Sequence record: SRR2962707_2554
Reading direction: 5' to 3' (one strand)
Length of the DNA: 59,272 nt
Below are positions 1 through 59,272 of the stretch, one piece after another (within the stretch, counting starts at the first letter, position 1; every line of letters starts with the position of its first letter). The notes under the pieces were generated by a model. The model was given only the letters and a program-made list of their open reading frames with translations, was not told where the DNA came from and did not search any database. The position numbers and the translations under genes are program-made.

Positions 1-477
1 GGCCACCGCATAGGGGCTGCGCGGGTGGAACGGGGTGGTCTCTGACTGTGGGGTTTCCTGCACCAGACCGTAAAGCTCGGAAGTCGAAGCCTGGTAGAAG
101 CGGGTCTTCTTTTCCAGACCGAGAAAGCGGACCGCTTCGAGAAGGCGCAGCGTGCCCATCGCGTCAACATCGGCGGTATATTCCGGGCTCTCAAAGCTTA
201 CGGCCACATGGGACTGTGCGCCGAGATTATAGACCTCATCGGGCCGGATTTCTGAAAGGATCCGCGTCAGGTTTGAGGTATCCGTCAAATCCCCATAATG
301 CAACTTCAACCTGGCGTTATCGACATGGGGATCTTGATATAAATGGTCAATCCGCTGAGTATTGAATGAGGAAGCTCGGCGTTTTATGCCATGAACCTCA
401 TAACCCCGCGCAAGTAAAAACTCCACGAGATATGAACCATCTTGTCCGGTGACACCGGTGATAAGTGCTGTTTTCAA
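1..477 (-). CDS. gmd: GDP-mannose 4,6-dehydratase, 5' part (runs off window start)
   Basis: Manual translation from TTG at 477: [17 protein letters not shown]...HYGDLTD...[19 protein letters not shown]...[11 protein letters not shown]...[20 protein letters not shown] upstream. Not in the ORF track. Confidence 0.97.
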
Positions 478-498
478 TTCTTCTAATACCTCTAAACG

Positions 499-1746
499 TT
501 ATCGACGGAAACCAAACTTCAACTTGCTCATGCGCTTCAACATCAGGTACTGCATGTATATTAACATGAAACTTATCAGGTGCTTGCCGAGAAAACCCGT
601 ACGTATGCCAATGTAGCAAATCGGTACCAATGCAATGGCGATAAATGCAGATCTGGAGAATATCACAACCCGATTTAGGCGGTGTTGAAGCCTGTATATT
701 ACAATTGCAAACATAGACGTTATTAAAACAACACCTAATATGCCAAGCGATGCATAACCTTCCGCAACTAATCCTATCGCTTTCTCGGAGCCTACGGCAG
801 CGACATCCGGAAAGTAAATTCTATTCAACGTAGATGTTTCAGGCTTAGAAGGCCAAAACGCCCTTGGTATCGCAAATGTAAACACATCTAAAGCATGAAA
901 GAATAATGTATACTGTCCATAATTTGTTATTTGTATTACACGCTCTGTCACCTCTAAATGCTCGTTGGATGCAAAAGCACTATTTAGTGCTACACCGAAC
1001 GAAAGGCCTTCTATTCCACTGATGCGCATTGATTGAAAAAATATCAAGACGGTTAATGCTGCTGCAGCAAACACGGATATTAGCTTCAAAGAAACATTTT
1101 TGTAAGCCAAATGAGTCAGCATCAACATCATGAGCGTTGCGACCATATTATGCCTAACCGTGAGCAGGCCATAGCCAATTGTAGTCAGAACAAAAAACGA
1201 AATGAACAAACACCAGTACCGTTTCCGGCGCGTTGATAAAGCTACCGCGTATAGGAAAGCGAGACTATAGGGACTTGACCATGCAAGCACACCGAGGATC
1301 CCGCTTCCTTCATTATTTACTCGAGCAGCAAGGTAACCTCGCCCGCCAAAATCGGAAATGACAGACAATAGCCCGCCGGAGCTGATTAGCGAATAATATG
1401 TGGCAAAATTTCCTATCAGACAAAAGAATGCAGCCAGCATAATCGCCACGCTTCCGATTGGCGCCTGTCTATTGGTTTCGTTAGCCTGAAAGCCCCTCAC
1501 GCTCAGCTTGTTGCGATATGAAAAAAACAAAAAAACAACATTTAACGCCAAATTGCTAACAACTATTGAAATAATCAATTCGTCAGAATACGAACGGTCG
1601 AACAAAAATGGAACGATGTATATAAGGGTAAATGTCGCTAAGGAAATATTTGGCAGCAACCCAAAGTGAGAGTTTCTCTTCGAGATAATAATTATAGAAA
1701 TAATATTACACAACAGCCAAAATACAACTCCGATTAAAGTTACCAT
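499..1746 (-). CDS. wzy: Probable O-antigen/polysaccharide polymerase Wzy
   Basis: 415 aa polytopic membrane protein with IPRAFWPSKP and EGYASLGILG motifs; AT-rich; next to wzx. Confidence 0.8.
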   Translation of the reverse strand: MVTLIGVVFWLLCNIISIIIISKRNSHFGLLPNISLATFTLIYIVPFLFDRSYSDELIISIVVSNLALNVVFLFFSYRNKLSVRGFQANETNRQAPIGSVAIMLAAFFCLIGNFATYYSLISSGGLLSVISDFGGRGYLAARVNNEGSGILGVLAWSSPYSLAFLYAVALSTRRKRYWCLFISFFVLTTIGYGLLTVRHNMVATLMMLMLTHLAYKNVSLKLISVFAAAALTVLIFFQSMRISGIEGLSFGVALNSAFASNEHLEVTERVIQITNYGQYTLFFHALDVFTFAIPRAFWPSKPETSTLNRIYFPDVAAVGSEKAIGLVAEGYASLGILGVVLITSMFAIVIYRLQHRLNRVVIFSRSAFIAIALVPICYIGIRTGFLGKHLISFMLIYMQYLMLKRMSKLKFGFRR

Positions 1747-1780
1747 TTACTAATGCACCTATGGTAATGGAAATTCGCAA

Positions 1781-3058
1781 TCATGAGTATTTAATCGCTC
1801 GTAGCTGCAAACGACCCAACGGGCGCAGCTTCCGCAGGGCCGAATTGATAATAATATATGCCACGAATTGAGCCAAGATTGTTGCGATGCAAGCTCCAGC
1901 GGCACCATACAGAGGTATCAGAACAAGGTTCCCGAGGACATTGGCGGCCAGCCCGGCAACGTTCCGAAAGAAATCAAACCTGCCCAAGCGCTCTACAACG
2001 AGCCATCGGTGGGTGATAATACCCCAGAAGGCAGGAAGCATTACCCAAGAGTGCAAGACTAGAAGCAATGCCGCTTCGTCGTAGGTCGGCCCGTAGACAA
2101 GCCTCACAATCGGCGTTGCAAAGATGCTCAGTAAAACGGAGATCCCCAAGGCAACGACCAAGGAGACACGGAGTGTGTGTACAAAGACTCTCTCGTATTC
2201 ATTATTAGAATGCACCCTCAGACGCACTAAAGCTGGGAAGGTAACGGCCGATGCCAATGTGGCCAAAGCGAAAAATGCTTCGGAGATCCGCAACGCGGCA
2301 GAGTAGGTACCCACGCTGCTTGTGTCAGACATTGCTGCGAGCATGAACTGGTCAATCCTCATAAATGCAATTACCGACAAACCACCAAGAAGAAACGGCA
2401 GCCCTTCGCGTGCGTAGCCACGGGCACCAGACACGAATACACCAGAGAAGTGGACGAGCTTTGGAAAGCGTAGGCCGCTCAACAGGTACGCCACGGTTAT
2501 TGCGGCGGAAACGAGTGCCTCGACCGCAAGTGCCAGCCAATACATTTCGATGCCTGCATCGTTGGCAACAAAGTATATTTTAACTGCTGCACCAGTGACG
2601 ATGACAGCGGTTTGAGATGCCCCGAGCAGGAAAAATCTTTCTTCACCCTGCATTTGCGGTTCGTATGTCGAAAATCCCAAGGCGACGAAACCGAAACTGA
2701 TGATTGCGAGATACATAAAGTAATCATTGAACATCGGTACCGTCATGGCAATCACGATGAAGAGCCCCTGCGCTAGCAAGGCGGCCATAACTCGCACTGC
2801 CCAAGCCTGAGCTATGCGATCAGCGCCCAGCAGACCCTGCGCTGCATCCCGCACGAGCACGTTGTCCAGCCCAAACTTCACGAGGATCGCAAGAGTCATG
2901 AAGACTGCCAACAATAGTGAGTATAGGCCAAAACCGGTTGTGCCAAGATGCCGAGCGATCAACGCATCGACCAGCAGGACCGTCATCATCTTGACCACTT
3001 TCGGAAAGACAAGCGCCGCAAAGCGTGCAAAAATTCTGAGCCGACCAGGATCGATCAT
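1781..3058 (-). CDS. wzx: Polysaccharide flippase Wzx
   Basis: ARHLGTTGFGLYS, RIDQFML...SVGTYSAALRI, NLVLIPLYGAAGACIAT: MOP/PST flippase motifs. Confidence 0.92.
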   Translation of the reverse strand: MIDPGRLRIFARFAALVFPKVVKMMTVLLVDALIARHLGTTGFGLYSLLLAVFMTLAILVKFGLDNVLVRDAAQGLLGADRIAQAWAVRVMAALLAQGLFIVIAMTVPMFNDYFMYLAIISFGFVALGFSTYEPQMQGEERFFLLGASQTAVIVTGAAVKIYFVANDAGIEMYWLALAVEALVSAAITVAYLLSGLRFPKLVHFSGVFVSGARGYAREGLPFLLGGLSVIAFMRIDQFMLAAMSDTSSVGTYSAALRISEAFFALATLASAVTFPALVRLRVHSNNEYERVFVHTLRVSLVVALGISVLLSIFATPIVRLVYGPTYDEAALLLVLHSWVMLPAFWGIITHRWLVVERLGRFDFFRNVAGLAANVLGNLVLIPLYGAAGACIATILAQFVAYIIINSALRKLRPLGRLQLRAIKYS

Positions 3059-4110
3059 TCAAGAGTCCGCCGATACACAGCGATAGTATTTTCAACCATA
3101 CTTTTGCTCGAAAATTGTGACGCGCGCACGTAACCTGCTTGGATCAGCTGGTTTCTGTTGTCTTCCTCTGCCAACCTCTGGAGCGCCCTCTCGGCGGAGT
3201 CAAGCCGCGAAGGATCGAACAACTGAGCCGCATTGCCTACAACCTCGGGCAGCGATGATCGACCGGCACACAGAACCGGGCAACCGCATGCCATTGCCTC
3301 AATGGGTGGAATACCGAAACCTTCATAAAACGACGGATAGATCAGTGCGAAAGCCTTTCGATAGGCGCTGCGAACGCCCTCAAGATTCTGCGGCCCCAAG
3401 AACCGGACTCTGCCCTCGATGCCGAGTTGTTTGATCTGCTCACACTCCGATTTACTCGGAGCGCCACCGCCGAGGACGTCAAGCGACATGTCCATCCCGA
3501 TTGCGACCGGGCCGGCGAGGAGATTGAGCACGAGGCCGAAATTTTTATGGATACTGCGAGCGCCTACATAAAGCAGATTTTTGCCACGTTCGCTGTCGTC
3601 GGGGGTGAAGTAGTCTAGGTCGATGCCGTTATGGATCACAACCACTTTTTCATGCGCGAGCCAGGGGTAGAATTGCAAAAGATCTCGTCGAGTACTTTCC
3701 GACACGCAGATGACCGTATGCGCGTTCCGCAGTGCGCGCTTCTTTTGGGTAAGGTGCAGGAAGCGGCGCGGGCCACGATCAAATTTCTCGACGACGCAAT
3801 CGTGGACAGTCACGATGTTTCGGACATCCGGGTTAGCTGCAACCCGGAAATAACTGCTGTGGAAAAGCCTTGTTCCGATTGGCAGCCGAGGATTGCGGAA
3901 CCGGCGCATAAGAGTGGAACCGGCGTCGTCCAGTGTGCGCAAACCAGGGCCGACCAGCGTTGTCAGACGTGCGTCATGTCTACTGGCCTGCAGATAGGTG
4001 ACGTCAAGATCATCCGACGCGGCCGCCCCCCGCAGGATGGCCTCCCATATCGACGTAATCCCGCCATGGGGCTGCAAGTCAAATATAAAGTTGTCGAGGA
4101 CGAGCATCAA
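3055..4110 (-). CDS. Glycosyltransferase family 4 (GT-B)
   Basis: VTVHD, VSESTRRD, YEGFGIPPIEAMACG, SSLPEVVG. Confidence 0.93.
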   Translation of the reverse strand: MMLVLDNFIFDLQPHGGITSIWEAILRGAAASDDLDVTYLQASRHDARLTTLVGPGLRTLDDAGSTLMRRFRNPRLPIGTRLFHSSYFRVAANPDVRNIVTVHDCVVEKFDRGPRRFLHLTQKKRALRNAHTVICVSESTRRDLLQFYPWLAHEKVVVIHNGIDLDYFTPDDSERGKNLLYVGARSIHKNFGLVLNLLAGPVAIGMDMSLDVLGGGAPSKSECEQIKQLGIEGRVRFLGPQNLEGVRSAYRKAFALIYPSFYEGFGIPPIEAMACGCPVLCAGRSSLPEVVGNAAQLFDPSRLDSAERALQRLAEEDNRNQLIQAGYVRASQFSSKSMVENTIAVYRRTLE

Positions 4111-5286
4111 TCAAATACCCGTCCGCTTCAGAGCCAGCGAAAAGATCCTGTGAGCATGATAGAGCGGCAGATTAAGTCGTGTAACACCCGGGTATCGCGT
4201 CTGCATCTCCGCCATAGGTGGAAACACACCGGACAGGAGATCGAGTGGTCGATCATAGAGTAGGGCAACGAAGAAGATGAAGCCGAGGTTGCTCCATTTT
4301 TTCTCGTCCGGATTGAAGACCCCGACTTTTTGTAGCCATTTCTCGATCAAACGCACCTTCCACCCCGCCGGTTGAATGGAAGAAAGCGCATATTGCGGGA
4401 TGTCAGTATCTAGAAGACTGACGGCCATTGCGAGTGAGAAATATACCGCAGTTTCGCCATGCATTTCCTTTACGCGCTCGATAAAAGTCTTCCAATCGAT
4501 AGGTTGCGTTTCTACAATGCGCTCAACGTCTGTATGCAATCGAAAACCGGGAGCACGCACGAAAGAATGTTTCGCTGTATGAAGGCAGACCTGTAGAAGA
4601 TTGTCCTCCGGCGACATCAGCAAAACGTCCGTGTCAGAGCTTTTGCTCGCCCGTTGCAGCAGGTCTTCAGCCTTAGGTTCCTGTCCCGGACGAATCCAGC
4701 GACCAGCTATGGGGCGCCACTGCAATTCGAACCAAAGGTGTTCGCCACCGGGAAGGGTCGTGGAATACTCCGCCCCGCCTCCAGCAAACGCCTCATCGAT
4801 ATCATCATTCTCGTGGATGTTGCGGAATTTGAGCGTGTATCCAAGCTGCTCAATAACTGCATGAGCCAAATGAAAATCCCGCGGGGCAATCAGTACGTCA
4901 ATATCCCCCATGGGACTGGCGCCCGGATGCTGGTAAAGGCGCCGGGTGATCCCCGAGTTCTTTAAGGCGATTAGGGGAATGGAACGGGCAGCCAGTGCAG
5001 CGGCCACACGGTCCAACTCCTGCATATACCGCGAGATTCGCGTTTCGGTCGCATCGAACTCCACGCGCCAATGGTCGGGGAGGCCTTCCTTGTCCACGAG
5101 GTGGGTCAATAAAGCGTGGGCTACGATTGGGACGACCCCATTGGCCGTTGCCGCCTCGTGAATGGAGACATCACCAAGCCGACGGTAGCCCTCGTTGAGG
5201 GCGGTCACCTCCACACGATCAATGTGACGTATAGCATTACAAAGAAACTGCTCTGCCGGTGTAGCCGTAAATGTAAGATTACGCAT
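4111..5286 (-). CDS. Nucleotidyltransferase family protein (NTP_transf_5-like)
   Basis: IALKNSG...PMGDIDVLI motif, ELQW, LLQVCLHTAKH. Confidence 0.8.
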   Translation of the reverse strand: MRNLTFTATPAEQFLCNAIRHIDRVEVTALNEGYRRLGDVSIHEAATANGVVPIVAHALLTHLVDKEGLPDHWRVEFDATETRISRYMQELDRVAAALAARSIPLIALKNSGITRRLYQHPGASPMGDIDVLIAPRDFHLAHAVIEQLGYTLKFRNIHENDDIDEAFAGGGAEYSTTLPGGEHLWFELQWRPIAGRWIRPGQEPKAEDLLQRASKSSDTDVLLMSPEDNLLQVCLHTAKHSFVRAPGFRLHTDVERIVETQPIDWKTFIERVKEMHGETAVYFSLAMAVSLLDTDIPQYALSSIQPAGWKVRLIEKWLQKVGVFNPDEKKWSNLGFIFFVALLYDRPLDLLSGVFPPMAEMQTRYPGVTRLNLPLYHAHRIFSLALKRTGI

Positions 5287-5345
5287 TTCTCGTTCTCATA
5301 TCTTAGCCCGGCGCCCTGAATTGCCGGCGGCCCACGACGAGCAAG

Positions 5346-6566
5346 TTAGTGGCGAACATCCCGTATATCAGTCTGGTGGCCGGCGCGCACCATATCGTCT
5401 AGGATGTCTACGAAATCACCGGTGCAGAGAGCCCGGTCGTGATTCAAAATGCAATAATCACGCGCCGCTGTCTTCATCGCATCAAGCCGTCCACGGTCCC
5501 CCGCGAGCTCGACGACCACTTCCGCAAGGCGCGCTGGCTCGCCCGGTTCGAGCTGTACACCGCATTGCCCCGCTTCGATGGTATCGGTCAACTCACTCTC
5601 ACCCTGGCAAATCGCCAGAATCGCAGCTCCAGCCGCCATGTAGTAGTAGGTCTTCGAGGGAATCATCAGGCCCTCCGCCCCGCGATCCAGGGCAACCAGC
5701 GCCAGATCGGCCATGCCTAGAGTGTAAGGCAGCATCGCCTCGGGCTGGAAGGGAAGCACATGCAAATTCGTGAGCGCATGAGCGATCTTGAAATCACAGG
5801 CATCCTGCCACTTTGCGCCTTCGCCGATCAGCACGAAGGCGACGTCGTCGCGGTCACGAAGGATCTCCGCAGCCTGAAGGATACTGTCGATATCATGGCT
5901 GTAACCCATGTTTCCGGAATATAGCACCACCGTCTTGTCGCCCAGATCAAGTTCGGCAACGACGGGGTTGGCAGAGCGTGACTGTGGGGCAATAACCTTT
6001 GTGTCAACCCAGATTGGCACCACTGCCACCCGCCCCAAACCAGTCCTGCTCGGATCAAACTGCGTCGAGAGGCGGTCGGCCATTCTGCGACCAATCGTAA
6101 TTACACCCTCGGAATGGTTCCAAACCCACCGATTCATTTTGTGCCAGAGCGCCGCAACAAGGCTTTTCTCACCAAGCACGCCCATTGCGATCGCGGTATC
6201 CGGGTGCAGGTCGTAGACCAGTATAAAATAGCGTCGCCCCAGTAGCCGGGCCAGTAGCAGGACTGGCCCCATCGTTGGAGGATTCGATACCACCACCGCA
6301 ATGCCTGAACGCGGCATGCGGAATAGTGCACCCAGTGCACGCCACGTGTAGCTTAGCCACGACCCGAGCCGGCGCCATTTGGTCGAGCGATCATAGCTCG
6401 GCATCGCAACGACGCGCAGGTTCCCGATGGGCGTGCCGAGCGCCAGCGTGTCCGGATGACCCGTATAAAGCACGGCACCACCGAAGTTGCTGTCTGCGAG
6501 AGCCACAGCTAGTTCGCGAAACAGTGGCCCGGCCATCTGGTTGAAGAGATAATACCGTTCTGACAT
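5346..6566 (-). CDS. Glycosyltransferase family 4 (WbuB/WcaI-like)
   Basis: VSNPP, VYDLHPD, YSGNMGYSH, PSKTYYYMAAG. Confidence 0.92.
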   Translation of the reverse strand: MSERYYLFNQMAGPLFRELAVALADSNFGGAVLYTGHPDTLALGTPIGNLRVVAMPSYDRSTKWRRLGSWLSYTWRALGALFRMPRSGIAVVVSNPPTMGPVLLLARLLGRRYFILVYDLHPDTAIAMGVLGEKSLVAALWHKMNRWVWNHSEGVITIGRRMADRLSTQFDPSRTGLGRVAVVPIWVDTKVIAPQSRSANPVVAELDLGDKTVVLYSGNMGYSHDIDSILQAAEILRDRDDVAFVLIGEGAKWQDACDFKIAHALTNLHVLPFQPEAMLPYTLGMADLALVALDRGAEGLMIPSKTYYYMAAGAAILAICQGESELTDTIEAGQCGVQLEPGEPARLAEVVVELAGDRGRLDAMKTAARDYCILNHDRALCTGDFVDILDDMVRAGHQTDIRDVRH

Positions 6567-6578
6567 TCGATCGTACGC

Positions 6579-7739
6579 CTAGCTGATATGCAAAGCGGAA
6601 TCCGCTTCCCGAAGCCAGGGCACCATCGCCCCCGCCTTATCGACAATCGCTTCCGCAGCGACTCCGCGCAACCGAAGATGGAGGTCTTCGAGCAGGAATA
6701 TGGCAATCAGGGCAGCAGAATTACCTCGCTGCTCGAATCCCCAGGCATCTATACCACCTGCAGCTTCGGCCTTAAGACGCTCCTGTACAATCCTGTCACT
6801 GAATCCATCCGCGAAGCGGCTTTGGCTCGTGTAAACGAGGTAATCGTAAATCACGCTCCGCAATTCACTGTATTCCCAATCGATGATCCAAGTCTTGAGT
6901 GGAGATGTAAGAATATTTGCAGGCTGAAAATCGCCATGCGTCTGACACAAGGTGAGCGAGAAATCGTCGACCTTTGCGAGAATAGCCAAGATGTCGGCCA
7001 CAATGCCCTGAATCATCGTTGAAAGCACTATATTATTTGGGATTGTCTTACCTATCCTAGCGACCAACCCTGCGGCATAGGGTTTTGCAGCAACCGTTTG
7101 TTTAGTTTTCTCGCGCAGTCCAACGATCCCCCGCACAGCTTGGCCAAGCGCGGTCTCTACAACACGCTGTTCGCCGATGCGGTTGATCGGAAGTCCTAGA
7201 ACCCGCTCCTCAACGTACCAGTTCATCTGCTCATCGACTTGCAACACTTGAGGAGCGGGTAATTCCGGATTAGCAATCCGGATATTGGCATCATTTAGAA
7301 AGAAGTGCTTTTCGAACCCTTCCTTTCCATAGACAATGGAACGGTTTTTTCCAAGGTCGATGATCCTTATTGTGTGGTTCCCTGGCAGGAAAACCCAACC
7401 CGTCATTTCTGGCAGCGGATCCAGAAGATCGAAAGCTTTCGGGCAGAATATGCTGGAAATCGGCGGCGTAGTGGCCAAAGTGCAGTATGCGGTCTGCAGT
7501 ACACGCAAGGCTATGTTGTCGGAAAACCCAAACTCCGCGGACAATTCGCGAACGGCTGCGGTTGGGGCGGTCACAGGATATATCAAGTTCAGGTGGGCAT
7601 TTTGGCGGAATGTTAGGTTGCCTTGACCGGCAGGCACCGTTCTTACGGTGCGCCCAAAGAAATCCTTTGTAAAGCGTTCCAGAGAACGTGCGAAAATCGT
7701 CTCAAATTCTTCGCGGGCGTTCAGAAGGGAAATTTTCAT
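6579..7739 (-). CDS. Aminoglycoside-phosphotransferase-like (APH/choline kinase fold) kinase
   Basis: Brenner motif HGDFQPANI and IIDWE. Confidence 0.8.
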   Translation of the reverse strand: MKISLLNAREEFETIFARSLERFTKDFFGRTVRTVPAGQGNLTFRQNAHLNLIYPVTAPTAAVRELSAEFGFSDNIALRVLQTAYCTLATTPPISSIFCPKAFDLLDPLPEMTGWVFLPGNHTIRIIDLGKNRSIVYGKEGFEKHFFLNDANIRIANPELPAPQVLQVDEQMNWYVEERVLGLPINRIGEQRVVETALGQAVRGIVGLREKTKQTVAAKPYAAGLVARIGKTIPNNIVLSTMIQGIVADILAILAKVDDFSLTLCQTHGDFQPANILTSPLKTWIIDWEYSELRSVIYDYLVYTSQSRFADGFSDRIVQERLKAEAAGGIDAWGFEQRGNSAALIAIFLLEDLHLRLRGVAAEAIVDKAGAMVPWLREADSALHIS

Positions 7740-8434
7740 GCGCAGATCTTGAGGTTCGTATTTCTGCCTAGTGCATCCATCATCTTTTCAGTCACTTGGT
7801 CTAACGGCTCTGAGCCATCAATACGGACAGTTTCGGCACCATTGAATTCAGGAGCGTCTCGATATTTCTGAAACCGAAAAGCAAGAGTATCAGGGTCGTC
7901 AGGGAACGGTTCATTCTTCAGGCGAGAACGCTTCAGTGATAATTCGATTGGTACGGTCAGGACAAAATAGGTGTTCGGGGAAGGAGCGAGCCATCCGAGA
8001 AGGCGCCAGAGTGGTCCGGTAGTTCTGAAGTGGCCGGGGAAGTTCCGCTCAAAATCGATACGTGTGTCGCCTACATAGCGATCGCAGACAACGACACATC
8101 CAGACAGAGACAGGAAACGAACATAGACACCATAGAACAGGCTCAGATCTAGTATCGCGAACGCCAACCACGCCCTTGCGACGATCGGGTGGCCCATCAT
8201 GTGAGAACGACGTTCAACATATTTCCGACTTACTTTCTTGTCGAAACCTTTAGAATTACCCTGGCGACCAATAATTTTAAGTAATAAATTCTTCGCGGTT
8301 AGCATGATTGGCGTATATCCGCCGCGAGCCCATAGATGTCGCGTGCGGTAGCCAGATTTCTGCAGTGCTTCGCAAAGGGCATTGATTTGCGTTGATTTGC
8401 CTGCACCATCGGTGCCGGAAAAGGCGATTAGCAT
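7736..8434 (-). CDS. Thymidylate-kinase-like P-loop kinase
   Basis: IAFSGTDGAGKST P-loop and VVCDRY motif, with a hydrophobic insert. Confidence 0.8.
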   Translation of the reverse strand: MLIAFSGTDGAGKSTQINALCEALQKSGYRTRHLWARGGYTPIMLTAKNLLLKIIGRQGNSKGFDKKVSRKYVERRSHMMGHPIVARAWLAFAILDLSLFYGVYVRFLSLSGCVVVCDRYVGDTRIDFERNFPGHFRTTGPLWRLLGWLAPSPNTYFVLTVPIELSLKRSRLKNEPFPDDPDTLAFRFQKYRDAPEFNGAETVRIDGSEPLDQVTEKMMDALGRNTNLKICA

Positions 8435-9094
8435 CTATGAGTCCGCCCCGTCCACAATTACCCCGTCGGGGTCAACGGTCAACACATCGGTAATCCGAGC
8501 CGGCGGGCACAACCAGCATCGTCGCTGCGCGAGCAATAGCATGTCTGAGTCAGTCAGGCTGTCACTCCAGGCTTCGACGTATGTTATCGGTTGGCCCCTG
8601 TTTTTTGCCCAGCGTTCTATAATGGCCTTCTTGTTTGCGCCAAAGCAACCTATCCCGTCCAACGCTCCTGTAAAAATCCCATTTTCAGTCGCAAACTCGG
8701 TACCCAACGTTTCAACAGTCGTGCCGTGGAAAAAATGTTCGACGGCGTTCCTTGGTGAGGCTGTAACCACAAGCACCCGTCGTCCAGCCTCGAGATGACT
8801 TTGCATAGCCTCACAAGCGATAGCCCGCAGGTCCTTTTGGACATAGTGAACGTATGCTTCGTTAACAACATGAAGGTGCGTCGGAGACAGGCCACGAAGC
8901 AAGCCGCCAATCATTCTGAACTTGGCATCCTGAAGACCTATTGGTTGCCGCTTCGCCAGAAGGAATGCGAGTAGGAGGCCAAAATTGCGAGCGGTGCGGA
9001 AGGGGTAAACCTGCGCAAAAGACCTTAACCAAATCCTAGTCGTATCACGTCGCGTGATTGTTTCATCGAAGTCAAAGAGAACGCACTCGGTCAT
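8435..9094 (-). CDS. HAD-IB family phosphatase/hydrolase
   Basis: FDFDETIT motif I, VTAS motif II, CFGANK, SDSLTD motif IV. Confidence 0.88.
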   Translation of the reverse strand: MTECVLFDFDETITRRDTTRIWLRSFAQVYPFRTARNFGLLLAFLLAKRQPIGLQDAKFRMIGGLLRGLSPTHLHVVNEAYVHYVQKDLRAIACEAMQSHLEAGRRVLVVTASPRNAVEHFFHGTTVETLGTEFATENGIFTGALDGIGCFGANKKAIIERWAKNRGQPITYVEAWSDSLTDSDMLLLAQRRCWLCPPARITDVLTVDPDGVIVDGADS

Positions 9095-10290
9095 CCAAGC
9101 ATACCCTTCTCGGCGGCATTGAGGCTACCTTTTGAGGCGGCTGACACTATATAGCGAAGGAACTCGCCCGGAAATACCATGGGATCGTCAAGAAAGGCGT
9201 CATCGACTGCGTCGGCGCGTTCCGCGAACAGGGTCTTCGCCGCATCACGTGGCCGCATATTAAGCATCTGCCCAGTCGCTACGGCAATATCCCCAAGCAG
9301 CCAGCGATTGATCCATCCATAAGACACAGGGTGTTCCGCAAAATAGGATTTAGCCGCATGCGGCCCTTGGGTCACACAGAGGTATCCCAAATATGGAAAC
9401 TCTACTCCTGCATCGATCGCCAGTGGGAGTGACCCCCAAAGGCGCGGGTTCACTTCGATGAACCAAAACTTGCCGGTCGTTGGACAAACCTTAAATTCGG
9501 CCATAGCGAAGCCGTGCCATCCAACATGCGAGAATATCTTCTCTGCAGCATCCTCCAATACATCGTTACGCGCTGCTTCACGCAACGTGCTTGTACCTCC
9601 GGTGACGATCTTTTCGCGTAGACGACGATGCGTGAAGCCCGCAATTTTTTCACCTTGCCAATATAGCACAGAAGAGCCCCAGCCTTCTCCGTCGACATGC
9701 TGCTCAACCTGCGGGAGTCGTTCTTGTCCAAGTTTGTACTCTTCAATTAAGCGACGAACGATCGCGACACAGTCGACAATGGAGTCTGCGTAAAAGACGC
9801 CTTTCGAACTGTTGCCAGTACGCAACTTAATTACCGTCCGCTTTATATTTTGCTCACGTAATTGTTTGGCCAAATGATATGCATCTCTATATTGGATGCG
9901 CGCAGGTACTGGCACGCCAGCCTCAGTGGCCAAATCATAGGCTTTAGCCTTATCGTTGAATGCCTGACTGGATGAATAGTCTGGGAGGAGGGCGCCAAGG
10001 CGACCGGGAAGCAGGTCGCGATGTCGAGCCAAGACTTCTGTCTCGTTATGGGACGCCATGATAAAGTCAACCTGCCTTCGTGCGCAGATTTCACGAATCG
10101 CAGCAACGAAGGCACCTTCATTAAAGTAGTGGCTAGGATATAGATCGAAACCGGTCTTCTTGAACGAAGCCTGACACATTCCCGTGCGAAACGAATCCGC
10201 GACATGGACATCTACGCCGTGTGCAGCCAGGTTTCGCAAAACGGCATAGGAAGATCGGACCCAGCCATAGGTGACGAGAACACGGCTCAT
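9091..10290 (-). CDS. ATP-grasp carboxylate-amine ligase
   Basis: DKAKAY...GVPVP, VIKLRTGNSSKGV, AMAEFK, FIEVNPRLWGS. Confidence 0.88.
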   Translation of the reverse strand: MSRVLVTYGWVRSSYAVLRNLAAHGVDVHVADSFRTGMCQASFKKTGFDLYPSHYFNEGAFVAAIREICARRQVDFIMASHNETEVLARHRDLLPGRLGALLPDYSSSQAFNDKAKAYDLATEAGVPVPARIQYRDAYHLAKQLREQNIKRTVIKLRTGNSSKGVFYADSIVDCVAIVRRLIEEYKLGQERLPQVEQHVDGEGWGSSVLYWQGEKIAGFTHRRLREKIVTGGTSTLREAARNDVLEDAAEKIFSHVGWHGFAMAEFKVCPTTGKFWFIEVNPRLWGSLPLAIDAGVEFPYLGYLCVTQGPHAAKSYFAEHPVSYGWINRWLLGDIAVATGQMLNMRPRDAAKTLFAERADAVDDAFLDDPMVFPGEFLRYIVSAASKGSLNAAEKGMLG

Positions 10291-10982
10291 TTAGCTGTGC
10301 CTTCAGGTCGGATCAAACCAAAGAATGGTCGGAGACGCTCTCCAGGGCGGGGCAATTCCGGAAACACCCGCCACACGATATTGGACTTGGGGAAGGCCAC
10401 TACAGTTACGGTAAGGGCAATCAGCTTGAGGTACAGCAACACACTCCGGTTGGCTACGTACCATTCTTCCAACTCCCCTTTGTACGGCATTATGACATGA
10501 TCATAGAATTCATTAGGATCTTGGGCTGAATCCATCATTTCCTCTTCGTCGCGAAAGACGATAGAGCCGATTCCGGAAAGTCCTGGCCGGACGTTTTTGA
10601 TGACGATTTGCGACTTGCCAGGGAACGCATCGAAGCAACGTTGAGTCTGCGGGCGAGGTCCTATCACACTCATGTCCCCTAGCAGAATATTGATGAGCTG
10701 CGGTATCTCGTTAATCTTAGTCTTCCTTAGGAACCGACCAACTGGGAGGATGCGCGGATCTGCCTTTACTGTCACAGTGCCGGTGCCGACATTGGGACTG
10801 TCCTTGAGCATCGTGGCGAATTTGTAAAGCCCGAACTCTAGCCCGCCACGCCCCACGCGATTCTGCCGAAAAAAAATCTCGCCCTCTCCGGTACAGCGTA
10901 ACATGATCGCAATCGGCACAAGGAGCGGTGAGAAGAAAAACAGAGCAAGAGAAGAAAAGAGGATATCAAATAAACGCTGCAT
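10287..10982 (-). CDS. Small monotopic phosphoglycosyltransferase (sugar transferase)
   Basis: QRLFDI, KFATM, DPRI...GRFLRKTKINEIPQLINILLGDMSVIGPRP, VRPGLSG. Confidence 0.93.
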   Translation of the reverse strand: MQRLFDILFSSLALFFFSPLLVPIAIMLRCTGEGEIFFRQNRVGRGGLEFGLYKFATMLKDSPNVGTGTVTVKADPRILPVGRFLRKTKINEIPQLINILLGDMSVIGPRPQTQRCFDAFPGKSQIVIKNVRPGLSGIGSIVFRDEEEMMDSAQDPNEFYDHVIMPYKGELEEWYVANRSVLLYLKLIALTVTVVAFPKSNIVWRVFPELPRPGERLRPFFGLIRPEGTAK

Positions 10983-10985
10983 TGA

Positions 10986-12173
10986 TCACATCCGACTATC
11001 CAAGTATTTCCCAGTCTCTTTATGATCGAAATCTGGGATCATTTCGTTAAAAAGCTTTACTATTTCCGGTTTGTCCCATTTTGATTGAGCGCGGATGCGG
11101 TTTATTTCGGTAAGGAAGTCGTCCAGCTTGGCGCTGTCAAATTTCGGCTCATTCAGAATCACCCCAATCGACGCAAAGCGGCCCATGTCCAGCGTCTCGC
11201 TCTTGGTAAAGAACTCCTCGAAGTCCTTCTCGCCGGTGGTGTCGGAGGTGAAGAAATAGACCGGCCATTTCCGCTGGGCGATCAGCTCAGCCGCCCGTCC
11301 ACGTGCCTCGCCCTCGCTTGTACATTCATAGGGCTCATAGCCTCGCGCCTCGAGGTAGCGCACCGCGATGTCAGAAAACTTGGTCAGGTTCAGCGCCTCA
11401 GACAGTTTGGGGAAATAGATATCGCGATTACTGCCCGTCAGCGCCGACATTAGGCAAAGTTCGCCAGATTCCTGTGGGGTAACGAAATAGCGGCGCACGT
11501 CGTTAGGGGCTGAGATCGGTTGGCTTTTCGCCAGCCGCTGGCTGAACCCGTGCAGCAGCGAACCGTCTGAAAAGGCAACGTTTGCAAAGCGCGCAGTGGA
11601 AATAGCAATATGCCGGCTTTCCCGCATCAGGAACATCTCCATGATCCGCTTGCTCGCCCCCATCATGTTGACAGGGTTCGCGGCCTTGTCCGTGGAAACG
11701 CAGAAGTACTTGCGTACGCCGCTCGACCGTGAGGTGGCAAGTGTTGACAGTGTGTTGAGGATATTAACCTCAATCAGCCGCATCAGGCTAAATGGGTCTT
11801 TTTCGCTCCGCACATGCTTTAACGCCGAGAGGTTGAGAACGTAGTCATAGCCCATCTCGGCCGCCATTAACGCGTCATACTCGCGGCCGCCACAGTCGAT
11901 TGCGAAGGTGCGGAAATCGCCCTCGCCGTAGCCTAGCGTGCTACGGATGTCGCGCACCAGTTCAACCAGGTTGTTCTCACTGATGTCGACAACGTGCAGC
12001 GCGCGCGGATTGCGCTTGAAGATTTCACGAGTAACTGCTTGACCAATCGACCCAGCGCCACCGATGACTAGAAAGCGTGAGGTGCCGACAATTTCGCGAA
12101 GCACTTCCTCATGGGTTGAAATGTCTGCGTCGAACAGAGGGCTCGTGCGCCCGATTAAGTTCAGGATACTCAC
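10986..12173 (-). CDS. UDP-N-acetylglucosamine 4,6-dehydratase (LegB/PglF-like)
   Basis: GGAGSIG, ALKHV, STDKAANPVNMMGASK, RFANVAFSDGS. Confidence 0.9.
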   Translation of the reverse strand: MSILNLIGRTSPLFDADISTHEEVLREIVGTSRFLVIGGAGSIGQAVTREIFKRNPRALHVVDISENNLVELVRDIRSTLGYGEGDFRTFAIDCGGREYDALMAAEMGYDYVLNLSALKHVRSEKDPFSLMRLIEVNILNTLSTLATSRSSGVRKYFCVSTDKAANPVNMMGASKRIMEMFLMRESRHIAISTARFANVAFSDGSLLHGFSQRLAKSQPISAPNDVRRYFVTPQESGELCLMSALTGSNRDIYFPKLSEALNLTKFSDIAVRYLEARGYEPYECTSEGEARGRAAELIAQRKWPVYFFTSDTTGEKDFEEFFTKSETLDMGRFASIGVILNEPKFDSAKLDDFLTEINRIRAQSKWDKPEIVKLFNEMIPDFDHKETGKYLDSRM

Positions 12174-13345
12174 GGTTTCAATTTCTCAAATTCGCTTTCC
12201 GGCACGCTGGATGGTAAATTCACCACCCGCTCCACCAACCACTTGGCATTGTCCTGCCCATCGCTCTGACAATCTGCATACATCGGCAATTCAGTCATTA
12301 GTCGCCAGATTGGCCGAGTCATCACTCCGGCAGCATTGCTTTCCTCAAGCAGGGCATCGCGCTGCGCTCGGTTATCTAGCAGGATTGCATTCAGCCAGTA
12401 ATTGCCTTTTGTCCCATCAATCGCTTCAATAAACATCAGCCCGTGTTCGGTGCAGAATTCACGATAACGCGAGGCGACCTCGGCCTTAATCTTAAGTATT
12501 TGCGGTAAGGCTTCCATTTGCGCCACGCCAAGCGCAGCGTTGAGGTTAGGTAGCCGGTAATTGTAGCCGGTCTCGTCGTGGAAGAACTCGTAAGGATGCG
12601 GACACTTTGCAGTAGTAGTTAAGTGCTTCGTTCTCGCTTCAAGTTTTGCTATGTCCGTCACGATCATCCCACCACCTCCAGTGGTGATAATCTTATTGCC
12701 ATTGAAACTGAAAACAGCCATCTCACCGAACGAACCAACGTGCCGATCGCCAACATATGAGCCGAGAGCCTCAGCGGCGTCTTCGACCAACACGATACCG
12801 AATTCAAGGCAAACGCTGGCGATCTCTTCGATTCGACAGGGTATGCCGAAAGTGTGCATAGGAACACAGGCGGCGATACGGGCCCCTGTAACGATGTTTG
12901 TGCACAACCCATCATCACAGCGCGTGTTTGTTTTGAGCCATGTACGAAGCGAGGCTGGGCTCATGCCCAACGTATCACGGTCAACGTCGATGAAGACCGG
13001 ACGCGCTCCCAAGTAGCTGATAGCGTTAGCGGTAGCCACGAAGGTAAGGGCCTGCGACAACACCTCATCTCCGCCCTTCACACCTGCAACCAAGAGCGCA
13101 GCGTGAAGGGCCGCAGTCCCATTGACAGTCGCTATAGCATGCCCCACCCCAGTGAAAGCAGCAAGCTGCTTCTCAAATTGCGTTACACGGGCGCCTACAG
13201 ACGAAACATAATTTGAATCAATGCAGTCTGCCAAGTATTTCCGCTCATTCCTTTCAAACACGGGACGATGAAGCGGTATCGGCGCTTCACCATATATATC
13301 TTTTGCTAGTGAAATTAGTTCAAGGTATTCAGATTGCGTCTTCAT
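12170..13345 (-). CDS. LegC-family (DegT/DnrJ) sugar aminotransferase
   Basis: IPLHRP, NGTAALH, EDAAEALGS, FSFNGNKIITTGGGG, GYNYRLPNLNAALG; alternative ATG at 13351. Confidence 0.93.
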   Translation of the reverse strand: MKTQSEYLELISLAKDIYGEAPIPLHRPVFERNERKYLADCIDSNYVSSVGARVTQFEKQLAAFTGVGHAIATVNGTAALHAALLVAGVKGGDEVLSQALTFVATANAISYLGARPVFIDVDRDTLGMSPASLRTWLKTNTRCDDGLCTNIVTGARIAACVPMHTFGIPCRIEEIASVCLEFGIVLVEDAAEALGSYVGDRHVGSFGEMAVFSFNGNKIITTGGGGMIVTDIAKLEARTKHLTTTAKCPHPYEFFHDETGYNYRLPNLNAALGVAQMEALPQILKIKAEVASRYREFCTEHGLMFIEAIDGTKGNYWLNAILLDNRAQRDALLEESNAAGVMTRPIWRLMTELPMYADCQSDGQDNAKWLVERVVNLPSSVPESEFEKLKP

Positions 13346-13544
13346 ATGCATACCGTCGCTTGTCTTTAGCCGCAGAAATCTCCTCCAGCTTTAAGACCCA
13401 TTGCTTGACCAATTTTATTACATACCCCACATCACCAATACTGAACGCGATCAGATCGGCGGGATTCAGCTGCGAAATCACATGCTCGCCCTTCAGCAAC
13501 AGTCGAACATGTAATGTCATATTATCAAGAAGCTCGCTGAGCAT
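13329..13544 (-). pseudogene. Degenerate, 3'-truncated EPS-associated MarR-family regulator
   Basis: ISQ...SIGDVGYV...LKLEEISAAKDKRRYAY resembles the MarR_EPS pattern (SQRELA...SxGxVxY...NFxAAxDKRRYAY); stops 4 codons later and lacks the LTPKG C-terminal helix. Confidence 0.7.
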
Positions 13545-13559
13545 GTTTCAAATTTTTCT

Positions 13560-13571
13560 CAGGCTACCGCA
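13560..13571 (-). promoter_or_regulatory. ops-like (RfaH recruitment) element
   Basis: TGCGGTAGCCTG versus consensus GGCGGTAGnnTG, on the sense strand 15 nt upstream of the first ATG of the operon. Confidence 0.7.
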
Positions 13572-13817
13572 CAAGGATTGCCTTATAGCACCTAGATAAT
13601 AAAAAATTGATGTAACGAATTGGTTAAACATGAATTGCTGTATGGACGATAGCAAATGCTGTTATCGCACACAAGCTACAAATTCGACACCTCAAACTTC
13701 AACCGCCAATCGTGATATGGCAAAATTTACAGAATTTTTATATAAACACACAGAACACCTATGTAGTATCGCTATCCGCTTTAGTATTCAAGTGTAAATT
13801 ATTATTATACATTTCCG

Positions 13818-14072
13818 CGTAAAACCACTAATGACCATTCTGCCGCTCGTTGTTGCTGATTTATATCCTTTGCATGCGTTTTTTTGCGCATTCTCTATTC
13901 TTTCGATGATGCTTTGGCCGAACCATTCATGCCGAACGGTACGGCCATAGACCTCTACACAGGCATTTTGCTGCAGATTTTCCGGGCTGTACTTAGCTAA
14001 AAGCGATGCATTGCGTCTCTACCTAGCCCATCAGATTATCACTAACTTGTTCGGGGCGTTATAGAGTCGTAT
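13818..14072 (-). mobile_element. Decayed IS3-family transposase (integrase core C-terminus) remnant
   Basis: With stops and frameshifts it reads IRLYN-PEQVSDNLMG*VETQCIAFS*VQPGK-LQQNACVEVYGRTVRHEWFGQSIIERIENAQ, like IS3 OrfB IRVDNGPE...IQPGKPQQNAYIERYNRTVRHEW. Confidence 0.8.
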
Positions 14073-14125
14073 CGACATTCGTTTGCCGCGACAACTGCGG
14101 GATCAAATAGCAAAGGATTCGTGCC

Positions 14126-14254
14126 GTAGCGGCAGCGTGGGGCGCCAGAAAGTAACCATCGTTACTTCAGTCAATCAGCACCGTATAGCTCGGTCTTCTT
14201 CAGGCCCGCTTTGAAGCCAGTAACCGCCGCCCGCCTGCGCCACTTCGCGACCAC
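14126..14254 (-). mobile_element. Decayed IS481-family transposase fragment
   Basis: VVAKWRRRAAVTGFKAGLKK-PSYTVL...EVTMVTFWRPTLPL resembles TVAKWRKRATVEDLKTGPKEPRSTVL...MVVAFRRHTLLPL. Confidence 0.65.
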
Positions 14255-14281
14255 CTCGAGCCTGAGACCCAATCTTCCATT

Positions 14282-14773
14282 TTATGCCAATCGCAATTGC
14301 TTGGCATCCACCTTCACGCGCGTTTGTCCGCCCATGATATCCAACAGGACCCAGACACGTTGATCCGGCAGAATTTCATCAATATGCGCGAGGAAATGTG
14401 CCAAAGGACTGGATATCAGACTTACCTTGTCGCCAGGTTTGAGCGCATCCGGGGGCATCAGTTTGTTTGTATCATCGCAGCGGGATTGAATGTGCTCCAC
14501 CAGCTGATTTGGCACCGCGGCTGGACCGGCGCCAAAACTGACGAGTTTGGTCACCCCGTAGGTGGAGTTAACGCTGCGCCAGCTTCCCTTTTTGATATCC
14601 AGCCTGACAAAAACGTAGCCGGGAAACAGAGGTCTCATATTGGTGACGAATTTTCCGCGCCGCTGTGTGGTCGCTTCTTCCAAAGGAAGGAAAGTCTCGA
14701 AGCCTTGCCGTATCAAGTTTCGTTCCGCAATCCACGCACAATTTGGCTTGAGCTGGGTCAAATACCACGACAT
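14282..14773 (-). CDS. rfaH: RfaH/NusG-family transcription antiterminator
   Basis: MSWYLTQLKPN...AERNLIRQGFETFLP...PLFPGYVFV...VNSTYGV NGN domain plus KOW (PGDKV); start placed at ATG 14773 after AAGGG. Confidence 0.88.
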   Translation of the reverse strand: MSWYLTQLKPNCAWIAERNLIRQGFETFLPLEEATTQRRGKFVTNMRPLFPGYVFVRLDIKKGSWRSVNSTYGVTKLVSFGAGPAAVPNQLVEHIQSRCDDTNKLMPPDALKPGDKVSLISSPLAHFLAHIDEILPDQRVWVLLDIMGGQTRVKVDAKQLRLA

Positions 14774-14863
14774 ACAATTTCCCTTGACTGAAAGTTTGTT
14801 GATTTGGCCAATAGCTTGTTCAAGCCATGCGACCATTCGATTTTTTAAGTCAGGAAATGTTCT

Positions 14864-16312
14864 TTACCCGGCTGTTCGATGAGTTTGACGTCCCATTGCT
14901 GCAGCGACCAGTCGTGCCTGGTTGAGGGTCTGCGTTTCCGGCAGAGCCTCTCCCTTGAGAATGACCATGATTGTCCTAATGACGATCTTGATATCAACCG
15001 CAAGTGACATGTTCTTGACATACCAGGCGTCAAGTGCGGCCTTGTCTTCCGGGTTGATAATACGGCCACCGTGAACCTGTGCCCAACCGGTCAGGCCCGG
15101 ACGCACGCTCAATCTGATTTCGGGATTTGCCGGCTGATCAATGGGAAGCAGTGGACGCGGCCCGATGAAGGACATGTCGCCGAACAGGATGCTGAACAAT
15201 TGAGGCAGCTCGTCAATCCGGTACCGGCGTAGAGCAAATCCGAGAGGTGTGGTGCGCTCTTCATCCGGGATCTTTTTGCCGTGCCTGTCATGCCCGGCAC
15301 GCATTGTCCTTAGTTTGAACACTCTGATGAGCCGGCCACGATATCCCGGCCGCACCTGCCAGAACAGAACCGGGCTTCCAAGATCGATCAGGGTTGCTAA
15401 CCAGGAGAGCAGCATCAGCGGTGACGTTAGTACGATCAAGGTCATTGCGCCAAGAATATCGATCATCCGCTTGGCATAACTGTACCCGGTTGGCACAGTC
15501 ACATAGCGTGACAGTTCCTGTGCGGCAGACGCTGCTTTTTGAGTGCAAATGTTTGCAAAGCCCAGTCGATCTTCAAACATCTCGAGAGGGATCTCTCTCT
15601 CCTTTTCGATGTCGCGCAAGGCTTCACGAGATGCCTCGGACAGCTCGTCGAAACTGGTGGCAACGACGATCTCGTCCACGACCACACCGTGAACAGCCAA
15701 CCGGTTGATCTGTTCGGCAACATTCTGCGGATAATCAACCACCGGAACATTGCGCAGTGAACTGCCCATGAGGCGCTTGTTTTCGGTAAGCAGCCCAGCG
15801 ACGCGGATGTGCCCGCTGGATAGCTGATCAACGCATCTGAGGTAGATTTCTGCCAGATTGTCGGTACCGACCACCAGCACATGACGAACCTCGGTCTCCC
15901 CGGAGGGCAACTTCGAGCGGGAAAAAGTCGTTTCCGACTTGGTCATGCGCACATAGAGTCTTGCGGCGGCTGAAAACAACAGCGCAAAGAACGCCTGAAG
16001 CGGCGGAATCGAGCGGGCGATATCGGCCGCACGATCTATGACAAAACCAATCAGCGATGAAAAGGCGATTGCAATTCCGATGGTTATTGCCAATTGGGCC
16101 AGATCAGACAGCGTGAAATAACGCCAGACACGGTGCGTTACACCGGACGCAGCGAAAACCACCAGCCCGACGCCAAAGGCAATCGTGAGATGCAACGCAA
16201 CGCCATCACGCTCAAAAACGGCGGCGATTGAGCCCCAGCGAATGGCGAAAGCGCAAGCCGTTGCCACCACGAGAAACAGACAATCCATAAGAATACATAT
16301 CAAGCGACGCAT
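14864..16312 (-). CDS. Large priming phosphoglycosyltransferase (WcaJ/ExoY-like sugar transferase)
   Basis: N-terminal TMs, CoA-binding-like domain, then KRMIDI, KLRTM, IDELPQL, GDMSFIGPRP, RPGLTGWAQV. Confidence 0.92.
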   Translation of the reverse strand: MRRLICILMDCLFLVVATACAFAIRWGSIAAVFERDGVALHLTIAFGVGLVVFAASGVTHRVWRYFTLSDLAQLAITIGIAIAFSSLIGFVIDRAADIARSIPPLQAFFALLFSAAARLYVRMTKSETTFSRSKLPSGETEVRHVLVVGTDNLAEIYLRCVDQLSSGHIRVAGLLTENKRLMGSSLRNVPVVDYPQNVAEQINRLAVHGVVVDEIVVATSFDELSEASREALRDIEKEREIPLEMFEDRLGFANICTQKAASAAQELSRYVTVPTGYSYAKRMIDILGAMTLIVLTSPLMLLSWLATLIDLGSPVLFWQVRPGYRGRLIRVFKLRTMRAGHDRHGKKIPDEERTTPLGFALRRYRIDELPQLFSILFGDMSFIGPRPLLPIDQPANPEIRLSVRPGLTGWAQVHGGRIINPEDKAALDAWYVKNMSLAVDIKIVIRTIMVILKGEALPETQTLNQARLVAAAMGRQTHRTAG

Positions 16313-16326
16313 GACTGACCTGCCCG

Positions 16327-16342
16327 TTAAACAAGAATTAAC
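16327..16342. promoter_or_regulatory. CtrA box
   Basis: gTTAA-ACAAGAA-TTAAC, a perfect TTAA-N7-TTAAC about 15 nt upstream of the sugar transferase start. Confidence 0.65.
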
Positions 16343-16924
16343 CCATCAATAGTTGTAAACCCGCCAAGTTGCCAGTTCAACTTCAGATTTCAGTCTGTTT
16401 TCGAATTATTAAGGTTAATTCGGAGCAGATGCTGCTCAAAAATGGGGCAAGATGGACATCTCTTGATCTCTTTTGACGGAATTGGCTCGTTCGCCTTCAC
16501 AGCCGGCCGTTGGCCCACAAACCCGCTTAACGCCTAGCATGCGTGCCTTGACCCGAAGAGGCCACCAGGACCTGTGGCCCTGATCTGTGTCAGTCAGCGT
16601 CAGACACAGTTGCAGGGTTGCCAGTTGCAACTACCATTCAGTTGGCAGCAGCAACAGCGCCACGCCAAATGACGCCCTCATCTCGTTAAACGTGTTTTGA
16701 TGAGCTTTCGTGCGACTTTTTTCAGCTGAAGTTTAATTCAGCCACAAGGTGACGCTCTCACCATCTTCCTGTGCAAATCCACAAAAATTTGTCGAAGCAG
16801 GTTGCCGGATCCCGCGCAACAGGGCCTCTTGCCTCGGACAAACCACGAAGTTTTGCCGTTCATATTTCTGTGTTCATGAATTGCTAACTTCTGCTGGCCA
16901 AGATTGGCTCAGGAGGTAAGCGTC

Positions 16925-17182
16925 ATGCTTGTCAGTGCAACCCTGTTTTCTGCATTCGGTTTCTTGATCTCGGAAGAGACAAGAAACAGGCAAGCGTTGT
17001 TTGCCAGCGGCTTTTTCTTCGCCATTGTCGGCATGTGGGCAGCAAGCGGCGTTTCCGTCTCTGCCCTGGCAGCCTGCCTCACCGAATTTTTCATCTTTGC
17101 GCAAGCCGGGTTGTTTTTTGGGGTATTGCGCGCTGAAAACGCGATTGGATATTTTTTCAAACGCGCTCTTAGAATGGTCTGA
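16925..17182 (+). CDS. Small membrane protein, possibly ExoX/SyrA-like EPS regulator
   Basis: AGGAGG RBS before ATG 16925; 85 aa, about 3 TMs, QAGLFFGVL resembles ExoX QxGYFxxVL; divergent from the priming transferase. Confidence 0.6.
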   Translation: MLVSATLFSAFGFLISEETRNRQALFASGFFFAIVGMWAASGVSVSALAACLTEFFIFAQAGLFFGVLRAENAIGYFFKRALRMV

Positions 17183-17256
17183 ACGCCCTTGGCCTCATCC
17201 TGCCGTTACCGCTTCGCTGCCCAGACCTTGGCGCCGACCACTGCCCATAATCTCCG

Positions 17257-17544
17257 TCACTCGCAATAGGCGTTTCCATAGCCGTCAACATAGCACCGTC
17301 GTTGCGTTGCACCGATATGACCGGGCCTGGCGGATTTTCGCTGTGTGATGACACCGGGCCGCTGGCCGCCGATATGGCCGCTGACTTCACCATTGTCGAC
17401 ATCGACATCAAAATTCTGGTTGCCATAGGTACCGGTATAGCCGCCGGTCGCATTCGGCTCAGATTCAAAATTCCGGTATTGCGCTGATGCTTGTCCAACC
17501 ATCGCTGCGAACAGGATTGCTGCTGCGCCTAACAGATTTCTCAT
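17257..17544 (-). CDS. Small secreted Gly-rich hypothetical protein
   Basis: GAGGTG RBS; signal peptide MRNLLGAAAILFAAMVGQASA; 95 aa. Confidence 0.7.
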   Translation of the reverse strand: MRNLLGAAAILFAAMVGQASAQYRNFESEPNATGGYTGTYGNQNFDVDVDNGEVSGHIGGQRPGVITQRKSARPGHIGATQRRCYVDGYGNAYCE

Positions 17545-17836
17545 GAAGATCACCTCGCTTAGGGCAAATGTGGCGCTGACATCAGAAATGCCTGCACCCA
17601 AACCGATCCTTTGAACTTCAATGTAGGCCTGCCCGGCTTGCTGCAATAGCTTACACGTGCGGCACTGCATCGTCGTCAGAAGCCTCACCAAACCTTCGAA
17701 ATCATTGTGCCATTAGTAAGACGCATCCTGGCAATCATGCCATCCTTAGTATCGCCGTCCGGACATCACAACGACGAAGCCACAAAACACAGGTGCCGCA
17801 CCAAGCAAGCTGTTCGCCCAAGCATCGAAGGATGCC

Positions 17837-17852
17837 TTAACCGGCGATTTAC
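17837..17852 (+). promoter_or_regulatory. Near-consensus CtrA box upstream of BTLCP gene
   Basis: TTAA-CCGGCGA-TTTAC (one mismatch). Confidence 0.45.
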
Positions 17853-18047
17853 CAAGACGCGACAATAGAACCGCTGCCCCCTCCAAATATTCCGCCAAAT
17901 CGCCGTTGCCTAAAATTGAAACTATCGGCTTAAACCTACCGTGAGGTCTCTCCCCTAGAACTCATTGCAACGGAGCGTGGCAGGACTGGCTGAAACACCT
18001 GTCCAAGTGACTCCGGCACCATGAGAAGCAACACGGACGGGGAAGTC

Positions 18048-18638
18048 ATGAACAAGCTTATCAAAGTCACGACGGTCTTGCTGGCTTTTGGCCTTGCGGC
18101 ACCGCAATCCGCCTATGCATTTGGTCCGGCCGGCTTTGCAGCCGGGATCGGGAAAAGCAATTCCAGAGCGTTCATCAACACCAAGGGCACCACTCTCGCA
18201 CCCTTCGCTTTCGTCAAATACTGCGTCAACAATCCGCGCGATTGCTCCAAGGGCAGCGAGCGCGAGATTTCGATCACCAGTTCGCGCCTGCGCCAGTTGA
18301 GCAGGGTCAATGCCAGCGTCAATCGCTCCATGAAGGCAGTCAACGACAAGAAGGGCCAGGATGTCTGGCAGGCAGGCGCAAAATCCGGCGACTGTGAGGA
18401 CTTCGCGTTGACCAAGCGGCGCAAGCTGATCCAGCTCGGCTGGCCGTCAAGCCTGATGCGTATGGCCGTTGTGCGGACCGGCTCGGGTGAGGGACACGCG
18501 GTGCTGGTGGTCAAGACCCAGAAGGGTGACCTGGTGCTCGACAACCGTTTCAACTCGATCCGCAACTGGCGCCAGACCGATCTGCGCTGGGTCAAGATCC
18601 AGTCGGGCGACAACCCGCGCATCTGGTACAATCTCTAA
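18048..18638 (+). CDS. Transglutaminase-like cysteine peptidase (BTLCP; HvyA/LapG family)
   Basis: Signal peptide; GDCEDFALTKR, GEGHAVL, LVLDN giving a C-H-D triad. Confidence 0.93.
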   Translation: MNKLIKVTTVLLAFGLAAPQSAYAFGPAGFAAGIGKSNSRAFINTKGTTLAPFAFVKYCVNNPRDCSKGSEREISITSSRLRQLSRVNASVNRSMKAVNDKKGQDVWQAGAKSGDCEDFALTKRRKLIQLGWPSSLMRMAVVRTGSGEGHAVLVVKTQKGDLVLDNRFNSIRNWRQTDLRWVKIQSGDNPRIWYNL

Positions 18639-18710
18639 AACCGCAAGCAGCGGATAAAAAAGTCCAGCCTCGGCCATCGTGCACTCCCCCTGCGCGATGG
18701 CCGAGGCTTT

Positions 18711-19295
18711 TCAGTCGCATAATCCGATCTGGCAATTGGCGTCGGTCCAGATACCCTTTTCCATCATCTGGCTCACGCGCTGGAACTCCACCATAGAGGT
18801 GGTCGCCGCAAAAGCCGCCCCCGCTGTCACCAGCGTTTGCGCCAGAGGCCGACCGCCCAGATGGCAATCGACCAACCAGGCCTGTTGCGCCAGGAACTCC
18901 TGATGGCATCTGAGTGTCCGTCCCTGGATCAGCTTGCGCAGATAGGCGCGTGCCTGTTGACCACATGCAACAATATGCCCACGCAAATTGCGGCAAAGCT
19001 TTCGCGGCGGGATCGGCAATGCCGCCTTGATCACATAGTGACTGCCACCGATCGAAAATGTGGCGCTGTCATTGACACGAACATTTCGCGGCACCTTGAT
19101 CAACACCCCCAGATGATCGACGGGGCCAGCGATGCGCTCGAAATCCTGTTTCTGTCGGTCGACACGGACCGGATGCTCCGTCCAGATCGGGTCGGGAGCC
19201 TTGTCCCACAACGGACCCTGCTGAATCTGTGCCAAGCTGGCCGATCCAGCCAACATCCCGATCAGACAGGTGATCCCGTAGATCCGAAATTTCAT
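18711..19295 (-). CDS. Thermonuclease (SNase)-fold protein, ExoI-like
   Basis: C...CGQQARAYLRKLIQGRTLRC...C...LAQTLVTAGAA...KGIW; signal peptide; catalytic DGDT motif degenerate (DSAT). Confidence 0.75.
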   Translation of the reverse strand: MKFRIYGITCLIGMLAGSASLAQIQQGPLWDKAPDPIWTEHPVRVDRQKQDFERIAGPVDHLGVLIKVPRNVRVNDSATFSIGGSHYVIKAALPIPPRKLCRNLRGHIVACGQQARAYLRKLIQGRTLRCHQEFLAQQAWLVDCHLGGRPLAQTLVTAGAAFAATTSMVEFQRVSQMMEKGIWTDANCQIGLCD

Positions 19296-19368
19296 GACGA
19301 CACCAATACTGGCCACCCGATTGATAATTCCAGACTGCATCAATCCCATATTATCGGATGACAGACAA

Positions 19369-20151
19369 TCACTTGGAGCTTTCGGGAGATTCAAGCCACA
19401 TTTTGCGTCCGGACTTGTTTGACTTTCTCTCCTCGCCGGCAAGCGTATCGCTGACGATCAGCAAATTGTAGCGCGGAATCTCGGTATGTTCCCTGAATAG
19501 AGAGACCCGGTTGCCATTGTTCTTGATCTCGAACACCTCGAGTTTTCTCACATGCTCCAGTGTTTCGGGATCGGCTCCCCATCCGATTGCAGAGAGAATG
19601 TCGGCAGCTGCATCGACAGCCTTGCGCACGACCCGGTCTGAAATCGAGCCGGAGAGAAAATTGATCTTCAGGCGAACCGACGAAACCTGATCAGGCTGCA
19701 AGCCGCGCACAGAGATGTACAGCGATCCCACGGGGTCTTCGCTGTCCTCCAGCGCAGGCAAAAGCAGTTCATGGCTGCATTCCCAGGCCAGCTCGCCAAG
19801 ATCGGTCGCGGTCCACTCGGCATCGATCAGGCCCCGCTGCTGAAGTTCGCTGCAGATCTGGGCCGGGCTGCGGGTAATCGTCCGCCGAAAGGTCAGTGGA
19901 GGATTTGCCTGGCTCTCCAATAGACGCTCCGGCATGAGGATGATCGTACTCGGTGGCTTTGTCCGGTTTGCCCCTTCCTCGAACGAGTCAGCTTCGCCGC
20001 TGCTGGCGATGGGGTCGAAGCCAAAAGAAACCAGCAAGTTGTTGAGATTCTGCTTGTCATTGGCCATCAGCACAATGGAGCCAATGCCCGAGAATATCAC
20101 AGCCAGCAGCACCAGAAACAGTTTCGTGTTTTTCTCAGCGGTTTCAGCCAT
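19369..20151 (-). CDS. Membrane-anchored periplasmic hypothetical protein (possibly DUF6030-like)
   Basis: 260 aa, single N-terminal TM, WECS and VRLKINF motifs. Confidence 0.7.
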   Translation of the reverse strand: MAETAEKNTKLFLVLLAVIFSGIGSIVLMANDKQNLNNLLVSFGFDPIASSGEADSFEEGANRTKPPSTIILMPERLLESQANPPLTFRRTITRSPAQICSELQQRGLIDAEWTATDLGELAWECSHELLLPALEDSEDPVGSLYISVRGLQPDQVSSVRLKINFLSGSISDRVVRKAVDAAADILSAIGWGADPETLEHVRKLEVFEIKNNGNRVSLFREHTEIPRYNLLIVSDTLAGEERKSNKSGRKMWLESPESSK

Positions 20152-20554
20152 GGCGACCTTGTTCGTGACCTTTTACCAAATTCAACCACCGAATGGCCCG
20201 GAGTTTCCAGACGCCCTCAACGTTTATTGAATATCGTTTGAACGCACCGTGCGACAGTGTCCTGCTTCTCGCATGTTTGCGCTTCAGATTGTAGAACATC
20301 CCGAGACGATCGGACACGTCCCTCAAAGCATCTTTGCGCGCGTAATGGGTTGTGCACCAATTCCGTTTATGTTCAAGCAGGCTTCAACCGCACTGTATCT
20401 CAGTGCCGGAGTAACAATCAGCGGGCTGACTTGCTGGATCGGCAGCATGCGTCGCCCGGCCGATCCAGCCAGAAAAAGTCGTGCAGCGATAGCCATGCGA
20501 TCGGCTCTGCGCTCAAGATCCCTGCCGGAAGACGCTGTTTCAAAGGAATGACGT

Positions 20555-20953
20555 GTGCCACGCAAACAGCGAAGATACAGAAGACTGGCGATTGGAAGCG
20601 TGCTGACGATAATTCTGGCGCTGATCATCGCGGTGCTGACACTGGCGAAAATGCCCTCGGTCGGCCCCTCCGGATCGGACAAGTTCTTTCATGCCCTGGC
20701 CTTTGCCAGCCTGGCCTTTCCGCTAGCTTTGGTGCGACCAAAACTGGCGATCTGGGTGTTTGTGGGTGTCATCGCCTATGGCGCAAGCATTGAGCTGATC
20801 CAGCCCCATTTCGGACGGCACGCGGAGTGGGCCGACCTCATTGCCGACGGGATCGGCGCGGCTGTTGGCGCAATCGCGGCACGGTATCTCGGCTACCGCC
20901 TGCGGCAATCGCGCTGGAAGGACAGCACCCGGGATGTGGTGACAGACCCATAG
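20555..20953 (+). CDS. VanZ-family membrane protein
   Basis: DKFFHALAF, IELIQPHFGR, DLIADGIG. Confidence 0.85.
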   Translation: MPRKQRRYRRLAIGSVLTIILALIIAVLTLAKMPSVGPSGSDKFFHALAFASLAFPLALVRPKLAIWVFVGVIAYGASIELIQPHFGRHAEWADLIADGIGAAVGAIAARYLGYRLRQSRWKDSTRDVVTDP

Positions 20954-21134
20954 ACGCTGAAACCTGTAGATTACCATCGTCGCAGAGTGGTTGTGGAACT
21001 CACAGGATTTTCCGATTTTACGTTGGAATGGCTTGGGCCAGCTCGCTAGAGTATGAGCCACATTACCGACTCTATCCATTCCGGGCTTCGGGTTCCGTCA
21101 CGATGACAGACAATTTTACTGCTGGGCCGTTCTG

Positions 21135-22655
21135 ATGGCGAACAATCACATGTCGATGAGCGGATTTCATCCGGTTTTGTATGCATCCCGCGTGGCCATC
21201 ATCTTGTGGACGTTGTGCCTGCTGGTTGCGGTGTTTTCGTTTGGTACAGTTGACCGCAACGCACAGGCCCTATCGGTCATTCTGTGTGGCCTGGCTGCAG
21301 GCATCGGGTCCGTCTCTCCAGGTTTTCCCGGCGGCGCCGCGGGCCGGTTGCTTGGTTGGTTTGTCTGGATCCTGCTTGCACTGCTGTGTGTCATCGGGTT
21401 TCAGCTGTTGCCGCTGTCCGGACTGGCAGACCCGGCCTGGAGCGAGCTTGCCAAGATAGGGATCTCGAAAACTGGAACAATTTCGGTGGCGCCAGCCGAC
21501 ACAGTCGAGGCGATCTTGCCGCTGACGTTGCCTTGCCTGATGTTTCTGACAACCATCATTCTGCTCCAGAGTGATGAAAGTGCTGTCCGGGTGTTCGGAC
21601 TGGTTGCGATTGCCGGCGGTGTGATTACAGTCCTCACCCTGCTGCAGTTCCTGGTGACGCCAAACATGATCCTGTTGACCGATCTGCCTTTCAAGCGCGA
21701 CGGATTCAGTGCTTTTGTCATCAACAGAAACAATGCCGCGACCTTTCTCGGCGTAACCGCGCTGATGCTCTGCCCGGTCTTTCAAAAACACTATGCGGCG
21801 CTCGAAACAAAGCGAATCGTCAAGTGGATCCTCGACGGCGTCAGGCCTCCCGCGGCGGGCTCCATCTTCAAGACCATCGCCATTGCCATCCTGTTCAGCC
21901 TGACAATTGCAGCGCTGTTTCTCACCAAATCGCGCGGCGGGGTGCTGGCCAGCTTCTGTGGTTTCTTCGTGTTTTTCGTTCTGATGAGCTTTGGCAAGCC
22001 GGCAAACACCAGCAGGAACGCAGGCTTTTCCGGCAGCACGAGCACGTGGTCAAAACCGATTGTCCGGCTTGCCCTGGGTCTTGGCGCACTGGTCGCGGTA
22101 CTCGCGGTATTCGGAGGCAAGGTCTTGCTGCGCGCGGAAGTGCAAGGCACGGAGGATGGCCGGCTCTGCGTCTTGGACGGGTTGATCTCGGCTGCCACCG
22201 GGCACTGGATGACGGGCTCCGGCTTCGGGGCCTTCTCGGCGACGTTCCCGGCCTATCGTGATCCTTATTGCGGCATCTCAGGTTTCTGGGACCGCGCCCA
22301 TAATTCCTATCTCGAAGCCTTCATCGGTCTGGGGGCCGTGGCTCTCCCGTTCATTGTAGTGGTCGTGTTTCTGCTCTTCCGTGCCCTGCTGACAGGACTG
22401 CGGCAGCGCCGCCGTTTCCGGCCCTACCCGGCGGCCGGAATTGCGGTGCTGGTGCTGATACTCGTCCACTCCGCAGTTGATTTCTCCCTCCAGATCCCCG
22501 GCATCGCAGCTTACGTCGCTGTCTGCCTGGCCTTGATAATAACCATTAGCCTCGGCCGCACCTCACAGAAGCCAACCAGATCCCGATCAGGCAATCAGGA
22601 GCCAACACCCGCGCGACGGCGCAGCAGTCACCCGGGAGCTTCGACGTCAGGCTGA
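21135..22655 (+). CDS. O-antigen ligase (Wzy_C) family protein
   Basis: INRNNAA, TKSRGG, GSGFGAF, AHNSYLE, HSAVDFSLQIPG. Confidence 0.88.
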   Translation: MANNHMSMSGFHPVLYASRVAIILWTLCLLVAVFSFGTVDRNAQALSVILCGLAAGIGSVSPGFPGGAAGRLLGWFVWILLALLCVIGFQLLPLSGLADPAWSELAKIGISKTGTISVAPADTVEAILPLTLPCLMFLTTIILLQSDESAVRVFGLVAIAGGVITVLTLLQFLVTPNMILLTDLPFKRDGFSAFVINRNNAATFLGVTALMLCPVFQKHYAALETKRIVKWILDGVRPPAAGSIFKTIAIAILFSLTIAALFLTKSRGGVLASFCGFFVFFVLMSFGKPANTSRNAGFSGSTSTWSKPIVRLALGLGALVAVLAVFGGKVLLRAEVQGTEDGRLCVLDGLISAATGHWMTGSGFGAFSATFPAYRDPYCGISGFWDRAHNSYLEAFIGLGAVALPFIVVVVFLLFRALLTGLRQRRRFRPYPAAGIAVLVLILVHSAVDFSLQIPGIAAYVAVCLALIITISLGRTSQKPTRSRSGNQEPTPARRRSSHPGASTSG

Positions 22656-22754
22656 AGGCTCCAGAAAACCAGGCCAGGGCCCGGCAACGGACCCCTCAAT
22701 CCGACACGCGTGGTGCTCAAACGGCTCCAATTCCATTCACTCAGGATGCTGCTG

Positions 22755-23048
22755 CTACCATTCGACATCAGCCCGTGCCACGGTCCGGATTGCATTAGAA
22801 CGCACTGGCCTCGGTCGATACCCGCGCTTACGCTTCTGGCGTATCAGTTCGAGAAACAGATCAACCGCGTCACTCTCGTTCTCAAAATGATGCATCTTGC
22901 TCTGCCCGTGTCTGCCGATGCGGCCCCAGGTCCGCGTCAGGCAGGCTTCGCCAAACAATGTGCCTGAGATTTCCATGGCGTAATAACGGGCCATGTTTTT
23001 GGAGGCTTCGGTGCGTTCGACATAGATGTGATAGGGCTGCGCGATCAT
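22755..23048 (-). CDS. WGR domain-containing protein
   Basis: NMARYY...TLFGEACLTRTWGRIG...KRKRGY. Confidence 0.88.
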   Translation of the reverse strand: MIAQPYHIYVERTEASKNMARYYAMEISGTLFGEACLTRTWGRIGRHGQSKMHHFENESDAVDLFLELIRQKRKRGYRPRPVRSNAIRTVARADVEW

Positions 23049-23325
23049 AGCGACAGATTCCAGCACTCAGACGCGCGCGTCCAATGAGTTCGATGAATCA
23101 ATGGTGCGGGATAGATTCACGGTGCTAATAGGTGTCGTGGACCCGAATGCACCCGGCAGCGGTCCCCTCCTTCTTCGATCCTGATGCCTTCCCCTATGAG
23201 GGGCTTGTCCGCTGGTTCAGGCAGTAGCCGAAGAAATCCGCCATTCCGAAATCAATTCGTTGAATTACTATTCATGCATCAACGCCAAACTGGACCCCAA
23301 AAACAACTTGATCAAAACGGATACT

Positions 23326-24102
23326 CTAGTATCGCACTGGTTGCTTTGACCTGAAGGCAGCCAACCCCTTGGCGAGATCCGTGCCATCCACATGCAGCGC
23401 AGAACGTTCGAGTTCAGCGGCAATCCGGTATTGGCGATCCGGGGTGCGGGCTCTTTCGCCGGTCAGGAACTTGATGTGCCGGATCGCTTCTGGACTGCGC
23501 AGACTGATATCTCGGGCGATTTCCATCACCCGGTCCATCAGTCGCTCCTTTGGAACGACTTCGTTGATCAGGCCCCAGTCCCTCAGTGTTTCCGCATCGA
23601 CCAGTCCGGCGGTGTAGAAAAGTTGGGCGGCATGCGACGGTGATATCCGTTCACCCAAACGCACGGTAGCGCCTGCAGCAGGAACGACGCCATACCGTGT
23701 GTGCCCATCCCCGATCTTGATGCCTTCGGCTGCAATCAGAATGTCGCAGCAAAGAAGTGTCTCCAGGCCACCCGCGACCGCGGTGCCATTCACGGCCCCG
23801 ATGACCGGCACCGGCAGGTCTTCAAGAAGCTGAAGCACACCCATATTGTACTCAAGGTAGTCAAGCAGCGTCTTCTTGCTGGCATTCAGCGCTTGCTCGA
23901 ATTCGACCAGGTCACCGCCTGCGGAGAAAGCCCGCCCCGCGCCGGTCAAGATCAGCACGCGAAGTCCCGGCAGGGTGGCCAAATGAACAAGCTGGCTTTC
24001 CAGTGACTTCATCATCACCTGCGACATGGCGTTGAGGCTGTCCGGGCGGTTGAGAGTCAGTAAGGCAATACCGTCCTCGAATGTGAGCGTTACCGATTCC
24101 AT
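23326..24102 (-). CDS. Enoyl-CoA hydratase/isomerase family protein
   Basis: LNRPDSLNA, AFSAGGDL, AVNGTAVAGG; start at ATG 24102 just after the upstream stop. Confidence 0.93.
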   Translation of the reverse strand: MESVTLTFEDGIALLTLNRPDSLNAMSQVMMKSLESQLVHLATLPGLRVLILTGAGRAFSAGGDLVEFEQALNASKKTLLDYLEYNMGVLQLLEDLPVPVIGAVNGTAVAGGLETLLCCDILIAAEGIKIGDGHTRYGVVPAAGATVRLGERISPSHAAQLFYTAGLVDAETLRDWGLINEVVPKERLMDRVMEIARDISLRSPEAIRHIKFLTGERARTPDRQYRIAAELERSALHVDGTDLAKGLAAFRSKQPVRY

Positions 24103-24103
24103 C

Positions 24104-25996
24104 CTATTTGTCCTCTTCTGCACGACGTATCACATAGGTCTGCGACAGGGGTTTAAGCGCTGTGTCCAGCTCCGCGACCTGTTCGGCAGCGGCACCGGAG
24201 ACCGTAATGTCCACGACGGTGTGCTTTTGATCATCCAGACGCACGTCGGCGTCTACCTGGACTGCGGGTCCGCAAATTCGCACGACTTCCAGACGAACCT
24301 TTTCCTTGATCGCCAGGTCACGCAGGGTGGGTTTGAAAAGCTTGCCCACCGCCGTCACCGGAAGCGCGTCGATGAGCATGATGCTTTTCGGGCGCGCGGG
24401 CCGCTCATGAACACTGGCTTCCAGGTGCAGCCTAAGACCGACCATATCCAGCTCCGTACCTGCCACCGCGACAACGAACAAAGCCGGGACCTCACCGGCA
24501 TACTGGTCCGGCATGCCCACGGCTGCGCTGATCTCGACACCGGCGAACTGATTGGCAACATCCTCGATGGCGGCCGGGTCGATATTGTGCCCGCTGCGCA
24601 CGATCAGATCCTTCTCCCGCCCGGTGAGAAAGAGCCGGGCATCCGGGGTGAGATAGCCAACGTCTCCCGTGGTCAGCCATCCATCAGCATCCAGCGTTCC
24701 CTCGTTGTGGGCAGGATCGAGATATCCGGGAAAGACCTGTGGCCCCCGCACCTGAACGATGCCGCTCACATTGGGTTGGCATACCTCTGGTATGGAAGAA
24801 TGCAGACGAAGAATTCGGGTCTCGGAATAGGGCGCGCGAAATCCGACGCTGCCATCAATTGGCGTTCCATGTCCGGGATTGAAGGCGATCGCCGCCGCCG
24901 TCTCCGTCATTCCGTAAGTCTCGTAAAGCCTGATGCCGGTTGTCGCCGTAAAACGGCTGCCAACGGCCTTCGGCAACACCGCCCCGCCAGTGACAGCCAT
25001 CCGCACGCTGGAAATATCCGTTCCCGGCTTCCAGGAATTGGTCACGGCGCCGATGGAGGTGGGAACGCCCCCTACGACCGTCGCCTTGTAATGCTCGACA
25101 ATGTCCCAGTACCGCTCGACGACCTGCGGAAGCCGCAAGCCGTAAGGCGATGGCACGATGATGTGTCCGCCCGCCGCAAGCACCGACAGTCCCACGGTCA
25201 TGGTTCCGCCGACATGGAAGAACGGAAAGCCGTTGAAGACAACATCACCCTCATCATAGCCGAAGACCTGGGCGAACCCGAACGCGGCATGGATGTGGTT
25301 TCCGTGCGTCAACCGAACCAGTTTCGGCCGACCAGTGGTGCCCCCGGTGTGAAACAATGCGCAGACGGCGTCGCGATCTGCCGTCGGCTTGAAGTCGAGC
25401 CCATTGCTCGTGCAGCCGTCGATGGCGCCTTCGAGGCGAACATATCCGCGACGTCCTTCGGTGTCGCCACCGATAACGATGACATGCCGCAGCGACTGTA
25501 CCGCCTCGAGCGCCCCGAGCGCCTTGGACCAGCACATCTCATCGATCTGCCGGGCCGGGACGACCAGTATTGTTGCCTGCTCGGCGTTGAGCAGATCGAA
25601 GATCGCTTGCTGGTTCAGCAGATAATTGAGCGAACTGGCGGCACCGGCAACCTGGGCACCCCAGAGCAGAGGCGGCAGTTCGGCAAGCGTCGGTGCCAGA
25701 AACGCAGCCACGCCCTGACCGGGAGCCAGTCCCAGCCGGTGAAACATGTTGGCCGCCTGCGTGATCCCCGACAGCAATTCGCGGTGGGTGAGAACCGCCG
25801 CCACATCAGTCGGATCCTCGGACCGCAATACCGTCAGAGCTTTCGCCTCGCCGGCATGCTGCGCCGTGGCCCGAAACAGGTCGTAGATGTTGTTCGCCGT
25901 CACCAACTCATCATAGGGATGGCTTTCAATGGCAATGATGTCTTCGATGGTCCGGACCTGAGCCAAGGGCCGTGTCGTCTTGAGGTGCCGGTCCAT
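24104..25996 (-). CDS. Acyl-CoA synthetase (AMP-binding)
   Basis: HTGGTTGRPK, YGMTET, TGDVG, GREKDLIVRSGHNI, TAVGK. Confidence 0.94.
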   Translation of the reverse strand: MDRHLKTTRPLAQVRTIEDIIAIESHPYDELVTANNIYDLFRATAQHAGEAKALTVLRSEDPTDVAAVLTHRELLSGITQAANMFHRLGLAPGQGVAAFLAPTLAELPPLLWGAQVAGAASSLNYLLNQQAIFDLLNAEQATILVVPARQIDEMCWSKALGALEAVQSLRHVIVIGGDTEGRRGYVRLEGAIDGCTSNGLDFKPTADRDAVCALFHTGGTTGRPKLVRLTHGNHIHAAFGFAQVFGYDEGDVVFNGFPFFHVGGTMTVGLSVLAAGGHIIVPSPYGLRLPQVVERYWDIVEHYKATVVGGVPTSIGAVTNSWKPGTDISSVRMAVTGGAVLPKAVGSRFTATTGIRLYETYGMTETAAAIAFNPGHGTPIDGSVGFRAPYSETRILRLHSSIPEVCQPNVSGIVQVRGPQVFPGYLDPAHNEGTLDADGWLTTGDVGYLTPDARLFLTGREKDLIVRSGHNIDPAAIEDVANQFAGVEISAAVGMPDQYAGEVPALFVVAVAGTELDMVGLRLHLEASVHERPARPKSIMLIDALPVTAVGKLFKPTLRDLAIKEKVRLEVVRICGPAVQVDADVRLDDQKHTVVDITVSGAAAEQVAELDTALKPLSQTYVIRRAEEDK

Positions 25997-27492
25997 CAGT
26001 GCACCGCCGCATACATGATGGTGTGTTCGTCGGCCTTGTGGCCTGCAAACTCTTCAACAACCCGGCCCTGTCTGCACACCAGAATGCGGTCTGAAAGATG
26101 CAGGATTTCCGGCAGATAGGACGAGATCACCATGACCGCGATTCCCTCATCGGCAAGCCGGTTGATGAGCTGGTGGATCTCGGCAATGGCGCCGACGTCA
26201 ACGCCGCGGGTCGGTTCATCGAAGATGACGAGCTTGGGTTTCTGGACCAGAGCTTTCGCCACCACCACCTTCTGCTGGTTGCCGCCTGAAAGCTCGATCA
26301 CCCGCGCGTCACTGTTGATCGCCTTGACGTTCAACGTTCCGGTCCATTCCGTGGCAATCGCCTTCATCTCTTTCATGCTGATGACAGGCGATTTTGTCTG
26401 CCCTCCGGCAACAGCGGCGAGATAGATGTTCTCGGCGATCGACATGGTCTCGAAAAACCCCTCGATCTTGCGGTCCTCGGTGACATAGATGATGCCATCG
26501 AGAACAGCCGGACGCGGGACCCGGTAGCGCACCGAGCGGCCGTTCAGACGCACCTGCCCGCCGTGAAACGTGTCCCGTTTCAAGACCCCGGCAACAACCT
26601 TCGCCGCCTCGGTCCGGCCCGAGCCTATCAGGCCGAACACTCCGGCGATCTGTCCTGCAAACACCGAGAACGAGGTGTTACGCACCGCCTTGCCCATCGA
26701 CAGGTTTTGCACGCTTAGAACTTTTTCCCGGGCCCGGCGCACCTTGCGGTCCTTGCCGGATCCGTAGAGTTCATCGGAAAGCGAGCGCCCCACCATCGCC
26801 TGAACAATCTTTTCCCGGTTAAAATTCGAGGTTTCGTCGGTCACGACGTGCTGCCCGTCCCGCATTACCGTAATGCGATCCGAGATCTGCAGCGCCTCTT
26901 CGAGAGCATGCGAAATGAAGATGATCGAAACGCCACGATCACGCAGCCGCTCCACCAGCGAAAAGAACTGGTGCTTTTCCTCAGGCGTCAGCGTCGCCGT
27001 CGGTTCGTCGAAGATGATCACTTGCGCATTGTGGTGCACGGCGCGGGCGATCTCGACCATCTGCTTTTGCCCAGCCCCCAGGCTGGAGACCAGCGCCGTC
27101 GGATCGACATGGAAATTCAGCGATTGCAGAAATTGCTGTCCGGCGATGTAGATGCCCCGGAGGCGGTGGAAATGCTTGTCGTCTGCGAGATAAAGATTCT
27201 GCGCAACTGTGAGTGACGGCACCAGGCTGGTCTCCTGATAGACCATGGCGATACCGCGGTTGAGCGCTTCGAGTGGCGACCCCATCTCGACCTTCTGTCC
27301 GTCCATCCAGATTTCACCGGACGTCGGCTCCACAACGCCCGCCAGCATCTTGGTCAGGGTCGACTTGCCCGCACCGTTTTCACCGAGCAGGGCATGCACT
27401 TCGCCGCGTTCGAGCGTAAAGCTGACATCCTTGACCGCTGGCACACCGCGATATTCCTTGGTGCCATTCCTGAGTTCCAGTATCGGCGTCAT
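25996..27492 (-). CDS. Sugar-type (CUT2) ABC transporter ATP-binding protein
   Basis: GENGAGKST, DEPT, LSGGNQQK, DEPTRGVDVG; tandem NBDs. Confidence 0.95.
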   Translation of the reverse strand: MTPILELRNGTKEYRGVPAVKDVSFTLERGEVHALLGENGAGKSTLTKMLAGVVEPTSGEIWMDGQKVEMGSPLEALNRGIAMVYQETSLVPSLTVAQNLYLADDKHFHRLRGIYIAGQQFLQSLNFHVDPTALVSSLGAGQKQMVEIARAVHHNAQVIIFDEPTATLTPEEKHQFFSLVERLRDRGVSIIFISHALEEALQISDRITVMRDGQHVVTDETSNFNREKIVQAMVGRSLSDELYGSGKDRKVRRAREKVLSVQNLSMGKAVRNTSFSVFAGQIAGVFGLIGSGRTEAAKVVAGVLKRDTFHGGQVRLNGRSVRYRVPRPAVLDGIIYVTEDRKIEGFFETMSIAENIYLAAVAGGQTKSPVISMKEMKAIATEWTGTLNVKAINSDARVIELSGGNQQKVVVAKALVQKPKLVIFDEPTRGVDVGAIAEIHQLINRLADEGIAVMVISSYLPEILHLSDRILVCRQGRVVEEFAGHKADEHTIMYAAVH

Positions 27493-28577
27493 TCCTCACC
27501 TCCGATCTCTTCACTGGCAATGGAAACCACGACCCCGTCGCCACGCGCGGCAGCGAACACGCGCCCCTGATGCTCGACCACGCCGGTCACGCCATGGGTT
27601 GCCCCGTCGGCGCGGCTGTGAAGACTGAGCCGTGGCTGAAAGCCATCATCCAGCTTGACGCACAGTCCCGCGGACATGGTTGGAGACCAGGGCTTGAGCA
27701 GTCCCAACTGCTTGACGCCGCCTCCCTGCATCGCCTCGTAAAAACTGCGCCCGGAACGCAATTTCGGAGCGATCCAGAAATCCTGCGGCACTTCGGCAAT
27801 CATGCGCCGCCGATAGGCGGGTTCGCGCAGCACAAATTCAACCAATTGACTGCGTGGCGCGAACATCGCCAGCCAGAAACTGTCTTCCGCAGCCGAAATC
27901 CTGCCGGGATAACCGGGCAGTTCCGCGTAAAGCACCTCCGGCGTACCAGCGCCGGACTGGTTGATGCGCACAAGACGATGTTTCCACGCCTCCGCATAAA
28001 CCAGCGTGTCGCCCTCAATCACGATCCCTGCCGGATAGGCGAGACCTCCGGCAATCTGCGTCACCGTGCCGGTTTCAAGTTCAACCCGCCAGATGCTGCC
28101 CGATGCGTTGCGCTGTAACAAATCTAGTTGCCAATTGTCTGGCCCATTGCTGGCCGAGCCATTGGTAATAAAAAGCATACTGCCTGATGCGGCCATCGCC
28201 GTGATGCAGCGCATATCCGGGGATGCCGCATATCGGCGTCCGTCGAATGTGCCGCCATCAATTAGGATTTCGCCGGATAACAGCGCCACGACCAGCCCGT
28301 CGGGACCGATCGGTGCCAGACAGGCGATCTTGTCCTCATAGGTTCCGCGCTTGTCCCATTTCCCGCCCTTGGAGAGGGAATAAACACTGCCTCCCGCCGA
28401 GGCCATCAACGTACCGGATATTTCAGCCAGACAATCGACGTCGGCAAGTTCAAACCGTTCAACCGCCTCATCTAGCATGCGGTTTGGACACAGCGCACCG
28501 TCCAGCGGCGGTACGGTCACAGCCGCCTCGCCACGTCCGAGCAGATTGTCCCAGGTACGGATTAGCCCGCTGATCAT
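27489..28577 (-). CDS. Strictosidine-synthase-like beta-propeller protein (metal ligands degenerate)
   Basis: GLAYPAG, AEAWKHRL, LPGYPGRI, FWLA; start ATG 28577 overlapping the upstream stop, with GGAGG RBS. Confidence 0.82.
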   Translation of the reverse strand: MISGLIRTWDNLLGRGEAAVTVPPLDGALCPNRMLDEAVERFELADVDCLAEISGTLMASAGGSVYSLSKGGKWDKRGTYEDKIACLAPIGPDGLVVALLSGEILIDGGTFDGRRYAASPDMRCITAMAASGSMLFITNGSASNGPDNWQLDLLQRNASGSIWRVELETGTVTQIAGGLAYPAGIVIEGDTLVYAEAWKHRLVRINQSGAGTPEVLYAELPGYPGRISAAEDSFWLAMFAPRSQLVEFVLREPAYRRRMIAEVPQDFWIAPKLRSGRSFYEAMQGGGVKQLGLLKPWSPTMSAGLCVKLDDGFQPRLSLHSRADGATHGVTGVVEHQGRVFAAARGDGVVVSIASEEIGGEE

Positions 28578-30688
28578 GATTGCCTCCAATAGGAATCCTG
28601 GCCCGTCCACCCGGTATCAACCCCGGCCAGCTTGAGCCGCCCGATGCGGTTGTTGGAAATCCCGCCGATATACAGATGCCCCTTGTGCTCACGCATCGAG
28701 GTGATTGAGGGATGGTTCACCCCGGCCTTGTCCCAGAGCGTTTCCAGCACCGTGCCGTTTTCGTCGAAACGGATGATGCAGCCGGTATTGATACCGGGAT
28801 AGAGCCATTCATCCGGAGCTATCCGCCGGGCCATGCGCTTCCTAAAACCGGGCATGCGCAGCGCCAGATCGAGCGAGGGCGTCCGCATGCCGACCAGGGC
28901 CAGCCAATAGGTGCCGTCCGAGGCCCGGTTGATATTGTCGGGAAAGCCCGGCAGGTCCGGGATGACCGGTTCAACCTGACCCGTCTTGGGTCCGGCGAAA
29001 TAATAACGGCTAACCCGGCAGCCCCAGGTTTCGGCAAACAGGAAGGATTGCCCGTCATGGGTGATGCAGATGCCATTGGGGAAGACCAGATCGCGCAACA
29101 GCGTCCGCGTCTCGCCGCTTTTCGGATCATAGCAGATGATCCGGCCGTTGCCGCGCGATTCAAGGCAGTCGACCGGCCAGTCGTGCATCTCGTAACGGAC
29201 CGTCGCCTCGCTGAAAAACACCCGCCCGTCCGGCGCGATATCAAGATCGTCCGCCAACCGCAGCCGGGAATCATCAATCACCGACAACCAGTACCGATTG
29301 GTCTCGTCGGTCAGCTTGGTGATGGTGCGATCCTTGTCGATGCTGTAAAGCCCCATGCCGCCGACACAGCAGACCAGATTGCCATTCTTTGAAAACGCCA
29401 TGCCAAGCGGCCGTCCGCCGATATGGGCATAGACTTCCTGCTTTTTGTAATCGGGGGCGAAAAACCGGATAATGTCGCCGGTCCTGTTGCCGGTATAAAT
29501 ATGGTCATCCGCATCAAGGATCACGTCTTCTGGCCCGTCCACCGCACCAAGCCCGATCAGCTCGACACCGTGCAGCCGGTCATTGAGCGCATAGGGCGAT
29601 CCCGCTTCGGTCGAGGGCACCGGCGGCAAGTCCGCGAGCGTCGGCGACACGTAAACCTTGGACAGAAGCTTGTGGCGGTTCTTGACCCAGCGAACGTCGA
29701 TGGCCACGGCGAGCAGAAGAACAAACCCGAGCAGCAGCGAATTCGCGCCGCTGGTGATGCCCAAACGCACCAGGCTGTTGATCATCAGCATCACGGTGAT
29801 CGAACCGATGATCGCTTTCGCAGCCGATCCCCGGCCACCGCCAAGACTGTTGCCACCAAGGACTGCGGCGGTCAGGGCGGCAACTTCGAGCCCGATTCCT
29901 GTATCGGCACCGGCGCCGCCCAGACGCGAGGCGAAAAGAAACCCCGCCAGCGCGCTCAGCGTCCCCGACACCACATAGGTCATGCAGATCGTGCGGCGTA
30001 CCTTGACGCCGACATTATGCGCTGACCGGCGCGAGCCTCCGGTCGCAAGAATGTGCCAGCCGACCCGTGTCCGGCTCAGCACCACATGCAGGATTACCGC
30101 GACAATGGCGGCGACCACGACGCTGACCGGCACCCCGACCAATGAGCCTTCGCCGAAAAAATACCAAGCGTCGGAATCTATGAAGGAGCCCGCGATCCGG
30201 ACGGAGTATTTCATCAACAGCATGTCGACGATGGCGCGCACGATGATGAGCGTTACCAGCGTCGTCAGAAAGGCGCGCAGCCTGAGATAACCAACCAGCA
30301 GTCCGTTGACCAAGCCCACGGTTGCACCGCAGGCAAGTGTCCCAATCACGACCAGCGGCAGCGGCAGCTCGGCTACGCCCAGCAGCGCAAGGGCGACTAT
30401 ATTGCCAAGCGCAAAGGTTGAGCCGACACTCAGATCGATACCTCCGGCAACCATGACAATCATCAGCGCCAGAACGAGAAGGCTGAACTCCCCCCACTGC
30501 CGGGTGAAGTTGCCGATGCTTGCTGCGCCAAAGAAGTCAGGGATGAGCGACCCGAACACGGCAATGACGGCCAGCAGGATGAAAAGCGGGATGGCATTGT
30601 CTATCCAGCGCTTGGTGAGGATCTCACCCAGCAAATGGTCAGGCACGGCTCGGTAACGCCAGCGCACGATCGCGTCTAACAGGGGCAT
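28574..30688 (-). CDS. Fusion: RbsC-type ABC permease + strictosidine-synthase-like/SMP-30 lactonase domain
   Basis: N-terminal GGIDLSVG...AAVLGGNSLGGGRG permease; C-terminal GPEDV, GRPLG, LADDLD, FPNG, GFPDNI propeller, in one continuous ORF. Confidence 0.9.
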   Translation of the reverse strand: MPLLDAIVRWRYRAVPDHLLGEILTKRWIDNAIPLFILLAVIAVFGSLIPDFFGAASIGNFTRQWGEFSLLVLALMIVMVAGGIDLSVGSTFALGNIVALALLGVAELPLPLVVIGTLACGATVGLVNGLLVGYLRLRAFLTTLVTLIIVRAIVDMLLMKYSVRIAGSFIDSDAWYFFGEGSLVGVPVSVVVAAIVAVILHVVLSRTRVGWHILATGGSRRSAHNVGVKVRRTICMTYVVSGTLSALAGFLFASRLGGAGADTGIGLEVAALTAAVLGGNSLGGGRGSAAKAIIGSITVMLMINSLVRLGITSGANSLLLGFVLLLAVAIDVRWVKNRHKLLSKVYVSPTLADLPPVPSTEAGSPYALNDRLHGVELIGLGAVDGPEDVILDADDHIYTGNRTGDIIRFFAPDYKKQEVYAHIGGRPLGMAFSKNGNLVCCVGGMGLYSIDKDRTITKLTDETNRYWLSVIDDSRLRLADDLDIAPDGRVFFSEATVRYEMHDWPVDCLESRGNGRIICYDPKSGETRTLLRDLVFPNGICITHDGQSFLFAETWGCRVSRYYFAGPKTGQVEPVIPDLPGFPDNINRASDGTYWLALVGMRTPSLDLALRMPGFRKRMARRIAPDEWLYPGINTGCIIRFDENGTVLETLWDKAGVNHPSITSMREHKGHLYIGGISNNRIGRLKLAGVDTGWTGQDSYWRQS

Positions 30689-30719
30689 GCAGGTTCGCTC
30701 CGGTATGGGATTGCCGTCA

Positions 30720-30751
30720 GGCACGGGCCACCACCATGGGCGGCCCGTGCC
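30720..30751 (-). terminator. GC-rich hairpin after the SBP gene (attenuating/stabilising)
   Basis: GGCACGGGCC-12nt-GGCCCGTGCC perfect 10-bp stem; no clear U tract. Confidence 0.5.
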
Positions 30752-30772
30752 GGATTAGCGGCAGAGGTTTTT

Positions 30773-31762
30773 CTAGTTGAGGCTCCAGCAGGACGATGCC
30801 TTCATCGTGTCCTTGGTCAGCGACGTCAGCGGCGAGAACAACGTTGTTTTCATCGAGCCTGGCGTCGTCCCGAGCTGCAAGAGCTGAACAATCATGTTGG
30901 AGATGTCACGGGCCTGACCCGGAACGTCCCAGCTGATCACTTCGGAGTAGGTGCCATTGGCCAGGCCGGAACAGGCAGCTTCATTTCCGCCGCCCTGGGT
31001 CAGCAAATAGACGTCCTTGCCAGACTCCTGAATTGCCGCACCCGTACCAACGTCCATCACGTCCCAGAAACCCGCAAAGGCGCACAGGTCCGGATGCTGC
31101 TGAAGCACCGTCGCCGCGATGTTTCGCGCCTTTGTGGCGTCCCAGTCAGCGGCCTGGTTGGACACCACTTCCATATCAGGGTTCTGGGCAAGCACATTGT
31201 TGATGCCCTTCATCTGATAGGCACTCGCAGCAGCGGTCAGAACACCCTGGATGATCGCTACCTTGCCGTTGCCACCATTCTTGGGCGAGCACTTGGCGAC
31301 CAACCGGCTGGCGACCTTTTCGCCCATGCCGACATAGTCCACCCCGACAAAGGCGTCCGAAGTATAGCTGGACCGCATATTCACCTGAATCACGTGGATT
31401 CCGGCGTCTTCGGCTTTCTTGAGCAGGCGGGCATAGGACTGCACGTCCGGGTTATGCACCACCATCACATCGGGCTTTTCCGAAATAAGCGACGTGATAG
31501 CCTGCGCGCCGGCGTCCGTGCTCCAGTTCGGATCACGAATTTCAAACTTGATGCCGAGCGGCTCAAGCGCGGTTCGGAGGCCAGCAGCCCAGCCTTCGGT
31601 CAGATCAAACCCCATTGCCTGCGGAATGAAGGCCACGGTCTTGCCCTGGAGCGATTCATAAATGGGTGCGCGGGTCGGGTCGTCGATACCCTCCTGTGCC
31701 AGTGCGCCGCCGCCACACAGCGCGATGGCTGATGCACATGCAAGTGCCTTGATAAATCTCAT
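30773..31762 (-). CDS. Sugar-type ABC transporter substrate-binding protein
   Basis: Signal peptide, RbsB-like fold motifs (QAADWDATKA, LQQHPDL); GGGAGG RBS. Confidence 0.92.
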   Translation of the reverse strand: MRFIKALACASAIALCGGGALAQEGIDDPTRAPIYESLQGKTVAFIPQAMGFDLTEGWAAGLRTALEPLGIKFEIRDPNWSTDAGAQAITSLISEKPDVMVVHNPDVQSYARLLKKAEDAGIHVIQVNMRSSYTSDAFVGVDYVGMGEKVASRLVAKCSPKNGGNGKVAIIQGVLTAAASAYQMKGINNVLAQNPDMEVVSNQAADWDATKARNIAATVLQQHPDLCAFAGFWDVMDVGTGAAIQESGKDVYLLTQGGGNEAACSGLANGTYSEVISWDVPGQARDISNMIVQLLQLGTTPGSMKTTLFSPLTSLTKDTMKASSCWSLN

Positions 31763-31789
31763 TTGTTTCTCCTCCCAGTGAGAATGACT

Positions 31790-32764
31790 TCAGATATCCC
31801 CCTGCTGAGCGGTTTGCTCATCGCGGGGATTAAGGATCGTGTCGATCACGATTGCTAAAAGCAGGATGACGCCCTTGATGACGTTCTGGATGGTGTACTG
31901 GATGTTCATGATCGTCATTCCGTTGAGCAGAATGCCGATAAGCAGCGTGCCGACGATGACATTGCGGATGCCGCCACGCCCGCCCGAGAGGCCAATGCCT
32001 CCAAGCACGACAACCAGGATCACGTCATAAACGTATGTCGATGTGGCGACGCGCGTGTTCATGCTGGCAACCGATGCAGCGGTTACAATTCCGGCGACAA
32101 AGCCGATCAGCGCCGACAAGGCATATTGCAGCACGATGATCGGACGGGCGGGAACACCGGTTATACGGGCGACCTCGAGATTGTCCCCGACAGCGCGCAG
32201 ATAGCGCCCCGATTTGGTGTAGCGCAAAAACAGATGGCCAAAGAGACAGACAGCCGCGAACAGGAAGATCGGCACCGGAACGCCGAACAGCGATCCCTGC
32301 CCCAGCCACAACAGATAGCGCGCATCATCAGGCAGATAGACAACCGTCAGATCATAGAGAAAATACTGACCGAAACCGAAAATCAGCGTGCCCATGGCTA
32401 GCGTCGCAAAGATTGCCGGAATTTCGACATAGGCGATGAGGGTGCCGGTGATCATTCCACCGATGAGGCTGAAACCGAGGCCGAAGGCCACCGCCTGTGG
32501 CAACGGCATGCCACCCGCCGCAAGCTGCAGGGCCCAGGCGACAGAGACCGCCATCAGCGATACCAGCGACAGGTCAATGCCGCGGCCGATGACCACCAGC
32601 CCCATGGCGACCCCGAGAATGCCGAGGATCGAGACGCTTCGAACCAGGTTGAGGAGATTGCTTGACGTCAGGAAACCAGGAAGCGAAATCGCGAAGACCG
32701 CGCAAAGAAAGACCGCCAGTCCAAAGACGATTTGTTCTTGCGTTAGCCGCCCAAAGATAGTCAT
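31790..32764 (-). CDS. Sugar-type ABC transporter permease
   Basis: GRGIDLS, IPAIFATL, AVGDN, VVLGGIGLSGGRGG; start at ATG 32764 after GGGAGGGG. Confidence 0.92.
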   Translation of the reverse strand: MTIFGRLTQEQIVFGLAVFLCAVFAISLPGFLTSSNLLNLVRSVSILGILGVAMGLVVIGRGIDLSLVSLMAVSVAWALQLAAGGMPLPQAVAFGLGFSLIGGMITGTLIAYVEIPAIFATLAMGTLIFGFGQYFLYDLTVVYLPDDARYLLWLGQGSLFGVPVPIFLFAAVCLFGHLFLRYTKSGRYLRAVGDNLEVARITGVPARPIIVLQYALSALIGFVAGIVTAASVASMNTRVATSTYVYDVILVVVLGGIGLSGGRGGIRNVIVGTLLIGILLNGMTIMNIQYTIQNVIKGVILLLAIVIDTILNPRDEQTAQQGDI

Positions 32765-32842
32765 GCCGGTCCCCCTCCCAACAGTGGCCATCACGACATG
32801 ACGGCCACATCGGCAAACCATACAGAGGCCGGCTGAGGCGTA

Positions 32843-32879
32843 CTTTTCTGGCAATGCAGAGTTCTTGCTTGAGAGCGCA
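32843..32879 (-). promoter_or_regulatory. Putative tandem AraC/FeaR-type binding sites
   Basis: TGCGCTCTCAAGCAAG and TGCATTGCCAGAAAAG, 21 bp apart, upstream of a TATGGT -10-like hexamer. Confidence 0.4.
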
Positions 32880-33018
32880 AACCGCACATCGCAATGCCCG
32901 ATAGCGGGACAATCATCTATTTGATATACAAACTCACACGACAGTGAGGATTGCGGGGTTTGAGGAGGCCCTGCAATCGCACAAGCACTGCGCGCGCGAC
33001 CCATGAAGGGAGGAAATC

Positions 33019-33963
33019 ATGGAGTACATTTTCAATACGGACGACATAGAGCCCGCAAAGCGTTTCGCCGCCTGGCGCGAAGCCATTTGCGACTTCTACG
33101 TTCCCGTGGACGTTCAGGCCACTCGCCCGGAAACCTACAAGGGCTTTGTCCGTGAAGCCCAGTTCGGGGACTTGGGATTAACCGACATCCTGGTGTCGGA
33201 ACAACGGATCAAACGGAACGCGCAGCACATCGCCCGGCTCAACAAGGATTGTTACTACGTACAGATCCTGCACCACGGCGGCATCAACGTTATCCAGAGA
33301 GGCGAAGAATTCGTCTCCAATCCGGCGCGCAGCGCACTGTTTTGCGCCACCGAACAATATGAACTTCAATGCATCGGCGACGTCCGTTCCTTCTATCTTG
33401 AAATCCCGCGCGACGACTTTGCCCAGCGCTTCTCGAAAGATCAGGTGCCGATTTCGCTCCCCATCAACAGCACGCAGGGTCTTGGCCGCATCACCACGGA
33501 GTTCTGCGCGATGCTCGCCACCGAAGGGTCAAAACTCGAAGAAGGGGTCAAGGCGGATCTCGGCCACCAATTGATGGACCTGCTGGCCTTGACGGTCCTT
33601 TCCGGTGCGAGCGACATGCCGGAATCCGAAGGCTCCGTGCAAAATGCCCGACTCCGATCTGCCCAGATCTGGATCGAAGCCCATATCAATGATCCTGATC
33701 TGTCTCTCCAAAAAATCGCCCATGCCAACAACATGTCTCTGCGGTATCTGCACCTGCTGTTCAAGCAGTGCGACATGTCGGTGTCGGAGTGGCTATGGAA
33801 CAGACGTCTTCAACTTTGCCACGACCAGATCGCGAAAGGCGACGGTCGTTCGATCACCTCGATCGCCTTCAACCACGGCTTCAACAGCTCAGCACACTTC
33901 AGCACAGCCTTCCGCCGCAAATACGGCTTCTCCCCCCGCGAAACCGTGCGGAAACATCAGTAG
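33019..33963 (+). CDS. AraC-family regulator (FeaR-like)
   Basis: RFAAWRE N-terminus; DPDLS..IA...SLRYLHLLF, SITSIAFNHGFNSSAHFSTAFRRKYG. Confidence 0.94.
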   Translation: MEYIFNTDDIEPAKRFAAWREAICDFYVPVDVQATRPETYKGFVREAQFGDLGLTDILVSEQRIKRNAQHIARLNKDCYYVQILHHGGINVIQRGEEFVSNPARSALFCATEQYELQCIGDVRSFYLEIPRDDFAQRFSKDQVPISLPINSTQGLGRITTEFCAMLATEGSKLEEGVKADLGHQLMDLLALTVLSGASDMPESEGSVQNARLRSAQIWIEAHINDPDLSLQKIAHANNMSLRYLHLLFKQCDMSVSEWLWNRRLQLCHDQIAKGDGRSITSIAFNHGFNSSAHFSTAFRRKYGFSPRETVRKHQ

Positions 33964-34102
33964 CTCTGCTATAGTCTCAGATGTTTCCGATCAGGATTAC
34001 GTCACCTTGAGGAAGAACTCCGCTCGCGATTGCTCGGGTCTTAATGGGTCTCTTGTTGAGCGGGCGCTGCTGTGCGCTTGATAAACCACTGGAGTCTACG
34101 CC

Positions 34103-34447
34103 ATGATCATATTCATTTTCGCGGGCGGCTTGATCGGAGCAGCGGGTGTTGCATTGTCAGCCTATGGTGCACATGCAGGCGGCGGCAATGTCACCACAGC
34201 AGCGCAATTCCTGCTGTTTCACGCACCCCTTTTTGTAGCGCTGGGCCTTGCTGAAAATCCCAGCCGGATCCGCAGCGCCGGTGCTGGCCTTCTGGGCCTT
34301 GGGCTGGCGCTGTTTTGCGGCGATCTGCTGATGCGCCATTTTGCCGACACGCGACTATTTTCAATGGCTGCGCCTTCCGGAGGTACGGCAATGATCGGCG
34401 GCTGGCTGGTGATTGCGGTGTCCGGATTATTGAAGAAATTCCGGTAA
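34103..34447 (+). CDS. DUF423 (YgdD/TMEM256)-like membrane protein
   Basis: GVALSAYGAH, FLLFHA, LFCGDL, APSGG...GGW. Confidence 0.82.
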   Translation: MIIFIFAGGLIGAAGVALSAYGAHAGGGNVTTAAQFLLFHAPLFVALGLAENPSRIRSAGAGLLGLGLALFCGDLLMRHFADTRLFSMAAPSGGTAMIGGWLVIAVSGLLKKFR

Positions 34448-34655
34448 GTACTGATGCACCGCTCAGGGACAGCTCATTATTTGCTGATTGCAAGGCCGCT
34501 GACTTCGTTGCCGTCATCGATACCTTGCAATGAACGGATTGAGGGCGTCCGCAGGCAAGCATTTCGTTCAAAAGGTGATCCCGATCGCCGCCTGAATGCC
34601 GAAATGAAACGCCAGACGATCTCGGCATAAGCAAGGTTGGCTTTGTGGACAACAC

Positions 34656-35358
34656 GGTATTGCCAAGTTGTTTGTCATTGGATGCAAGGCGGCGGGGATG
34701 AAAGATGGTGTTTATCTGATCGTGGGCTAACAAGAGGCGTTGGGCTTGACGAGGCGATTTGAACCGCCCCATGATCTTCTCTCGCTTCCTGGTCTGTCGG
34801 TGTGCGTTTTCAATTCTGTTATTCATGCCCTTGTGGGCTCGATGATCAGCATCCGGGGCCAGATTTTGTATCGGCTTTATGTAGCTGCGCAGCTTGTCCG
34901 TCACGATGACACGCGGTTCACCGAATTGCTTGACCAGTCTGGAGAAAAACGCTTGGCAGCCTTGGTGTTGCGGCGAGCTTGAACCAGAATGTCGAGTACG
35001 TCACCATCGGCGTCAATGGCCCGCCAGAGCCAGAATTTCTTTCCACTGATCGTGATGACGGCCTCATCCATATGCCACTTATCGTTCGGCTTGGGCCGGT
35101 CTCTGCGAATGCAGTCGGCAAAATGTCGGCCAAAGCGGTTGATCCATAGACGAACCGTTTCCCTGCTCACGATAACACCGCGTTCAGCAAGAAGGTCTTC
35201 CACATCGGCCGTGCTCAGAGCAAACCGATGATAGGCCCAGACCGCGTAGGCGACAACTTCACGCGGAAAACGAAACCCCTTCAGACGGGGGAAAGTGCTC
35301 GGCAATCTCATGTCGTCTCGATAACCGAAACGCCGGGGTCAAACAACTTGGCAATACC
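34656..35358 (-). mobile_element. IS6-family element, defective
   Basis: Perfect 19-bp terminal inverted repeats GGTATTGCCAAGTTGTTTG (34656-34674 and 35340-35358) around an IS6 transposase. Confidence 0.92.
34680..35311 (-). pseudogene. IS6 transposase, frameshifted and 3'-truncated
   Basis: GFRFPREVV...WHMDE...LWRAID...KAAKRF, frameshift in the A5 run at 34945-34949, then TDKLRSY...NNRIENAH; C-terminus missing before the IR. Confidence 0.88.
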
Positions 35359-35536
35359 CAAGAGGGTGGTGTCACGTGTGGAGTCCCCTGTTTTGCAGGA
35401 AATGATTTCAGCGCATCTTGAGTGTCGGGGAATGCGGTCCTGCGGCAGCGCTGATGTCGGGTGATCGTGCGGTTCAACGCACTGACTGACGGAAAAATCA
35501 TTGCAATCGAACCGTCCAGAGCCTGGAATGAAAGCG

Positions 35537-35836
35537 TCAGAACCCGACCAGCACCATGTCCAGTGCGGCCATGATATCGCTGTCCTGCCCCATCAGGCTT
35601 GTGACGGGATTGCGCAACAGCGGACGCGGAACCGCCGCCATGAACTGTGTGACCATAACGTGTGGCTCGTCACCAATCGCAAATACCGGATTGAGGCGCT
35701 GGGCCGGAAGCGGAGCTTTCGCCAGAGGCAACAGCGGCACCACGATACGTGTGTTTAGTTCATTCAGAATGTCGGCCTGGACATCGAGCAAATAGCCTGC
35801 CCCACCGGGATTGGCGAAGACCTCGAACCGGGCCAT
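35537..35836 (-). CDS. ccdB: CcdB-family toxin
   Basis: MARFEVFAN...YLLDVQAD...TRIVVPL...RLNP...IMAALDMVLVGF; start overlaps the ccdA stop. Confidence 0.9.
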   Translation of the reverse strand: MARFEVFANPGGAGYLLDVQADILNELNTRIVVPLLPLAKAPLPAQRLNPVFAIGDEPHVMVTQFMAAVPRPLLRNPVTSLMGQDSDIMAALDMVLVGF

Positions 35837-36072
35837 CAGAACTGCCTGTACTTGTCCAGCGGCAAGCCGTGCGTCTCGGCCCATGCGTTTGAGCTGGTAA
35901 GTGCGGCTACATTCTCACGCTGCCAGGCTTGCGCCTTCGCCTCGGCCACGGCACGCCGCAAACCAGCCTCTGCCGCTTGCGACAGATTTACCCCGAGCGA
36001 TCTGGCCTCCGTCAGCAGGGACGTGTCCAGCGTCAGATTTGTGGGTTTTTTGGTGGCAGTCTGAGCTTGCAT
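35836..36072 (-). CDS. ccdA: CcdA-family antitoxin
   Basis: KKPTNLTLD..LL.EARSLGVNLS...WQREN...GLPL. Confidence 0.92.
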   Translation of the reverse strand: MQAQTATKKPTNLTLDTSLLTEARSLGVNLSQAAEAGLRRAVAEAKAQAWQRENVAALTSSNAWAETHGLPLDKYRQF

Positions 36073-36082
36073 GGCCTTACCT

Positions 36083-36115
36083 CATTCTATGCGCATAATA
36101 TATGCACATAGAATG
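36083..36115. promoter_or_regulatory. Inverted repeat, probable ccdAB operator
   Basis: CATTCTATGCGCATA-ata-TATGCACATAGAATG (14/15 complementary) just upstream of the ccdA RBS. Confidence 0.6.
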
Positions 36116-36213
36116 TGACGCAAGCTTGGCCATACCGTTCACGGGCTGTGCAAACGGTCGGATTTCAACGCAGATCTTGCAGCCTCATCCTTCGTGATGC
36201 GGACCCAACTGGC

Positions 36214-36888
36214 TTACTCGGTCGCTGCTAGGGACGCTTTTCCCACGTTGAAGCCGTATTTTCTGCCCAGCCCAAGTGCGGAGACCATTCCGAGCGCCTC
36301 CTGCAACGCCGCAGGCGAAAGCGGCTTGAGCGGCTTGCGGAGCGGCCCTGAAGGCAAGCCGACCGCCCGCATCAGGGTCTTGACGGCGACCGGATTGATC
36401 GCGGAATAGGCGAAGTGCAGGACCGGCAGGTTGTCCAGCCAGACGGCGCGGTGGTTGAACGCGTCGTCACCGGTCTCCCAGGGCTTGGAGATCACAGCCA
36501 TTTCCTGCGGAATGAGGTTGCCTGTCATGTTGGCGGTGCCGTGACCGCCCAGCGCCATCATCGGCACGACGAGTCCGAGATTGGGCGAGCAGCAGCACAT
36601 GATCGCCATATCGGGCTTGGCTGCGCAGACCTGCGCCACCTGGCCGACGCGCGTGGTCGATTCCTTCAGCACAACCATGTTCGGGTGCTTGGCCAGTTTC
36701 AGCAGATCAGTCCAGTGCAGATCGGTCTTCACCCGCGGCGGGTTGTTGTAAAATCCCATGGCCAGGTCGGTGCTGTCGAGCACTTCCATCGCATAGTCGG
36801 TGATGGCGTCATTGTCGGCGCAGATATAGGCGGGTGCGGCAAGGATCGCGCCGTCCGCGCCTTCGGCCTTGGCATAGCGCGCATAGTC
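36214..36888 (-). pseudogene. 5'-truncated dihydrodipicolinate synthase (DapA/NanA) family gene
   Basis: AKAEGADGAILAAPAY, FYNNP, LKES, NPVAVK; in-frame TGA at 36892-36894 and no N-terminal GSTGE region. Confidence 0.8.
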
Positions 36889-36949
36889 AAGTCAGCATGC
36901 GGCAGCCTATTCATGCGATCCGGCAACGGCCATTTTCACCCCGGCCTGA

Positions 36950-37060
36950 AGCGTATCCAACCAGGATCGTGATCCGCATCACCGCCATCCGTCTCCAAGA
37001 GCAGAACCTTGTGCGGTCGTTCTCGGCAAGGCGGGCGGTCCAACACGCAGCCCGCCGACC
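36950..37060 (-). pseudogene. Degenerate GMC oxidoreductase N-terminal fragment
   Basis: Frameshifted SAGCVL-TARLAENDR-KVLLLETDGG...RITILVGYA resembles GSAGCVLAxRLxE...VLLLEAGG...WIHIPVGY. Confidence 0.55.
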
Positions 37061-37107
37061 ACTCTGCAGGAAAATTGCAAGCTTTCGGAATTGATCCGTA
37101 GGCCGGT

Positions 37108-37689
37108 TCAGGGGCCGCTCACAGCGATGAGCACGCAGCTGTTGTCCACAAGACGCCTGACCTGGTGGCGCAGAGGACCAGGGAACTGCACGGAATCCCC
37201 CTTGTGAAGAACAAGATTGTCATCGGGAAAGATTATCTCGACCTGGCCTTCAACCACATAAAGCAGCTCCTCGCCGCGGTGCTCGGCATCAGGCTCGTCG
37301 CTCAGAGTATCGGGCGGAAACATCAGAAACACTTCTAGGCCGGAGCTGCTGTCACTCTGCGTGAGCAGCCGCATATGATAATTCCCGTCATCGGCAGTCA
37401 GGTCGTTGCGGTCATCTGCACGGGTCACAAAAAGCAGCTCATGGTCTTCCGCAGCCCCGAACAATTGCGCCGCAGAAACGCCAAGAACTGTCGAAATACG
37501 CAAGATGATTGCGACGGAGGGCACCTTCAACCCGCGCTCAACGCGGGACAGATATCCCTTGTCAATCGACGCGGCGAGCGCCAGCTGCGACAGCGACAAG
37601 GCTTTTTCCGTGCGTAGCGCGCGGATCGCCCTGCCCAGGCTCACACCCGCTGACAAGTTCAGTTTTCGAGCACCCTCATGCTGCACCAT
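37108..37689 (-). CDS. XRE-family HTH + cupin transcriptional regulator
   Basis: IRALR...LSQLA...YLSRVERG..PS HTH; HRGEELLYVVEG...GDSVQF cupin. Confidence 0.92.
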   Translation of the reverse strand: MVQHEGARKLNLSAGVSLGRAIRALRTEKALSLSQLALAASIDKGYLSRVERGLKVPSVAIILRISTVLGVSAAQLFGAAEDHELLFVTRADDRNDLTADDGNYHMRLLTQSDSSSGLEVFLMFPPDTLSDEPDAEHRGEELLYVVEGQVEIIFPDDNLVLHKGDSVQFPGPLRHQVRRLVDNSCVLIAVSGP

Positions 37690-37805
37690 CAGACGGATCC
37701 CGGTTCCTTACGACAAATCATGACCACACACTGAAGCTGCCACCTGTAAAACCCTGCGCGATCCATACACGCGCGCACTGTTCCTTTACCAGGTTCCCCC
37801 CAGCG

Positions 37806-37831
37806 TGTTGCCTGATGCCTTTTAGGCAACA
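37806..37831. promoter_or_regulatory. Inverted repeat (candidate XRE-cupin operator)
   Basis: TGTTGCCT-N10-AGGCAACA; related TTAGGCAAC/GTTGTCTAA palindrome at 37941-37958. Confidence 0.5.
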
Positions 37832-37869
37832 GTCGACGATTCGTCCAGTCGTTCCGTCTCTACCCTATC

Positions 37870-37885
37870 TGGCACAGTCCTTGCA
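37870..37885 (+). promoter_or_regulatory. Sigma54 (-24/-12) promoter
   Basis: TGGCAC-AGTCC-TTGCA, exact consensus and spacing, about 105 nt upstream of dctP. Confidence 0.8.
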
Positions 37886-37989
37886 AAGCAGTGCTTGTCA
37901 GTCGCCCAGCAACTTCTTCCGGGCGTCGATTGATTGTCGTTTAGGCAACGTTGTCTAATAATCAAGCAAACAACAAAGGGAATGGCTTC

Positions 37990-39042
37990 ATGAAACTCAT
38001 AAAAATGCTGCGCACCTCCACGATAGTGCTTGCTGCAACCATCACCCCGCTGTCTCTGGCTTCCGCCGAGGAGCCGACGGTCAAATGGAAGATGGCCGGC
38101 ACTTTTTCCAGTTCCTTGCCACAGCTGGGAACGCTGGGAAAGCGAGTTGAAGAACAGATCGCCAAGGTGTCCGGCGGCAGCCTCGAGATTCGCTTCTATG
38201 AACCCAACGCCCTGGTTCCGCCGCTCGAAGCTTTCGATGCCGTTTCTGTTGGCGCCATCGACGCCGCTTTCTCCACCCCCGGGTTCTGGGGCGGCAAGGT
38301 GCCCGCATTGCAGGTCTTTGGCGCACTTCCGTTCGGGCCTTCGTCACCGGAATACATGGCCTGGTTCTATTTCGGCGGCGGAAAGGAAATATTCGACGAG
38401 ATCTATGCCCGGCACGGCATCCATTCAGTCATGTGCGGCATGCTTGCGCCTGAGGGCTCAGGCTGGTTCCGTGAGGAGATCAAGAGCGTCGACGATCTTG
38501 CCGGACTGAAATTGCGCTTCTTCGGCCTGGGCGCCAAGGCTCTGGAGAAGTTTGGTGTCTCGGCCCAGCTTCTGGCCGCACCTGATGTCTATCCCGCGCT
38601 CGACCGCGGCGTTATCGACGGTCTTGAATTCGTCCAGCCGGCGATCGATCTGAAAATGGGATTCTGGCAGATCGCCAAGCATTACTACTTCCCCGGCTGG
38701 CATCAGCAATCGACCTTTTTCGATCTGATGATGAACAAGGATAAATGGGACGCTCTGAGCGAAACGCAGCAGGCGCAGATCGAAGCGGTTTGCGGCGACA
38801 ATGTTCGCTATGGCATCGCCGAAGGCGAGGCGATCCAGGTCCCTGCCCTCAAGGAGCTACAGGAAAAAGGCGTTCAACTGCATCGCTGGTCGGATGAGGA
38901 TCTCGAAAAACTGCACGGCGCGGTCGACGAAGTCTTTGCAGAGCAATCCGCTGCCGACCCGGACTTCAAGCGCGCCTTTACCAGCTTCACCGAGTTCCGG
39001 GCTGAGTATGCCACCTGGCGCGACCTCGGCTACCTGAAGTAA
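37990..39042 (+). CDS. dctP: TRAP transporter substrate-binding protein (TakP/SmoM-like)
   Basis: Signal peptide; KWKMAGTF, GWFREEI, GLKLR, LDRGVIDGLEF, YYFPGWHQ. Confidence 0.92.
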   Translation: MKLIKMLRTSTIVLAATITPLSLASAEEPTVKWKMAGTFSSSLPQLGTLGKRVEEQIAKVSGGSLEIRFYEPNALVPPLEAFDAVSVGAIDAAFSTPGFWGGKVPALQVFGALPFGPSSPEYMAWFYFGGGKEIFDEIYARHGIHSVMCGMLAPEGSGWFREEIKSVDDLAGLKLRFFGLGAKALEKFGVSAQLLAAPDVYPALDRGVIDGLEFVQPAIDLKMGFWQIAKHYYFPGWHQQSTFFDLMMNKDKWDALSETQQAQIEAVCGDNVRYGIAEGEAIQVPALKELQEKGVQLHRWSDEDLEKLHGAVDEVFAEQSAADPDFKRAFTSFTEFRAEYATWRDLGYLK

Positions 39043-39044
39043 GC

Positions 39045-39599
39045 GTGATGACCGCTCTTCTGGCTTCGGCCAATGTCCTCAAGGCGGTCGCTCGACGCGT
39101 CGGCCAGGCAGCAGCATGGCTTGTCGTGCTGCTTGTCCTGGCTGTCGTGCTCGATGTCGTCACCCGCCGCTTCATCGTGCTTGGGTCGACGAAGCTTCAA
39201 GACCTGGAGTGGCATTTTCATGCCGCTCTTTTCCTGCTCTCCCTCGGCTACGCCTATGTCGAGGGAGAGCATGTGCGGATCGATGTCCTGCAGGCCCGCT
39301 TCGGGCCGAAAGTCATAGCCGCCATCGAAATGATCGGTGCATCGCTCTTCGTCGTCCCCTTCTGTGTGATCGTCCTCTACTACGGCTACAACTTCGTCGA
39401 ACGCTCCTTCCTGCTGGACGAAGGCTCCGCCTCGCAGACCGGGCTCCCCCATCGCTGGATCATCAAATCGATGTTGCTGGTCGGCTTTACGACCCTGCTC
39501 CTGGCCACCCTCGGCACGATCGCCCAGTCGGCCGCCATCCTCCTGGGCGCCAGAACTCCCGACGATCCCCATGCAAACCACCAGGAGGTGGGATTATGA
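39045..39599 (+). CDS. dctQ: TRAP transporter small permease
   Basis: DVVTR, LEWH, EHVRIDV; 4 TMs. Confidence 0.9.
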   Translation: MMTALLASANVLKAVARRVGQAAAWLVVLLVLAVVLDVVTRRFIVLGSTKLQDLEWHFHAALFLLSLGYAYVEGEHVRIDVLQARFGPKVIAAIEMIGASLFVVPFCVIVLYYGYNFVERSFLLDEGSASQTGLPHRWIIKSMLLVGFTTLLLATLGTIAQSAAILLGARTPDDPHANHQEVGL

Positions 39600-40960
39600 G
39601 CACATTCGAGATGATTTTACCGCTGACCATGCTGGGCGGGCTCGTGATCATCCTCTTTTCCGGCTTTCCGGTTGCTTTCTGCCTGGCAGGGGTGGGACTG
39701 GCTTTCGCGCTGGTCGGCGGCATGCTGGACATGTTTCATCCGATGCAGCTCTTTCTCATTGTCAGCCGCATCTGGGGCTCTATCGCAGAGAACCTGGTTC
39801 TCGTTGCAATCCCGATGTTCATCTTCATGGGCATCATGCTCGAGAAGAGCGGGGTTGCCCGCCACCTCCTCGAGATTCTCTCGCTGCTGCTCCGGCGCGT
39901 CCCTGGCGGGCTGGCATTGTCGGTGGTCATCATGGGCACAATCATGGCTGCGACCACAGGTATTGTCGGGGCTTCGGTGGTCATGCTGGCCCTGTTGTCA
40001 TTACCGGTGATGATGGACCGTGGCTATGACAAGAAGATTGCCGCCGGGGTGATTTCGGCCTCCGGAACGCTCGGCATTCTCATTCCGCCCTCCATCATGC
40101 TTGTGATCATGGGCGACCTTCTGGCCATTCCGGTGGGCGACCTGTTCGCCGGTGCCATCATTCCCGGGTTGCTCCTGTCGGGGCTCTATGTCGTCTATAT
40201 TATTGTGGTCGCGATCATCAGCCCGCACCGCATGCCCAAATATGAAGAGGGCGACACTGATATCGGCGGCAGTTTCGCCGGGCTGCTCTTGCGCGGTTTT
40301 CTACCACCCACATTGCTTGTCATCTGCGTGCTCGGCTCGATCATCGGCGGTTTCGCCACGCCTACGGAAGCCGCTGGCGTCGGTGCGTTCGGGGCCACAT
40401 TGCTCGCGATCTTCAACCGGACATTCAACCTGTCATTGTTGCGCGAAGTTGTCCGCGGCACGGCGCTGACCAACGCCATGATCTTCGGTATTTTCTGTGG
40501 GGCGACCTTGTTTTCCTACGTCTTCAGGGAGCTGGGCGGCGACGACGCCATCATCCACCTCATCGACATGCTTGACCTGCATGATTGGGCGCTTCTGACA
40601 TTGCTGATGGTGATCATCTTCCTGCTCGGCTTTTTCTTCGACTGGCTGGAAATCACACTGATCATTCTTCCGGTTTTCCGGCCCATCGTCATGTCACTGG
40701 ACTTTGGCGACGCGGTCCCGACCGACAAGATTCTGCTTTGGTTCGCCATCGGCGTCGCAGTGAACCTGCAAACGTCCTACCTCACGCCACCCTTTGGTCC
40801 GGCGCTGTTTTATCTGCGTCAGGCAGGACAGGGGTTCTTGTCACTCGGTGACATCTACCGCGGGGTGATCCCGTTCACGCTGCTCCAGCTGGCAGGGCTG
40901 ATCGTGTGTCTCGTCTTCCCTGCCGTGGTCCTCTGGCTGCCAACCTATCTCGGCTACTGA
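39596..40960 (+). CDS. dctM: TRAP transporter large permease
   Basis: AIPMFIFMG, GTLGILIPPS, ATPTEAA, LTPPFG; start ATG 39596 overlapping the dctQ stop. Confidence 0.93.
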   Translation: MSTFEMILPLTMLGGLVIILFSGFPVAFCLAGVGLAFALVGGMLDMFHPMQLFLIVSRIWGSIAENLVLVAIPMFIFMGIMLEKSGVARHLLEILSLLLRRVPGGLALSVVIMGTIMAATTGIVGASVVMLALLSLPVMMDRGYDKKIAAGVISASGTLGILIPPSIMLVIMGDLLAIPVGDLFAGAIIPGLLLSGLYVVYIIVVAIISPHRMPKYEEGDTDIGGSFAGLLLRGFLPPTLLVICVLGSIIGGFATPTEAAGVGAFGATLLAIFNRTFNLSLLREVVRGTALTNAMIFGIFCGATLFSYVFRELGGDDAIIHLIDMLDLHDWALLTLLMVIIFLLGFFFDWLEITLIILPVFRPIVMSLDFGDAVPTDKILLWFAIGVAVNLQTSYLTPPFGPALFYLRQAGQGFLSLGDIYRGVIPFTLLQLAGLIVCLVFPAVVLWLPTYLGY

Positions 40961-41004
40961 GCCGCTCTCTTTACCAATCAACCCACTCAACAAAGGAAAA
41001 CACC

Positions 41005-41388
41005 ATGTCCCGTACCGTCATCGCCCCTCCAAGCGTCACTGTTCCGAACGTGCCGCTGTCACCAGGTATCGGCTTTGGGGATCTTGTCTTTGTCTCCGGC
41101 CAGTTGCCGATAGACCCGGCGACAGGCGACCTCGTCGAAGGCATCGAAGCGCAGACCAAGGCTTCGCTGGCCAATCTCAAGACCGTGCTGGAAGCGGGCG
41201 GAGCATCCATGCAGAGCGTTTTGAAAACCACAGTGTTCCTCAAGGACATGAATGATTTCGGCGCCATGAACGCCATCTACGCCGAAGCCTTCCCAACCGA
41301 GCCACCGGCGCGTTCCGCGTTCGAGGTGGCCCGCCTGCCCAAGGATGCGCTGGTCGAAATCGAGGCCGTCGCTGCGCGCGTGAAGTGA
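41005..41388 (+). CDS. RidA/YjgF/UK114 family protein
   Basis: VSGQLP, KTTVFL.DMNDF..MN, PPARS, LPK.ALVEIE. Confidence 0.93.
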   Translation: MSRTVIAPPSVTVPNVPLSPGIGFGDLVFVSGQLPIDPATGDLVEGIEAQTKASLANLKTVLEAGGASMQSVLKTTVFLKDMNDFGAMNAIYAEAFPTEPPARSAFEVARLPKDALVEIEAVAARVK

Positions 41389-41397
41389 GAACGAACC

Positions 41398-41961
41398 ATG
41401 ACAGACAAACCTGAAATGACTGAAGCGTTCAGCCACCCCGCAGCACAAGTCGCCCTGAAAACCGGGGGCGGCACCCGGGACTGGAAGGGCGTCCTGCTTC
41501 ATATTCATATCGCGCCCAAGGCGAGCTATGAAATGGAAGAGCTTGATGAGGCCGTCTGTGTCCCCGGACAGGGTATAGAAGGGGATCGCTATTATCTGGG
41601 CACCGGCACCTATTCCGTCCGCCCGGATGTGCGCGAAATCACACTGATCGAACAGGAAGCCCTTGACGCCATCACGCGCAACGATCCGCCGCTACAGTCC
41701 GGGCCGATCGAGCTTGATCCGATCGACCACCGGCGCAACCTCACTGTTCGCGGGGTTCCGCTCAACCATCTCGTCGGTCGCCGGTTTCGCGTCGGCGAGG
41801 TGATCCTGCGCGGTGGCCGGCTCAACTTCCCCTGCAAGTATCTGGAGACCCTGCTCGACCAGCCGGTGTTTCTGCCGCTGTACAATCGTTCCGGCCTGAA
41901 TTGCGGCATTGAACAAGGTGGCACCATCCGGCCCGGCGATGTCATCGAGATGCTGGATTAG
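41398..41961 (+). CDS. MOSC domain protein (YiiM-like)
   Basis: GIEGDRY, RRNL, VGRRFRVG, PC conserved Cys, GGTIRPGD. Confidence 0.88.
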   Translation: MTDKPEMTEAFSHPAAQVALKTGGGTRDWKGVLLHIHIAPKASYEMEELDEAVCVPGQGIEGDRYYLGTGTYSVRPDVREITLIEQEALDAITRNDPPLQSGPIELDPIDHRRNLTVRGVPLNHLVGRRFRVGEVILRGGRLNFPCKYLETLLDQPVFLPLYNRSGLNCGIEQGGTIRPGDVIEMLD

Positions 41962-41964
41962 ACG

Positions 41965-42912
41965 ATGAGCAATCGACTGATCATGAAGTTGCGCGTCGCC
42001 GGGCTTCGTCAGGAGACACCGGATGTCATGGCAATCCGGCTTGAGCATCCACGCCGCCCGCGCCTTCCGGCGTGGGAGGCCGGTGCCCATGTCGACGTGC
42101 ATCTTCCCGAAGGCGGCATCCGCCAGTATTCGCTTTGCGGCGATCCCGACGATCGAAGCCACTACAGCATCGCGGTCAAGCGGGAGGACACAGGCAGAGG
42201 CGGATCGAGATGGCTGCATACCCATCTCGATATCGGTGCGGAACTGCCGGTCTCGGCACCGCGCAACCACTTTCAGCTCACCCCTCAAAATGGTCCGCAC
42301 CTGCTGATCGCCGGCGGCATCGGGGTCACGCCGCTGGCAGCGATGGCGCGCGAACTCCGGCGCCATGGCACAGATTTCGTTCTGCATTATTGTGCTCGAA
42401 ACCGGCTGAGCGCGCCTTTACTCGAAGAGCTTGAAGCGATCTGCGGCAAGCAACTCAGGATCTGGTTGTCCGATGACGGTGAACGCCTTGAGCCAGGGCG
42501 GGTGCTTGCCGACGCTCCCGGAACGGAACTCTATGTGTGCGGCCCGGCACGGCTGACCGATGCCGTGGAGCAGGCCGCCATGTCACTTGACTGGCCGGCT
42601 CAGCACTACCATTCGGAACGCTTTACCGCATTGCAGGACCCCGATTTCCAACCCGAAACCTTCGAGGCGGTCATTGCTTCGACCGGTTCCAGGCTTACCA
42701 TCCCTGCCGACCGGAGCCTGCTTTCGGTTCTCACAGAGAATGGAATCGCACTCGATTTCTCCTGCGAGATAGGTGTCTGCGGCGCCTGCGAGTGCGGCTA
42801 CAGGGAAGGCACCATTATCCATCGGGATGTGGTGCTTGGCCCCGAAAGCAGGAAAGCCCGGCTGATGAGCTGCGTGTCGCGCGCAAAAGGCACGGTCGTC
42901 CTCGACCTTTGA
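41965..42912 (+). CDS. PDR/VanB-family flavin/2Fe-2S oxidoreductase
   Basis: RQYSL, GRGGS, AGGIGVTP, YVCGP, SCEIGVCGAC...CVS. Confidence 0.93.
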   Translation: MSNRLIMKLRVAGLRQETPDVMAIRLEHPRRPRLPAWEAGAHVDVHLPEGGIRQYSLCGDPDDRSHYSIAVKREDTGRGGSRWLHTHLDIGAELPVSAPRNHFQLTPQNGPHLLIAGGIGVTPLAAMARELRRHGTDFVLHYCARNRLSAPLLEELEAICGKQLRIWLSDDGERLEPGRVLADAPGTELYVCGPARLTDAVEQAAMSLDWPAQHYHSERFTALQDPDFQPETFEAVIASTGSRLTIPADRSLLSVLTENGIALDFSCEIGVCGACECGYREGTIIHRDVVLGPESRKARLMSCVSRAKGTVVLDL

Positions 42913-42946
42913 TGTTTCATTCTTCCCGTCTCATCGATCCGGGTCA

Positions 42947-42991
42947 CGCCGTTTAACCTTTGACATCGTGCTCCGGTTCAAAGTTAAGGCG
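42947..42991. terminator. Imperfect inverted repeat between convergent operons
   Basis: CGCC..TTAAC.TTTGA / TCAAAGTTAAGGCG. Confidence 0.35.
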
Positions 42992-43010
42992 ACGCTACCA
43001 ACACGAGATG

Positions 43011-43751
43011 TCACGAACTGAAAGTAGCATCGAACCCTTCAACGAGCCGGGTGGTATCCGACCCGCAGATGACCAAAGCGAGCCTGTCAGCCCATATTTC
43101 TGCTTCAGCCCGCGTCATGCAGAAAATCCCGGCCGGCACGCCTGCTTCTGTCGCGCCTTTCAGGATCAACTCGATGGCTTCGTTCAGAGAGGCCTGGCCT
43201 GATCGACCATCTGCAGCCAGACTGATCCCCAGATCGCCAGGACCGATGAAGACAAGGTCAATTCCCGGAACAGCCAGAATGGCCGGCAGGTTAACCAGCG
43301 CCTCAACCGTTTCGAGTTGTATCGCCACCAGCGTGGACCGGCGCGCGCCCTCCACGGATTTGAGAATATCGCGACCATAAGCTGTGCTTCTGCCCGGGCC
43401 GGCACCGCGCTTTCCATCGGGCGGGAAGCGGGTGGCACGAACCACGTTTCGCGCGTCCTGCTCAGTGTTGACATGTGGAACCAGAACGCCCTCGGCGCCG
43501 CTGTCGAGAGCCTTGGCAATCGACACCCCATCCAGTCCGGGAACCCGGACAAGTGCGGGCACCTGATGCAGTGCTGCTGCGCGCAGCATGTTTTCCAGTG
43601 TATCCGAAGAGATGGCGGAATGTTCCTGATCGATGCAGACAAAATCGGGCCGCGAGGCGCAGGCGATTTCGACAACCATCGGCGACGGAATTGCCAGGAA
43701 TGGGCCTTGGAGCGCCTTCGGGCGGGTCAACATCTCCCGAAGCGGGGTCAT
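43011..43751 (-). CDS. HpcH/HpaI aldolase family protein
   Basis: IDQEH, LVRVP, ALDSGAEGVLVPHV, QLET, FIGPGDL. Confidence 0.92.
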   Translation of the reverse strand: MTPLREMLTRPKALQGPFLAIPSPMVVEIACASRPDFVCIDQEHSAISSDTLENMLRAAALHQVPALVRVPGLDGVSIAKALDSGAEGVLVPHVNTEQDARNVVRATRFPPDGKRGAGPGRSTAYGRDILKSVEGARRSTLVAIQLETVEALVNLPAILAVPGIDLVFIGPGDLGISLAADGRSGQASLNEAIELILKGATEAGVPAGIFCMTRAEAEIWADRLALVICGSDTTRLVEGFDATFSS

Positions 43752-45136
43752 GTAGAGAATCCTTTTCCGGGGTTCATGATGTTCTTCGGATCCAGAGCCC
43801 GTTTCACTGCCCGCATGGTGGCTATTTCTTCAGGGCTTCGGCTGTATTCCAGATAAGCGCGCTTGATGACACCAATGCCATGCTCGGCGGAAACCGTCCC
43901 GCCAAGATCGCGGGTGCGCCCATAGACCAGCGCCTTGATTTCGGCAGCAGGTTGATCAGCATCGGCCGACGGAACATTGACCACCAGATGCAGGTTGCTG
44001 TCACCCAGATGACCATAGAACAGGGCAATGACATCGGGCCAACGGGCCTTCAGATCAGCCTCCAGCGTTGTCACGGCACTCGCCATGCTTGCCAGCGGCA
44101 CGCCGACATCAAATGCCGTGATCGGCCCCAGCAGGCGGCCATATTCAGCCACGCTTTCGCGCACGGCCCAGAGCTCCTTTTCCTCGCGCGCTGAAGCTGC
44201 AATGACTGCATCGCCAACCTCAGCTGCCTCGAACGCACCTTCAAGGCACGCTTCAAGTGCGGTGCGCAGTGGCGCCTCGGCAAAGCCGCTTGCCTCGACG
44301 ATTACATAGACCCCGTGCGCCGCTGCCAGCGGGTTCTTCACGCCGATGCCATTGGACATGAAATCGAAGAAGCTCGGCCACATCACCTCGAACGACGTGA
44401 GCTGCGGACCAAGTGATGCCCGGGCGCGTTTCAGAAGTGCGATTACCGACGCCGTATCAGGACAGCCGCAAAAAGCCGCGCCGGTATAGGCCGGACGGGG
44501 GTGCAAACGCATCACTGCCCGCGTCACGATTCCCATCAGCCCTTCCGAGCCAATGAACAACTGCTTCAGATCAAGGCCTGCATTGTTCTTGATCATGGTG
44601 TTCATGGAGCTGACGATCGTCCCGTCGGCAAGCACAGCCTCGACACCCAGAACATGATCGCGCGTCATTCCGTAGCGGATCACCTGATTGCCGCCGGCAT
44701 TGGTGGAAATGACCCCACCGACAGTGCAGCTGCCACGGGCGCCGAGATCGACACCAAGCAACAGATCGTGTTCTGCGGCCGCTTCCTGCGCGGTTTGCAG
44801 CACCGTGCCTGCACCAAGCGTAATGGTGGCCATCTCGCGATCGATGCTTTCAATGGCGTTCATCCGCTCAAGCGAGATCGAAACCGCATCCGCCACCGGA
44901 TGAGCCCCGCCGGAAATGCCGCTGAGCCCACCTTGCGGCACGACCGGCGTGCCGGTTTCGTTGCAGAGCCGCAGCGCGGTGGCGACCTCTGTCGTGTTAC
45001 GTGGGCGGACAAGAGCCAGCGGCCGGGCCGGAGCGAGCCCGGACCAGTCATGCATTGATCGTTCCGGTGTATGAGCACCCGGCGTGACGACCTCGGGGCC
45101 AAGCGCCTTGCTCAACCGGGTGACAATATCGTTCAT
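43748..45136 (-). CDS. FAD-binding oxidoreductase (GlcD/D-2-hydroxyacid dehydrogenase family)
   Basis: PQGGLSG..GGA, TNAGG..VIRYG, KNNAG.DLKQLFIGSEG, GHLGDSNLH, SAEHGIG; start ATG 45136. Confidence 0.92.
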   Translation of the reverse strand: MNDIVTRLSKALGPEVVTPGAHTPERSMHDWSGLAPARPLALVRPRNTTEVATALRLCNETGTPVVPQGGLSGISGGAHPVADAVSISLERMNAIESIDREMATITLGAGTVLQTAQEAAAEHDLLLGVDLGARGSCTVGGVISTNAGGNQVIRYGMTRDHVLGVEAVLADGTIVSSMNTMIKNNAGLDLKQLFIGSEGLMGIVTRAVMRLHPRPAYTGAAFCGCPDTASVIALLKRARASLGPQLTSFEVMWPSFFDFMSNGIGVKNPLAAAHGVYVIVEASGFAEAPLRTALEACLEGAFEAAEVGDAVIAASAREEKELWAVRESVAEYGRLLGPITAFDVGVPLASMASAVTTLEADLKARWPDVIALFYGHLGDSNLHLVVNVPSADADQPAAEIKALVYGRTRDLGGTVSAEHGIGVIKRAYLEYSRSPEEIATMRAVKRALDPKNIMNPGKGFST

Positions 45137-45642
45137 GCCGCTGCTCCTGTCTGCGGGCGGATAGCGAAATGACAGGTCTCGCCTCCGGTGGCAGCACATT
45201 TGGTTTCCGTGACCGAAACAGCCTGCCCCAGCACCATTTTCCCGACAGCGGACAGCATTCCGCAGATCGGGGCGCACACCGGCCAGGGAGCGGCACCATA
45301 TCCGGCGACAAAGGGTGAATTGCGAACCTCAAGCGTGAATCCGTCCGCGCCAGGTTCGGAGAATGACCAGATCCCCCAGCCCAATTGCGGCGCGGTATTG
45401 GCAATAATGCCGAGCAAAGCGGCACCATCGGCAGCCCCCATTTTCTGGTAGGCCTGCGCCGATTTTGCGCCCTGGGTGGTGATGGAACGGGCCATGGCCT
45501 CGAGCACCCGCGGACGATCCTCCTCGGGCAGCTCATGCAGAATTCCCATGAAGGCGTCAGGACGGATCATCATGTAGCGGATGCCCGAATCCATATGGGC
45601 ACCGTTTTCCGCGTCGAAGCTGAGACGATCGAGGAAGCTCAT
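45133..45642 (-). CDS. Stand-alone V4R domain protein
   Basis: LGWG, NSPF, PVC...G, ETKCAATGGETCHF. Confidence 0.85.
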   Translation of the reverse strand: MSFLDRLSFDAENGAHMDSGIRYMMIRPDAFMGILHELPEEDRPRVLEAMARSITTQGAKSAQAYQKMGAADGAALLGIIANTAPQLGWGIWSFSEPGADGFTLEVRNSPFVAGYGAAPWPVCAPICGMLSAVGKMVLGQAVSVTETKCAATGGETCHFAIRPQTGAAA

Positions 45643-46724
45643 TGGCGCAACCCCGCTTCACGCAACAGCGGCAACACCTTCTCGCAGAAATACGGCAGCT
45701 CATCGGAATAATTGACGAAGCTGACGGTGGTTCCGGCAAACCCGGCCTCGTGCATCTTCACCATTTCATCGGCGATCTGCTGCGGCGTGCCAACCAGCGG
45801 ATAGGTGCCTGCTCCACCGGCAAAGCGCTTGCGGTGAAGGGAATAGACTTCGGGATCATGGTTGCGCGAATTCGCCGCCTGCTTGCTGGTCATGTAGTCC
45901 AGCGCTTCGGTGTCGGCTTCTGTCACGGCATAGCGCTCGTAATAGTCCTCGGCCTCTGCCTGGCTGGGACGGCAAACTACATGCGTGGTTGTGTAGACGC
46001 CAACATCGCGGCCGGTCTGTGCGGTGCGGGCGGCGACGTCATCGATGGTTTCCTTGCCTGCCTCGATGCTCTTGAACGAGGTGAAAAGGAAATCGGCGTG
46101 TTTCGCTGCAAAGTCCCGGCCCGGAGGCGAAAACGCGGCATTGAGGATCACCGGGCGCTCGTTGTTCAGCGGCTTGGGGGCCGTGGCAGCACCCTTGAGA
46201 TGGTAGTATTTGCCATCGAAATCGAATGGCTCGTCAGATGTATAGAGCCGGTCGATCACCTCGATCCACTCTGCAGCCTGATCATAGGGAGCGTCGGCCT
46301 TGTCGATGCCGAACATGGCGAACTCGTCCGGGTTCCAGCCTGCAACAATGTTCAGCCCGGCGCGGCCGTTGCTGGCATGGTTGACCGTGGCCAGCGCCTT
46401 GGCCGCGAAAACAGGGTGAACCATCGGCACATGGACAGTTGAAAACAGTGCAATATTCTCGGTCGCCCCGGCGAGTGCGGCTGCAAAAGTGAATGTCTCG
46501 AAGCTGTGCTGGCGCGAATTGGTCTTGCCCTCAAACCCCTTCCACCGGGCGATGGGCAGAAAAAACTCGATACCTGCACGATCAGCAATCCTGGCAGCCT
46601 CGATCACGTCGGTCCACTTCGCCTGCCACCGCTCGGGCACGCTGGTGAGCGTCAATCCGCCATCGGCATTGGCCGCAAACACGCCGAGTTTGAAAGGGTT
46701 CGGGCCATGCATTGGATGAGACAT
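45639..46724 (-). CDS. Luciferase-like (LLM) flavin-dependent monooxygenase
   Basis: LPIARWKGF, HPVFAAK, GRAGLNIVAGWN, LVGTPQQIAD. Confidence 0.93.
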   Translation of the reverse strand: MSHPMHGPNPFKLGVFAANADGGLTLTSVPERWQAKWTDVIEAARIADRAGIEFFLPIARWKGFEGKTNSRQHSFETFTFAAALAGATENIALFSTVHVPMVHPVFAAKALATVNHASNGRAGLNIVAGWNPDEFAMFGIDKADAPYDQAAEWIEVIDRLYTSDEPFDFDGKYYHLKGAATAPKPLNNERPVILNAAFSPPGRDFAAKHADFLFTSFKSIEAGKETIDDVAARTAQTGRDVGVYTTTHVVCRPSQAEAEDYYERYAVTEADTEALDYMTSKQAANSRNHDPEVYSLHRKRFAGGAGTYPLVGTPQQIADEMVKMHEAGFAGTTVSFVNYSDELPYFCEKVLPLLREAGLRQ

Positions 46725-46738
46725 TCAAAGCTCCTCTA

Positions 46739-48052
46739 TCAGATACGGTTCGGTAGCCAGGTGGCCAGTTCCGGGAAGATCACCAGCAACACAATCAGAA
46801 GGAATGCGCAGGCGATATAGGGCAATGCCGCCAAAGCGACCTCACCCAGACGCGTTCCGGGAGGCGCAACGCCCTGCATGACGAACAACAACAATCCGAA
46901 CGGTGGTGTAGTGAACGAGACTTCCAGCAACAACAGAATGATCAGTCCGAACCAGACCGGGTCGTAACCCATCGTCTGGGCAATCGGGATCAGCACTGGC
47001 AGGGTGATCAGCATGATCGAGACCGGATCCATGAACATACCCAGCAGGATCATCACCACCGAGATCATCACCAGCATCTCGACCGGGCCCATCTCGAACC
47101 CGGTGGCCCAGCCGACCAATCCCGATGAAGCACCCGAGAACGCCAGCAGCTGGGCGAAGGTCGACGATGCTGTGATCAGCAGAAAGATCATGCCCGAAAC
47201 CCGTGCGGTCTCGCTCAAAGTTGTTGCGATGGCCTTCCAGCTCAAGGCACGGAAACAAAGTGCGAGAACCAGCACCGCGATTACGCCCATTGCGCCTGAC
47301 TCTGTCGGCGTGGCGAAACCGATCAGGATGGTGCCGACAACAGCTGCAACAATGAGGGTCATCGGCAACACGTCACGGGTCAGAATCCAGAACCGTGCCG
47401 CCATCGGCATGGTTTCGACCTCGTAGGTCGGGGCCGCCATGGGATCGATCTTTGTCTGCACCCAGATCAGCAGACCATAAAGCGTCGCGAGAACAACCCC
47501 GGGTATCAGCCCGGCGATCAGCAAGGCGCCAATATCAATGCGGGCCAGTGATCCGAGAAGCACCGCAAGCCCCGATGGCGGGATGATGACAGCGAGCCCG
47601 CCTGACCCGAGAATTGGTCCCAGCGACATGTGGCGCTTGTAGCCGCGCCGCGACATCTCGGGCACCATCAGCGAACCGAGCATTCCGGTGTTGGCGGTAC
47701 TGGAACCCGACAGCGCGGCAAAGACCGTGCCGGAGACCAGTGTGAGATAGGATAGGCGGGCCGGTAGCCGGCCGATCAGCACGTCGATGGCATCAAGAAC
47801 CCGCCGGGCCAGGCCCGAGTAGAAGAACAGCGTGCCCATCATCAAAAAAAGCGGGATGGGGGCGAGAGAGTAGTTGGATACGGCTACGGTAACATTCGAG
47901 ATCATCTGGTCGATGCCCCGGTCACCGCCCATGATGAAATAGACGCCGATCAGGTTGACGAGGAAGAAAGCGAGCGCGACAGGCAATCCGATGCCCATCA
48001 CCGCTAGCAACCCGCCCACCAGCAGCGCTATCGCGGTTGTCCAGTCAAGCAT
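46739..48052 (-). CDS. dctM: TRAP transporter large permease
   Basis: APIPLF, AALSGSS, IIPPS, ATPTES, TTPPFG; alternative TTG at 48058. Confidence 0.92.
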   Translation of the reverse strand: MLDWTTAIALLVGGLLAVMGIGLPVALAFFLVNLIGVYFIMGGDRGIDQMISNVTVAVSNYSLAPIPLFLMMGTLFFYSGLARRVLDAIDVLIGRLPARLSYLTLVSGTVFAALSGSSTANTGMLGSLMVPEMSRRGYKRHMSLGPILGSGGLAVIIPPSGLAVLLGSLARIDIGALLIAGLIPGVVLATLYGLLIWVQTKIDPMAAPTYEVETMPMAARFWILTRDVLPMTLIVAAVVGTILIGFATPTESGAMGVIAVLVLALCFRALSWKAIATTLSETARVSGMIFLLITASSTFAQLLAFSGASSGLVGWATGFEMGPVEMLVMISVVMILLGMFMDPVSIMLITLPVLIPIAQTMGYDPVWFGLIILLLLEVSFTTPPFGLLLFVMQGVAPPGTRLGEVALAALPYIACAFLLIVLLVIFPELATWLPNRI

Positions 48053-48070
48053 GCTCAATCTTCCCCAAAA

Positions 48071-48583
48071 TCAAAGGCCTGCGCCGGTGGTTTCATCGGG
48101 CACAAAATAGCTTTCGCGACGCACCGGAAATGCCAAGAACTGCAAACCGCCAAAGGTCATCCCCAATGGCATGGTCGCGAACAGCACCCACATTGGCGTG
48201 TCGAAAGTTCGGATTTCGTAGCTTCCGCTGGCGACAGCCTGCACAAAGGAAATCCCCGAACGCCAGGCGATGTAGAAACACACAGCCGCGGCCAGGATGT
48301 GCAGAAACACCTCATGGGCATGACGAACACGGGCGGGCAGCACCATCAACAGCACTTCAACGCTGACATGACCGCGTGTGCGGACCAGCCAGGGCAATGC
48401 CAGAAAGGTAATATGGAGCATTGCGTATTCGACGGAATTGACGGCCCACATCGCCGTCGGCAATCCAAAGTTCCGGGATGCCATGTCGTAGGCAACAACC
48501 AGAAGGATCAATCCGACAAGCACTGCGGCAAGGACGAACAATACCCATGTCAGAAAGTCGAGCAGGCTCAGCACGGTTTTCAT
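48071..48583 (-). CDS. dctQ: TRAP transporter small permease
   Basis: DMASR, EYAML, GHVSVE; 4 TMs. Confidence 0.88.
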   Translation of the reverse strand: MKTVLSLLDFLTWVLFVLAAVLVGLILLVVAYDMASRNFGLPTAMWAVNSVEYAMLHITFLALPWLVRTRGHVSVEVLLMVLPARVRHAHEVFLHILAAAVCFYIAWRSGISFVQAVASGSYEIRTFDTPMWVLFATMPLGMTFGGLQFLAFPVRRESYFVPDETTGAGL

Positions 48584-48610
48584 GCCGCAATCCCCCTAAG
48601 AGCGAAATGG

Positions 48611-48639
48611 CGACCGCCCGCGCTTGACACGGACGGTCG
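48611..48639 (-). terminator. Hairpin after dctP
   Basis: CGACCGCCCG...CGGACGGTCG (9/10 stem). Confidence 0.4.
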
Positions 48640-48644
48640 GGGCA

Positions 48645-49643
48645 TCACTTGGATTCGTCGAAGAAGACGGCGCGCAATGCATCATAATGCGTTGCGTCAC
48701 GTTCCTTCAGCCGGTCCCAGGTCGCACCGAAGGCGGTATCAAGGTACTCGTCGCGCTGCGCGCCTTCGAGCTCGATGACCTTGATGCCACCGTCGATCAA
48801 GGCCTGCTGTTCGGAAATGGTATCGGCCTGAATCAGGTCGTAGCTTTCCTTCTCGTATTCCTGGCCGACCTCTTCCAGAATATCCTTGGCTTCCTGTGAG
48901 AGGTTTTTCCAGGAATCGTAGTTGAGCGAAACCAGAACGTCAGTCTGGAAGAAGCCGGGGTTGATCTGGTACTTCAGGAACTTGTCCCAGCCAAAATCAC
49001 GAACGCCAACCACCGTGTAGCCATTGCCATCAACCACACCGCGCTCAAGCGAGGTGTAGATCTCGCCTGCGGGCTGAACCACGATGGTCGCGCCGAGCTT
49101 TTCGAGGAAGGCACGGTAGAGCGGCGCACTGCGAATGCGATAGCCGGTGAGATCAAGATTACCCTCGGCGTCGAGCGTCGGTTCCTTGGTCAGGAAGATG
49201 TGAAAGCCGGCGCCGCCATCGAGATGGGCGAGAACGTGCGCATTGGCCTTTTCATGGAAGATCTCGTTGATCGTATCGAGCGCACCGGAAGCACGGTTTT
49301 CCATTGGCGTCTTGTTCGATCCGGCAAACGCCTCGCCTTCGGGAATGAGATCGAGATAGAGACCCGGCGTCAGCGAAAAGATATCAGCTATACCGTTCTT
49401 TTGCGCTTCACCCATGCGGGGCATCGGGATGGTTTCAGGTCCTCCGACGATGTTGATCTGGACAACACCCTTGCCGCGTTCGTTGACGCGATCCGCGAAT
49501 TCCTTGAAGTGCTGCGCATAGACAACGTTGGCAGGCGTGAAGGTAACCGCCCTCAGCGTGACTTCTTCTGCGGAGACGGCGAACGGCGCAGCTGACATCA
49601 ACAGGCCGGCCGCGGCCGCCAAAAACATTTGTTTCATCTTCAT
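48645..49643 (-). CDS. dctP: TRAP transporter substrate-binding protein
   Basis: Signal peptide; GGPE, GYRIR, EIYTSLERGVVDG. Confidence 0.9.
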   Translation of the reverse strand: MKMKQMFLAAAAGLLMSAAPFAVSAEEVTLRAVTFTPANVVYAQHFKEFADRVNERGKGVVQINIVGGPETIPMPRMGEAQKNGIADIFSLTPGLYLDLIPEGEAFAGSNKTPMENRASGALDTINEIFHEKANAHVLAHLDGGAGFHIFLTKEPTLDAEGNLDLTGYRIRSAPLYRAFLEKLGATIVVQPAGEIYTSLERGVVDGNGYTVVGVRDFGWDKFLKYQINPGFFQTDVLVSLNYDSWKNLSQEAKDILEEVGQEYEKESYDLIQADTISEQQALIDGGIKVIELEGAQRDEYLDTAFGATWDRLKERDATHYDALRAVFFDESK

Positions 49644-49648
49644 TGTTC

Positions 49649-50332
49649 CTATTCCCCTTTGTTAATCGCCTGAGTGGTTTCTCCACTTACGGCGGCTTCA
49701 AAAAACGCCAGCGCGGCGTCGATGAATTTCTCCATCGCGCGGCTGGCTGCTGCGGAGTCACGCAGAGCCAGCGCCTCGACAAGATCGCCGGCACAGTCCA
49801 GCGCCACATCCCGGGCTGCCGGGTTGTTCAAGGTTGTCCGGCGCACCAGAACGACCTGGTCATCGACCCGGGCCAGCACCTCGCGAACCCGGCCATTGGT
49901 GATCCGGTCCATCCACAAATTTCGAAAGGCAATATTGGCGCGGGTTGCCGCCTCGACACCTTCGGCCGCCTTCAACGCCTTCAGCCCCTGCCGAAAGGCG
50001 GCAATATCGGCGTCTGAAAGGTTGGCGGCGATGCGCGCGATCACAAGCGGTTCAAGCGCGCGGCGCAGTTCGAATATCTCGTGAATGTCCCGCAGACTCA
50101 AGCGCGGGACGACGAACTTGCCGCCTTCCTGCTCGACCAGACCCACGGTTTCCAACCGGAAAAGAGCTTCACGAACCGGGGTGCGCGATACCGCGAGACG
50201 CTTGGCCAGACCGTCTTCGGTCAGGCGCTCGCCGGGCTGAAACGCGGCGGAATGTATCATGTCACGGATACCGGCATACACCCGCTCGGCCAGTGGCGGC
50301 TGTCGCTCGATCTTGAAGGAAGTCTCTGTCAC
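49649..50332 (-). CDS. GntR/FadR-family (FCD) regulator
   Basis: GTG start after AGAGGGG; PGERL.E..LA..L.VSRTPVREAL, EIFELRRALE; true gene is only the 3' third of the 670-aa ORF. Confidence 0.92.
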   Translation of the reverse strand: MTETSFKIERQPPLAERVYAGIRDMIHSAAFQPGERLTEDGLAKRLAVSRTPVREALFRLETVGLVEQEGGKFVVPRLSLRDIHEIFELRRALEPLVIARIAANLSDADIAAFRQGLKALKAAEGVEAATRANIAFRNLWMDRITNGRVREVLARVDDQVVLVRRTTLNNPAARDVALDCAGDLVEALALRDSAAASRAMEKFIDAALAFFEAAVSGETTQAINKGE

Positions 50333-50360
50333 GCGATCGTTTCCCCTCTGATTGACATAT

Positions 50361-50372
50361 ACTGTATACAGT
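50361..50372. promoter_or_regulatory. GntR/FadR-type operator palindrome
   Basis: ACTGTATACAGT just downstream of TTGACA (50352-50357); second TGTCTACA at 50383-50390. Confidence 0.65.
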
Positions 50373-50503
50373 GTACCGTTTTTGTCTACAGGCTTTTTCG
50401 CCTGCCCCAGACCACCCCAATATCGGCGGGACTCATCTGGACAAAAGCAATACCGCGGCCCGTCGCGAGACGGGCGCCCAAGAAAAGCGTCAAGGAAGAA
50501 CAG

Positions 50504-51595
50504 ATGATCAAACGACATCCGCTGAAAGGCAGCAACAAGCTCAAGCTCGGAATCTTTTCGGCGAATGCGGATGGCGGCCTGGCCATTACCACTGTCGGCG
50601 AACGCTGGAAGGCCCGGTGGGATGACAACCAGACAGCTGCCCAGATCGCTGACCGGGCGGGGCTTGAATTCATGCTGCCTATTGCACGGTGGAAGGGCTT
50701 TGGCGGCGAAACCAACTCCCGCGAATGGTCGTTTGAAACCTTCACCTGGGCGGCAGCCATTGCAGCCGTGACCGAACGCATCGCCGTCTTCATGACAATC
50801 CATGTACCGATCATGCACCCGCTCTACGCCGCCAAGGCGCTCGCCACTGTGGACCACATCAGCAAGGGTCGGGCCGGACTGAACATCGTCTGCGGCTGGA
50901 ACCCGGAAGAATTTGCCATGTTCGGCGTAAAGCTGGACGAGGACAGATATGCTCAGGCAGCAGAATGGCTGGAGGTCATGGAGAAATGCTACGCGTCGAC
51001 AGATCCCTTCGACTATGACGGCACCTATTATCAGCTCAAAGGCGTCGTCAGCCGGCCACCGAGCATCCAGGTTCCGCGCCCGGTCACCATGAATGCGGCC
51101 TTTGGCGATGCCGGCCGCAACTTTGCGGCCGAAAATTGCGAATACCTGTTCACCACCTTCACCGAGATCGACGAAGGCGCCAAGCACGTCTTGGAGATGC
51201 AGGAGCGTGCCCGCAAAAACCAGCGCCAGATCGGTCTCTACACTGTTGGCCATGTTGTCTGCCGCGAAACGCAAGCCGAGGCAGAGGACTATTACGACCG
51301 CTACGCGCTGCATCAGGCCGACCACGCTGCTGTCGACGCGCACATTGCCGGCAAGCGCGAAAACTCGGCCTCTCACGACAAGGAAGCCTACGATCAGTAC
51401 CGGCAACGGTTTGCAGGCGGCGCAGGCAGCTATCCGCTGGTCGGGACACCCGAAAAGATTGTTGAGGACATGACCCGGATCAGCCAGCAAGGTTATGCCG
51501 GCATCGCGCTTTCGTTTGTGAACTACACCTATGAGCTGCCTTTCTTCTGCGACCGGGTCTTGCCGCTGCTGCGCGATGCCGGACTGCGGTCCTGA
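50504..51595 (+). CDS. Luciferase-like (LLM) flavin-dependent monooxygenase, paralog 2
   Basis: KLGIFSANADGG, LPIARWKGFGG, GRAGLNIVCGWN; start ATG 50504 after AAGGAAG. Confidence 0.93.
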   Translation: MIKRHPLKGSNKLKLGIFSANADGGLAITTVGERWKARWDDNQTAAQIADRAGLEFMLPIARWKGFGGETNSREWSFETFTWAAAIAAVTERIAVFMTIHVPIMHPLYAAKALATVDHISKGRAGLNIVCGWNPEEFAMFGVKLDEDRYAQAAEWLEVMEKCYASTDPFDYDGTYYQLKGVVSRPPSIQVPRPVTMNAAFGDAGRNFAAENCEYLFTTFTEIDEGAKHVLEMQERARKNQRQIGLYTVGHVVCRETQAEAEDYYDRYALHQADHAAVDAHIAGKRENSASHDKEAYDQYRQRFAGGAGSYPLVGTPEKIVEDMTRISQQGYAGIALSFVNYTYELPFFCDRVLPLLRDAGLRS

Positions 51596-51614
51596 AAACG
51601 GGGAGAGAACGAAC

Positions 51615-52127
51615 ATGACAGAGACACCTACGAAGAAGGCGACCGGTGCCGGACGCTTCAAACAGGCTATGCGCAGCCTTGCAGGCTCGGTGAATGTGGT
51701 CGCTCTTCAGGACCCCGACGGAAACGTGCTGGGTGTGACGGCGACGGCCGTCTGCTCGCTCAGTGCAGATCCGCCTTCCCTCATCGTCTGTATCAACCAG
51801 AACTCTTCGCTGGCGAAGGGCCTCGAAATCGGCCGGCTGTTTTCAGTCAGCGTTTTGTCGGAACATCAAAAAGACATCTCCGAAGCTTTTGGCGGGCGCA
51901 AGGGCGTCTCGGGGAAAAACAGGTTTATCTATGGGGAGTGGCACAGAAGCGAAGACAATGTGCCGATCCTCCACGGCGCCCGCGCCTGCCTTGAGTGCCG
52001 GGTCGACAACTTTATCGACTACGGCACGCACCGTGCAGCTGTCGGAGCCGTCACTGACGTCCACCTGGAAGAGATGAACGATGCCAGCCTGATTTTTGTC
52101 AACGGACAGTATTTTTCGGTCGGCTGA
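51615..52127 (+). CDS. Flavin reductase (RutF/HpaC-like)
   Basis: FKQAM, GVTATAVCSLSADPP, GTH; start ATG 51615. Confidence 0.92.
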   Translation: MTETPTKKATGAGRFKQAMRSLAGSVNVVALQDPDGNVLGVTATAVCSLSADPPSLIVCINQNSSLAKGLEIGRLFSVSVLSEHQKDISEAFGGRKGVSGKNRFIYGEWHRSEDNVPILHGARACLECRVDNFIDYGTHRAAVGAVTDVHLEEMNDASLIFVNGQYFSVG

Positions 52128-52293
52128 ACGACTTTCTGATTTGCCCGCGAATGCAAACTGCACCGGATCCGCATCGGGCAATTCCATGATGTTTTGGTCT
52201 TTCAAATATCACCTGTCAGCACCCCGGGCGACCTCACGTTGGGCGGCCCCATTGACCGGCAATTCGATCTCTCCGTATATGTCGCAAAATAGA

Positions 52294-52383
52294 AAGAAGC
52301 TGAATGCGATCATTCCCTGGCCTGTGTTCGAGAAGCCGTTGGCCAAGCATTGAAGCGATCTGACGGATCGTAGGGTGGTCGCC
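52294..52383 (+). mobile_element. IS5-family transposase 5' fragment
   Basis: KKLNAIIPWPVFEKPLAK-LKRSDGS*GGR resembles IS5 LxxxIPWxxFxxPL...KGGRP; cut exactly at the IS6 IR. Confidence 0.7.
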
Positions 52384-52785
52384 GGCATTGTCACATTAAG
52401 TTTGCCAGGCTGAAAAAGGACAGCGGCTCTAGAATTTTCAGGCGATGCAGGCCGCAGTTTTCCATGCATCGAACGCTTCGAGGCGATGGTAGCGAATTGT
52501 TAGTGCGGCACGGCGGCGGGACGGAACTGAAAAGCAATTGCGGGTAGCGGGGTGCATGGAGACGAACCGTTGCAATGCTCCTGGTGATCGGTGGACCTGC
52601 ATGGTTCGTTCCCTTTTTCGAAACGGCAGATGGCTATTCTCAGCCCGATTGTTGAGGCCCTTGTGCGACCAATGGTCGAGGCCAGGTGCCACGTCCGCCT
52701 TTGCTGCGCCGTAGGAGCGGAGCTTATCGGTGATGATCCGCTTGGGACAAACCCATAGCGTTTCATCAACGCCACCAACAGGCGC
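52384..52785 (-). mobile_element. IS6-family remnant (one IR + frameshifted 3' transposase)
   Basis: GGCATTGTCACATTAAG IR at 52384; RLLVALMKRYGFV, frameshift, then KRIITDKLRSY...LNNRAENSH...AFDAWKTAA. Confidence 0.85.
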
Positions 52786-52864
52786 GGTGTGGTATCCGCC
52801 GGCAGGGTCTGGGCTGCCGTATCCGGTGATGGAACACGTCAACGAACAGATTGAAGCGATGTCT

Positions 52865-52906
52865 TGTTGATTTCCGTCCAAAACTGGGCCGGATTTCCAT
52901 CGAGAA
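52865..52906. mobile_element. Possible IS21-family terminal remnant
   Basis: TGTTGATTTCCGTCCAAAACT...GATTTCCATCGAGAA: TG start with tandem internal repeats as in IS21 ends. Confidence 0.4.
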
Positions 52907-52968
52907 ACAAGGCACCTCTGATCATGGCGGTGCCTGAACAGCTTTGGTGCCGGGAGTACCAACGCGGT

Positions 52969-54279
52969 TTACATGCCCAGCTTGTCGCGCAGCGCGTACC
53001 ACCAGGAGCCCATCACCGAGTAGGGAACGCGGAACATGCGCCCTCCGGGGAACGGGTACCACGGCACCTTGGCGAACACGTCGAACCGCGCAAGGTCGCC
53101 GTCGATCGCCTCTGACAGGATGCGCCCGAAGGTGTGCGATCCGGTAACGCCGTGGCCGCTGTAGCCATGCGCGAAATAGGTGTTGTCACCGATCCGGCCC
53201 ATCTGCGGCACGCGGCTGAACGAAAGCGCGAAATTGCCGCTCCAGGCGTAGTCGATCTTGACCCCCTTGAGTTGCGGAAACACCTTGTCCATGTTGCGCT
53301 GCAATTTCGCCTTGATATCGCTGGGGTCGGCACCACCGTAAACAGTCCCGCCGCCAAACAGCAGCCGCTTGTCGCCGGACAAACGATAGTAATCGAGGAT
53401 ATAGCGGATATCCTCGATGCAGGTATCCGTCGGCAGCAAGTCCCGCGCCCGCGCCTCGCCCAAAGGCTCGGTCGCCATCACCTGTGTTGACACCGGCATC
53501 ACCCGCGAGGTCAGCATCGGCACCACGTGCCCCAGATAGGCATTGCCGCACAGAACCAGCGTCTTGCAGGTCATCGACCCCTTGGCGGTTCTGACCACAG
53601 GCCGGGCCGCGGTGTGATCCACATCGATGACCGGGGACATTTCATAGATGGTGCCGCCATTGGTCTCAAACGCTGCCGCTTCGCCAAGGGCCAGATTGAG
53701 CGGGTGCATGTGGCCGCCGGAGTGGTCGATCAACCCTCCGGCATAGAGGTCGGACTTGACGTGTTTGCGCAGCTGGTCCTTGTCCAGCATCTCCTGGTTC
53801 TTGATGCCGTAGCTGGCCCAGAGCTTCATCCGCTCTTCCAATTCGCCCATATGGGCGCTGGTCAGACCAGTAAAGATGTTGTTTTCCTTCAGATCGCATT
53901 TGATGTCATAGGTGCTGATCCGCTCGCGGATGATCTCGCCACCCTCCTGCACCAGGCCGGCAACGAATGTGGCAGTGTCTTGCCCATAGCGTTTCTTGAT
54001 TGTCTGCAGACTGGCGTTCAGCCCGTTGACGATCTGTCCGCCATTGCGCCCCGAAGCACCCCAGCCGACCCGCGCGCCTTCGATGATGGCGACCTTGTAG
54101 CCCTTTTCCGCAAGATGCAGCCCGGTCGAGAGACCGCTGTATCCGGCGCCGACGATGCACACATCGATCTGATGGTCACCCAGCAGCTCCGGCCGCATTG
54201 GCGCCGGGTTGGCCGAAGCGGCGTAATAGCTTGAGGTGTGACTGCCGTCGCCGGCATAGGGATGGGTCATCGCATTCAT
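52969..54279 (-). CDS. puuB: FAD-dependent oxidoreductase, gamma-glutamylputrescine oxidase (PuuB/DadA family)
   Basis: SYYAAS, VGAGYSG, GASGRNGG, GHMHPL, LDYYRL, GYSGHG, PFPGG. Confidence 0.88.
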   Translation of the reverse strand: MNAMTHPYAGDGSHTSSYYAASANPAPMRPELLGDHQIDVCIVGAGYSGLSTGLHLAEKGYKVAIIEGARVGWGASGRNGGQIVNGLNASLQTIKKRYGQDTATFVAGLVQEGGEIIRERISTYDIKCDLKENNIFTGLTSAHMGELEERMKLWASYGIKNQEMLDKDQLRKHVKSDLYAGGLIDHSGGHMHPLNLALGEAAAFETNGGTIYEMSPVIDVDHTAARPVVRTAKGSMTCKTLVLCGNAYLGHVVPMLTSRVMPVSTQVMATEPLGEARARDLLPTDTCIEDIRYILDYYRLSGDKRLLFGGGTVYGGADPSDIKAKLQRNMDKVFPQLKGVKIDYAWSGNFALSFSRVPQMGRIGDNTYFAHGYSGHGVTGSHTFGRILSEAIDGDLARFDVFAKVPWYPFPGGRMFRVPYSVMGSWWYALRDKLGM

Positions 54280-54477
54280 CACACGGCGTCCTGACAGCTG
54301 TAAAAGTCGAAATTGGTCACGTGCCGCGCGAACGCGCGGACTTTCCGCATATTGCATTCAACCAACATCGTCTGCAATCGCCTGGCGATCGAAATCGCAC
54401 ACCGGTCTCATCAAGACAGGCCACCAGCTACAAGAATTTCCACCAGAGCCCTCGCCAAGAAGTGCACTAACGCTGCT

Positions 54478-55242
54478 TCAGATCATTTTCTGCCATTCCA
54501 GACACCCGCGCAGTGCGGTGTTGTCATCGAGGACAAGGTTGACCGGGACCTTGGCCATTGTCCCGGCCATTCGGCCCTTGGCCTTGAATGCCGGCAAGAA
54601 ACGGCTTTCCGGACCGGACATGAATGCGGCCAATCCGCGGGCGACACCGCCGGTGACATAGACACCGCCGGTTGCCAGAAACACCAATGCCAGATCACCA
54701 GCAGCGCGGCCCAGAATGCGGACAAACTCGTGGCACGCACGTGCGGCAAGATCATCACCCGGGCCAAGCGCGGCAGGGATGATCTGATGGCTGGTTGCGT
54801 GAACAGGCGTCTGGTTCTCAAGCCTGCACAATGTTTGGTAGATCTCGCCCAGCCCGGAGCCGGACAAGACGCGATCAAACGAGCAGCGGCCGTATTTTTG
54901 GGTGAAATGGTGCTGCAGGGCGCGATCGAAATCCGTCTCAGTGACAAAGCTGGAATGCCCGGCCTCGCAACACACCACAGATCCGTTTGACAGGTGAGCG
55001 GCACAATTGAACCCTGTTCCCGCCCCAAGAATGAGTTTGGTGCCGTTGCTGCTGGCTTCATTGAGGCTGCGCAGTTCCAACGATTGAGGAGACGACAAGG
55101 CATGCCCCAGCGCCTCGAAATCGTTGATCAGGAAGACCTCCGGCACGCCGGTTGCCCGGCTGATTTCTTCGCGGTCGATGGTCCAGTCGAGGTTTGTCAG
55201 CGCGACGACATCTCCCGTCACAGGGGCGGCCAGCGCGATCAC
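54478..55242 (-). pseudogene. glk: 5'-truncated glucokinase
   Basis: AAPV...LTN..W, INDFEA, GAGTG, EAGH, LSGSGL, GGVYVTGGV, F.AKGRM; N-terminal DIGGT ATP-binding region absent. Confidence 0.85.
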
Positions 55243-55279
55243 CTCCCAAGGAATTGTACGATCCAAACAAACCACGTTA

Positions 55280-55293
55280 TGCAATCGATTGCA
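55280..55293. promoter_or_regulatory. LacI-type operator palindrome
   Basis: Perfect TGCAATCGATTGCA. Confidence 0.65.
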
Positions 55294-55488
55294 CAAACAG
55301 ATACTTGGCGACTGATGCGCTGCAGATCCTGCGCGAGATATGACCGCAAGCGGATCCCAATCCGCTTGCGGTGAGCGTGTGGGATGAGTTTCTCGGTATC
55401 GATGGCCGCTTGCTTACCGTCATGGACGGTGAGCAGCCGCTATCACGTTGCCCAGCGTTGATGGTTTCGGGGCCACCTACAAATATAA

Positions 55489-55533
55489 CCGCCATATATG
55501 GCGGCTATTCATATTTAATGAGACATATATGAT
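55489..55533. promoter_or_regulatory. Pair of GCCATATATGGC-type boxes downstream of hipA
   Basis: Perfect palindrome CCGCCATATATGGCGG (55489-55504) and GACATATATGAT (55522-55533). Confidence 0.55.
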
Positions 55534-55551
55534 CGAATGATAGATCGTGGC

Positions 55552-56835
55552 TTACAGACCGAGCGCCCGATCCATTTCCCCATGGTCAAATGCAGGCTCC
55601 AGGCTGCGCAGCTCTGCGCCGGTCACGCCATGATCGCGCATCATGTCCTTCCAGCTGTCCTTGATTTCCCGGGCCATTGCGCGGGCCAGCTCGCTGGCTT
55701 CGTCTGTGCCAAGGTTGAAGAACATCGCAGCCTCAAGCGCCAGCTCCAGCGAAGCGGCGAAGGGCTCGCCTTCGATGATGGCTGTCTTGAGAAGGCGGTG
55801 GCGCTCGGCCTGCGGATTGACATCAAACAGCTGCGACAGGCTCCATTGACCCTCGCCGGCATAGACGAAGCCATGGTTCTTGAGATGGTCGTCGGTGTTC
55901 GACACGAAAATGGTGAAGACGATCCGCGACCAGAGTTCGCGCAGGTCGGCAAGCGGGTTGTCGCTGTGTTGCCGGATGAACTGGGCCAGGTCCGTATAGG
56001 CGCCCTGCTCGGTGCCCTGGCGTTCGAGCGCTGTCCGGGCCGAGATATAGGGGATGCGCGCAGCACCCTCCCGGTCAAAGCGGCGGATGAGGGCAATGGG
56101 GTGCGCGGTTCGTTCCAGCATCAGCCGGGCGTCCGGGGCATTCAGGCCGACCGCGCGGGCAAGCTTCAGGGTTGCGACTTCAATGCGTTCGACCGGGCTG
56201 GCGTCGCCTGCGGAGGAGAATTTCGCGATCCAGAGCTGGCCGTCATCCAGCACATTGGCCTTGGGCCTTGCCCCGCCGATCGACCCGCCGGCACCGGCCA
56301 TCTGGCGCAGAGCATCGTTTGAAACCTCGCCACCACGCTCGATGCTGGTAGCGATGGCCTGCAACTCCTCGAGATCGATCAGCTGCGGAACCGGAGCCGC
56401 GCCGTCGCCGATGATGATCCGTCGCTCGCCATCACAAAACCTGAGCGCGCCCTGGCGGGTGGTGTCGTCGGTCAGGGTCAGCATGTCGAACTCGCTGAGA
56501 CCTGATCCATAAAGGCGCTCCATCAACATCCGGCCCCAGGCGTCCGGGGCTGCATCCTGCAACACGCCGGGCAGGCTGTCGCGCTGATCGCCACCCCGCC
56601 CGGAGGAGGCGAAGAAGGGTGCGGGACTGAGCGGCAGATCCGGGGCGATGGCAAAGCCGCTTGCGTCCTCAACCCAGTCCCGGGCGTAGCTGAACTCGGA
56701 ATGTTGCCGGACGCGTTCGAAGGAAAAACGCAGCTTGCCCACATGCAGCAGGCTGCTGCCGAGATGGACCTCGGCCTCCTGCGGCCCGGGGGCGGACCGC
56801 TTGCGCAAGACCCGGGATTGATCGGGCTGCGCCAT
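55552..56835 (-). CDS. hipA: HipA-family kinase toxin
   Basis: DAAPDAWGR, GSIGGARPKA, WIAKF, NTDDHLKNHGF, FDVNP. Confidence 0.93.
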   Translation of the reverse strand: MAQPDQSRVLRKRSAPGPQEAEVHLGSSLLHVGKLRFSFERVRQHSEFSYARDWVEDASGFAIAPDLPLSPAPFFASSGRGGDQRDSLPGVLQDAAPDAWGRMLMERLYGSGLSEFDMLTLTDDTTRQGALRFCDGERRIIIGDGAAPVPQLIDLEELQAIATSIERGGEVSNDALRQMAGAGGSIGGARPKANVLDDGQLWIAKFSSAGDASPVERIEVATLKLARAVGLNAPDARLMLERTAHPIALIRRFDREGAARIPYISARTALERQGTEQGAYTDLAQFIRQHSDNPLADLRELWSRIVFTIFVSNTDDHLKNHGFVYAGEGQWSLSQLFDVNPQAERHRLLKTAIIEGEPFAASLELALEAAMFFNLGTDEASELARAMAREIKDSWKDMMRDHGVTGAELRSLEPAFDHGEMDRALGL

Positions 56836-57239
56836 CAGAACGCGATCCCCTTGCGCGGGTCCCGCTTGCTGTCAGGGGTGTCCTGCGGTTTGCTCGTCTC
56901 GTCCCGCGTTTGAACGGGCTTGCCTGATTTGCCCGACTTGCCTGAACTGAAAGAGCGCCCACGCTTGGGCACTGCCTCAAGCGCACGGGAGAGGCCCACG
57001 GCATCATTTTCCGGGGACATGAGGTCAGCCAGAACCGCCGGACTGCCAAGAGCGGCAAGCACCGAGGCAAGATTGCCGATGCCGACACCGGGATCGCCCT
57101 TCTCCAGCCGCATCAAGGTGCGTTCCGAAACATCAGCCCGCATCGCCAGCTCCGCCATGGAAAAGCGCCGCGCAAGCCGCGCCCGGCGCAGGTTCTGCCC
57201 CAGACCGGTCAAGGATCGCATTGCTTTCAAGCTAGACAT
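56835..57239 (-). CDS. hipB: HipB-like XRE antitoxin
   Basis: LGQNLRRARLARR...ELA.RADVS..TL.RLEKGDPGV; stop/start overlap with hipA. Confidence 0.88.
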   Translation of the reverse strand: MSSLKAMRSLTGLGQNLRRARLARRFSMAELAMRADVSERTLMRLEKGDPGVGIGNLASVLAALGSPAVLADLMSPENDAVGLSRALEAVPKRGRSFSSGKSGKSGKPVQTRDETSKPQDTPDSKRDPRKGIAF

Positions 57240-57243
57240 AGAG

Positions 57244-57286
57244 GCCTCATATGGCAGACTATAAGTTTTAATATGTCATATATGGC
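57244..57286. promoter_or_regulatory. Probable hipBA autoregulatory operators
   Basis: GCCTCATATGGC (57244) and GTCATATATGGC (57275). Confidence 0.6.
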
Positions 57287-57505
57287 GTATTATGGATTGG
57301 TCAAGCGCGGCATCCCCAGTATTGGCCAGGAGCATTGCTGGTCGATCTTGTTGCGGGCACGTCACGTGCCACTCGCCTGTTTGTCAGAGAATTGAAACTG
57401 CCCCTGTCGAAAAACCAATTTCCCCAGCAAATTCAACAAATTTTAATCATGCACGTCTTAGTTTCTAAACCATCAGTTGTGTTGAGGCTTGGGGCGTGAA
57501 CAGAC

Positions 57506-58705
57506 ATGGGCAGTGATTTTATCGTCTACGTGCCTCCAGCACTTTTCGGCTTCGTCGCACTCGCGTTCTTCATACTTTGGCACATGAAAATTGCGACTTC
57601 GTGGCAATGGAGCGCCGGCTTTGCCCAAACGGCTGCCGGTTTCGGGTTTTCGACATTCCCGATAGAGCCGGTGTTTGATGCTTTCGTCTCCGGGCTGATC
57701 TTTATCGGGGCAGCCTATTGCTACGGGAGCGCGGTGCTGCTGCATTTCAGCGCGCCGATGCGGCGGCTGGAACGCAGGCTGTTTGTTCTCGGATATGTCC
57801 TGATCCACGCCTATGTCGTTTTCATCTCGGCAAATCTGAGAGACGAGCTGCTGCTGACCGATGTGGCTTTTGCCTGCCTGCTGGGGGCGGCTTTGTACTG
57901 GGTGACGCCGAGAGCTTCTCGTCCCGCCGATATCATCCTGATCATCGCCGGCGCCATCGTCGTTGTTGATACGCTGGCGCGGACGACCTTCTTCTATTTC
58001 TTCGCAGAGGCAAGCGACCAGCTGGCTGACTTTGTGAACTCCAATTACAATCTCGCCGTTCACATCACAACAATGACCGTCTGCATGCTGTTCCCGTTTT
58101 CCGCACTGGGTGCAATGGCATCGGCAGCGATAGACAGGCATCGCGATGCCGCCCAAACAGACACATTGACAGGCCTATTCAACCGGCGTGGCTTCCACGA
58201 GATCGTCGACAGGAAATTCAAGCACAAGGTGCTTGAAGGCGCGGTCCTGGTCTGCGACATCGACAACTTCAAGCAAGTCAACGACACCTATGGGCACGCG
58301 GTAGGAGACAAGGTTATCGAGGCATTAGCCCGGGAATTGCTCCAGACGACGAAATCATGCGGATATGCCGCCCGTTTTGGCGGCGAGGAGTTCGTGGTTT
58401 TACTTCCCGGACTCTCACAGGAAGATGCGGCGGCGATCGCCCAGCTGCTGCGCGTCGGCTTTTGTGACCATGCATGGGGTCACTATGGAATTGACCATGC
58501 GGTGACCGTGAGTTTTGGCGTGTCGGCAATCGAAGCAAACGAGTTGGCCCTGCAGCCCGCCATAAACCGCGCCGACCAGGCGCTCTATTCCGCCAAAGTC
58601 GCAGGCCGTAACAAGGTTGTCCTTGCGTCGGCGCAGCGCTTTTCACCTTCACTCGCTGAAAACTCCAGATTGCCCAACAAGCTGGCTGAACGCATCAGCG
58701 CGTAA
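57506..58705 (+). CDS. Membrane-bound diguanylate cyclase (GGDEF)
   Basis: About 7 TMs; DTLTGLFNRR, DIDNFKQVNDTYGH, RFGGEEF, ADQALY.AK..GRN. Confidence 0.94.
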   Translation: MGSDFIVYVPPALFGFVALAFFILWHMKIATSWQWSAGFAQTAAGFGFSTFPIEPVFDAFVSGLIFIGAAYCYGSAVLLHFSAPMRRLERRLFVLGYVLIHAYVVFISANLRDELLLTDVAFACLLGAALYWVTPRASRPADIILIIAGAIVVVDTLARTTFFYFFAEASDQLADFVNSNYNLAVHITTMTVCMLFPFSALGAMASAAIDRHRDAAQTDTLTGLFNRRGFHEIVDRKFKHKVLEGAVLVCDIDNFKQVNDTYGHAVGDKVIEALARELLQTTKSCGYAARFGGEEFVVLLPGLSQEDAAAIAQLLRVGFCDHAWGHYGIDHAVTVSFGVSAIEANELALQPAINRADQALYSAKVAGRNKVVLASAQRFSPSLAENSRLPNKLAERISA

Positions 58706-58758
58706 AGGCAGCGGCGTCCAATTCCATCTTTGCCCGGCGATGTGGTGCAATGAGGCCC

Positions 58759-59272
58759 TTACAGGCGCGCGCCATCAGGGGCGAACAGAAAGCAATTTCT
58801 GGAATCAATTGAAGCCGATACGCTGTCGCCTGCCCGGACAGTTGTCGCGCCGCGCAGTTCCATGGTCACCGCATTGTCCCGGCCCGGATCAGTGTAGACA
58901 TAGGAGACGCCGCCAAGCCGCTCAATGATGCTGCAGACAAGCGTCACCTCATGCTCGCCCGGCTCGGCGTTGAAATGTTCCGGGCGAATGCCCAGAATGA
59001 TATCCTCAGGCAGCTGTGCACCCGGGCTCCGCGGCATGACCGTGAGCCCCGACAATCCCAGTTCAGGCACATCCAGAGTTGCCACGCCCTGTTCTGTGCG
59101 GCCGGTGATCCGGGCTGGCACGAGATTGATCTTCGGCGATCCGATGAAACCGGCGACGAACATGTTGTCGGGGTCGGAATAGAGCTCGTCCGGCGTTCCG
59201 AATTGCTCGATGCGACCGTCACGCAGCACCACTATGCGCGTTGCCAGCGTCATCGCCTCGACCTGATCGTGG
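58759..59272 (-). CDS. MalK/UgpC-type ABC ATPase, 3' part (runs off window end)
   Basis: [34 protein letters not shown] domain. Confidence 0.92.

Follow-up and report, generated by a model that had tools for sequence, protein, structure and literature searches.

The window, a stretch of 59,272 nucleotides, carries an importer operon on its minus strand and a divergent regulatory gene, with the following features:

33019..33963 (+), AraC-family regulator (AraC_binding_2 and HTH_18), divergent from the operon
32792..33018 (no strand), intergenic, putative promoter region separating the AraC and permease 1 genes, taken from the ORF map; its extent hangs on the uncertain start of permease 1
31790..32791 (-), permease 1 (BPD_transp_2, RbsC/AraH-like), without a propeller; ORF open to 33004
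30773..31762 (-), periplasmic substrate-binding protein of CUT2 type (SBP; Peripla_BP_4), beginning with a signal-like sequence
28574..30688 (-), permease 2-propeller fusion of 704 aa counted from Met13 (coordinates with the stop codon)
29708..30511 (-), permease part of the fusion (BPD_transp_2; 716-aa ORF residues 72-339), with ten predicted helices and both termini predicted inside
28577..29596 (-), six-bladed strictosidine-synthase-like propeller domain of the fusion (SSL_N, Str_synth, SGL)
27489..28577 (-), second, free propeller (362 aa), paralogous to the fused domain, every ligand position replaced
25996..27492 (-), ABC ATPase (AraG/XylG/RbsA-like) containing two nucleotide-binding domains (two ABC_tran stretches)
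24104..25996 (-), acyl-CoA synthetase (AMP-binding and AMP-binding_C), clade-specific; nearest NCBIfam model PRK07529, below cut-off
23326..24123 (-), crotonase-family enoyl-CoA hydratase/isomerase, clade-specific

The SBP, second permease, ATPase, synthetase, hydratase and AraC genes had been recognised in an earlier, sequence-only reading and stand as listed, but the 362-aa gene at 27489-28577 had been overlooked. Homologue matches of permease 1 begin near internal Met codons, and one of these is the likely start. BPD_transp_2 permeases, a Peripla_BP_4 SBP and a two-domain ATPase, all above Pfam cut-offs and encoded in one operon, identify a CUT2 importer. None of the named sugar systems (ribose, arabinose, xylose, allose or AI-2) was found to be equivalent, all NCBIfam equivalog scores being far under their cut-offs. 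When the SBP was compared with the PDB, 54 matches were returned, all of them weak (best E 7e-17), and a substrate assignment from these relatives was rejected because they are spread over binders of ribose, allose, rhamnose, galactofuranose and AI-2. The best PDB matches of the synthetase were feruloyl-CoA synthetase, luciferases and 4-coumarate ligases (E 1e-41 to 1e-37), which are too distant to indicate its substrate. For the AraC regulator, the best NCBIfam match was FeaR, at 127 bits and under the 199-bit cut-off.

The fusion is encoded by an uninterrupted ORF (28574-30724, minus strand) that gives 716 aa from its longest start; Met13, at position 30688, is probably the real start, because homologues are 704 aa long. 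Four Pfam matches on the 716-aa ORF exceeded curated cut-offs: BPD_transp_2 at residues 72-339 (E 1.2e-33), SSL_N at 377-421 (E 5.6e-15; 55.4 bits, cut-off 18.9), SGL at 422-612 (E 2.3e-14) and Str_synth at 492-578 (E 2.7e-21; 75.9 bits, cut-off 25). These domains bear out the earlier claim that one ORF joins an RbsC-type permease to a strictosidine-synthase-like propeller. The same reading had named an assembly artefact as one of the findings that would overturn it. A database search found 4341 proteins matching the fusion at E<=1e-3 (8000 scored), the best 120 of which have the identical four Pfam domains, lengths of 690-712 aa and identities of 76-95%; these matches and the 76 genome loci described below exclude both an artefact and a chance ORF as the origin of the fusion.

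The fused propeller was modelled by AlphaFold2 (pLDDT 85.7, pTM 0.89), and a Foldseek search with the model returned strictosidine synthases on top (E 2e-20, TM 0.81) together with rice TGW6, followed by the lactonase RPA3624, PON1, xylonolactonase, SMP30, DFPase and Drp35. By this fold, and by its Str_synth/SSL_N match, the domain qualifies for the strictosidine-synthase-like subgroup of the N6P superfamily. The motifs GPED, LADD, FPNG and FPDN, which the sequence-only reading had pointed out, were confirmed at residues 397, 490, 548 and 594 of the 716-aa ORF. The closest PDB sequence match (E 1.4e-29) was TGW6, which hydrolyses an IAA-glucose ester, and the paper on this protein gives its residues E59, N167, N226 and N272 as equivalents of the calcium ligands in DFPase, Drp35 and gluconolactonase (PMC10958001). 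These residues align to E399, D492, N550 and N597 of the fusion (716-aa numbering), all of which are invariant across 43 sequences, down to 45% identity, as are D493, N526 and D596, so that the metal-ligand set of hydrolytic superfamily members is retained as had been proposed. Strictosidine synthase proper, a metal-independent Pictet-Spenglerase that has lost the ligand positions, has PGG and PGN in the sequence alignment where the fused propeller has PNG and PDN, and the fused propeller does not share this loss. According to PMC4215206, hydrolase rather than synthase function is to be expected of subgroup proteins that retain the four ligands, and the fused propeller is a probable hydrolase-type enzyme, splitting lactones or esters. 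In TGW6, the nearest solved relative, bound calcium was not seen (PMC10958001).

The free propeller gene lies between the fusion and the ATPase. Its start overlaps the fusion stop in an ATGA, the ATPase start overlaps its own stop in the same way, and GGAGG precedes both junctions, an arrangement that would fit translational coupling. The free propeller matches the fused domain with an hhalign probability of 99.95%; its Str_synth score was only 17.5 bits, under the cut-off, and its Foldseek E value was 1e-13. The four metal-ligand residues of N6P metal-dependent hydrolases, present in the fused domain, are absent from this protein, which has Cys or a variable residue, Thr, Ala or a variable residue, and Arg at these positions. 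Judged by these replacements, it appears to be a plainly non-catalytic, dead paralogue.

When the fused domain and the free propeller were predicted as a complex, without the homologue alignments of this study as input, an ipSAE of 0.84 was obtained, versus 0.15 for the best of three controls. In calibration, 51 of 78 solved complexes attained the pairing mark, as did 2 of 108 mismatched pairs; of 44 pairs of neighbouring genes drawn blindly, 7 passed it too. The runs shared at least 95% of contacts, and the partner pLDDT was at least 89. Conserved columns made up 17/38 of the free propeller interface versus 57/324 elsewhere (p=3e-4); for the fused domain the proportions were 18/37 and 162/325, i.e., no enrichment. 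From the predicted complex we infer a heterodimer held together through matching helical inserts, that of the fused propeller being at domain residues 259-293. A search for natural fusions found only three proteins longer than the free propeller (864, 750 and 730 aa), and these were not accepted as real fusions, as they represent two singletons and one cluster of seven members from a 2.9-kb contig and may be gene-calling errors.

In species-representative genomes, the fusion was encoded in 76 of 102 candidate stretches, and these 76 loci belong to Alpha- and Betaproteobacteria. Wherever the match spanned the whole protein, the propeller was fused and never free; three more loci end at a contig edge. 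Gene order was counted by tblastn in loci with sufficient room: permease 1 lies upstream of the SBP gene in 70/70, the SBP gene directly upstream of the fusion in 72/72, a free propeller after the fusion in 72/73 (the exception, L061, has one by a separate search), and the ATPase as the following gene in 70/71. The invariant unit is thus five genes in fixed order, namely permease 1, SBP, fusion, free propeller and ATPase. Nearly all examples of the fusion are 52-95% identical, with one outlier at 43%. Carriers belong to the two proteobacterial classes of the genome scan, with one gammaproteobacterial plasmid in addition, and they include the cultivable genera Phaeobacter, Roseibium, Hoeflea, Bradyrhizobium, Variovorax and Pantoea. 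Sinorhizobium meliloti was considered as a way to a known inducer and dropped, since the plasmid collection contains no Sinorhizobium entry carrying the complete fusion. Between clades, the propeller is about 62-65% conserved, versus 42-50% for the binding protein, a pattern that suits a generic role no less than it suits an enzyme for one substrate.

The genes around this core differ among clades. The sequence-only reading had the importer feeding a CoA pathway, and this holds for 11 of 12 close loci, in which AraC, synthetase and hydratase genes adjoin the core (the contig of the twelfth is too short), but not as a general feature, the arrangement being absent in that form from all 64 other loci. 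The AraC gene is divergent in the 11 close loci, at 61-68% identity, and synthetase and crotonase form one in-frame ORF in at least 9 of these 11, the junction having been read in five. Loci of the close clade, the window included, form a self-contained eight-gene unit without a dehydrogenase. Among the 64 other loci, a zinc-dependent alcohol dehydrogenase (Zn-ADH) was found in 45, an aldehyde dehydrogenase (ALDH) in 41, a CoA-transferase in 31, a PrpD-like protein in 26, and an SDR matching the glucose 1-dehydrogenase model in 9; in most of them a dehydrogenase gene directly follows that of the ATPase. CoA enzymes recur beside the core on Paraburkholderia and Sulfitobacter plasmids, the core adjoins a tetrose/erythrulose-like gene set in Pantoea, and it adjoins a Rieske oxygenase in Celeribacter. 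All of these contexts would act on a carboxylate or a hydroxyl, which is compatible with an acid or hydroxy-acid product. Matches to a RipC-like lyase and a mesaconate CoA-transferase-like protein, all below cut-off, were also seen, and a route from alpha-methylene-gamma-butyrolactone of the itaconate type is suggested here simply as an idea drawn from them.

We favour, at roughly even chances, the reading that the system couples import to hydrolysis, turning a neutral lactone or ester into a hydroxy-acid. The architecture with its conservation, the fold, the ligand residues kept or lost and the synteny are established, whereas the activity, substrate class, topology, pairing and coupling to transport that this reading assumes are inferred. 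The binding protein would hand over a neutral, sugar-like lactone or ester, and the ATPase would power its passage through the permease pair. At the exit, the fused propeller would cleave it to a hydroxy-acid (or an acid and an alcohol) unable to return, and the dead paralogue, a separate protein, would pair with the fused propeller through the matching helical inserts. Further metabolism would be carried out here by the CoA ligase and the crotonase under the divergent AraC regulator, and in most other clades by alcohol dehydrogenase, aldehyde dehydrogenase and CoA-transferase. Several observations weigh against this reading: the dissimilar catabolic neighbours of the core in Pantoea and Celeribacter, a propeller that is better conserved between clades than the binding protein, the calcium-free TGW6, the signal or anchor sequences of the nearest stand-alone relatives, the unenriched interface of the fused domain and the neighbouring gene pairs that passed the pairing mark.

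The propeller is most likely on the cytoplasmic side, because positive-inside counts place it there, no further hydrophobic helix intervenes and the protein predicted to pair with it carries no signal peptide. In 72 homologues the summed mean of K+R was 15.8 in the five predicted inside segments versus 2.3 in the four outside loops, and the basic coupling loop of the fusion permease is followed by four helices, an even number. Searches for a helix-like hydrophobic stretch beyond fusion residue 338 and for a signal-like N-terminus on the free propeller found neither, and phmmer returned no solved homologous CUT2 permease structure as a topology anchor. The charge counts, the helix count and the signal-less partner support the cytoplasmic location assumed in the earlier reading. 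They also speak strongly against a periplasmic propeller working on the substrate before it is bound or as it binds, which is very improbable, with a cytoplasmic C-terminus indicated by the charge pattern and no extra helix ahead of the propeller to carry it across. Such a location would resemble that of exported stand-alone relatives, six of seven short ones (those taken from the top 150 of the profile search) having hydrophobic N-terminal signal or anchor sequences; the nearest stand-alone relatives therefore would work outside the cytoplasm.

A cytoplasmic propeller pair might still be a non-catalytic regulatory or structural module, either a ligand sensor gating the transporter or a brace for the permease heterodimer, with a site that binds without turnover. 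Trans-inhibition is known for the C-terminal domains of MetN, ModC and MalK. The module would account for a core that is invariant while its catabolic neighbours vary, for one of two propellers being plainly non-catalytic, for a propeller conserved above the binding protein, and for the lack of bound calcium in TGW6 (PMC10958001). We consider it unlikely, given that the four ligands and D493, N526 and D596 are invariant in the 43 sequences and that ligand-keeping members are expected hydrolases according to PMC4215206. The position of the propeller also speaks against it: to our knowledge, regulatory domains of ABC importers are on the ATPase, not the permease. The propeller might instead be an active pathway enzyme uncoupled from transport, fused only for stoichiometry or co-localisation and working perhaps on a later intermediate, e.g., a lactone made by a dehydrogenase. 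Sugar-lactone lactonases of the six-bladed propeller fold normally act after a dehydrogenase, and the dehydrogenases right behind the ATPase outside the close clade, with Zn-ADH in 45/64 and the glucose 1-dehydrogenase-like SDR in 9/64, would be in keeping with this. The eight-gene unit of the close clade has no dehydrogenase, however, and the propeller is fused in every fully covered locus (three further loci being cut by contig ends), which leaves the uncoupled enzyme a rather low probability.

Import-coupled hydrolysis also has a stronger form, possible though doubtful, in which the active and dead propellers would make an obligatory heterodimer under both permeases and hydrolysis would be part of the transport cycle. 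Group translocation would then gain a third type, next to the sugar phosphotransferase system and vectorial acylation, and thousands of proteobacteria would use it to scavenge dilute neutral lactones or esters. Candidate substrates in this case would be substituted gamma-butyrolactones, sugar or acyl-sugar esters, or even signalling lactones, for example acyl-homoserine lactones.

As far as we know, ABC importers are regarded as pumps that leave the later processing of their substrates to separate soluble enzymes. Should the propeller enzyme work on the molecule as it enters, uptake and the initial catabolic reaction would be physically one event; this would be a new answer to the problem of irreversible uptake, with a new enzyme/pseudo-enzyme pair, and would point to neutral lactones or esters as an environmental substrate class. 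The sequence-only reading knew of no characterised transporter-hydrolase system of this kind, and our literature searches likewise found no published description of a permease-propeller importer, nor of bacterial uptake systems for neutral lactones or esters; apparently, this widespread design has never been studied before. Because the fusion occurs in the cultivable genera named above, the system is experimentally tractable.

The closest known transporters are the CUT2 importers RbsABC, AraFGH, XylFGH and LsrACDB, which we take to be TC 3.A.1.2. They have in common with this system a Peripla_BP_4 SBP, BPD_transp_2 permeases and a two-domain ATPase of ~500 aa, and the best NCBIfam matches here are components for ribose, arabinose, xylose and allose. 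The scores differ, with 160 bits here against a cut-off of 398 for RbsC and 471 against 689 for AraG, as does the presence of a 360-aa, predicted cytoplasmic propeller on one permease and of a fifth gene for a second propeller, and CoA or dehydrogenase enzymes adjoin the core in place of sugar kinases or isomerases. Rice TGW6 (PDB 8kg3), the best solved sequence match and a top fold match, has GPE, PNG and PDN at the ligand positions; in contrast to the fusion, it is a plant protein, ~25% identical, with Asn in place of Asp492, and has neither the helical insert of the predicted dimer interface nor an attached transporter. SMP30/gluconolactonase, PON1, Drp35, DFPase, xylonolactonase and RPA3624 have the same fold (Foldseek E 1e-12 to 5e-14), and the fused domain has an SGL match above cut-off and retains their four-ligand pattern, but they are only 13-17% identical and are soluble or secreted single proteins; we know of none that belongs to a transporter or has a dead paralogue as its partner. 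In the LsrACDB/LsrK system, AI-2 is imported and then trapped in the cytoplasm by phosphorylation, carried out by a separate soluble kinase. There, as proposed here, a CUT2 importer is joined by a cytoplasmic enzyme from the same locus that makes the substrate impermeant, and NCBIfam matches of our system include the Lsr permeases, ATPase and binding protein; what differs is that the putative trapping enzyme described here would be a hydrolase and shares one polypeptide with the permease.

An ORF map with Pfam assignments placed seven closely packed genes on the minus strand, from ~32791 to 23326.

Genes of the transporter unit in the window
31790-32791 (-), permease 1, ORF open to 33004
30773-31762 (-), Peripla_BP_4 binding protein
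28574-30688 (-), permease-propeller fusion, 704 aa
27489-28577 (-), free propeller, 362 aa
25996-27492 (-), two-domain ABC ATPase
24104-25996 (-), acyl-CoA synthetase
23326-24123 (-), crotonase
33019-33963, AraC-family gene, divergent from the seven-gene run

The fusion stop and the free-propeller start share an ATGA, as do the free-propeller stop and the ATPase start, and GGAGG lies a few bases 5' of both junctions. The sequence-only reading had described this operon correctly, and all four metal-ligand motifs that it named were found in the fused propeller; its gene list was incomplete, the free propeller having been missed.

The fusion reported in that reading is real and widespread. Of 8000 proteins scored, 4341 matched at E≤1e-3, and the best 120 of these (690-712 aa, 76-95% identity) all contained BPD_transp_2, SSL_N, Str_synth and SGL. 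Among 102 candidate stretches (contigs, one genome per species), 76 encoded the fusion, with carriers including Hyphomicrobiales, Rhodobacterales, Rhodospirillales-type genomes, Bradyrhizobium, Variovorax, Comamonas and Bordetella hinzii. It was also found on annotated plasmids of Pantoea, Paraburkholderia, Shinella, Salipiger, Celeribacter and Sulfitobacter, as 'SMP-30/gluconolactonase/LRE family protein' or 'ABC transporter permease'. With a propeller-domain profile, 5824 representatives at E≤1e-3 were retrieved from a library clustered at 50% identity. This propeller was also seen in other fusion types: P0193, P0215 and P0251 (863-875 aa) carry ~530 N-terminal residues without a Pfam match, P0157 (937 aa) has two Str_synth propellers and a PAN domain, and P0227 (625 aa) joins a propeller to a polysaccharide deacetylase.

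Synteny was evaluated by searching the 76 loci with the window's proteins (tblastn). The free propeller lay directly 3' of the fusion in 72 of the 73 loci that extend at least 600 nt beyond it, the ATPase was the next gene in 70/71, the binding protein was 5' of the fusion in 72/72, and permease 1 was 5' of the binding protein in 70/70; the invariant unit is thus these five genes. In the sole exception, L061 of Pseudophaeobacter leonis, the fusion match is broken, yet the propeller and ATPase are present. The fusion gene there (L061:8013-10123) appears interrupted in the assembly, its ORF stopping at 9422 and the propeller part continuing in another frame, which points to a pseudogene or to a sequencing error.

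Only in the clade at 76-81% identity does the core come with the AraC gene, synthetase and crotonase (11 of 12 loci, the twelfth contig being only 4.3 kb). Synthetase and crotonase form one ORF in at least 9 of these 11 loci as judged by ORF length (884-901 aa in close relatives), and the junction was read in five (L001:12705-15368, L005:8205-10907, L006:12690-15362, L011:12678-15329 and L061:12688-15390). They are separate in L063 and in the window (23326-25996, -). In the window the ORFs share 20 nt and their reading frames differ, so that either a natural split or a frameshift in the linker could account for the separation. The 64 loci outside the close clade carried other genes 3' of the ATPase on the same strand.

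Genes 3' of the ATPase outside the close clade
Zn-alcohol dehydrogenase, 45/64 loci
aldehyde dehydrogenase, 41/64
LysR regulator, 40/64
family-III CoA-transferase, 31/64
MmgE/PrpD protein, 26/64
HpcH/CitE-like lyase, 11/64
MaoC-like dehydratase, 9/64

Three plasmids showed further contexts. On one from Pantoea, an arabinonolactone oxidase and two aldehyde dehydrogenases were found together with dihydroxyacetone-kinase-like, triose-phosphate-isomerase-family, TIM-barrel and SorC-type genes; one from Sulfitobacter had a crotonase and an acyl-CoA dehydrogenase besides AMP-binding enzymes, and one from Celeribacter a Rieske oxygenase.

The flanking genes in the window are unrelated to the transporter, with a Wzy_C-type membrane protein on one side and two IS240-type transposase fragments on the other.

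Flanking features
14864-16312, Bac_transf sugar transferase
18021-18638, BTLCP cysteine peptidase
19369-20151, DUF6030
21135-22655, Wzy_C O-antigen-ligase-like membrane protein
34191-35311 (-), adjoining ORFs of 237 and 136 aa, each matching part of DDE_Tnp_IS240
36214-36789 (-), 191-aa ORF matching DHDPS
37108-37689, cupin-HTH regulator, beyond the DHDPS-like ORF
37951-39042, TRAP DctP binding protein, beyond the regulator

The envelope and polysaccharide genes (14864-22655) were conserved beside the transporter in no locus. The ORFs adjoining the AraC gene resemble a broken IS6/IS240-type element, and so the site of the eight-gene unit may be mobile or rearranged. The 191-aa ORF is probably a truncated gene, since its match to the DHDPS profile (289 positions) spans no more than positions 121-282.

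The fused domain was modelled with a pLDDT of 85.7 and pTM of 0.89, and its best fold matches were strictosidine synthases and rice TGW6, followed by the metal-dependent lactonases and esterases RPA3624, PON1, xylonolactonase, luciferin-regenerating enzyme, SMP30, DFPase and Drp35. TGW6 is also its closest solved relative by sequence profile (E 1.4e-29). The report of the TGW6 structure equates E59, N167, N226 and N272 with the residues that bind calcium in DFPase, gluconolactonase and Drp35, and states that no calcium was seen in TGW6 (PMC10958001). By profile alignment, these positions correspond to E399, D492, N550 and N597 of the 716-aa ORF (longest start), which, together with D493, N526 and D596, are invariant in 43 aligned fused domains (down to 45% identity). 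About a quarter of all columns in that alignment are invariant, which makes a joint occurrence of five or more such positions by chance unlikely, without being decisive. According to a review of the superfamily, four metal ligands are retained in most 'strictosidine synthase-like' sequences, which are for that reason expected to be hydrolases (PMC4215206). Strictosidine synthase itself, in contrast, has lost the ligands, with PGG and PGN in place of the fused domain's PNG and PDN.

The free propeller is clearly a paralogue of the fused domain (hhalign probability 99.95%, E 2e-38, 18% identity over 306 columns) with the same predicted fold (pLDDT 87.0; Foldseek E 1e-13 to strictosidine synthase). 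It looks like a pseudo-enzyme, because the ligand positions are occupied by Cys or variable residues, Thr, Ala or variable residues, and Arg. The complex of the two propellers scored 0.84 (runs 0.84, 0.85 and 0.84), against 0.15 for the best of 3 controls; the score is the model's own confidence, with our alignments not part of its input, and the 0.84 mark was reached by 51/78 solved complexes and 2/108 mismatched pairs, while in calibration 7/44 blindly drawn neighbouring genes passed as well. Contact agreement between runs was at least 95% and partner pLDDT at least 89. The prediction supports, but does not show, binding of the propellers to each other. The predicted interface is formed by helical inserts of both paralogues (fused-domain residues 259-293; free-propeller residues 243-299 and 16-20), and was enriched in conserved columns in the free propeller (17/38 versus 57/324, p=3e-4) and not in the fused domain (18/37 versus 162/325).

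Residues 12-33 of the free propeller (27492-28577, -) form an N-terminal motif, consensus LGRGxAAVTVPPLDGALKPN, nearly invariant in 57 sequences that otherwise share only 25-68% identity with the protein in the window. Of these residues, 16-20 contact the fused domain in the predicted complex, and the rest of the motif may dock on another subunit.

We found no solved homologue of the permease, so its topology rests on sequence. Ten hydrophobic segments are present in the window's fusion. Its basic coupling loop, with 7 Lys/Arg, spans residues 205-233 in 704-aa numbering; four helices come after this loop, and RWVKNRHKLLSK comes after the final helix. Across 72 homologues, mean K+R was 2.8, 2.0, 6.0, 1.0 and 4.0 in the five predicted inside segments and 1.0, 0.3, 1.0 and 0.0 in the four outside loops, no helix-like hydrophobic stretch occurred beyond residue 338 of the fusion, and the first 45 residues of the free propeller were never signal-like. 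For these reasons both propellers are most likely cytoplasmic, and a periplasmic location is very improbable. The cytoplasmic placement is notable because 6 of 7 short relatives drawn from the 150 best profile hits have a hydrophobic signal or anchor at the N-terminus; free members of the subfamily thus work outside the cytoplasm, and fused ones apparently inside. Six such stand-alone proteins (P0164, P0170, P0171, P0172, P0179 and P0181; ~355-365 aa) keep the ligand motifs and helical insert of the fused propeller.

We give an even chance to import-coupled hydrolysis. In this model, the sugar-type binding protein would capture a neutral lactone or ester, the importer would pump it inward, and the fused propeller, structurally partnered by the dead paralogue, would open it at the permease exit; CoA ligase and crotonase would act next in the close clade, and alcohol dehydrogenase, aldehyde dehydrogenase and then CoA enzymes at most other loci. 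A carboxylate product, often with a free hydroxyl as well, would be consistent with the gene contexts. Counting against import-coupled hydrolysis, the core sequence is kept while the neighbour genes vary, and the propeller is better conserved between clades than the binding protein. That the propellers are instead a non-catalytic regulatory or bracing module is unlikely, and we rate just as low an active enzyme that is only tethered, with transport uncoupled.

A full-text search, with most subscription journals outside its coverage, found no literature on such a permease-propeller fusion, and public annotation gives it generic names only. The system is an uncharacterised CUT2 (ribose-type) ABC importer. 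New here are the predicted heterodimer formed through helical inserts, the clade-specific catabolic contexts, the mapping of ligand residues through TGW6, the export of the propeller's closest free relatives, and the synthetase-crotonase fusion in relatives of the window.
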